DNA of 64,000 bases, from assembly GCF_964204645.1 (NCBI RefSeq), contig NC_134030.1:9265222-9329221 (forward strand), read 5' to 3'. Position 1 is the stretch's first letter, and the number at the start of each line of letters is the position of its first letter. Source of the stretch: Tubulanus polymorphus. Lineage: Eukaryota; Animalia; Nemertea. Shown one piece after another: positions 1 to 64,000 of this stretch. A model generated the notes under the pieces. That model saw only the letters and a program-made list of their open reading frames with translations, had not been told where the DNA came from and made no database searches. The translations under genes and the position numbers were made by a program.

Positions 1-1282
1 CGAAAGAATATGCACGCGTGTCCCTACCTTTAGATATTAATAGGACCGCCGCATGTTTCGAGCTATTTTTCGGAAAAATTTCTCTCGAGATAGGAGAGAA
101 AATGTTCTAGTTGATCAGAGCGATGATAAGAGCCACAGCAACATCTTTCATCAATCAAATCAGTATGTCTCGCGATAAAATGATGACAAAATATGGAAAA
201 TCGCGAACGGTTGTCAGTTCCGATAGTCAACCATAGTCATAGATGATTAAATTAAGTCATTCGTGTTAACAGCTGCAAGTACGCTACATATCAACGCATA
301 ACGGCAGACACTACGGTCCTTTTGAAAACACTAAGTCAATATCTAAAGCCGCCTGCACACTAACGAGTATTGCGTACCGAAAGTTCGTACGGATTTAGCG
401 TAGAATGTACGAGCCAAAAAATGCGTTCCGACAAGGGAGCTGTGGCAAGCGTGTATGCATTGTACGAGCATATTCAGCTCATATCTGCAACATTTACAAG
501 CCCCATTTCATAGGACTTGTAAACATTGCAGATACATCATGAATATAGTTGTTATGCATGCCGCACATTTGCCACAATTCTATCCCCCTTGTCGCGCTTA
601 TTTGGATGCAAATGAATTCTTCGGTTGCTTTTACTTCTCCCCTTCGCGAAAATCCCGATTGCAAGGGTCTTGCACCAGGAGTATTTTCTATTAATTCTAG
701 TAGGCCCATATTATGCAGAAAGTGAGAATCAATGACTTTCTTTTCCGAAATCGATATGCTAGCCGCTTTCATCAGTTTTTGTGTTATCATGCATATGCAT
801 ATCAATGTCGAAAGCGCCGGAAAGTGCGCAGAATTCCCCGCACATCTGAGCGTACTTTGCGCCACGTCGAGAATTATCAAAAATGTTAGATACGTATCTG
901 GCGACGGGCAAAATATGCTAGAAAATCACCCGCCACACACTCGATATTCGTACGGGAGCCTTGAAAAAAAACTACCGGTAAACTTCAACCCTACAGCCGT
1001 TTAAGCGTAATTCCAACAGATCAATCGAACCGTCATTAAATGAAGGAACGCACGACGTAAAATTGAATTAAATTTTACGCGCCACGAAATTCAATCATCA
1101 ATTCCTGAAACTCATCCATTTTCGTAACCGGCTCAACTCCCCGCGGATAGAAAAACAAGACTAGGAGACGATCGCGACACTGCACGTGCAAAATCGATTT
1201 TCGGAACACCGACGGGCTCAGAAGATTATCGCGAATTATCAAAACTGAAAAAAATTCTTGTTTTTATCGCGCGTCGACTTAC

Positions 1283-4200
1283 CGGTCCGCGTAGTAGTTT
1301 GACATTTACGTCGCAATTAGTTAGTTCAACTTTAGTAGGCGTTTCCTGCGACACGAGAACCTGGAATGCCAGCTCTGATGAATCTATTATTCCGTGTATC
1401 ACCTGGAACGGGTAAAAACAGTTTCGACTGAACCAACGGATGAGATAATAACTGGATGCATCATAGAAGTAAAGTCTGTACTATATCTTGTTGAAATAAT
1501 TGGATGCATCATAGAAGCAAAGTCTCTAATACAAGTTGCTGCAATAATTGAGCTATTATTTTTAAAGTAATGTATGGCGTTCTAGCTTTGTAAAATGGTG
1601 TTCTTTGTTAACAGCAGTTAGCTGTTGCTATCATCTGAAGAATTTACAGAATCTTGAAAGTTTGCATAATACAGACCTACAAGTACACTGGATGAACTTT
1701 ATTATATTGACTTGAGGCTGTTAGCATGAAAAAATATGGCGGTAAAACTCTATCTTATCTTGAAATACAGATATTTAAGGTAGTTGAGTATAAAATTTGG
1801 GTCCCTTAAAGAGTTGTTTAAGAAAAAGTGGTCATCTGTCTACCATCAATTTTTAGGCGTATTGAATGAGACATAATTCTTGATATCAAGTAATGATACC
1901 ACTCTATATCTGCTGCGTTTTTTAAATGTACATGTAACAAGTTCAAATTCGGTGATGCGTAACCTGACACTCAAAAAATATTACAATTTTATAAAGCCTT
2001 ATACCAGATTTATTGAAATCAGAGAAACGTCGTGTAGAAAAAATGGATTTCTTTGTGGTGCTAAGGACTAGTCTTTATCGGCGATCACATAGACACCGAT
2101 GTTCAAACAGTGAATTCAATAACCACAACATAAACAAGATGAACTTACACTGATAATGACAAATACAAGGTCGGACAAATTGTCATGATAAGTTATCTAG
2201 CTGATAAAAAAGGTGAAATAAAATTCACATTCAAGCCTACCCGAATATAGAAATGTAGTAGGCCTATGCTCATATAAGGCATGTATATGGAATTGCAGTA
2301 GCGATTACAATATTATCATATGAAGAGGATAAGTGTTATCCGAGTGGATGAATATACTTACAAATGTTTCTTTAGACGCTACTTCCGTATGAACATTAGT
2401 AACTCTTGGGGGGAGACTGCCAGCTAGTATCCGATCGAAACGCACCGACAGAGAGCTCTACAAAAATTTTAAAAAAAAACAGATTTTGAGCCGAAGAATT
2501 CCATCATTCACATTTATAAAGTCTACTTCTAGTAACCCAGAATATTTCTAACTCTTCTTCGTCAACAGACTGGGGTTCAGTGTCAGAGTCCCTACAGATC
2601 AGTCATTCCTGGATATAAGGAGTTTCCAAGGAGTTTTAAAGGAAAAAGTTTCAAATTTCGAGGAAGCAACTGCTTCACTTTCATATCCCAATTACTGTAG
2701 ACGCCTCCTAAATCGTTACTGTTTAAACATGTTAATTTGGTGGTTTTGTAAGCAAACTTTTTATCCCATACACTACTAAACTTTCTAATTCTGTAACCTC
2801 CTAAAAAGATCCTGGTTCCAGCTATAGGGGTTGTCTACTGTATAACTACAACCAAGACAAACATTTCTAATGGCCTATTTCTCAAAATTGACAGGAGTTT
2901 TGGGTATTTTGCTCGAATTAAAGGAGTTTCATGCGCTTTTAAAAGGATTTGGTTCAGAAGAAGTTTTCATGGAATCAAGGAGTCGTAGGGCCCTGAGTGT
3001 GTTGGCTTCCATCTTGTCAAATCTTCTGATAAAACCAGCCCAAATTAGTTAATTAGTTACTTTGCAATAGCATTAATCTAAATAAAAGGCATATCATAAA
3101 TCAAATTCAAGCTAAAAAGACAGAAAAGAATGTTTCTTAGACTTTACATGTGAATCGAAAGGGAGGGAGTCGAAAGGGAGGGGGTGTGAAGGATCTTGAG
3201 TTCTACATCAAACCTAAATCATGACAAGAATCTATTCTTTCAAAATCTTCACAATTTTCATTTTCAATGAAAAATTCTATCCAAACTGCAAACTGAGAAC
3301 AATCTAGGATAAAATGTTGTTCAAAATCGTGCTTCTCGACAGGCAGACACAGTCAGCGAGCGTTGAATCAGATAAGTTAAGTGTGCATTTCTAAGAATAA
3401 ATCGACCTCTACTAATGCTAAGCAGTACATAAACAACAGATCTAGTTCTCCATTTTTTAATGACCGACGTCTTGTTCTCGATTTTTTATAAGAACGGAAA
3501 AATCAATGACCAAAAAGACAATGCATCATTATACGATTCAATCCATCAACAATATCGCTTTTACTCGTTTATGATGAGAGGCTACCGATGGATTCTAAGA
3601 AGCTATAGTTTTGGCGCCGTAAAATAGTGAAGGATAAGAGGGTGGTGGGTGAAGTTAGGCTACATTCAATTGAGGAACATAACAAATTTGAAAGTATCCT
3701 ATCCAAAGTCAGATAAACAGCAGCATTAGACATTATTCATAGACTGTTAATCTGAGTATTTCAGATTTCATGAGCAAAAACCCACGGTTGATAATTTGAC
3801 AATCTATTCATTTATTAATGCTTCTCTGAAGTTTAGTTAAAACTAGTCATAAAGGAAAATATCAGAATAATTAGTTAAATCATGAACCGTGGTTTTTGCT
3901 CATCAAAGCCGCAGTTGGATCATTCGAGAAGGGTCATCCTTATTACCGAGATGATGTATTTTACCGAGATGAACCGAGATGAAATTAAATATAACATATC
4001 TATTTATTCCTTATCGATTTTAACACTTGAAATCACGTTATATCAGTAATAAATACCTCCTAGAGTCATATTTTACATATTTTTTTATTTAAAAAAATTT
4101 TGACTCAAAAAACGTAAACTCGGTTAGCAATAAAATTTCATTGAATTTGATTGATCGACGATCTCATCTCGGTAAAGTTAAAAGTTATTTTTCCAAAAAT

Positions 4201-5184
4201 ATCCGACAAAATATATAAAATATGAACCCAGCAGGCATTTATTACTGATATAATATGATTTCAATGGTTAAAATCGATATGGAATAAATAAATATGTTAT
4301 ATTTAATTTCATCTCGGTTCATCTCGGTTCATCTCAGTAAAATACATCATCTCGGTAATAAGGATGACCGTTTGAGAACAATGAAATTAAGCTAGTTTAC
4401 GAAAATCAGGATCAAACACCCTATTTTTCAGGATTATATCAAAATCCGAATGAAAGCATAGTCTATCAGATAGTTGCCTCATCTTTGGGGTTTAACTTTT
4501 ATAACGGATGAGGCTTAAATACATATACATCTCGGCCCAATTGCACAGTTAGGATTTTTAAGTCCGTAAGCGGTCTCAAATGATAAGACGGGTCTTAGAA
4601 TCAGGGTGGTCTAAGACGTGTCTTTAATCTAAAACTTTTTGAAATGACTGCGCCTTGGACTGGTTTCCGTGGTTCGATCATGAACACAAATCCAGTTGCT
4701 GGATATTCCACATTTATAACTGATGCCAAATTCAAAACTATTCTAAAAAAAATCTTACCTGTGACTTTTTAGCTTCATCATTCAACGCGGCTAACCAGTT
4801 CTGAATAAATCCCGGCGTTGTAGAATAGTTCAAGTAAATCCAATTTATTGCTGAATTAAGCCACTGACAGCTCTCTGTAGCGTAATGTATACCCGGACGA
4901 CTAGCAACACCCGAGGAAGATGGGGACGAGCCGCCGGCTCGTTGTTGCCGCCTAGAATCTTGCGAATTTTTCGGCTTCCCCGCGAAAATCTTTAAATACA
5001 ATTGCAGCGTCCCGACGACGACGCAGGCAAACACGATCCAACCGACGAAAAACATGTCGACAATATCCACTCGACGTATGTCAAAGGTTCGATACCATTC
5101 TAAAAATCTCCCATACCGGTCGGCCATGTTAGACCGAGTCTCCCCGAGCTTGTACCAAATTAACTTTAACGTTATATCAGCCAT
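1283..5184 (-). CDS. C2CD2L: C2CD2/C2CD2L (TMEM24)-like SMP-domain membrane protein, 5' part. Exons 4759-5184, 2362-2457, 1283-1402; continues beyond the window start
   Basis: Exon 1 encodes an N-terminal TM helix (MFFVGWIVFACVVVGTLQLYL) and an SMP-start motif (ESCQWLNSAINWIYL...WLAALNDEAKK). Two further phase-0 GT-AG exons stay in frame (SSLSVRFDRILAGSLPPRVTNV...; VIHGIIDSSELAFQVLVSQ...CDVNVKLLRGP). Family is recalled from similarity; the start codon could instead be the later MADRYG. Confidence 0.65.
2584..2995. mobile_element. Non-autonomous TIR element (MITE) with 5-bp target-site duplication AGTGT
   Basis: Ends cagagtccctac...gtagggccctg, with AGTGT on both sides (2579-2583, 2996-3000). 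The terminal sequence ctacagatcagtcattcc.ggatataaggag recurs at ~19382 and in reverse at ~59870-59918. Confidence 0.75.
3932..4369. mobile_element. Long-TIR foldback MITE (possibly Mutator-like)
   Basis: ggtcatccttattaccgagatgatgtattttac... mirrored by ...gtaaaatacatcatctcggtaataaggatgacc, with arms over 120 bp and internal accgagatga repeats. Possible degenerate ~10-bp TSD (attcgagaag/gtttgagaac). Confidence 0.8.
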
Positions 5185-6039
5185 GGTTGCACGGCGCCCA
5201 ATCAACGAGCTAGTTAAATAAAACTATTCCATAAACGGTCTACTTACCGCCTCTCGCACTCTCAGTACTATATACCTTCACACGCCGGTAAAAAGGTAAT
5301 TCGATACCGCCCGAGTATGCTGCACATTATTTACATCACTTTCTCCCCAGTTCCGTCGAAAGGGGTTTCCTAGTTCCGCCTTGTTGACGTCATTATGAGT
5401 GATGGAATTCCCAAATGAAATTGAGAACTTACGCACGCCACGACGGCGTCAAAGCGGCGGGCGGAGCCGTCCTCATTGTTAATGTGTACTTCGTTTACGT
5501 TTAAAATCAATATCCGTGCTAAAATCAATCGATGGATGAATATAAATAAATGGATATCTATCGCATCGTTCGTTCTTGCAATAAAACGGAAGTTTTTTTA
5601 GAGTGCCTGCTGCCTCGGTGTTTCCTTTTGTTCGGGTAATTTGACTAGACAGTAATGGCCATAAGAATTTTCGTGAAAATATATCTAAACAGGCCGCGTG
5701 TGTGTGGGAAGACATAATTCAGTTTACCTAAATGAACTTAATATATGGATAACGAATTCTCCACCTGGTCCCGATAACTGGAATTCCAGTTTTGCGTGGA
5801 AATGTCGAGTCAATTCAAAGCCATCGGTTCATGCGATTGTTACTAAAACTTGAGTTGAGTGTGTGTATGTGACTGGTAACTCCATGGCAACGTTGTGTCA
5901 TGGCCGACGGTGACAGTATTGTAAACACTGAAACACTTAGTGTTAGGCAGACAACTATTCGTGTCGTTTTGTAGAGAACGCGAGCGTTATAGAAATTGTT
6001 TCGAAATCGTGCGTTCAAATACTCATTCTCGTCATCATC
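5185..6039. promoter_or_regulatory. Putative bidirectional promoter between C2CD2L-like and CFAP68, with a CRE palindrome TGACGTCA (5385-5392) and an RFX X-box-like AACTCCATGGCAAC (5878-5891)
   Basis: Divergent ATGs about 855 bp apart, CpG-rich. Motifs read directly from the sequence; an X-box is expected upstream of a ciliary gene. Confidence 0.55.
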
Positions 6040-7054
6040 ATGAGTCAGTTCGAATACGAAAAAGACCCTCCGTTTCGAGAGATGGTTCGGGCATCGGGAC
6101 AGGCTGAGGTTTGGACTCATACTCACGACGAACTGAAATTCACGCAGTTCGGCTGGCGAAGTACAACGAAGGATACCGCCTACGGAACTCCGACTTTGAT
6201 CGGGAATTGGAACGAAAAACGATTCGATATAGGAGAATTGAAAAAGAGCAAGAGATTGCCGTCACAGGTAAAAAAGGAAATCGATATCTTATCAATTTTT
6301 GGAGTTTAATTCTAATCAAATGTTTATTCTTCAAACAACGGTTTTTAAAATAGAAAAAAAAACAAATCTTGAGTTTTTTTTCCAAGAAACTATCTATACC
6401 AGTAAGTTCTTTCCAAGAAACAATCCATATCATGGGGTCCACAAAAAATATTTCTTTCCATTTGATTAATTATTAATCTGATTTCGGCAGCCCTGTGTTA
6501 GAGTTAAATTTTTTATCCGTGAATTTTCAGGAGTTCCACAGTGAATAAAAGTAATAATCGAAATCTATAATAACGCATCCATTTTTTCTTTCTGAAATAA
6601 ATTTATCATTGCCATTTTATTCATTGCCAATTTCCTGTCTATCAGCCGACCATAGACGGGACTAGTACTTTCGTAATGTAAAAAAAGATAGAAAAATGTC
6701 GGAAAGTTTAATCTGTTTTTTACAATCTTTTTTTACATTGATACATTTTCAGTACGACCATTATTTCGAAACAACTTACAAAAATAGCTACAATCTTGGA
6801 CCGCACCAAGTTCCAGAGGAGTTAAAGCACCTTAAAGGTATTTTTTCGAGAGGTTGATATTGAAATTAAAATCAACGTTTGATATTTCATCGAGGCATTT
6901 TTTTGTAATTGCAGCTCGCCATCCGCATGCACATCCGGCTCACCAACCAGAATTAGACAGCAAAGAACTGAAAAGCATTTATAACAGTTTCGAAACCACT
7001 CAACGTGCATCGTACATGCATCCAACGGTCAGAAAAACTCCGTTGAGTAAATGA
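6040..7054 (+). CDS. CFAP68: Cilia- and flagella-associated protein 68 (C11orf1/UPF0686). Exons 6040-6267, 6753-6837, 6915-7054
   Basis: Spliced product contains FTQFGWRSTTKDTAYGTPTLIGNWNEKRFD...LPSQYDHYFETTY...HPHAHPAHQPELD, matching recalled C11orf1 motifs. GT-AG introns keep the frame. Confidence 0.85.
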
Positions 7055-8109
7055 TACCATGTACGTGTCCGTTTGGACCAGAGCAAGATCTTAGAATAAG
7101 ATCCCTAATGTGTGCGATTTCCAGTGTGTGACTTTGGGTGCTATTTTTAGTTTAGGTGTAAATAAAAAGTATTATCTAACGTGATCTTGTTTGTTTTCCG
7201 GCTCCGTAACTTCTTTAAACACTATCCTATTTATTGGATAAAAGCTTATTATTGCGTCATCGGCTCTTCACTCGCGGTTGGACGCGACCAAGCCCTGGCA
7301 AGCAAGGATGATTGAAATTGCACACCACACGTCAAAGCGAGCGATGTTAGAGTGCTGTAGGAAATATTTTTACAGGAAATTATTCTTTTTCACAGTAGAG
7401 TGTCTGCCCTTCCGTTGTTTGCTCCGTCACTGGCGACCGGCCGAAATGCACTAAAACAAATCTGCAACACTTGAAACGATAAAACATCCGGCGCAATATA
7501 TTTAGAATATTTTTATTTAGAACATTTTTAAATCACTTACTGGCAGACGGCTATCCAATCGATGTTCATTTTGACTTACATAGTTCAACGTGTCCGGGAA
7601 ATGAAATAGGGCTACTGAAATAAAATCGAACGGGGTTTGCATTCTACTGAAACGATTCGTTAATGATTAGTTTATGTTGCAGTTAGCGCCAAATGTCATA
7701 ACTAAAGCTGAATATTTTGTGGAGTGAATGTAGTTTGTTTTTAAATAGAAATAAATTAATAAGTCCGGTGTCACCTTAGTCAGGCTTACAGTGCATTATC
7801 TCACGGCTTTCCCTGAACCGGCAAACGATTCAGAGGGGTTTGTCAGTTGGGAGGCCCGGCCGGTTTATAGATTATAATGAATCACCATTCCCGGTACTGA
7901 ACAAGATAGAAATGTAGATCTATCGATACATTATAATACAAAGTTACTTGATTAAAGTGTAAAAATAAAAAACGACGATATCTATTTCAGAATTCACTCA
8001 TCGGCATGTGAGGATCTTCCTGAGGAGTACTCCGACCGTAATCGGGAGCATTGCGGTTAGATTCAGATGCTACACACGAGAGAGGGCAGCACTTTGTTTA
8101 CTAACAACC

Positions 8110-9941
8110 ATGGCAGCCACGACGGTTGTCAATTTGGGTATGCCCAGAGAAACTACCGAGTTTTCGGGCTCGTCGCAGGAAGATGTGGTGCACGCAAAAA
8201 ATTTCTGGCAATCGTTGCAACTTCATCCACCGATGGAATCGCGTCTGGTGTCGAGCGATATCCGACAAAGATTGAAGAAAGCACCTGTGGGCCGCCAACG
8301 TAAGATCTCTGTCGTCGACTCTCTGCGACTCCTGTCCTGACCCTTATTATCCTCCTCGACCTCAGCAGTCAGTCAATCAAAATTATTTCTAATTGAATGC
8401 AAACTTCTGCAACCTACACCCATTCATTTTCTTCGTGACAGTTGCCACAATTGTCAAGAACGTTGTAAATTCAACATAGCCAAAAAGCACGGCCGGTTGC
8501 TCAAAAGTTGGTTAGAGTTAACCAGTGGATAGTTGATATGGTGACAATTGAAATTTCATTGTTACTATGGTATTTAACGGCCGGTTATCTTAAACCAACT
8601 TTTGAGCAACTGGCCCCTGGTTTTCAAGAGTCGCTTTTTAGCACAATTTCTCAGCCCTGCAATATGGTTTCCTGCAGAAACAGCAATTTTCACTGTACCG
8701 GTAGTTCTCATTAGGGAATCGCTTCTGAAAACGCATGTCATTGATTTTGAATTCTATTGACCTGGTACACATGTGCTTGATTTGCAATTAGCCACTCTTG
8801 GCTTTTCTCATGTAGCAAAAAGCTTCCTGAAACCAGCCTTAAATCAGGAGTGGATCTTTTTCGGAAAATGGGAAGATGGCAGCCTCAAGTTACAATATGT
8901 TCCCAAAAGTCCTTAAGGGCCCGACAAACAGTGATCCATTATTATAGCATTCCTACTTGTAATTCTTTCAAGCTGCGCCATCTCATAATAATAATCTAAC
9001 TTCATTGTTCCATTTTAGCCAAGAATTATGTCTATGTTCCGATACAAGAAGATGAAAGTAAGTGGCCCGATCTCCAAACAAATTTGAAATACGGTATAGA
9101 ATACCGATCTAAAACTAATAGGAATTCACTTGGGTTTCAGAATTAAAAAACTTTTTACTGAAAGCTAAACACGAGGAACACCAGGTTCAAATGAAACGAA
9201 TCAGAGAATTGGCGCTAAAAAAACAGGAGACTAGATCTTTGCTATCAGCTCAACGGGTTCATAGAATGCAGGTAAACTGAATGAAAGATTCAGACTATTT
9301 TCAGCCTACTCGAGCTTATCCTTGTCAGTTATTGATTAGACTGTGTATAACTACTGTGGTTTTGTCAGTAACTGGACTATTAACGATGCAGTCATCAAAC
9401 AGACTAGTCACTAAGTCAGTAACCGAACTCTGATGAAGTTAGTAATTGGACTATGGCTCAGTCAGTAAAGCAAACTTAGTAACTTGATCGCGTAAGAAGT
9501 TAGTGACTGGACTGATGTATTTTCTCGATATTTTCAAAAGGTTTCAGTTTATAATATATCAAAACCTTCATGCCAATGAAAGATACTACCATACCTAGGC
9601 AACTCATCAATAATCAACATCCTCAGGCTTTTTAGAATAACTGATTTCCATTTTACAAAAATTAAGATATATTTCTTAAATCCACTTTAAAATGCATTTC
9701 TTCAATCCTGTGGCCGTAATTTTACTATTTCGGTGAATGTATAAATTTAAATCGGATGATCTTAATTTTGTAGCAAGAACTGATTTCGAATCACGTCGGT
9801 TTGAAACCGATCGATCCACCACGGTCGGGACCAGCTCGAGTAACGCCGACCGACGAAATCAATCCGCAAGATTGCCTTAAACAACTCGACGAATTCGATG
9901 AAAACAGAACGTTAGAAAATACGAATAAAATCAGTAGTTGA
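8110..9941 (+). CDS. HOATZ: HOATZ (C11orf88) cilia/flagella protein. Exons 8110-8299, 9019-9057, 9141-9271, 9774-9941
   Basis: [18 protein letters not shown]...PPMESRLV...RQRL resembles HOATZ (FAGSSEQDANLAKQFW...PPSESQLV...QRL). C-terminal QRVHRMQQELIS resembles QREERISKELIS. All four exons splice in frame. Confidence 0.85.
8491..8615. mobile_element. Short Tourist/PIF-Harbinger-like MITE in HOATZ intron 1
   Basis: ggccggttgctcaaaagttggtt ... aaccaacttttgagcaactggcc inverted termini. Confidence 0.7.
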
Positions 9942-11304
9942 TGTCTATACTCAGTAAATCCTAGCGACGACTAAAATTTGATTATCACTTAACTGATCAT
10001 TCGTTTGGGGTCATGTATGAAATATGTGCACTTTACTTTCTAACCCTATCCTACATATTACCCAACATCTAATCGGCTTGCAGATTATAGGCCTAGTGGA
10101 ACCTTGTTAGAACGATTCTGTTAGACTCGTTTATTACGATGATTTCCGGCATGTCCCAGCTAAGATGTTTAAGCTTAGGATACTATGAAACCGGTTAGAT
10201 ACGGCAATTTCCCATTGGCCCACTCGTATCGAGGTTCCGCTGTATTTGGTGATAAAATATATGTGTATTTGTGGAGAAAGTAGTTGAGGTTGCCAGGGGA
10301 ATTCTTTAAATATCCTAAGTACCAATATATCAATTGAATATAAGATTAAGGTTACCGTTTTACACTGCATTTTTTAGAAAAATGTAAAGCCTCCAAAGCA
10401 ATGATGTGGAAATGATATGAAGCAGGTTCAGTCTTTAATTGAGTGTGCACATATTTCAAAGATACCCGTCATGTCGAAATTCAACTGTTCTTGCTCCAGA
10501 GCGCTGAATGTGATGTACATAACACTTTCCTTTGAAAATAAATTTTTAATTTTTTGTAACGAATAAACCGGCTTCTTTCTTGTATGAAAATGTCAGCTGT
10601 GAATATCAACCCAGAAATGAGAACAAAAAATACATCACAACGTTCTTAATATCAATATAAAAGACATATATTACCATAGTATATAAATACATTATACAGG
10701 ACACGCACATGGTATTACTAATGAGAATATAGGCTTACAGTAAAAATCTGCCTCATCCAGAACAATGACATCATATTTTACGTAAATGGTACATTCATGT
10801 AAACAGGGAGGTAACTGAATTGTTACCAGATTTAATAAACAGATACCGATGAAGCGGGATCAACTGTTAGTTCAAAATGGCTTTGAGATGCTTAAAACTA
10901 CGTACACATATCTACATTGTCGCAAAAAAGGCTAACTTTACTACTTTAAAGCTACTTAGATGTTTTGAACTATTTTTAGATTGCACGTACTGCTAATATG
11001 AGTAAAGTATCTGATTAATTCGCAGATTCATCTACAGGTAAGCACTGACTGACTTTTGTAAACCGATGGACGAGGATTTTTCACCCAGACTTTTGGACAA
11101 TATCCAGATTTCGTACTATGGATGAATATAGGCATCGAGCATTACTATATTTCTAACACTGAAATATTTTGAATCGCGAGTTAAGTGAACTTGACTTGCA
11201 GTTGACATAACCAAGACCAGTAAACTAACGTTGAAATATCTTTCGATCCAGTTATTCCAAATAACCGTAAATGCAAATTTTCTTTCAGCTTTATCTCGAT
11301 ATAG

Positions 11305-24714
<13,410 letters not shown>

Positions 24715-25392
24715 TTTGTATTTCGCTGCATATCGCCGGAGCCATCCTTGTTAGGCGCCGTAGGTGCAATCGACAGACTCCGCATGACTCCGATCACTTT
24801 GATCAGCCGTCTCATAATCATTCCAAATGCCTAATGTTTGCCATGAAATGCAAGTTGATATTTTCATCGAATTATATATTAAACTAAATAAGTGCAAACC
24901 TTGTTCAAGGTCTTTTCTATCTTTTTCCTTAATCTTGAAATATACCGGTGTCATTGTTTCCTTTTGTAATTCGTTAATTCGTAGTCCATGCCCATAAGAA
25001 AATGTCGGCGTTTGAAATGAGATTACACTATTTTGATCATTTTACGATGCTTGAGAAGTCTGTTCAATAGATAAGAGGTGCCAATATTCGTGTTAAGGTT
25101 AAAACTTTGTCGAATCGGGTATCTGACAGAGGTGTCTATATCGGATATTGCTTTTTCGCCATGCGGTTCTCTCTTTGAATTCGTGGAGCACTTCAATCGT
25201 ATATTTTACTCATGAAGTACTCTTTTGTATTGTTTCGTCGTCAATTACTTCCAAACTATCTCGTATTTTCTCTGATACCGCGATACAACGCTTCCTAAGT
25301 CGACCACTCAAGCTGCCGATATAAATAAAAACGTGAATCTACATGAAATAATCGTATTCCACGTATTAACGCTGAATGAAGCTCACGCGAAA

Positions 25393-28300
25393 ATGGTTTC
25401 GTCTTTTGTGAGAATATCAGCGATTGTTATGTTATTATTTTCTGCGAAAATAAACGCAAACTCTAAAGCCCGACGCAATTTCATCTCGGTGCCGAAGTTA
25501 CCTGGAAATGAATACTACCAATGTCCAGACGAAGAGACATTGGAAATCAACTGCGCCGGAAAATGCACAAGGCTTGGAAACAAAGATTGTGTGGGATTCT
25601 TTTTTAGTGACCAGAAATCATCCGGTGTTCGGTGCTTTCTGATAATGGAAAGAAAAGAAGATTGTAGCAGAGCACAACAACTAGAAAACGTCAAAGGTTC
25701 CATCTACGTCAATGTTGGTATGTATGTTAAACAGTTATATTAATTCCTTCAAGTAAAGTCGCCGTACATTAGAAACAAATCAGATAATCCTTTATTTCAC
25801 CTTATATTAGTTGAGATTTATTCTGAAATATACACGTAGACCTACATGTAGGATGGAAATTGTTCTGTTTCATTGCCGCCAATCTAACTATCCCAGTATT
25901 TTTAGTGCCGTTTTTTTCATTAGTTCGATTACGGAAACACCGACGAACTTTTCCGATTGCTAGGCATAAAAAAAAAAATTTAATTTTCATTTCCCCCCCG
26001 CCCCTCATTATTAAACGTAGATATGAACATAGAAATAAACAGCTATAACTTTTTCCACTGCCACATAATCCTTTGACATCACGCACAAAAATTGCAGTGG
26101 ACAATGGTGTTCTAATGGTAATATATATTTGTTGGGTTCGTTCAGTGAATAGCGTCTCTTGTAAAATGACGGCGTCAGTTATGTGTGTAGGCAATAAACA
26201 GACAATATTCGGGTATCAAGACGACCTCAAAATTAAGCAAATTTTTATTCATTTTTCAAATTCCACTCCCCGATCACTTCATTCATTCTCCTTTTATTGT
26301 TTTTCTTTTATTGCGCATCCTTTTTGTTTTTGTCTGTTTGTTGTTATTGTTGTTTTCTTCATTTACAATCTTATACTTTTGATCTATGAGGAATAAATTG
26401 AAATTGGATTTGTTTAAAGAAATATTTTTCTTTTTGATTAAACTCCAAAGTCCACCAAATCCGTAATCCAACTTAAAATGTGAAAAATTACGTCCCAAGG
26501 ATAATAAACGAGTAATTGTACGGCTCCAAACTATGTATGTACATCATGGTTTGTGCATATTCCAAAGCGCGAGTGTAGACTATAAATTATTATATTACTT
26601 CCGTTGATATGCGGTGTCGTCTTTTTTCAGATATCGCATACAACATGTCATTGTTAACAGAAGTAACCCCTCAAACAACTACTCATGTTGGTGCAGGCTC
26701 TAGTCTAATGACAACAGAACCTACTGCATCAAAGACTGAATTGACTAGAGGAGCTAGCATCGGAACAGCAACAACCGTAAGAACAACTTCTACACCTCGA
26801 GCTGAATTGACTAGTGGAGCCAGCATGGGAACAGCAACAACTGTAAGAGCGACTTCCACATCTCAGACTGAATCGACTAGTGGAGCTAGCATCGGAACAA
26901 CTACAACTGTAAGAACAACTTCTACACCTCAAGCTGAATCGACTAGAGGGGCTAGCATGGGAACAGCAACAACTGTAAAAACACCTTCCACATCTCAAGC
27001 TGAATCGACGAGTGGCGTCAGCGTAGGAACAGCAACAACTGTAAGAACAACTTCTACACCTCAAGCTGAATCGACTAGTGGAGCCAGCATCGGAACAGCA
27101 ACAACTGTAAGAGCGACTTCCACATCTCAGACTGAATCGACTAGTGGAGCTAGCATCGGAACAACTACAACTGTAAGAACAACTTCTACACCTCAAGCTG
27201 AATCGACTAGAGGGGCTAGCATGGGAACAGCAACAACTGTAAAAACACCTTCCACATCTCAAGCTGAATCGACGAGTGGCGTCAGCGTAGGAACAGCAAC
27301 AACTGTAAGAACAACTTCTACACCTCAAGCTGAATCGACTAGTGGAGCCAGCATCGGAACAGCAACAACTGTAAGAGCGACTTCCACATCTCAGACTGAA
27401 TCGACTAGTGGAGCTAGCATCGGAACAACTACAACTGTAAGAACAACTTCTACACCTCAAGCTGAATCGACTAGAGGGGCTAGCATGGGAACAGCAACAA
27501 CTGTAAAAACACCTTCCACATCTCAAGCTGAATCGACGAGTGGCGTCAGCGTAGGAACAGCAACAACTGTAAGAACAACTTCTACACCTCAAGCTGAATC
27601 GACTAGTGGAGCCAGCATCGGAACAGCAACAACTGTAAGAGCGACTTCCGCATCTCAGACTGAATCGACCAGCAGAGCTAGTATAAGAACAGCAACAACT
27701 GTAAGAACAACTTCCACATCTCAGACCGAATCGATTGGTGGAACAAGCATAGGAACAACTACACGTTTAGAAGCAACTTCCAACTCTCAACCTGAATCGA
27801 CGAGTGGCGTCAGCGTGGGAACAGCAACAACTGTAGGAGCGACTTCTACATCTAGTCCTAAATCGACCAGCGGAGCTAGCACGGGGACAGCTTCAACTGT
27901 AGGAGATGGTGCCAGTACATCGACAGCGATGGCGCCTGGAACCACAAAAACTACTGCAACTATTATGAAAACTGCTTCAACCGTAGGAATTCCTAGTACA
28001 TCGTCAACTGCCACATCGGGACCGACTGATGATTCAAGCAAGGGAACAACTACAACTGTAGGAGCTGGTTTATCGCCAACGACGATGCCTGAAACCAAAA
28101 AAATGAATGCAGCTAGTACGGGAACAATAACGACTGGAGGAGCTTCATCTGGACCGACAAGTGCAGCTAGCATGGGAACAACTGATCGAGCAGTTACGGG
28201 TTCTATCGTATCGACAACGGTAACTCAATCAACTACCGTAAGTAGCATAGGGACAACTACAGCCGTAGGAGCTGGTTCTAGTATATTCACAGCTGCTACC

Positions 28301-29671
28301 TCCCAAACTGACCCAACTAGTGTAGCATCCACGGGGACGACTTCCGCCATAGATGTGGGCAGTAGCGATTCAACAACAACAACAACAACAACAACCAGAA
28401 GTGAAGAATCAACCAGTACAAGTGCAACTATCAAAGCAACAACAAATTCAGCAGGTGTTAATTCTAGCGTATCGATAACTACATCTCAAACAAGCGCAGC
28501 TAACATTGGAACAGTCACAAATGTAGGCGATAGTGCGAGTGTTTCGGCAACCATGTCTACATCTGAAACAACTTCTTGGGAGAATATACCTACAACGTTA
28601 CCAACTACTGCTACAGTGGATGGGGGTACAAGTAAAATAATAACCTCCGCACATCAAAGTACAGTTAGTGCAGATTTGAGCACTGACGCGATAGTTGGCA
28701 CGTCTAAAACTGGAACAACAGAAACTGTGGTATTGGAAACTACCTATTCAAAAATGGATGCTGCGCCAACGGTGCTAACTGACACAGTAGGTACTAAAAC
28801 CCCCTCTAGCATAACAAACACTATTGCTACCACGTCTTCAACTGCCAGCATCAAGACTTCATCAGGGGTAACAAGCCAAGCGATTACTAAATCTGTTTCA
28901 CCAACTGTAACGACAACCGCATCTATAGTATCGTCAACTACAGCTGCTAATCATACGAAACGTTGTGCGTCGGGTTTCAAGAAAGTCACTACAGCCAATG
29001 GTGATTTGGCGTGTTTCAAATTGTTCGGCTGGGATCGTTTATCATGGAACGCGGCGCGTGCGGCCTGCCATCACAACGGAGCCAAGCTGGCCGAACCGCA
29101 AACTGTAGAGATGTTCGACAAACTGGTGTATGAATTTTTCACAGGTTCAGATGCGATAAACCAAACAGGTAACATATTTGGGAAATATTTGATTCTTGGG
29201 TTGCTGGATTATGTAACAACCAGTGATTGTAAGGGTATGCTGTTGCAGCCTGTGTAACATTCTTAATCTATTTATTGACAAAAGTTAGACAAGGGACGCT
29301 TTGCATTTTCCGATGAATCCTATGCATATTTCGTTTTCATAATTGATATGAGCTCTATTATTACCAATGTTTTATTTTGAATAAGACCATGTGTTTTCCT
29401 ATTCTGTTTACTAACTCACCTCATGAATCTTATTTCTTATTGCAAAGAAGCTGTCGGTACTTCACTCATCTGGCTGGGCTTGTTCGATGAAGATAAGTCG
29501 GGACCTGCACCATCGAAGTGGCAGACCACGGGAAAGATGATCGAGTACACAAACCGATGGGATGAAGAAAACCCTATTTCGGGTTGTTCTTGCAAGGGCA
29601 TTCGAAGACCTTCCTACCGATTAGCTGGGGGAAAGTGCAGGGTAATAATGCCATATATTTGCGAACAATAG
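25393..29671 (+). CDS. Array copy A: secreted PAN/Apple-like + long mucin-like stalk (~780 aa) + C-type lectin-like protein. Exons 25393-25717, 26631-29168, 29448-29671
   Basis: Signal peptide MVSSFVRISAIVMLLFSA; Cys pattern C..CAGKCTRLGNKDCVGFFF...RCFL...C; Thr/Ser-rich repeats; CTLD CFKL..SWNAARAAC...AKLAEP...IWLGL...W...C...C..PYICEQ. Both introns are phase 1. Confidence 0.85.
26732..27919 (+). repeat. Coding minisatellite: about 18 x 66 bp (22 aa, QxESTSGASxGTATTVRxTSTx) with a 264-bp four-unit higher-order repeat
   Basis: The variant gactagaggggctagcatggga recurs at 26941, 27205 and 27469 (period 264). Units were counted in the ORF translation. Confidence 0.95.
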
Positions 29672-30104
29672 AACTAATCAATGTTTGATTATTAAGTACT
29701 TCAACATGATGCTGGCTGTTTGTACTGTACAATTTTACACGAATTTTGAACATAAACATAATAATGGAATATTACTCATTTTTGGTCTTAAATATGCCTG
29801 TGGTCTCTGATGTAATAAACAATATCATGCACTTCTGTCTGTTAGTCTGGATTTGCCTTGTATTTTAGTGTCTACGTCAAAGCATGTAATTACGCAGGCA
29901 AGTGATTTGCCAACGAAAGTCATTAGAACCTAACAGCTAACAGCATGATACGCGAATAGACCTTTTTGGTCTTGCGCGGTAAACCGATATGACAATTATG
30001 ATTATTTGATAATTAATAGAACATCGATAGCGTACAGCTACATTTATGATGTGATGAAGTTGATACATAATATCCCTATTACTGTTCTCGCTCTCTCGTC
30101 GGAA

Positions 30105-33100
30105 ATGACACCTACGACGCTGATACAGATGGTTTTACTGGTATCCGCAGCATTTAGCCAGGATCAAGCGGATTTCATTCAGGTCACAGGTTACTCCGAA
30201 AGCGGATATCTATGTCCGATTGATGCGAAAACCGAGGTCCAATGCGGTAGTATGTGTTTAAGGTTAGAAACAGCCAAATGTTTCGGGTTCGCATTTGATA
30301 AAAAGCGATGTTTGCTATTCACACATGCAGCGTGCGTGTCAACAACATGTTTTGAAGATGTCGACATTCCCGTATATATTTCTTCTGATGACGGTAAGGA
30401 GACTTTTTAAGATTTTTGCAAGCTTCAAATATGATCTAGGTCTACAACATTTCATGCCTGCCTCACCCATGTATATGCAGAAAGATAGAGTCTAAGAGGG
30501 AATATCCATAAAAAGAAACGTTTTTCTAACCGAATACTACTCAACCTCTAGACAGAACAACGCATGAAAAAAAAAGTTTTGTGCAAAACGTGTTTTCTGT
30601 TTTGATAAAACCAACGTTTTGTCGTGTGAGTTTGGCTTCAATGGTTTATTTCCAAGTTCTGTGGTTCAAAATCTCATAGATGACAACATCTGTGTGAAAT
30701 GCCCTGATGAATTAATTCGTAGCTTGATTTTCAGACGGTGTATTTGCAAGCTCTTCGATTGCCGCTGTCACCAGCCCAATCTCTGAATCGACCAATTCTA
30801 CGACGTCAGAAGATGCATGTAAATCTGACTTCAGAAGGGTAACGACGTCCGAGGGAGAATCTTCTTGTTTTAGATTGAACGGTTGGTCGGAACCGACCGA
30901 CCGCTTGAGCTGGGACGATGCAGTGTCATTCTGCCAGGATACCGGAGACAAATTAGCCGAACCAGTAACCGTTGAGATGTACGATGAATCTGACCAGCTA
31001 TTCTGTATCTGTTATCTTTTTAATGATTTGGAAAATCTTAGTACACTTACTGTCTTATTTCACCCGAAGAAGAACCGTTTATTTGCACGACAGATTATGA
31101 CCTTGGATGAATACTAGCACAGGCCTAGGTATGACTTCCCAAGAACCTTAGTGTCTGATGAACCACAGGTGGGTACACGTAAGGAGCGTAGACCGACGGA
31201 GATCACTCTTGAAATAACCACTTCCAAGTGGCCGAAGTTATGACCAGCGCGACGGATTAGCTAAGATACTCATTATACGGTCCCTGTTCCTTTTCGTTCC
31301 ATTCCGGGAAGTATCATATGCCAGTTTAAACATTAATTCTACATGAACGGATATACTTCAATCTAATCACGTTTCTAATCACTCATCGCTCGATATTGGC
31401 CATAGTTCAATGAACGGTCATTTGAATAATGAAGATAGGTGTACTTGATCCGGTGGGCGTGTGATATAGGTGATAACGAGATGCGCTCCTATAGTTTCGT
31501 TTGAAATTCATACCAGATAAATCCATAAAATATGTCTATACAGTCTATGTTAGCGGTAATCGGTCATGTTCAAGAACGAATCTTAAATGAGAAGACGCGA
31601 GTTTAGTTCACTGGGATTCTAAAAGATTTTCCCGTTTTAAGGTTCTCGACAATCCACTTCTGATTTTTGAACTGGGTCCTAAGAGGCGAATTCACCGTTT
31701 GATTTGAACTTGAAATATAGAACGAGAAGGATTTTGATGGGACGTTACCCGTTACCTGGGGCATCGACCTCGAAGAGCGCGAGTGCTGAAAGTAAATAAT
31801 GACCGCTGGTGTCCGCCAACGAGCTTTCATAAACAATGTAATGAAACAGAATGTGGAGTCCCCAATATATCAGTGATACTTGTAATATCTTTGGTTTTAG
31901 GTGATGGACCACCTAAACTGACTTGGCTGGGTCTCAAAGACCGAGACGGAAATGGACCAAATTTACCAGTTTGGCAGAGCATAAACACGAGCATCGGTTA
32001 CACAAACCGCTGGGACGACGACCCACAATTTCAAAAAGAATGTATAATTCAATTCAATTCAATCTTTATTCAGCATTAACATTAATAAAACATTGTTTGC
32101 AACTGATACAAATTCGGTAAAATCAAGTATATACATAATAGGAGATAAACAAATAATAAAATGAAGCATAATTAACACTAATTACAGATGAGTTAAAACA
32201 TAATTGAAAATATACAGAACATTAATCGAAGAAATATTAGGACAATGGCAGACCGAGTTTAATAAATTTGGCTAGCTGAACAATGCTGGTTGTAGGGTTT
32301 AGGTTGTCGAAAGTGGAGATTAAACTATTAACGTCTAAGATAGCTATATTTAATTCCTTTCTCAGATTGGCAACTCTTTTACAAGGGAACAAAAAGTGAC
32401 ATTCATCGTCCAACACATTACAAATATTGCACAAACGATTTTCCTTTTCTATACCGCGGTGTCTACCTTTTTCAATAATTAAGCTGTGAGTAGACGTCCG
32501 TAATTTAGCAACAGCATTTCTGAGGTTAAAATCTTTTAGCACTAATAAATATTTTTCTAACTTAAAACTTACTTTAACTGCTTTATAAAAATTATAACGG
32601 GAATGATCACTTGATCTTATGTCCTTATGCCAGAGATCCACAAAGATAGCTGACAGACGCTTTCTAATACCCAGAATAATGCTATTCGAATAATGCCCCA
32701 AGTTGTTCCAAACATTTGAGTACCCTAAATTTGATAGAATTGATTTAACGGTAGATATATAATTGAATTTGCCCTCCCTGTCATCTTCATATTGTTCTAG
32801 AAAAGACAAGTAGATCAATGATTTGCTATTACCCGACGACATAACTGACCTCCAGTACTTCAAAGCTGACATAGTAATCTCAATATAAAGTGGAACCTCT
32901 CCCAAGTCACCAAGAATAGGTAAAATTGGAGCCTTAGAATGAAGACCCATTATGAACCTAAAAAATCTTGACTGCAGCTTTTGCACTACCCATTTGTTAT
33001 ATGGTAAACCCATATCCGTGAGTGACCCATTTGGTTTCTTTAGAAATGACATATAGGGCACAACTCCCCAAACTTCACTACCATACATAACTATCGGTTT

Positions 33101-33475
33101 GAGTAAACTGTTAAAAAGCTGTAGTTGTTGTAGAATACATAAATCCTTGAAACCAGGCATTTTAGTTAGATTGAAAAGCCCTCTTAAACCCTTACTCAAC
33201 AGTGAGTCTTGTAGCAGATTGAATTTGCCATTACAATGGATGTTGAAACCCAGATAGTTGCAACTTTTAACACAATCTATAACATCATCGTTAAAAATGT
33301 AGCTATTTGTGCAGTCTAATTTACCCGCTTTGTTAAATTCAACAATACACGATTTAGGAACATTTACTTCCAGCCCCCAGAATTTACAATAAAGCTCAAG
33401 CTTAGACTTACTAGACAGACATTATCTGGAGGATTGTGTTGGAAACAACGTCCTTTCATCTGCGAACAGTTGTGA
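30105..33475 (+). pseudogene. Array copy B (short-stalk type, close to copy E), disrupted. Exon 1 30105-30393; exon 2 from 30735, truncated at ~30988; exon 3 31901-32046 plus ~33400-33475, split by a LINE
   Basis: Homology to copy E stops after VEMYDE, so LVYEFFTGPSA and the splice donor are missing. Exon 3 breaks after FQKECI and resumes 1.35 kb later as LRLTRQTLSGGLCWKQRPFICEQL*. Confidence 0.85.
32047..33399 (-). mobile_element. 5'-truncated non-LTR retrotransposon (RTE-X-like ORF2 C-terminus) inserted into exon 3 of copy B
   Basis: Open frame from the RT end (YCKFWGLEVNVPKS...NYLG) through LKPIVMYGSEVWG to the CCHC motif KLRTSTHSLIIEKGRH...RLCNICNVLDDECHFLFPC. 3' end has aataaag followed by an (attga)n tail at ~32047-32070. 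Confidence 0.9.
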
Positions 33476-34473
33476 ATTCAAATATATGTACTTTCTCCCA
33501 TTCATTTATTATCAGTTGGAAAGTTTGAATAAGTAATGAAGATATAATAAGTATCGTGTAAATTTGCGAACAAAGATCAAATACATTAAATTTAATGTAC
33601 ACTTTTTGTCATATTCGTGGTAAGTTCTCGTGTATCACTCAACTCCGCAATATCGCTTTCAGCTTCCTGTGTATATTGTGCTGGTTGGTGACGTGTAATA
33701 TTTACCTTTCGAGAGGTGGAAAGCAAAATATACACATTCGGTTTCCTTCGATGCCGTGCTTTAAATGAGTTGCCTGCTCCTTACATGAAATGTTATAATA
33801 TGAACATTCCAACAGAAACCCGATGACTACTTAAGAATACAGACAAGCGATATGCGGTACTACGACTTTTGCTTTAGATAGGGCATACGGCATTGACCAT
33901 TTTTATCAGGAAATTCATCGAAATCAACCATCGTATTTAGAAAAGCATCTTTATATCTCGTATTCGTTAACGCATGAATGCATCTAGAGATTTGCGGGGA
34001 GCATATATTTTGGGAAGGGCAACGTATCAAAAAGTGTGAACCCTAAACATTGACAAATACGATGCATGTTGTTATTTCATTCAGATACATCAGGTAGATG
34101 AAACAAGAAATGATACAATATACACATTTCTACGTTTAAAGTGGGCTACAATTTGTCTGGATATTTTCAATACTTATTACATAACTTCGATTTTCGATAA
34201 TATACAAACAGAAAACACAATATTCTGTACGTCATTGTAAAAACGATAGCACTTCTGTTACTCTAGTTGTTGTGTCTTATTCGACGAATTCCAAGTGTAT
34301 TCCTGCGCGACTGAATGTACTATATCCGGTATCTAACTTCTGAAGTGACGTAACATTTGCACTAATAAACCAATATCCTGACTATCGTGTGAGTTTTGAG
34401 AGCGTACATATTCGCAAATATTGGCACAAGAACATTGTTAATGTGATCCATTCTCAGGTCGGCCACCTTCGGA

Positions 34474-36554
34474 ATGATACATGTAACCGTTTTACAGTTA
34501 TTTCTACTGGTGTCCTCAGCCTTAGGCGAGGACCAGGGTGATTTCGTTCTAGTAACACATTTTCCTAAATGCGCATACCGCTGTCTCAGCGATGCGAGAA
34601 CCGAGGCCCAATGCGGTAGTCTGTGTTTGAGGTTAGGTTTGGCCGAATGTTTGGGGTTCGCATACGATGGACAGCGATGTTCGATACTGACAAACGTAGC
34701 GTGCGCATCGGCGACACGGGAAATGGAATTAAACACCGTCGCAAGATCGATCTACGTAGTCTCTAAATGCGGTAAGAGTATTTCCGATTGTATCTTCGAT
34801 TTTAATGTATGAAATGATTGGGGAGCTGCCCACGCCAGCTATACCCGCCAGACGTCAAGACAAGCACTCATACCTAAATCTACGACGAATTACCCGGTAC
34901 ATGCGTATTCTATTTGAATGTCCCAAATTAAACGATATTTGAAGAGCTCTCCTCGCACCTTCTAACACTGTTCAAATGTCACAATTCCCAAATGCTGTAA
35001 ATAATAGTATCCTAATTAAACTCGCTAGATTTGTAAATATTGGCCTCAAATTACATAAGTAAATTGCATCAATATAGGCCTATGTTGTGTGATTATTTAT
35101 ATTCTATTCTATTTGCATTTCTATTTTGTATGTTTCTTATTAAGTTTTGTAAATCATAGATTAAATTATATTTGCATGAATTCTTGTAAACTCTATGTAC
35201 CGATGTTTTGATTGGAGGGATACGCGAACATATAGACGATTCTATTCTATTCTTACAGTATGACAATTATTTCTCTATCAATCAACTTTGAACAGAATGC
35301 TCCCGAATCCATACATTATCACAATGACCCACCAAATATACTGAAGATTCATTTTCAGACGATTTTTCATTATAGTTTTCATTAGAACTTTATCTATTTT
35401 AAGAGAAAAATTCATTTGACTTTCACTGGTAGAAATTGAACCCGAAAGACCGAGCAACTACCAGCGAACCTGGTGGACCCTCTCTTGCCATAAGCGGAAT
35501 CCTCGATTGCCGCAGTAGCGTCGGTTATCTCCCGTAAACCCTAGGAAATTTGGTTATTCGATAGCATTCACAAATGCTGTGTTTTGGCTGATTGAATCGT
35601 ATATGAAGTATGATTTGGATATTGACGACTGAAATTAAATTTTCTTTTGGAATTATCTTCCTATCAATGATTGAATGCGACATATCTATCAACGATATCT
35701 TCAGATTCCCTGAAAACTACAGCAACCACAACTGAAAGTCAATTGGCTACAACAGCCGTACAGAATACCACTTCCAGCCATCCATCGACTACTGATGCGA
35801 CCAGTCCAAGGCCTACTGAAATCACCAATCCGCCTACTACCGCTGAGTCCAGTCCACCGTCTACGAGCACCAGTCCTCTGACTACCGCATATAGCAGTCC
35901 ATCGACCAGATTCATGAAAACTAGTTCAGTCAACAAGCCTTTGTCATGGACAGCAACTAGTCTACCATCAAAAACATCCATCGCAACGAAGGTAGCAACA
36001 ATTGCATGTCAAACTGGCTTCAAAAGAATAACAACGCCGGGTGGTGCTTCTTCCTGTTTCAAATTAATGGGTTGGTCGACAACAAAGACCAATGGTTTGA
36101 AGTGGGGAAATGCAGTTACCGCCTGCAGTAAAATTGGATCCAAACTGGCCGAACCAAAAACTGCTGACATGTTCGATAAGCTTGTATACGAATTTTTCAC
36201 TGGTCCATCAGCGGTGCCTAATCATTCAGGTAAGTTCATATTCAGTAACTGACGGATGGAGAAAGTTCTTCCTTTAACTGTATTTCTTGTATCCACGCGG
36301 ATGAATTAAATGGAAATACGTATCTCTTTTTAGGGAGACATCTGCGTGTTGTTTGGCTAGGTTTGATAGACCGAACTGGATCACAGTCTGGTTTACCAGT
36401 TTGGCGGAGTACAAATACGAAACTTGGATACTCAAACCGCTGGCACACTTATCCATATTCCAAGAGAAAGTGTAAAGGCATCAGAATACCTAATTACGGA
36501 TTATCTGGAAGCGGTTGCAGAAGGCGTCGCCCTTACATATGCGAGCAATTATAA
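34474..36554 (+). CDS. Array copy C: signal + PAN/Apple-like + ~100-aa Thr/Ser/Pro stalk + basic CTLD. Exons 34474-34771, 35705-36229, 36334-36554
   Basis: In-frame phase-1 splicing. Motifs QCGSLCLRLGLAECLGFAYDGQRC, SCFKLMGWS, KLAEPKT, VWLGL, PYICEQL*. Confidence 0.88.
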
Positions 36555-37380
36555 GAAAAAAACGAAAAAACGAAAGATCTGCTTGTGAACAGTAAACAAT
36601 TTCAAAATTTCCGATTTCAACAATTCGTACGATTATACCGGTACATACACGCATTCAATGTTGATATCTAAATCTGAAGCAATTACGATTTAACCGGAAC
36701 GAAAGAGGCAGAGTACTAAATGACCGCTGAACTTGAGAGAGCTATCCGACGTGTGGATAAAACAGCGCTTCGATTCATCATTGTTTCTTCGGGTTTGCCA
36801 CAATTCCGACTTTGGCACACGTGTTTTTCAGCATATCAAACCGAGGGATTTTTCGGTAAATTGATAAAGAGCGTTTCCATTTAACCATTTCCATGAGTGT
36901 TTTTAATTTGATAATTTTAGGGATATCTTGGTTTTCACGGAGATACTGGCATTAGTGAATATTGTCATCGTATTTTATGCATTAATATTGAATATACATA
37001 CTCCCATTGGAAGACAATTTTCAAGTAGAAAAAACCACCGAGTCTATGGTTCGCGCAAATGAATACGATATAGCTTCGATTTCCGATATTTACTTTTATT
37101 AACACAAAATACGATATACACGTATGGCCAATACTTATCGGAGTAAAAATATAATACGATAGGTCTTCTGCTGTCATCCATGTCATTGGTCCTAATCGAT
37201 GGATTTCAAGTGTGCTTCCGAAACCTCCTCAAACTTCCGAAACTCCGTAAACGGTAAGAAATCCAATAATAAACGACGATGGTTTAATTGTGTTAAGTTG
37301 TGTCGGCATATTCGCTTGAACATTGATTTGAAAAAAACTTGGTAAAGCTAGTTGACATTACCGGCCACGCTTCTGTCGGA

Positions 37381-38944
37381 ATGGCACCAGTAGCGTTGTT
37401 ACAGTTTATTTTGCTGATATCCTCAGCTTTAGGTGAGGATCGGGGTGATTTCGTTCTAGTAACGAGTTATCCCGAACGCGCACACCGATGCCCCAATGAA
37501 GCGAAAACCCAGACTCAGTGTGGTAGTATGTGTCTAAGGTTAGGACCAGCTAAATGTTTGGGGTTTGCGTTTGATGAACAGCGATGTTTGATTTTTACAA
37601 ACGCAGCGTGCGCCTCAGACACGCAACAGGAAGTGCATTTAAACGCGGATACAAGATCTATCTACATTATCACAACTGTCGGTGAGTAATTTCATATTCA
37701 CTGTATATACGTGTCACATTCTGTACAAGGAAGCAGTTGCATATAGCTATCGTATCATCATATAACGTCAAAAAATCAACGAAACATAGTTTACCTTAAT
37801 TCAATTGTAGTATTTGTAATCTAACCAACATTGGAGAACTACAATATATACACATTTTCACAGCTATTGCGATTTTGGTAATTCTACACATTTTTCAGTG
37901 ATACTTTTAAGCTAAAAGTGATATACATATATTCTGAATAGGTCTTGGTCATTTGATTGATATGATGTTTTTAGTTTAACTTTTCCGCGCTCACGTACGT
38001 ATTCGAAATATCTTCAGACTCTACAACAATAACTACTACCACTACTGTGACTACCTCTGCAATTACCAATCAATCGGTCGTGGCGAATGCTACCGGTTCA
38101 ATACCTTCCAGTGCAACTGACTCAGCGACTACTGTAGCCACCAATTCGCATACAACCACAGCCACCAGCCCACTGGCTACCCCAGTTACAAGCCCACCAA
38201 TTACCACAGGCACCAGCCAGTTGGTAACTACAGAAAGTCCACATACTGCTGAAAACACCAGTCCACCGACAACCAGCGGCATTAGCTCAACCAACCACCA
38301 ATCAACATCTCAAACTGATCCACCATCAACTACACCGATTGATAACACGATTACTTCTCAGCCTACAAATGCATGTCTACCTGGCTTTAAAAACATAACA
38401 ACGCTAAGCGGTGCTACATCGTGTTTCAAATTGTTTGGTTGGTCAGTAGAAAGAGGCGATGGTTCGAAATGGTTACCGGCAATTCGTGCCTGCAGTGATG
38501 TTGGAGCCAAATTAGCAGAACCACAAACTGTCGACATCTTTGATAAACTAGTCTATGAATTTTTCACAGGTCCATCAGCGGTGTATAATTATTCAGGTAA
38601 GATACAGTACATCACTGAACTGAAGGGGAACATATTATTTTCGACAACTGAATTTCTTGTAGTGTCCCTACACACGCCAATTGATTTAAGAATTAAAGTA
38701 TCATTATATATTTCTTTCAGAAACACATCTGCGGCTTATTTGGCTAGGTTTGATAGACCTAGATGGATTAGAACCCAATTTACCTGTTTGGCAGAGTACA
38801 AATGCAACAATTGGATACACAAATCGCTGGGACGTCGACGAACTGAATTACGAAAAAGAATGTATAGGAATCAGAAGACCAGTTCTTAAACTATCACCGG
38901 GTAATTGTAACAGGCGACGCCCTTACATATGTGAGCAACTGTAA
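37381..38944 (+). CDS. Array copy D: ~119-aa stalk. Exons 37381-37681, 38018-38596, 38721-38944
   Basis: Same architecture, intact frame, canonical splice sites. Confidence 0.88.
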
Positions 38945-39285
38945 GATAGAGTGAAAACTCGGTGACCAAATGAATGTCTGCAAGGATTTATGCGCAATAT
39001 ACAGTTACTGTCTCTTACTGATAGATATCTAAATCTGAAACGGTTAGATCGTCTGCACGGGAATAAAACGACTGTTGGACTTAATTCGAGTAGTTTGACA
39101 ACCGTGTATGCGAAGTGATCGATTCAATTCATGCCAATCATTCACACCACTTCATTATATTTGCTCGATTAAGAAGATGCATGTCAGGAAGGGCACGTGG
39201 ATAAAGTTATTATCTACATAACGCACGAATAAAAGATTTTTTGAAATCCTCGACACTGCAGACAGATTTTCATGCGTTCATGGAC

Positions 39286-39715
39286 TACCTGTCTGTCACA
39301 CCTGCTCTCCGTGCGACGTTTTGGTCCGTAATATCGTTAATGATCAATTAATCTGTGAAAATTATGCATCAATTTGTTCAGTAAGATATTTGCATTCAAA
39401 AATTAATCATGAATTGGCATAAATTTGTTTGTGTTTTCATCTATCGGCGATTGTATACCTAGCATACGCTCGCGTAATGCTGAAAAACGGCTTTTTTGGT
39501 CGGTCACGTGGCGCCGCCTACTGTATTTTGTTATGCTAAAGAGAAGGTGATGACGTCACTGTAACGTTTTGTTTATCATTAATTAATTTATTGTGGGATT
39601 TTATTCATATCGTTTTATCACGGATATTGTGATCTTCAATTGATTCACGTCACTGTAACGTTTCCGAGCGTCCGCGGAGCGGATTTTTAAGCATTACGCG
39701 AGCGCACTAATCTAC
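39286..39715. repeat. Dispersed repeat (probable non-autonomous DNA element) with a second copy at ~53480-53935
   Basis: Shared blocks gaattggcataaatttg...gctgaaaaacggctttt...ggtgatgacgtca...gcgtccg.ggagcg...gcattacgcgagc, plus ctgtctgtcacac matching gtgtgacagacag in reverse. Confidence 0.7.
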
Positions 39716-40808
39716 TTAAGTTCTTTAAGATCATTCATTATATTTTGATAATGTTGTTTCTTCTTTATTGTATAATCCAATAATGTATGTAAAACGTTAA
39801 GGCACAATAAAGATTTTATTGAATTGAATTGAATTGAATTCATTAAATAATCATCATTCAATCAATCACTTACAGATGTATTGTATGGTATTGTTTTGGG
39901 TTCGATACAATGTTTATAGTGGAGCAATAAGCTATACTGAAACTGAAAATTTCATGAAAATCTCGACTCGATTTTTTCTTTCACAAGGATTATCGTACGC
40001 TCCTAGGACAACCGTTGAATCCCGTGCTTAACGACAAAATATTCTTCTACTGCCTTGTAAAATTAAAAGTGATGACTACATGATACCAAAACACATTCGA
40101 TTTTCGATATTTCATTCTGAGATAAACAAAAGAAACAGCCGTTACATCTTTGTAATTGTCTTCTTTCTCAACCGTCACTTGAAGTCTCTTCTGACTTGTG
40201 GTACAATAAACCAATACATATCACCAATGATTTCAGATTGAGTTTCATTTCCTTAAAAGGTGTATACGTATATTCATACAGACTTTTTTCCGAGAATCGT
40301 GTTTCTTTTTTGTCAAAAATTGACTTCACGCATTTTATGTTTTTTTTCTCACCATTATTTATGCAATGTACGAGTATCTTTAACGTGTAACGTACATACT
40401 GTTTAACCTGTTCAACTTTTACACTGCTAAGTTGAGGGCATGTATAATATAAAAATTCATATATAGACTTCATAGTCTTATTGAGGTTCATATGGAATAT
40501 CTTGGTTTAAAATGTGCCCAGGGGTCAGGTTCATGAAAAAGTGTAAGCTTAAAACGATTTAGTTGGAATTGAATGTGAATGTGTCTCTTAATGTAATAAA
40601 CATAACACGCAATTCTGTTACGGTGTGGTTTCGTCCTGCATTCAAATTTCAACGTCTCTTGATTGCCATCGAAAATCAATAGAAACGATATCTCGCGGTT
40701 GTTTGATTATTAATTGATTATCGATGGCGTACAGTTACATTTATGATGTGATGATGAACTTTATAAAGTTTATACACATTTCCCATTTATTGGTCTCTCG
40801 CATCGGTA

Positions 40809-43183
40809 ATGCCACTAATGATTCTGCTGCAGTTATTTTTACTGGTATCCGTTGTATTAAGCCAGGACCAGGCGGATTTTATTCAGGTTACAAGTAATTA
40901 TGAAAACGGATATCTATGTCCGAATGATGCGAAAATCGAGGCCCAGTGCGGTAGTATGTGCTTACGATTAGGAACAGCCAAATGTTTGGGGTTCGTATTT
41001 GATAAACAGCGATGTCTGATATTCACACACACAGCGTGCGCGTCGCCAACACGGTTTGAGGATATCAATGCACCCGTCTATATTTTCCCTAAAACCGGTA
41101 AGAGACTAAAAAGATTTTGACGCCGTAAAAACCATTACGATAATGTTCATATACACTGATACCTTGTATGCGTTATTTAAGGGGTTTCTGTGTTAGTTTA
41201 TGTGCACAACGTCATCAATATTGGCGTTTCGAAATAACAATTACAATGATAATTGTGAATTTTGGCGTTTACGTTTTAACTACTTATATTTCGTAACTTA
41301 AAATTTTGATAAATTTTTGAGAGGATGTGCACTACATTATCAATATATCGGGGCTAGACTGGTTGTCGGTGAATTCAACTAAGTTATCGGTAGTCAACTA
41401 AATAAAAATAAACTAATCGTAATTGTACTAGCCTCAGCAAACTAACTAAAAAAGCTTTAAAAAGATTTAAATCAACATTGTGAAAATATAGATTAATCGT
41501 AAGCTTGATTTTCAGATGGCGCATCAACTGGCTACTCGATGGCTGTGACCACCTCTGAATCGACCAATAGCACAAATTCTACGGCGTCAGAAGATACATG
41601 TAAATCTGACTTTAGAAGGGTAACGACGTCCGACGGGAAATCTTCCTGTTTTAGATTGATCGGTTGGTCGAATGCGACCGAACGCTTGAACTGGAACGAC
41701 GCAGCGACCTACTGCCAAAGTACGGGAGACAAATTAGCCGAACCACAAACTGTTGAGATGTACGATGAACTCGTATATGAATTTTTCACAGGTCCATCAG
41801 CGGTTACTGTTCCTTCAGGTTAGTGCGACCATCAATTCTGCATTAACCGATATGCTTTATGTTAGTTATATATAAAGTAGAACTCTGAACTGTAACTTAT
41901 TACAAAATAAACGCCAAAATTCACAATTGTAACTGCTATTTTGACACGCCAATATCGATGACGCAGTGCACATCGAGTGACACACGGAACGCCTATTTAC
42001 TTATAACTTGTTATTCAATTAACTGTTCACCTTTGTCATTTGAATTATGTATGTGGTCCTACTCGACATGGCGGTCATTCAATATATATGAAGACAAGAT
42101 CCGCTCCGATAGTTTAGATTTAACGATTTAAATTCATAGCGAATCAATTCAATAAATACTATTACAGCTTAGTTAATAAACTATAGAGTCTAGATTGTAT
42201 GTCAATGTTCATACTTATCAGTCCTGTTCCACAGAATCGAGTCTTATGTTAAGACCATAGTATTGAGAATCAATGAAGTTATTCTGGCTTGAATATATCG
42301 ATAATTGAATTGAACTGACCGGCAACCAGTCCAGGCCCGATATTTTGATGACGAAGTGCACATCCTCTCGAAAATAATGATCAAAATTCATAAAAAAACA
42401 AATTAAGCGTTATGAAATATATTTAGTTCCAAAAAATCAGAAATGTAATAGTTATTTTGACAACCAGTCTTAAGTCCCGGGTGACGGGAGAAGAAAATAT
42501 AGATATGAAATATATCTAATGACAAAATAAACGCCAAAATTCACAATTGTAACTGCTATTTTAAAACGCCAATATTGATGACGTAGTGCATATCGACTCA
42601 CACGGAACCCATAATATGTTTCAATATATATAAACATTATTGTAACGGTTTAAACGGCGTCAAAGATCATACAAATCATACCGGCTGAAAGGTACTTCAA
42701 TCGTTGGAACCGGGGCATGAGAGGGCCGCCTTCGTTTTAGATGGCGTTTCTAAAATCCTTCCACCGTGTGATTCAAATTATAGGCCTATGCAATATTAAT
42801 TATTGACTCTGGAAAGGCACCAAACGTGTTCAGCGTCTTCCTACAAACTTTCATGAACAGTGAGTGGGAATAAAAAATGGATAACACGAAAAACAAGAAA
42901 ATTTCGAAAACGATAAACCTACAAACAATCGTAAATGAAAATACCTTTCTTTTTAGGAAATGCAGGTACGCCTAAAGTAATTTGGCTGGGTCTCCGAGAT
43001 GAAGATGGAAATGGAGAAACTACACCATTTTGGCAGGTTATAGGCACAAGCATCGGATACACAAACCGTTGGGACGCAAACCCACAATTTGAAAAATACT
43101 GTATGGGCCACAGACTTACCAGCAACAAATTATCTGGGGGATTATGTGGAACTCAACATCCTTTCATCTGCGAACAATTGTAA
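40809..43183 (+). CDS. Array copy E: short ~28-aa stalk. Exons 40809-41097, 41516-41818, 42957-43183
   Basis: Same architecture, intact; closest paralogue of pseudogene B. Confidence 0.88.
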
Positions 43184-43830
43184 ATTAAAATAGAACTATG
43201 CACTTTCACCATTTAATTTTCGATTTTTGTTTTTAGTTCAGTTAAATAGACCAGCCGCGCTAATAAAAGAGAAATGATTTGCCGTACAGCTTTCTATGAA
43301 CGATTGCTGACGAAATGGCCAGAATGCCTCGAGTTAACTGACCACGTGAAATATGAAATGCGAAAATCATTCGTATCAGTTATTGAGATGTATTGAGTAA
43401 AATGGCAATCCTTAACTCTTGTTAGATGTGGATATCTTTGATCGATACATGACGTTATCTAAATGATATATAATCGTCGTTACTAAACAAAATATAGCAA
43501 TTACTCGTACGACATTCATAATGTTGATAATAATTTTGTTTTGTTTTTCTTTATTGCATTTCTCTTTTTTCTTCTTCACTTTTCTCTGTTGAGGAACCTG
43601 TTTTATGTAAACTATTTCTAAGTTTCTACAGACCCCTCCAAGTCCAATTTACTGTATTTTGTATTATACTATTATACACGTATGCTGTGAATCATATTTG
43701 AAAAAATAAAGCATTCCTTCATTGAAAAAGAAAAATGATGATGATGATGATGATGATACGACAGATGTAGAAAGACTATGTTTCATTTTGGTTTTCATAG
43801 ACAAGCGACTGAATGATATCAATGAAGTGA

Positions 43831-43984
43831 AAAACCCACGATAAGATGAAAAAAAAAACTAGGAGAGAATCTGACGTTTCGACTCAAATCGATGAGCCAT
43901 TTTCAAAATCAGATTCTAAAAATGGCTCATAGATTTGAGGCGAAACGTTGGATTATCATAGTTTTTCATCTTATTTAGGGTTTT
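43831..43984. mobile_element. Palindromic Penelope-like element remnant
   Basis: Inverted arms aaaaccc...ataagatgaaaaa...gacgtttcgactcaaatc.atgagccatttt / aaaatggctcat.gatttgagg.cgaaacgtt...tttttcatcttat...gggtttt. This resembles tail-to-tail PLE pLTR fragments. Confidence 0.6.
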
Positions 43985-44999
43985 AACCTTACGAAGTTTC
44001 ATGTCACAAGCTGTGAAGGAAAAACAAACTACGTAGGAGTGAGTGGCTTTCCTATATACTGAAAATCTTAGATATGACAAACGAGTATGAATGCAAAAAT
44101 CTATAAAATGTTTGTTTCCCTTCAGTCACTCAATGATTACGGTACTCCCGTTTTCCTTAATTCTAAGGGCAAACAGCTACGTAATCATGCAGTCTCGCTT
44201 TATACAGCAAGAGTCAAAGTTTCTTTAACTTATACTAAATATATATTGTTCAATGCCCGCTTTAAACCACTGTAAATCGATTCACAAGTATTCACGTATT
44301 TCTTCCCATTTAAACTGTGTCTGTGTGAATTCTGTAACTGCATGAATGCGTGTATCGTGAAGGAACATGTTTTTGTGCTCTGCGGCAAATGTAATTTTTT
44401 GGAGCAATAAACTAATTGTAATAATCAAATTCCCTTAAATCATCTGATGAACCCTAACTTGCCTTAGCTCTAGTCGTTTTATATTAGTCCAGTTTCTGGT
44501 CATCTTCCTTAGAAAGATGTCGATTAGTTTAAAACGTTTGGCGATCTTATTTTGAGACAAATCAGAATTCGTATTCCAAAAATCATTCTTTTTCTCTCAT
44601 GTCCCTATACGTAGGACACTCATCCGTAGTTTACTTAATTTCGATTGATATTGGATGCAATCTACGCGTAAAATAATTCTTCTTAAGTTGAAAAAATCGC
44701 CGAGTCTATGGTTTGCAGAAATGAATACGGCGTGGCTTCGATTTTCAATATTAACTTTCGTAAACATACAATAGGCCTTCGTTGTTTTGTATATATGGCT
44801 AATACCTATTGAAGTAAAAAACCGATAGCACGCTCTTCCTGTCATTCTCTTCCGTATTTGTTTCCTTGGACGGACTTCACGCGCGCTACCGCTCACGAAA
44901 AAAACTTCCTCTGCTTGGTAAACGGTTAGAAAAACCGATATTCACGAATATGATTCCGTGATTTGTTCAGTAAATTCCCATGGTCACGCTATGATCGGA

Positions 45000-45772
45000 A
45001 TGGCACTGGCAATGTTATTACCGTTGTTTCTGCTGGTATCCTCAGCTTTAGGTGAAGATCAAGGTGACTTCGTCCTAGTAACGAGTTATCCCAAACGCGC
45101 ATTCCGATGTTTTAACGACGCGAAAAGTCAGGCTCAATGCGGTAGTGTGTGTTTAAGGTTAGGACCAGCCAAATGTTTGGGGTTTGCATTTGATGAACAG
45201 CGATGTTTGGTTTTTACAAACGTAGCGTGCGCGTCACCCACACATCAGGATGTGAAATTAAACGCCGGTAAAAGATCTATCTACATTATCGCAAATGTCG
45301 GTGAGTTATCAAGTACACCTATCATATTCTATTCTAAGCTATTTTGATGTCGAGCTATTTTGAAATTCGACATAATAAGTCAAATTTTGACATCAATAAC
45401 TCGATTTTCGGTAAAAAAATAACTCGAATTCCGACATGATAATCGGGAAATTATTTTTACTGTAAATATTTTGAATGCAATTCATTTTTCACAGCAGATT
45501 TATTCTAACCTGCATACGAATATATTTTCATGGAAATTTAATTTCTATGACGAACTTGTTTTGTCAAGAAATATGTTTATACAGCTACCACGAATTTATA
45601 GCGTTATTGCGAATTTGGAAATTCTATAAATCTTTCAGGGATATATACTTTTTCGATGAACATGATGTATGCTAAAAAGTTAAAATCTGATAAGATTTTT
45701 CCGCGCTAATGAAGTGATAACTTTGCATGTATTAACAATATTTTCAGACCCCACAACAACTGCAACAACAAT

Positions 45773-45803
<31 letters not shown>

Positions 45804-46676
45804 GCAACCACCAATTCTGCGACCAGTAATCAATCGGTCATCACAGCCATGGCGAATGCTACCGGTTCTATAACTTCCAATGCGATTGATCCCAATGCAA
45901 CTAATACAGCCACCAATACACATACAACCAGCCCACTGACTACCCCAGACACCAGCCCACCAATAACCACAGACACCAGCCAGCTGACAACTACAGACAG
46001 CAGTCCACATACGACTGAAAACACCAGTCCATCGACAACCAACGATATAAAGATTAGTACAACCAACCACCAATCAACAACTCAAGTTGATCCACCATCA
46101 ACTACATCGACTGTTAACCCGATTACTACACAGGATAAAAATGCAATTCTACTTGGCTTTAAAAGAATAACAACGCTAAGCGGTGCTTCTTCGAGTTTTA
46201 AATTGATGGGTTGGTCAATAGACAAGGCTGATGGTTCAAGGTGGAATAAGGCTGTTACCGCCTGCAGTGATATTGGATCCAAACTAGCCGAACCAAAAAC
46301 TGCTGACATGTTCGATAAGCTGGTCTATGAATTTTTCACAGGTCCATCAGCGGTGACTGATCTTTCAGGTAATTTCATATTCAGTAAAACCGACGCGGCA
46401 AACATATTTTCTCCCACACGCCAAATGATTTACAAATTATCGTAATATCTTTTAGAAGATCATCTGAAAATTATTTGGCTAGGTCTGAAAAACCTAGATG
46501 GATCACAACCCGGTTCGGTTTGGCGAAGTACAAATACTACAATTGGATACACAAATCGCTGGGACGAAGAAAAACCGAAGCTTGGAAAAGAATGTACAGG
46601 AATCAGACGACCACGTTTTAAGCTCTCAGGGGAGGGTTGTAAGAAGAAACACCCTTACATATGTGAGCAACTGTAG
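45000..46676 (+). CDS. Array copy F: ~133-aa stalk with an (ACT)n poly-Thr run. Exons 45000-45300, 45748-46368, 46456-46676 (alternative ATG at 44991)
   Basis: Exon 3, which is not in the ORF track frame, reads EDHLKIIWLGLKNLDGSQPGSVWRSTNTTIGYTNRWDEEKPKLGKECTGIRRPRFKLSGGGCKKKHPYICEQL*. Confidence 0.88.
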
Positions 46677-47708
46677 GATGAACAAAAAGCCCGAATGAAT
46701 TCCTGCAATGATTTGTGAGCACAGTTAACTGTCTCTTCTGATATGCAATTATGAAACGTTTAGGTCGCGTGCGCTACTGTTGGACTCAATTCGAGTACAA
46801 TGTATTTCGAATCCGTCTTTGCAAAGTCATCGGCTTCATCGATTCCGCTTTACTATACTTGCCGGATAATCAAAGATGATACACGTTTGTAAGAGCGCGC
46901 GTGGGATGCACGAAAAATAATTTTTGTCGTGACATATTCATTTTAAGCTAGTACTATACACGTATAAACATGTATAATCATGATAGCTTGATTTTTGAAA
47001 TCTTGGACACTACACACAGATTTTCATTTAATCTACATAGGTACTTACATATATTTATTACTTCTTATTCAATATTGTAAATAGACCTTTGTACAGAAGT
47101 GTCATGGGGACCTATCCTAACAAAATTTTCGAGGTTAATTCCGAGTTTGTAACTCGGAGTAAACTAGTTTTCTAAGTTAAAAGGTTTCGAAAGATGTTTT
47201 CAAATAGATATATCCCCAGCACGCTTCCGTACTATATTGCTTTGTGTTCATAGTGGGGCAATAGATAAATTGAATTGACGTGAATTCTCGACTTTATCTT
47301 AAACTGTATCTTTAACAACCGTTGAATTCTGCGCTGAACTGCAATAGCACTTCTACGCTAGAAATATAGGAAGACATTTTGGCCCATCTTTATGTACATT
47401 GTATGATTATTTCCTTCCGAGGACTACGTAGCATTGGAATACATTCGATTTCGATGAAGCGATATTTTTGTCTTTGGAGTACATGTACATATACTGGAGT
47501 ACGCCGATGTAGAAGTTACGTCGATAGCGTCATTGTGATAGTATGTTCTCAACCGTCACTTAAAAATCTTTCGTCCGACTTATGGCACAATAAACCAATA
47601 TCACAAGTGATTTCTTGGGTTTTGTTTTACCTAACTGTATTCATATACATCCGGGATCTCTTTAACTTGCTGAAGTTAGTTGGCATTGCCGGTCACGCTG
47701 TCATAAGA

Positions 47709-49332
47709 ATGGCACTACTAAAATGTTTACGGTTAACTCTACTGGTATCCTTAGCAATGGGCTATGACGCGGGTGACTTCGTTCTAGTAACGAGTTATCC
47801 CAAACTCGCATTCCGATGTGCTAATGATGCAAAAACGGAGACTCAGTGCGGTAGCATTTGTTTAAGGTTAGGACAAGCCAAATGTTTGGGGTTTGCATTC
47901 GATGAACAGCGATGTTTGAGTTTTACAAATGTAGCGTGCACCTCACCCACGCAGCAGGACGTGGAACTAAACGCCAATAAACGATCAATTTACATTTTCT
48001 CTAATATCGGTAAGTTATTCATTATTCGATGTGATTAAATCAGCTTAAAATGAGATATAAATCCATAATATACAATCTATATTTAATGTGGTCATAATAT
48101 GAGGTTGTTGAAATAGGTTTGTTTCGACGCTTTAAGATACACTCAACTTATTACTGAAAGAAATGCCAAGTTAATACTGTCAGATCCTGCTATCATGTTT
48201 GTTCATAGACTGCTGCAAAGTGTTTTCGTATCTATGTTTTGTATTCTTCTTTTTTACACTTAATTCTAGTTTCTTTCCTTTTTATTGTGAAAAACCAATA
48301 ACGATATCCGTATATTTCGGTGAATATGAAATTGAAATTGAATATGTATTCTTCCTTTTAAAACCTCCCTCAAAATTCTCAGATTATTGATCCGAGTATT
48401 ATCAGCTTCCAGGACAACAACAACAACAACAACAACAACCGCATCCGGAAATTTACTGACGAATGAAATAACTACCGACGCCAGCTCACCAACTGGCAAG
48501 CATACATCCCAGTCGACAACTGCAGGAGACGCTACTTCACCGACAACCACGGGCTCTAGCTCAACAACCTCAGCCACCACCCCACTTACGATTATTGGTA
48601 CCAGCCAACCTACAACCACTGTTACAAGCCCACTAACCACAACGATGTCTACGGACGCGAGTGCTCCAACTACCAGCGACGCCGGCACTTTTACTGCAGT
48701 CAACCATCCATCGGGATCTGAACCAGGCAGTCAACCGCCACTTTCTTCAACCGCTGAATCAATCACTTCAGTGACAACATACGTTTGTCAACCTGGCTTC
48801 AAAATGATTACGGCATCAGGTGGAACTTCGTCGTGTTTCAAATTAGTTGGTTGGTCAGCGGAAACCATTGGCTTGGTTTGGAAATCGGCACTCGCCGCTT
48901 GCAGCGATATTGGAGCCAAACTGGCTGAGCCAAAAACAATTGATATGTACGATAAAGTGGTCCACGAATTTTTCACAGGGCCATCAGCGGTGCCCATCTA
49001 TTCAGGTAATCTATACTTACATTTACAATCGTCACTAATCCTCATAATATTTAGCGACGCCAAATACACAGTCGATTTTCTTTTCATATCTGAATTAAGG
49101 AACACATTTGGGAGTCATCTGGCTGGGTCTAATAGACCGAGATGGAAAAAATCCCGGTCTACCGGTTTGGCAGAGCCAAAACGAAAGCATCGCTTACACC
49201 AACCGCTGGGATACGATCGACCCACAATTCGATAAACAATGCATGGGAATTGGAAATACGGGATTTAGATTATCTGGAGGTGGTTGTCGGAAGAAACACC
49301 CATACATATGTGAGCAAGTGAAGAAAAACTAG
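47709..49332 (+). CDS. Array copy G: ~127-aa stalk. Exons 47709-48009, 48406-49005, 49100-49332
   Basis: Same architecture and intact frame. The acceptors (attatcag, aattaag) are weaker than in the other copies. Confidence 0.82.
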
Positions 49333-49390
49333 TTCCGACTGAATCTTATAATCATTTATTCGTAAACAATGACATCTATTTACCGCACTA

Positions 49391-49467
49391 AAGGCTGATT
49401 TTCACGAGCGGTTTTCATCTAGCTTTTTCCAGCTGCCGCAGGAAACCGCTCATGAAAACCAGCCTTA
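49391..49467. repeat. Short hairpin/MITE between the convergent copy G and GT32 stop codons
   Basis: aaggctgattttcacgagcggtttt ... ggaaaccgctcatgaaaaccagcctt inverted arms. Confidence 0.7.
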
Positions 49468-49522
49468 ATACTTCTAACATGAAGACTGAAAATACAAAAG
49501 AAACATTTTTTCGGTTTAGAAA

Positions 49523-50698
49523 TTATACAAAATTTGCAAAATCTGGATCGGCCCCGGTCAAATCTGCTACCTCTTCGTTAGCATCGATAAAGTCGTTGTC
49601 GCGGACCATTTCTTGGATTCTAACCCTGTGATAATGGTCTGATTTATCGTATAGTATATGATGGTGAAAGCTCCTTGCCAGGCAGTTTGTCGGTAATTCG
49701 TCACCGTTCTTGAATTTCGCACTAGCCAGCTCGGCGCATTGTTTCGCTTTCGGCGTACCTTTCACGCCGGGGTTTTTGCAGAGATGACGTAAAATCTCGG
49801 ATTTCGAATCGTCGAAAGTCGGCGCGAACATCTCGTGCGATGTGAGGTATATCGCGTCGCAGACGGAGCCGAAATGTTGCTTTTGATTTGCGTCGTTGAC
49901 TACGGTATAATCACGAATTACCTCCTCCAACATGAACGAGCCGGTTTTCCCCAAAACGTCGTTATCGTCCGTATTATGCGAATATTTGGGCAGTTTTTCG
50001 ATGACCTGTTTGAAAAACGTGTGATTAGGACTCGACATCATGACCGCGTTGGTCGGCGTTTTATCGCGATTCCATAGCACGTACGTGTGCGCCGGGTGAT
50101 CTTTCGATATAACGGTCGTGTGAGCGCCGAACAGTTTATCCCACGAAACGACCGGCGCGACGTCCATATCGGCAAAAATACCGCCGAACGCGTATAGAAT
50201 GAAATATCGTATAACGTTGATTCGGTGACTATCCAACGGGTAGCTGGCGTACAACTCGTGGTATTTGGGGAACCGTTTCATCATGAATTCTTCAGCGATA
50301 GCTTCGGTCCAGAACCAATATTCCCATTCGTCGTTGATCTGCATCCATTTAGTTATTTGAGGCTTGAAACCGATCGGCACCATATTATCCTTCCACACTT
50401 GATGCATACGCTTCGGAACGGGTTTACATCTTCTAGCTAAGTGCAGGCTTTCGAGTTCCCGGGCGGATTCTACCCCGTACACGATCGGCACGAAGACGGC
50501 TTTTTCTTCGACAGTTTTCGGCTTTAGTCGAGCGGTTTCGATGATATCGTTCGTAGGCGTCGGTGTATCTTTTTCGGCTAGATTGTCAATGATATACACG
50601 GTAGTTAGTATGATGAGAATAGTCGCGATTACTACGTCGGCAAACTTCCATAAACGACTGCGCCGTAGTCGGGTATATAGTTGGCGAACGGCGAGCAT
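49523..50698 (-). CDS. Type II membrane glycosyltransferase family 32 (DxD sugar-binding; SUR1/OCH1/A4GALT-type), 391 aa, single coding exon. Probable 5'-UTR intron 50722-51625
   Basis: Basic N-tail plus TM helix (VVIATILIILTTVYII); VPKRMHQVWK; WEYWFWTE; IRYFILYAFGGIFADMDV; NAVMMSSPNHTFF; KTGSFML. In-frame stop and a splice acceptor lie just upstream of the ATG. Confidence 0.9.
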   Translation of the reverse strand: MLAVRQLYTRLRRSRLWKFADVVIATILIILTTVYIIDNLAEKDTPTPTNDIIETARLKPKTVEEKAVFVPIVYGVESARELESLHLARRCKPVPKRMHQVWKDNMVPIGFKPQITKWMQINDEWEYWFWTEAIAEEFMMKRFPKYHELYASYPLDSHRINVIRYFILYAFGGIFADMDVAPVVSWDKLFGAHTTVISKDHPAHTYVLWNRDKTPTNAVMMSSPNHTFFKQVIEKLPKYSHNTDDNDVLGKTGSFMLEEVIRDYTVVNDANQKQHFGSVCDAIYLTSHEMFAPTFDDSKSEILRHLCKNPGVKGTPKAKQCAELASAKFKNGDELPTNCLARSFHHHILYDKSDHYHRVRIQEMVRDNDFIDANEEVADLTGADPDFANFV

Positions 50699-51710
50699 GG
50701 TCGGCGTTATGACGAATTATCCTGAATTTAGAAAAGAAAAATCACTAGTGACGTGTCATTCAGCAATGCAAATATAGGTTATTATTATTTTCATTAGGTT
50801 ATATTCCATTTCAAAATGCCCAAGATTTCACGATTTACGACGTAAATTTATGAAACTTGATTATCGTAGATATCCATCTGTACATATTCAGTTATTGAGT
50901 ACACAGAATGAGAACGGATTGCTAAATTTAGGAAGCTATTGTTTCATAGGCATGAAAAGGATGCAAACATGTGTATCATTTAGTTTAACCTTAGAGCAGT
51001 TATTGCGCTAAGGTTAAACGTATACACACATGAACCTGTGACATCAATAAGCCTTTTAGTAGTAGGCCTAAAACGTATTCTTATCATATCCTCATCTTCA
51101 ACGTCAAATTGACGAGTGCCGTTACATATACGGGGTTCTAATATTCACATTTTTCAAATTCATTGCACCGATATTGAAATTTATCGAATGAAATTAAGGA
51201 CCATGGTGGTCTATTTCAATAAACTCAAAACTTTAGTCTAAAATAAACTTTACATTACTGTATAGAGCAAATGTATATTATTAAGTAATGAACAATCATG
51301 GAAATGGTAATTCGAAAAAGAAAACTATTTTGATCAATGACACTGAACATTTTTCTTGACATGCGTTTATTTTACAGATATTCCATACGTTACTTACTTG
51401 TCTATGTATTTCGCTTAAATAACAATTGTATCGCCTGCGTATAATGCCCCCCAAATAACTCGCTTAGACGTGTCTCTAGCGTCTACTATACTGTAAGTTT
51501 GACCACCGCGAGTCCTGAACAGTCGAGCGAGCACAATGACCAAACGAGTAATTTTTAATTCTATTGATAACCGTTGTTACTTTGTATTCGTCGCATGGTA
51601 ATAAAAACAAACAACTGACACTTACGATTTGTTTCTCGTTTTGGATACCGATGAAGTTTAAAACCGTCTAGAGACAGTTCGTAGAGGAGCCGTGTCAATC
51701 GGGTTTAGAA

Positions 51711-51880
51711 TAAATAACGAGACGAGTAGTGCTTTAAAGGTTTAACTATTTATTTGACGCACCGTGAGCTTTCGCTACTAATGAATAGATAAACCTACTG
51801 TAAATTAGTAGCGAAAGCTCACGGTGCGTCAAATAGATAGTTAACCTATATAGTACTACTCGTTTAGTTATTTTGTTCAA
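51711..51880. repeat. Long hairpin/foldback element near the GT32 5' end
   Basis: Perfect ~31-bp arms atttgacgcaccgtgagctttcgctactaat / attagtagcgaaagctcacggtgcgtcaaat, extending imperfectly to ~70 bp per arm. Confidence 0.85.
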
Positions 51881-51901
51881 AGGGGTTGATTTTGATTATA
51901 A

Positions 51902-52066
51902 AGTGGAATCTCGTTAATACGGTGGGCAAAAGTGTAATCGTCGAGTTTAGCGGGTTTTTCGTATTATCCAAAGTTTGATTGTTATAAATACCTAAGCTGG
52001 GACATGCTGGAAATAATCGTAATAAACGGGTCCAGGTAGAATCGTATTAACGAGCGTTCAACTGTA
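51902..52066. mobile_element. Tc1/mariner(pogo)-like MITE; related degenerate elements at ~10093-10244, ~11529-11670, ~17023-17190 and ~59623-59805
   Basis: agtggaatctcgttaatacg ... cgtattaacgagcgttcaactgta inverted ends in a TA context. Confidence 0.55.
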
Positions 52067-54976
52067 GAGTATTTGTAGAGCGTATCGGTCCGAGCAAATT
52101 CTTCGTCATCATATCGAGACAATCATACGCGAATCATTCTGTTCAGCATTGGAATTAATGAGATTAAGTTACTGATCGAATTATACGATATCATTATGTC
52201 GGTATGATACGATCATCCATAATCCCGGGGTCTAATCGGCCTTCTTGTCTCATTTGTTCAAAATAGATAAAACCTATATAATAAGTTTGTTACTTCATAG
52301 CGAAATTTATCGAGGACACCCGCCCATCTAGAAAAGTTTAAGGGGCATAAACTGAGTTCCTACAGATCAGTCGACCCCAAGAACGACAGAAATCGTACAC
52401 GAACTGCGGTGTGATCTAGCGATTTCCCGGAGCCACCCTAAAGTAGATTTTCGGTAAGTAAGCGGATTTTCTCCGATAGATGGCCACATTGGCTAATTGC
52501 ACACTGTCTTGATTGGTACGCTGTACTGTAGTAGTACATCGAAGATCCCGACTGGGCACTGAAAATAAAGGCGGCCTTGAAGAGTTTCGTCTTTTCAGAA
52601 GTCAAGGGCCGAGGCCCGAAATTGTAAAAAATCTCCATGAAAAAATAAAAAGCACCTAAAAAGACGAGAAACCCTGAACCTAAAAAAATATCAAATCTAG
52701 AATGCCTGACACTACATGAAACCAAAGCACTATGCGCATTGATATAACAAGTAGTGGATACAGTGATTTCGGGCAATTCGGAACTCGTCGATAAAGATAA
52801 CTTCGTTCTTTCTTACAATCAATCCTTGATGATCGTAGATAATTCGACGAGAACCGCTGATTTCGGGTTGACTTCGACCTAGCCTGCGAACTATATATTC
52901 CGGCGCGGATGTAGTCGGCTTCATAATAGACGGTGATACGGTTTTGAGATGATGGCTGTAGTTGCAGCAGCAATCTAATATTAACATCGATCGAATTCTG
53001 GTCAGAATTCCGCCCCGGTTTTTCTGTTCTACACACCGGATGATATCGCGTGGATCTTTGTGTTGGTGCTCCAATCGAATCGGTGTTAACTGCATCATTT
53101 GTTTCACGCAAGCATTGTTTTAATTGTTAAGAATGTTGGTTGTTTTGTAAATTGTGAGCCAACAAACAACAAGCGAGAGAAGGTAATTATCTATTGATTG
53201 CCTATGACATGCTAAATATGGATAAAGCAAGCAAAGCTTTTAAAAAGTAATCTGTCTTTTCTGGAAAAGAAATCACTTGTTCTTGTTAAGATATGCGCCA
53301 ATGGGGCGTCACTATAAGGCCCCATTATTTAGTCCTATATAATTGAGCCTGTTTGTTAATAGGCGGCCGCAATTACTACTAAGGGGCACCAAACAGGACT
53401 CCGAGTGCTGCTCGCAAATTAGGAGCTAGGCCTATCACATCTATCTATCACACCTCGCCATTTGACGTTTTGGTCAGTAATTTTGTTTATAATCAATTTA
53501 TCTGTGAATATTAGAGCATCAATTAGTTCAGTAAGGAATTTGCATTGGGAAATAGATTATGAATTGGCATAAAATTTGTGAGTGTTTTCAGCTAGGCCTA
53601 TCAGTGATAGTTTTCCTAGCATGTAGTGCTGAAAAACGGCTTTTACAGCCCGTAACATGGCGCCACCTTCATAGATTTGCTATGCTTATGAATAGGTGAT
53701 GACGTCATAGCAACGTCTCTGCGCGTCCGTGGAGCGTTTTTTTTAGCATTACGCGAGCCGTTTGCTGAGCAAACTGGCGCTCATAAATGAAAAAAACAAC
53801 ATAAGTAAAAATCGTTATTTCTGAATGCAAAATCCTTACTGAACAAATTGATGCTTAACTTAGGTAGATCAACCGATTATTAACGAAATTACGGATTAAA
53901 ATGTCGCGCAGAGAGCATGTGTGACAGACAGTAGGTGGTGTTTGATGACCTCTACGATATTGGATGGATGATATCGGTGTCTGTCTAAAAATGAGAAAGA
54001 TACTGAATCATCTTCCATCCATTGTGACTAGCCCCTGTGTCCCCTAGGCAAGTCTGGTGCTGCTCAGAGATTTGTTTTTATAGGAATAGAGGTTTATGCC
54101 TGTTTCTTGCGACACGGCTGCAGATTTTAGTGCGTAATCGAAACAATTCCATTAAAGTAATTACATGATTGCCTTGTTGAGAATTGTGGCCAAATGTTTC
54201 TGATTTTTGTTCCCCAGTAAATAATTGATGCTAAAATAAAAATTTTTAGGAGGGGACACTGAAATGTTATAGCGCAGTTAACTTTGGAAATGCTTAATAT
54301 TTATATTTTTGATGATTTACAGCCACAATTCAAGAAACTATTGATCCTAATTGAATTGATTGTCGTAATAGAGATATTAAAAAACTTCTAGTTTGGGATA
54401 AAAATGTAGCTTCGTTTGACAATTAGGCCTCAAATCAAGTAAGAAAACAAACATAAAAGTGTTATACCTTGTGTTACCCTAAAACCTACAGAGGAATTTA
54501 CTATTACGCTTTCCAGTGATACCAAATCTATGCAAAAGGTTTTCGGATCAAACAAAACACTTTTAGAAGGATTTTGGATTTTATGTACCCCTCTATTTGA
54601 CAATGACAGAGTTCGATCTAACGAATTAAAGTCACTCGCCCATGGGGCAGGTATATCTGAAATTTAGCTTGCCCCCTCAAATATCAACTTGCCCTATATA
54701 GTCCGAAAAAAGCTTTGAGATAGAATTGCACTAGCCCGGCGGACAAATGATAATGCTAACCTACTTGCCCTAATGAAAATATACATACTTGTCCCGGGCA
54801 ATTGGACAAGTGCTCTTTTGATGCAATCGGATGAGTGAATCTTTTGAGGTCGATGCTCAAATTTTGTAAAAAAAAACTGGGCAGAACCACCCTATATACC
54901 GGCCTGCAGAATTGACTTAAATATCCACTGCCTTTGAATTTTAGATAATCAGACTCATTAACGAAACGATAATACG

Positions 54977-57900
54977 ATGGACAGCCACGACGGTAGCAAT
55001 CAGGGTCACGACATCGAAACGGCCAGCGATATGTCGTCGAGTTTGGATAGCGGGATGACATTGACGGTCGAAAGCACCGGGGATACAACGTTGAGACTCC
55101 GCCGAAATCCCGGCCGACCAAAATTCGACGAATCGCCTCCATCGCCGCCGCCTAAAAAGAAGAAGTAAGTAAAGAAATGAATTTCAATTTTTCATTATCA
55201 AACCTTTAGCACATCCCTTTCCCTTAGCTATTCTATCTGAATTGGGGATACAAATTTTAATTTTTAAGTTCAATAATCGCCTGCGACCAGTTTCATGAAA
55301 AGTCAAACTCAAGTTTTTGGCATCATTGCTATTGGCAGCTTCTGGTTTTCAAAAGGGTGCCAATTTAGTGTTTTGGGCCCAAAAATTTGTGATAGGAAGA
55401 ACACTGATCTAGACTCGGGTGCCTGACTTATTTGGTAGTTGTGCTCAGTATCTATATCCACTGATGTGAGTGCTTCATAATCAACAACACATGCAACTGA
55501 CTAAAACAAGCAAAATAACAGGTTTCTTGGGATACCCAGGAATATTTGCTAGATATCACTTCTCAGTTGGGGCCATCGATGTATGCGCTGCAGATCTAGA
55601 GATTGGCACAAGCCACGGGCGCAGAAACTCATTTTCACTAGATTTTTGATGTATGCCTGGATAAGTTCAGTTGTTAGTCCGATGTGCCCTAGGCTTAGTA
55701 GCTACCTTTGGTATTGTTTCTTAATAATAGGCCCTTTAATGAGAACATTTTTGTAGAAACAAAGATGTGTAACTAACAATTTTTAAGGATGTCCATTAAA
55801 GCTAGAACCCAAATTGACCAATTTCAGGCACAAAAAGCACAAGAAGCACAAAAAAGAGAAACGGGATCACGAAAAACCGGCCGTGTTGCCGACGGAGCCA
55901 GTCGCCAGTACGTCCAGTGCTAAAGACGAAACGACGAAAGACGAGGACGATTCGTTCGAGACGAATTTCGACGATTTTCTGGATACGATCACGGCCACGT
56001 GCACGACGGAGGCGCTACTTGAACGCGCTATGTCGGAGGATTCGACGAACCTGTCGGAACGCGAGGGGTAAGAAACAGGAGGTTTTTGGAGAAATTATCT
56101 ATAACTGATAAGGTCCAGCCTTTTGCACTCGGGGGGTCGGGGCTGGCACCATCTATTAGTCAGGCCACTAATTTGAGTGATAAAGGTGACATCCGAGCTT
56201 CAATTTATCCAGTGCCCAGGATCCATTTTCAGGCCCAGTACCCAATCACTTTTTGTTGGAAAGAGTGACACATCTGAACTGCAGTTCTTAGTTACTACTC
56301 AGTAAACGTGTCAGTTCATGTACCCAGTGCAGAGAGGAGAGATGGAGTAGTGTAATCTAAATGATAGCACAGGATTCATCTATCAGGCCATGACCAAAAC
56401 ATGCAATGGAGTGTTTTGTAGTTAAAAGCGTTTGATAATGAATCCGTAATATCTCATTTCAGGAGTGACAAGATCTGCGCGTTTTGTAATTGCGGCGACC
56501 GCAGTCTGCTTGGTCAGGGCGACATGACGCACTACGAACCGTCGCCCGGATTCAATCCGTTCAAAAAACAACAGAACAAAAATCGTCGGTCCAGCGACGA
56601 AGATAAACAGCCCGGCGTGAAGAAGAAAAACAATAAACAAAGGTATGAGAAATCAGATAGATCGGTGGTAGCAATCAGCTGTTAAACTTAAACCAACTTT
56701 ACGGTCAACTGGGCTCAGGCTCTAGATATGATTTGCGGTCATGCTTTTATTCATGTGACCGGTAAATGTAAGAAACATTTGTTCTTTCATGATATGTGTA
56801 TCTCGATCCTCCCTCGGCGGGGATTCAAACCCTGTCATAGCTTGGGTGCTCAGGTTTTCCACGATAAGACTTCTGGCGCCAATCGGATTGCCTGTTGTAT
56901 AATCGCCGACGCAACTTTCAGGCATAAACAGTTTATGCGTTTAACTATAAATCTATAGTTTTATTATGAATGGCAAAAGCTGGCCTAAAATAAAACAGGA
57001 TTTCTGATTGGCTAATAATGACACTATCTTAGCTGCACACCACTTGGGCTCGTGTGGCAGCGTCGATGCCATCAGGTTTGAATCCCTGCCGAGGAAGGAT
57101 GTAGAAAAATGAAATCGCATTTGAAATAATCTCTGTGACGTGGTTTTATGTGATTTTACTCGTCGTCTAGGGAACGCAGCAAATCGCCACGACGACAAGC
57201 AGGCGTCGACGACGAGGGTCGGCCGGTGTTGATCTCGGACGAGTTGAGCGTCGTCGGCTACGTCGAGGACGTCAACTTGTCGAAGGTATTCGAGCCGACC
57301 GGTCACGCGTGGGCGCATCATTGCTGTGCTGCCTGGTCGGAGGGAGTCATTCAGGCGGAAGACTATTCGTTGATGTTCGTCGATAAAGCTGTTTTTGCCG
57401 GATTATCGCAGGTAAAGTGACAAGCATCATTTCTTGAAAATCTGAATTATGTCTGAGTGATTTGATAGCATAAATTTCAAACTGAGCATTTTAGCCCAAT
57501 TATAATAATAATTTATTGAGCCTAAAATCCATATAAAATATGCTCATTGGCTTTACAATATAAAAACACAATTTAAACATAAAGATAGAAAAAACAATTT
57601 ACATCATTAGTTAAAAGCTTAAAAGCTTTAGTGAACAAATGGGTTTTAAGTTGCGATTTAAAAACATCAGTAGAAGGACTAAATTTAATTGCATCTGGTA
57701 AGGAGTTCCAAAGTAGTAAGGCAGAGTAAGAAAAGGCCCTGTGACCCGCAGAGACTAGATTGACACGAGGGATGGCTAGAAGTGATTGACTGTTTGATCT
57801 TAACACTCTAGAGGATGCATTGTATTGTACTAATGATTTCAAATATTGTGGGGCCTGACCATTCAAGGATTTATAAGTAAGAATCAAGATTTTAAATTGG

Positions 57901-60900
57901 ATGCGAATCCAATATCCAAAATATTTATGATCAGTGATAAAAACATTAGTTAGTAGTATAAGTGTGAAATTTTCGAGGTCGATTGAAATTAATGCGAACT
58001 GGAACTATTTGATTCTATGAGAAGAATTATTTTTTTCACTACAGATATAGAGTGAACGAACAAGTTTCTTTTTTTTTCTGATACAAAATATGCACGAACA
58101 TAGTACATTTTAAAATATGGCCGAATAAACCTCTGATTTGGGGATGTTCAAATAATCAATTCAGAAACAGAAATTGAAAAAAAAAATCTAGGTAAAACCT
58201 TCAAAACCTTCATCGGGGCTCATATTATTGTTTCAGAAATGTTCGTACTGTTGTAAGTTTGGTGCGACGATTAAGTGTCGTACGAGCAAATGTAACCGGA
58301 TCTACCATTACCCGTGTGCGTCGGCTAGCGGCTGCTTCCAGGACATCAAAACGCTGTGGTTACTGTGTCCTGATCATTCCGATCAGGCAGAGTCTTTATG
58401 TAAGTATTTTTGTATTTCAATGAATAGATTTTAGAACGTTTCGAATTTTCGATTGATTGTAGTTCATTTGCTAAAAACGAAAGAATAGTAATTACATCTG
58501 CAATAGTTAGTTATCTGTTACTTTTAACAGATCAGGGTCCAGTTTCATGCATAAGTATAACCTTAAAACAGTATATTTGCAATAGTTAGTAATCTGTTAC
58601 TTTTAACAGATCAGGGTCCAGCTTCATGCAGAAGTTGAAGCTTACAATGGTCGAATTGATGGCCTCTCTGAAAAACCAAACGCAGCTGAACCCAAAATTT
58701 TAGAAACTTGTATAATCCAGATTTGGACTTAAATGCACTTATTAGCTAAACTGGGTGAACTAGTTTATTAGCTTTGCCTTATTGAAGTATTTAGGTGGTA
58801 AGAAAAAAAGCGAGGCAATTGTCCTGAAACTGTTAGCGCACAAAGACATTCAGTGCATATATACCGCACAGCTATATATTGATAATGAGCTTTGCTAGTA
58901 CACTGTACCGTAGTGTATTGATATAATTAGTAGATAGAGAATATCTGTTAAATGATAATAATCCACGTCAAATAGGCCTTCAGTGAAATATAAGTAACTT
59001 ACAACATATCGCAGTATGCCCCTTTATACAACAAGAGCAATGGGGTGAACTTTTTCGAAATCTTCAAATTATCTTCATCACTTTAACGTTACAATTAGTC
59101 AGTATTGAAAGGGTTTTAAATGATTTATTCATACTCTGCAGGTAAAATGGAAGCGTTGTGCGTTGTATGCGATACCGCCGGCAACATCTCCGAACAACTG
59201 TTCTGTACGAGCTGCGGCCAGCACTACCACGGCAACTGCCTCGACCCGCCCGTCGAGGTGAACCCGGTCGTGCGCGCCGGCTGGCAGTGTCCCGAATGTA
59301 AAATCTGTCAGACTTGCCGACAGCCCGGCGACGACAATAAGATGCTCGTCTGCGACACGTGCGACAAAGGTTACCACACGTACTGCCTACGCCCGCCGAT
59401 GACAACGATCCCGAAGAATGGCTGGAAATGCAAGGTGCAGTTGTTTATTTCAATAATTCGTAGTTAAACAGGGTCCTTGCGAATTCCTTAAAGACTCCTT
59501 CTAAACTGAAAATGCTTTTAAAGGTGCTTGAAACTCATTTGATTTGAGCAAAATGCACAAAACTCCTTCAAAATCTCCTTCAATTCTTTGAGTAATAGGC
59601 AATTAGAAATGTTTGTAGTTGCACAGTAGACTACCCCTTAATTGGATCGGTACAGTTGGGACCAGGATTTTTTTCTTTACCCAATTAAGCAGTCATCTAA
59701 TCAGAAACGGAGGTTAGTAGTGTAACGGATACACTTGCTTACAAAAACCACCAAATTAACAGTTTACCAAGATAAACAGTAAGGATTTTAGAGGAGTCTA
59801 TAGTAATTGGGATATGGAAGTAATGCACAGACTTCCTCGAAATTTTAAATTTCCTCCTTCGGATAAAACTCCTAGAAGTCTCCTTATAACCAGGAATGAC
59901 TAATCTGTGGAGACCCTGTTGAGACTAAATTAACCCAGCGAGCTGTTTATGATAGATAGATAGATAGATTTATTGCTCACAAAATTTACAAATTTGCGAA
60001 GAGCAAAAGCCAGTTACAAGATACATTATTATACAAATAACATACAATGAAAATTGACAGTACATACAATTGATGGACATATATATGCAACAAGTGCATT
60101 ATCTGGCATTTATGCACTTAGGTATTAAAGTATCTTAAACATTTCTGTATATATGAAATGAGGTTTTTTAATTTCACGCCAGTTGTACAAAATAACTCTT
60201 TAGATTTATGCGATGTAGGATTGTTTATATAATATTGCTTGACATATTGATACCGATTGTGCAACATATTTTATCTGTAGAGTTGTCGATATTGCGGCGA
60301 CTGCGGCACGAAAGTACCGGGCACGAGTAACAGCGCGCGATGGCATCTCAACTATTCCGTCTGCGATGTCTGCTACCAACAACGTAACAAAGGCGCCACC
60401 TGTCCGCTGTGCGGGAAGGCATATCGTCATCTGCTCCAGTCGAAATCGATGCTGCACTGTCATCGGTGTCGCAAGTAAGTCTTGTTAAGATTGGTCCACT
60501 AGGTAACCGTCGTGCAAATTGTTAGTTATTTTCGAATTGTCATTTTTCAAACTTTTGTCGTAGGTACGTTCATCCGACCTGCGATCCAGGAGGGGCATAC
60601 GAACAACAAGCTAGTTATATTTGTCCCATCTGTATAGCCCACTGCCCGGTAAGTTACTTAATTTCCCTATTTCCGTCCTGTATTTCTAGTTTGCGGGCCT
60701 GCATTTGTACTGATCAGTGTGAAACTGCCACCAAATTGTTCGATATTTTCCATTTCCAAGTTCCGTTGCTTTATGATATTTATTAGTATAGCTCAACCAA
60801 AATTTTGTGAATTTTCCGGTAACTCGATAAATGATTTCATCCAAACTAAAACGTGTTCCAAAATTAACATGAGTCTGGGAATCGTTATCTTTATCGTGCA

Positions 60901-63628
60901 CAGGCCATAGCCCGGTCTTGAAATTGAAAATGTCAAATTTGAGATCGAGAAATTATGTAGACCAAGGAGGTGAAGGAGTTGAATTTTTGGCATGCATTCA
61001 CATTGTTCTGTATTGTCTGATTGTAAAATTTTCCACGAATTCTATCTTTTCTGAATTTGTCTGAATATCTTAAAAATTCAGGAGGACGCCACCGAGAGTC
61101 CGCGAACGATCGAGGAAACGGAAGGCGAGGGTTCGAACTTGTTTCCGGCTATTATGCCCGGCGGTCAGGCGGCCGTTCAAGATCCAGCATCGTCTGCGTT
61201 CTACGGCGACGCTGTCGCGGCGATGATGGACGTCGATAATCCCAATCAACAATCGGCCAGTCAAATCGCGCCTCGCTTGACGGCGTTGTTGTCAGGCGCG
61301 GACGTCAGATGCGGCCCGGGTAAAGGCAAACCGCCAATGATAGCCGCGAAGAAACGATTGGCTGCCGGTCGACCGAAGGTACGGCGTTCTTTACGATGAC
61401 TCGGGTTATGTTATTATCAGGGTGGCCGCTTACCTTAGAAATTAGGGGAAAAGTCTGGCAATTTGTTTTCTTTAAAAATCATGGAATAGTTAGGGAATTT
61501 TGTAAATAAGCCAGGGAAAAAAGTCAGGGAAATTTGTCGAGATTACTTGATCGTGCTTAAGATGAAATAGTTTCTGTCAATGTCTTACATATCTGACTGT
61601 GTTAATTGATTGAATTCTTAGCAGATCTAAAACGGGGAAAAATTTACATGTTATTCGAATAAAAGTGGGCGCCCTGATGATACTTAGCAAAACATCTAAA
61701 AACGAATGTATGAATATGGCCGCATTTTCGTTATCTGAAATGATTTCTATGATGTTAGTGACTGTATCGAGATGATAGGTAATATAACAGTAAACTCCAC
61801 GTGCCCCAGATCTCGGCTGGAACAATGAAATTTCCCACTGATATCTGAGCGATAATAGGTCATTGTCACATGAAATAGAGTAGTAACTTTTCAAACGGAT
61901 TGTCTAGGGTTAGGGCTTACAATTGGCTCTGTCACAGGGGTAGTCCACCATAGCGAATGATTCCACGTTACAGCTGTGCAAACTTTGTTATCTTATCGCG
62001 ATTGAGGATTGAGTAACTTAGAAAATACCTGATAACGCGCGCTTGTTTTTCTCCTACAGAATCGCCTCGGCGCTGCCGGAAAGAAACACCGTCCTTCGAT
62101 TTCGATTCCGAAAAGACGTGGGCCGAAGCTGAAGAAATCGCATGTCGTGAGTACTTTTCGAGATTTTGATGATATTGCAAGTTGATGTAAAATTGTGTTA
62201 ATCTAAAAAAATTTTCCAATATATGTTCGATAGAGATTTCTCATCAACCGGATTCAGTTCAACAGTGCAAAGTCATCTGAATTAAGTCGTCTGCCTTAAT
62301 CTATAATGTGAAAATATTCTTCATCCATGAATTGATTTACAATATTATAGCTCTCGGGTTATCGGCTCGAATTAACGAAGGCTTTAGTTAGACCTGACAT
62401 GTATTTTCTGAGTAAATCGATTTTGTTTTCACGTGTGTGTGTGTGTGTGTGTGTGTTTATAGGGTACTAGTAAAGATAAAGACGATGATGACGACCATCA
62501 TTCAACCGTCGTGCTTTGTAAAACAACGGATCAGTTCGTGTTGGAACAGGTATGCGAAGAAATATAAAGCCGTAATTAATCGCGAAAACACTAAACAATT
62601 AGAATTATACCAGATTTGGCAGAAAACTTATAGATAGACATGAGAGGAGTTAATGTCGCCATTTTCGTTAAAAATTAAAACCATCACATTTGGTATTTCC
62701 ATTTGCTCAGTAGGTAACCGCTAGTCCGACTGTGGCATGCTAGAGTTTACTAGTAGTAGTTCGTTGTTCGCGTTCTTCAATTTCTTCTACATTTCGATTT
62801 AAAAATCAAATCAACTTTTCACATCGGTTGAATCAAAAGTTGATTGAAAATACTGCATTATTGTCATTTCGTTTTGTGCCGGGCTGATTTCTAGTTATAT
62901 TCGTAGCTTTTTCTTCGTATATAAAGTAGTTGATGGAACCAGCATTTTTGATTAGTAATATGAATAATTCAGCTATACATTATGCAAAGAGCAATAGGGC
63001 TCGAACCGCGTGCACTTTACGAAAGTAATCCGTACTAGTTAAATGAGTTATTAGTTTTACGTTATGTCTAGGATATGTGTATGGCCTGCGGTGCGTACGG
63101 TCGAGATGAAGAATCGCGTTTGATCGTTTGCGTTCAATGCGGGCAATGTTATCATCCCTACTGCGCAAATATCAAAGTAAGTATCTCAAACCTGACTACG
63201 ACCACTGTCTCAGAGTAGTTTCTCTTCTTTTTAAGTGCTCAACTAATACTAAAGAGATCAAAATATTCTCAAAATCAGAATGATAATCTAGTTTATCTCA
63301 AATTAAAGCTATCCCAGTACTATTTTCGATGTCCGATTATGCTAGATTTTGGTGAAAACTATAACAATTACAGATATTATCAGGTTGTGTGGTCTGAAAA
63401 TTCATAACGTAATTCCTTTCTCAAGTTTCGAATTTACTACCGCTAGGTGACTAAAGTGATACTAGAGAAGGGATGGCGTTGTTTAGATTGTACGGTGTGC
63501 GAAGGTTGTGGTAAACCTCACGATGAAAGTCGTCTGCTGTTGTGCGACGAATGCGATATCAGTTATCACATTTACTGTCTCGATCCGCCCCTCGATCACG
63601 TTCCGAAGGGCACCTGGAAGTGTAAATG
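54977..63628 (+). CDS. KMT2C: Histone-lysine N-methyltransferase 2C/2D-like (MLL3/4), N-terminal PHD region; continues beyond the window. Exons 54977-55164, 55828-56067, 56463-56642, 57171-57411, 58237-58399, 59142-59434, 60281-60474, 60564-60648, 61082-61378, 62060-62146, 62463-62549, 63072-63176, 63447-63628
   Basis: CAFCNCGDRSLLGQGD, DELSVVG...WAHHCCAAWSEGV, YHYPCASASG, FCTSCGQHYHGNCLD...RAGWQCPECKICQTCRQPGDDNKMLVCDTCDKGYHTYCL, FVLEQDMCMACG...QCGQCYHPYC and KGWRCLDCTVCEGCGK...LLLCDECDISYHIYCLDPPL..VPKGTWKCKW match the KMT2C PHD cassettes. All exon phases are consistent. Confidence 0.93.
56790..57110. mobile_element. Inverted pair of tRNA-derived SINE-like fragments (56790-56860 on -, 57040-57110 on +); related piece at ~23530-23580
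   Basis: B-box-like ggtttgaatccc followed by gccgagg.aggat in both orientations; ggattcgaacc at ~23553. Confidence 0.45.
57500..57910 (-). mobile_element. L2/CR1-group LINE 3' fragment in a KMT2C intron
   Basis: ILTYKSLNGQAPQYL...LRS...GHRAFSYSALLLWNSLP...FKSQLKTHLF is a typical L2 ORF2 end, followed by aataaa and a (tta)n tail. Confidence 0.85.
62433..62456 (+). repeat. (GT)n microsatellite directly upstream of a KMT2C splice acceptor
   Basis: gtgtgt... run ending in ttatag|GGT at 62463. Confidence 0.9.
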
Positions 63629-64000
63629 GTAAGTAGCGGAAGCTTTTCAGTCGTGATAATATTAAATCCTGCGCTAAGAATAATGAAACTTAAGAAAAAT
63701 GAACTTACCTGGAAATCAGGGAAAAGTCTGCGAAATCTGTTGTGACGGCTAGATCGTGTACAAAATCAAACCACGCTATATGTATTTGTCTCGTATATCC
63801 GAGTCGGGAAAATAAGATAAAAACACACCATGTAAAAATTAAATTTCAATTAAAGTTAATTAATTTTAAAATCGAGAATTTATTAATTCAAAAGATAAGT
63901 CAGGGTAAACAATGTGCATGTCAGGGAATAGTCAGGAAAAAGTCGAGGAAAAAGCAACTCATAGGCCACCCTGATCACCCCGTTTTACTCAATTGATAAT

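Follow-up and report, generated by a model that had tools for sequence, protein, structure and literature searches.

Do the seven co-oriented units at positions 25393–49332 of this window (the whole 64,000-nucleotide stretch of Tubulanus polymorphus DNA analysed) form an undescribed protein system, and what might their products do? [quoted passage not shown] Paralogue profile E-values of 1e-27 to 1e-41, together with dN/dS below 1, argue that the array is not a chance pattern. In silico splicing of g1 and g3–g7 at GT-AG introns in phase 1/1 gave six open frames of 272–1028 aa, so the common three-exon, phase-1/phase-1 plan that the first-pass annotation assigned to seven paralogues holds in the models of six of them and fails for g2, in which exons 2 and 3 are broken. 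The features are as follows.

25393–29671, plus strand: g1, 1028 aa; exons 25393–25717, 26631–29168 and 29448–29671
26736–27901, plus strand: tandem repeat in the g1 stalk; 66-bp (22-aa) unit, 17.7 copies, 264-bp higher-order unit
30105–33478, plus strand: g2 pseudogene; exon 1 30105–30393, exon 2 from 30735, exon 3 about 31901–32045 plus 33404–33478
32046–33403, minus strand: 5'-truncated LINE-like fragment in g2 exon 3; 320-aa ORF, tail at 32046
34474–36554, plus strand: g3, 347 aa; exons 34474–34771, 35705–36229 and 36334–36554
37381–38944, plus strand: g4, 367 aa; exons 37381–37681, 38018–38596 and 38721–38944
40809–43183, plus strand: g5, 272 aa; exons 40809–41097, 41516–41818 and 42957 (or 42966)–43183
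45000–46676, plus strand: g6, 380 aa; exons 45000 (or 44991)–45300, 45748–46368 and 46456–46676
47709–49332, plus strand: g7, about 380 aa; exons 47709–48009, 48397 (or 48406)–49005 and 49100–49332

The nearest relative of g2 within the array is g5. Exon 1 of g2 is intact, its exon 2 resembles that of g5 only as far as 30988 and lacks its final part and donor, and its exon 3 is interrupted by the LINE-like fragment, which carries a short tail of 5-bp repeats and whose ORF looks like the C-terminus of a non-LTR ORF2 (a Pfam scan of this ORF returned no RT match). Because the structure of g2 is broken, the locus is best counted as six predicted intact genes and one pseudogene, with g1 the most divergent member of the family. 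A link to the adjacent GT32 glycosyltransferase gene, one of about 35 copies genome-wide, was considered and found unsupported.

The six-Cys module encoded by exon 1 was modelled by AlphaFold2 with a pLDDT of 86, in the order strands 6–8 and 16–20, helix 25–35, and strands 40–45, 50–54 and 71–73. In the PAN fold, a helix packs against a small antiparallel sheet. The top structural matches include the plasminogen and HGF N-domains (Z 5–6, TM 0.55–0.61) as well as MANEC, SRK and microneme PAN domains, at Z-scores that are middling (best 6.1) and Foldseek E-values above 0.7. Language-model neighbours of the module are PAN_1, alignments to the HGF and EtMIC5 PAN domains have E-values of 0.2–0.4, and the core pattern C-x3-C ... 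C-x-x-F ... C is invariant in all seven units. The earlier assignment to PAN/Apple is thus borne out by the modelled fold, which is PAN/Apple-like, though the curated Pfam PAN_1 score of 21.4 bits is not reached (13–16 bits, best E 0.0065, in three of seven members). In the Apple (three-disulfide) subtype, the third disulfide ties the N- to the C-terminal end; the extra Cys pair here occupies positions 18 and 58 of 76, away from both ends, and the g3 module has eight Cys.

The C-terminal head is a CTLD, as had been read from its WLGL and ICE motifs: WLGL and four core Cys are invariant in all six intact genes, Lectin_C scores reach 22.7 bits, and PDB sequence searches return CTLDs. Intron 2 splits the domain, and its N-half, folded alone, gave a pLDDT of 55 and the expected order beta-beta-alpha-alpha. 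EPN or QPD is absent from the site-2 loop in each intact gene, the WND position reads L-S/A-G/P in all six, and an EPN in g4 sits outside site 2, immediately after WLGL. Since both motifs are missing at the canonical site, the domain is, judged by sequence, not a canonical Ca2+-dependent lectin. Net charge ranges from -4 to +18 among the paralogues, the very basic g3 domain marking the upper end; g1 has seven CTLD Cys, one of them predicted to be unpaired, and in g6 both N-terminal long-form Cys are substituted together.

The Thr/Ser stalk claimed between the two heads proved to be 47–51% Thr+Ser and free of Cys, a low-complexity composition of the mucin-type PTS kind, and is 28–778 aa long (778 aa in g1, 101 aa in g3, 119 aa in g4 and only 28 aa in g5). 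Among 19-residue windows, just the N-terminal one is strongly hydrophobic (KD 1.5–2.1; no other exceeds 1.3), and the sequences finish at ICEQ(L) without a GPI-type tail; the proteins are predicted to carry a signal peptide and no anchor and to be secreted, in agreement with the earlier view that they lack TM and GPI signals.

Comparison of the paralogues does not support the description of the family as diversifying: dN/dS is 0.14–0.40 for the PAN module and 0.18–0.75 for the CTLD, pN/pS exceeds 1 in no window, and both domains are under purifying selection. The alpha2 loop is the best-conserved CTLD stretch (pN 0.07–0.11), whereas the loops that usually bind ligand drift. The exon-1 tree, itself weakly supported, is rejected by the CTLD data (AU p 0.012); tests on the exon-1 data fail to reject the tree of the CTLD, so the paralogue sequences are consistent with duplication of whole units. 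Domain shuffling between paralogues, hinted at by dS, is unsupported, the exon-1 data accepting both trees.

Searches of a PAN profile against 1.84 billion representatives, and of the g7 PAN module and the g4 CTLD N-half against proteins 0.55–1.75 times the query length, found no homologue, and a metagenome scan returned three generic animal multi-CTLD loci without a PAN exon. Outside the array, these searches thus found no sequence relatives of either part except generic CTLDs, and the family is lineage-specific at the sequence level, as had been proposed. In the literature searched, no publication describing a PAN-mucin-CTLD architecture turned up. To call the array an undescribed system is nevertheless an overstatement, since PAN-plus-CTLD proteins are known, as the first-pass annotation itself stated for invertebrates, and this genome also has a canonical SP-PAN-CTLD family whose exons follow the plan of the array. 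Class IV CLEC proteins of C. elegans (16 genes) have 1–2 CTLDs and 1–2 CW/PAN-3 domains (PMC5297725) and, like the array, are a lineage-specific expansion that combines a CTLD with a PAN-family module; unlike them, the array has a long Thr/Ser stalk, no sequence kinship was found, and no PAN_3/CW Pfam match occurs in the array at E up to 10.

The in-genome family consists of stalk-less genes on another chromosome (G000:C8:2.11 and 2.26 Mb; L073, L074). They share with the array three exons in phase 1/1, introns behind PAN and behind helix alpha2, and a LAEP-x-T...D-x-L helix (hhalign 92.7%), but they lack the stalk and keep the EPN + W-x-D site. The two sets of PAN modules cannot be aligned by sequence, which leaves shared ancestry of the entire gene unproven. 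Further afield, a molluscan ESM Atlas cluster (431 aa, 53 members, Lectin_C in 74%) has a model resembling the array PAN model at TM 0.65, with no match at the sequence level. A secretory lectin of the rotifer A. ricciae likewise has a long Thr/Ser low-complexity region before a C-terminal CTLD (PMC8878817), but an N-terminal PAN module is not reported for it. We conclude that the array is real and that it represents a lineage-specific variation on PAN-plus-lectin proteins already known, rather than a system of a new kind.

What would such proteins do? We give about even weight to a stalked, single-locus tandem PAN/Apple-CTLD expansion, lineage-specific and without the canonical Ca2+/sugar site, that acts by non-covalent bridging in a mucus, coat or matrix secretion. 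The proteins would be secreted, with the stalk O-glycosylated and extended, keeping the two heads apart. The CTLD head may bind proteins or charged glycans, or self-associate, through a non-canonical surface, for which the near-invariant helix-alpha2/YEFFTG stretch is the candidate. PAN domains of HGF, kallikrein and microneme proteins bind protein or glycan partners, and the PAN head here may do likewise. Each protein would then be a bridge between extracellular components, the paralogues differing by spacer length and head charge. LOX-1 and NKG2D are Ca2+-independent CTLDs that use secondary, dimer or basic surfaces, NKG2D without a canonical Ca2+ site (PMC7618208); being vertebrate type II membrane receptors, they serve as an analogy only. 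Limpet adhesive mucus includes secreted CTLD-bearing proteins (PMC7333891). A cross-linker role is plausible. Against it count the middling structural scores given above, the g5 stalk, so short that not all members are long spacers, and the array models and Pfam scans, which contain no vWD/C8/TIL or cystine-knot domains for covalent polymerisation. It is through these domains that gel-forming mucins polymerise.

Among other readings, soluble innate-recognition agglutinins or opsonins, with the Ca2+-free CTLD on microbes, the PAN head recruiting host cells or proteases and pathogens driving birth and death of genes, are possible but unlikely. The presence of a pseudogene in the tandem array, the variation of head charge and loops, RegIII and tetranectin among the weak PDB sequence matches, and the frequent immune role of invertebrate CTLD families (PMC10140915) all fit; the want of any window with pN/pS above 1, the mere six copies at one locus and the missing sugar site do not. 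Somewhat less likely still is a role as structural matrix proteins of one particular product, be it an egg or cocoon coat, a tube, an adhesive or a mineral matrix, in which the Ca-site-less CTLD would bind matrix or self-assemble. In combining a low-complexity stalk with a CTLD the family resembles matrix proteins, g1 combines a long repeat stalk with a spare Cys, and the nearest named atlas cluster to exon 3 is perlucin-like, but that label is automatic and the mechanism overlaps with bridging in mucus or coat. Improbable, in our judgement, is a gel formed without vWD or cystine-knot domains, in which PAN and Ca2+-free CTLD heads self-assemble via alpha2/YEFFTG and stalks of 28 to 778 residues set the mesh size.

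Snake-venom CTLDs (snaclecs) are domain-swapped, disulfide-linked alpha/beta heterodimers that bind prey or predator proteins. There is little to recommend a comparable venom or defensive secretion here: snaclecs head the PDB sequence matches of the exon-3 profile and leech anti-platelet PAN proteins occur among the fold matches, but an E-value of about 1e-4 is only generic-CTLD similarity, the long stalk with its predicted glycosylation is atypical, selection is purifying rather than accelerated, and the animal is not known to be venomous. That exon 1 is a stand-alone PAN mini-gene and exons 2–3 another gene, with no dumbbell protein, is scarcely credible even though no RNA junctions were seen in the listed sequencing runs (their contigs cross introns without splice joints, as DNA would, and the sole run that may be RNA yields no contig matching the locus), for every one of the seven units has a phase-1 GT donor at the corresponding position, the read-through tails beyond it are unconserved, exon 2 lacks a start and a signal of its own, all six models remain in frame, and the C8 family shows the same exon plan.

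Invertebrates commonly have lineage-specific tandem arrays of domain mosaics like these and PAN arrays are many in this genome, where PAN matches number at least 130, so the surprise is modest. The array adds an apparently un-annotated family to the invertebrate repertoire of secreted PAN/CTLD proteins, and lets a canonical EPN-type PAN-CTLD be compared, within one genome, with a stalked version that lacks the Ca site. Were self-assembly to prove true, it would be a distinct route to gel building; if the heads bridge mucus components, the family would provide a compact model of non-covalent gel or adhesive assembly.

[quoted passage not shown] The exon-3 search returned eight pieces, because exon 3 of one unit is split. 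The array is flanked by a SMARCC-like gene on one side and a single-exon GT32 glycosyltransferase on the other:

~8008-8340, + strand: HOATZ-like conserved neighbor
~11950-22500, - strand: SMARCC-like conserved neighbor with SWIRM-associated domains
25393-49332, + strand: array, g1 to g7
49523-50698, - strand: GT32/DXD glycosyltransferase, tail to tail with g7
~59120-59470, + strand: conserved neighbor, PHD-finger exon resembling KMT2C/MLL3

The GT32 gene is one of about 35 copies, mostly intronless, that make up an expanded family, some of them clustered on contigs C11 and C12; a word-based search found no outside homolog at E 1e-20. On the same chromosome as the array, about ten co-oriented homeobox matches (G000:C6:5.32-5.88 Mb) are probably an intact Hox cluster, as would fit a bilaterian.

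In-silico splicing (GT-AG, phase 1/1) yielded a single open frame each for g1, g3, g4, g5, g6, and g7 (1028, 347, 367, 272, 380, and ~380 aa), with in-frame alternatives for a few acceptors. The remaining unit, g2, is a pseudogene: its exon-2 similarity to g5 ends at 30988, ahead of the YEFFTG stretch and donor, and a truncated LINE-like element breaks its exon 3 (~32046-33403). Thus, the seven paralogs of identical structure described by the first-pass annotation are seven units, but six genes and one pseudogene. Short high-copy elements between and within the genes (~45390-45430, 47120-47185, and 49410-49460), where sequencing reads pile up to very high depth and show inverted joints, are possibly MITE fragments.

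The locus was found in no RNA run, and the three sequencing runs that contain it are DNA-like, their contigs spanning introns without splice joints; one covers 44760-50750 evenly, supporting the assembly there. Strong indirect support, drawn from sequence, exists for exon 1 being joined to exons 2-3 as one gene, since the exon-1 donor occupies the same phase-1 position in 7/7 units, read-through tails past it are unconserved, exon 2 has neither a start nor a signal of its own, and both domains show dN/dS < 1. We therefore consider it highly improbable that exon 1 is not spliced to exon 2. Database searches and folds were run exon by exon, while the joined models were used for alignment, dN/dS, and local comparison against the window and locus L073.

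Exon 1 encodes a hydrophobic signal-like segment followed by a ~80-aa module with six invariant Cys (g3 carries an extra pair). Pfam PAN_1 scores are below threshold (13-16 bits), and the language-model neighbors are PAN_1 clusters. The AlphaFold2 model (pLDDT 86) best matches PAN domains of plasminogen, HGF, MANEC, S-receptor kinase, and microneme proteins (Z up to 6.1, TM ~0.55-0.65), a ranking whose consistency, though the scores are middling, supports the proposed PAN/Apple-like assignment. In classical Apple domains the third Cys pair lies at the domain ends, whereas here it lies elsewhere. The Cys-free stalks contain 47-51% Thr+Ser and range from 28 to 778 aa, with a 22-aa tandem repeat in g1. 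The C-terminal domain retains WLGL and four core Cys. It also has the long-form Cys pair in all but g6, in which the two have been replaced jointly. When aligned to an EPN-type CTLD of T. polymorphus itself, the WND position reads L-S/A-G/P, and neither EPN nor QPD occurs in the site-2 loop. Because these motifs are required for canonical sugar binding (PMC7618208), the domain is, as first annotated, an atypical CTLD and by its sequence not a canonical lectin. Net charge spans -4 to +18; the g3 CTLD (36007-36551) differs from its paralogs in its +18 charge and Arg-rich C-terminal patch, making it a candidate polyanion binder. The six intact models contain neither a transmembrane segment nor a GPI-type tail, in agreement with the initial reading.

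Identity among g3-g7 is 55-80% (PAN) and 49-66% (CTLD), and g1 shares about 30% and about 50%, respectively, with the other paralogs. Pairwise dN/dS is 0.14-0.40 for PAN and 0.18-0.75 for CTLD (dS is saturated in some g1 pairs), and no 15-codon window has pN/pS > 1. These values do not support the earlier description of the family as diversifying and point to birth-and-death evolution under purifying selection. Helix α2 and the following YEFFTG loop are the most conserved CTLD stretch (pN 0.07-0.11), and the loops after WLGL are near neutrality (pN/pS 0.91-0.97). Domain shuffling between paralogs is not supported, as the CTLD tree is also acceptable for exon 1.

As the most likely reading, with about even confidence for and against, we propose that the products are secreted glycoproteins bridging mucus or coat components. 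An extended stalk would keep the two heads apart; the partner of the PAN head would be a protein or glycan, and the CTLD head would bind through a non-canonical surface, probably the conserved α2 loop or basic patches, so that with both heads bound the predicted secreted protein would form a bridge. A role as immune agglutinins is unlikely, one as matrix proteins of a specific product (e.g., tube, egg coat, or adhesive) somewhat more so, and venom-like effectors are improbable.

The array PAN profile had zero matches among 1.84 billion representatives, and word-based searches with g7 PAN and the g4 CTLD N-half (proteins 0.55-1.75 times query length) were blank. The GT32 neighbor, on the same 23-Mb contig, is present in the representative collection, which suggests that the array proteins are un-annotated. 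The PAN+CTLD architecture class is already known: C. elegans has 16 CTLD+CW/PAN-3 genes (PMC5297725), likewise pairing a PAN-family module with a CTLD, and a rotifer protein similarly places a low-complexity, Thr/Ser-rich region ahead of its CTLD (PMC8878817). A molluscan Lectin_C cluster matched the PAN model in the structure search. The T. polymorphus genome itself holds a large PAN expansion (at least 130 PAN_1 and at least 99 Lectin_C Pfam matches). The next-best match to the PAN profile (E 0.009) is locus L078 (G000:C6:4.650-4.653 Mb, - strand), with two near-identical signal-peptide + PAN-like exons in tandem. Contig C8 carries another family of genes for secreted PAN-CTLD proteins:

G000:C8:2113699-2115500 (L073:4699-6503): EPN and W-x-D, without stalk
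C8:2.26 Mb (locus L074): EPN and W-x-D, without stalk

Loci L075 and L076 hold further C8-type copies, with the PAN exon only within the stretch examined. The C8 genes share the three-exon, phase-1/1 structure and a similar α2 helix with the array, but keep EPN and lack the stalk. Their PAN is not alignable to that of the array in sequence comparison, so common descent is plausible but unproven.

With close copies confined to the seven units, the array is a real lineage-specific gene family, as originally suggested. Of the proposed undescribed system, the gene family is apparently undescribed, but its architecture class is not; the array is best classed as a stalked, Ca-site-less version of invertebrate PAN+CTLD proteins.
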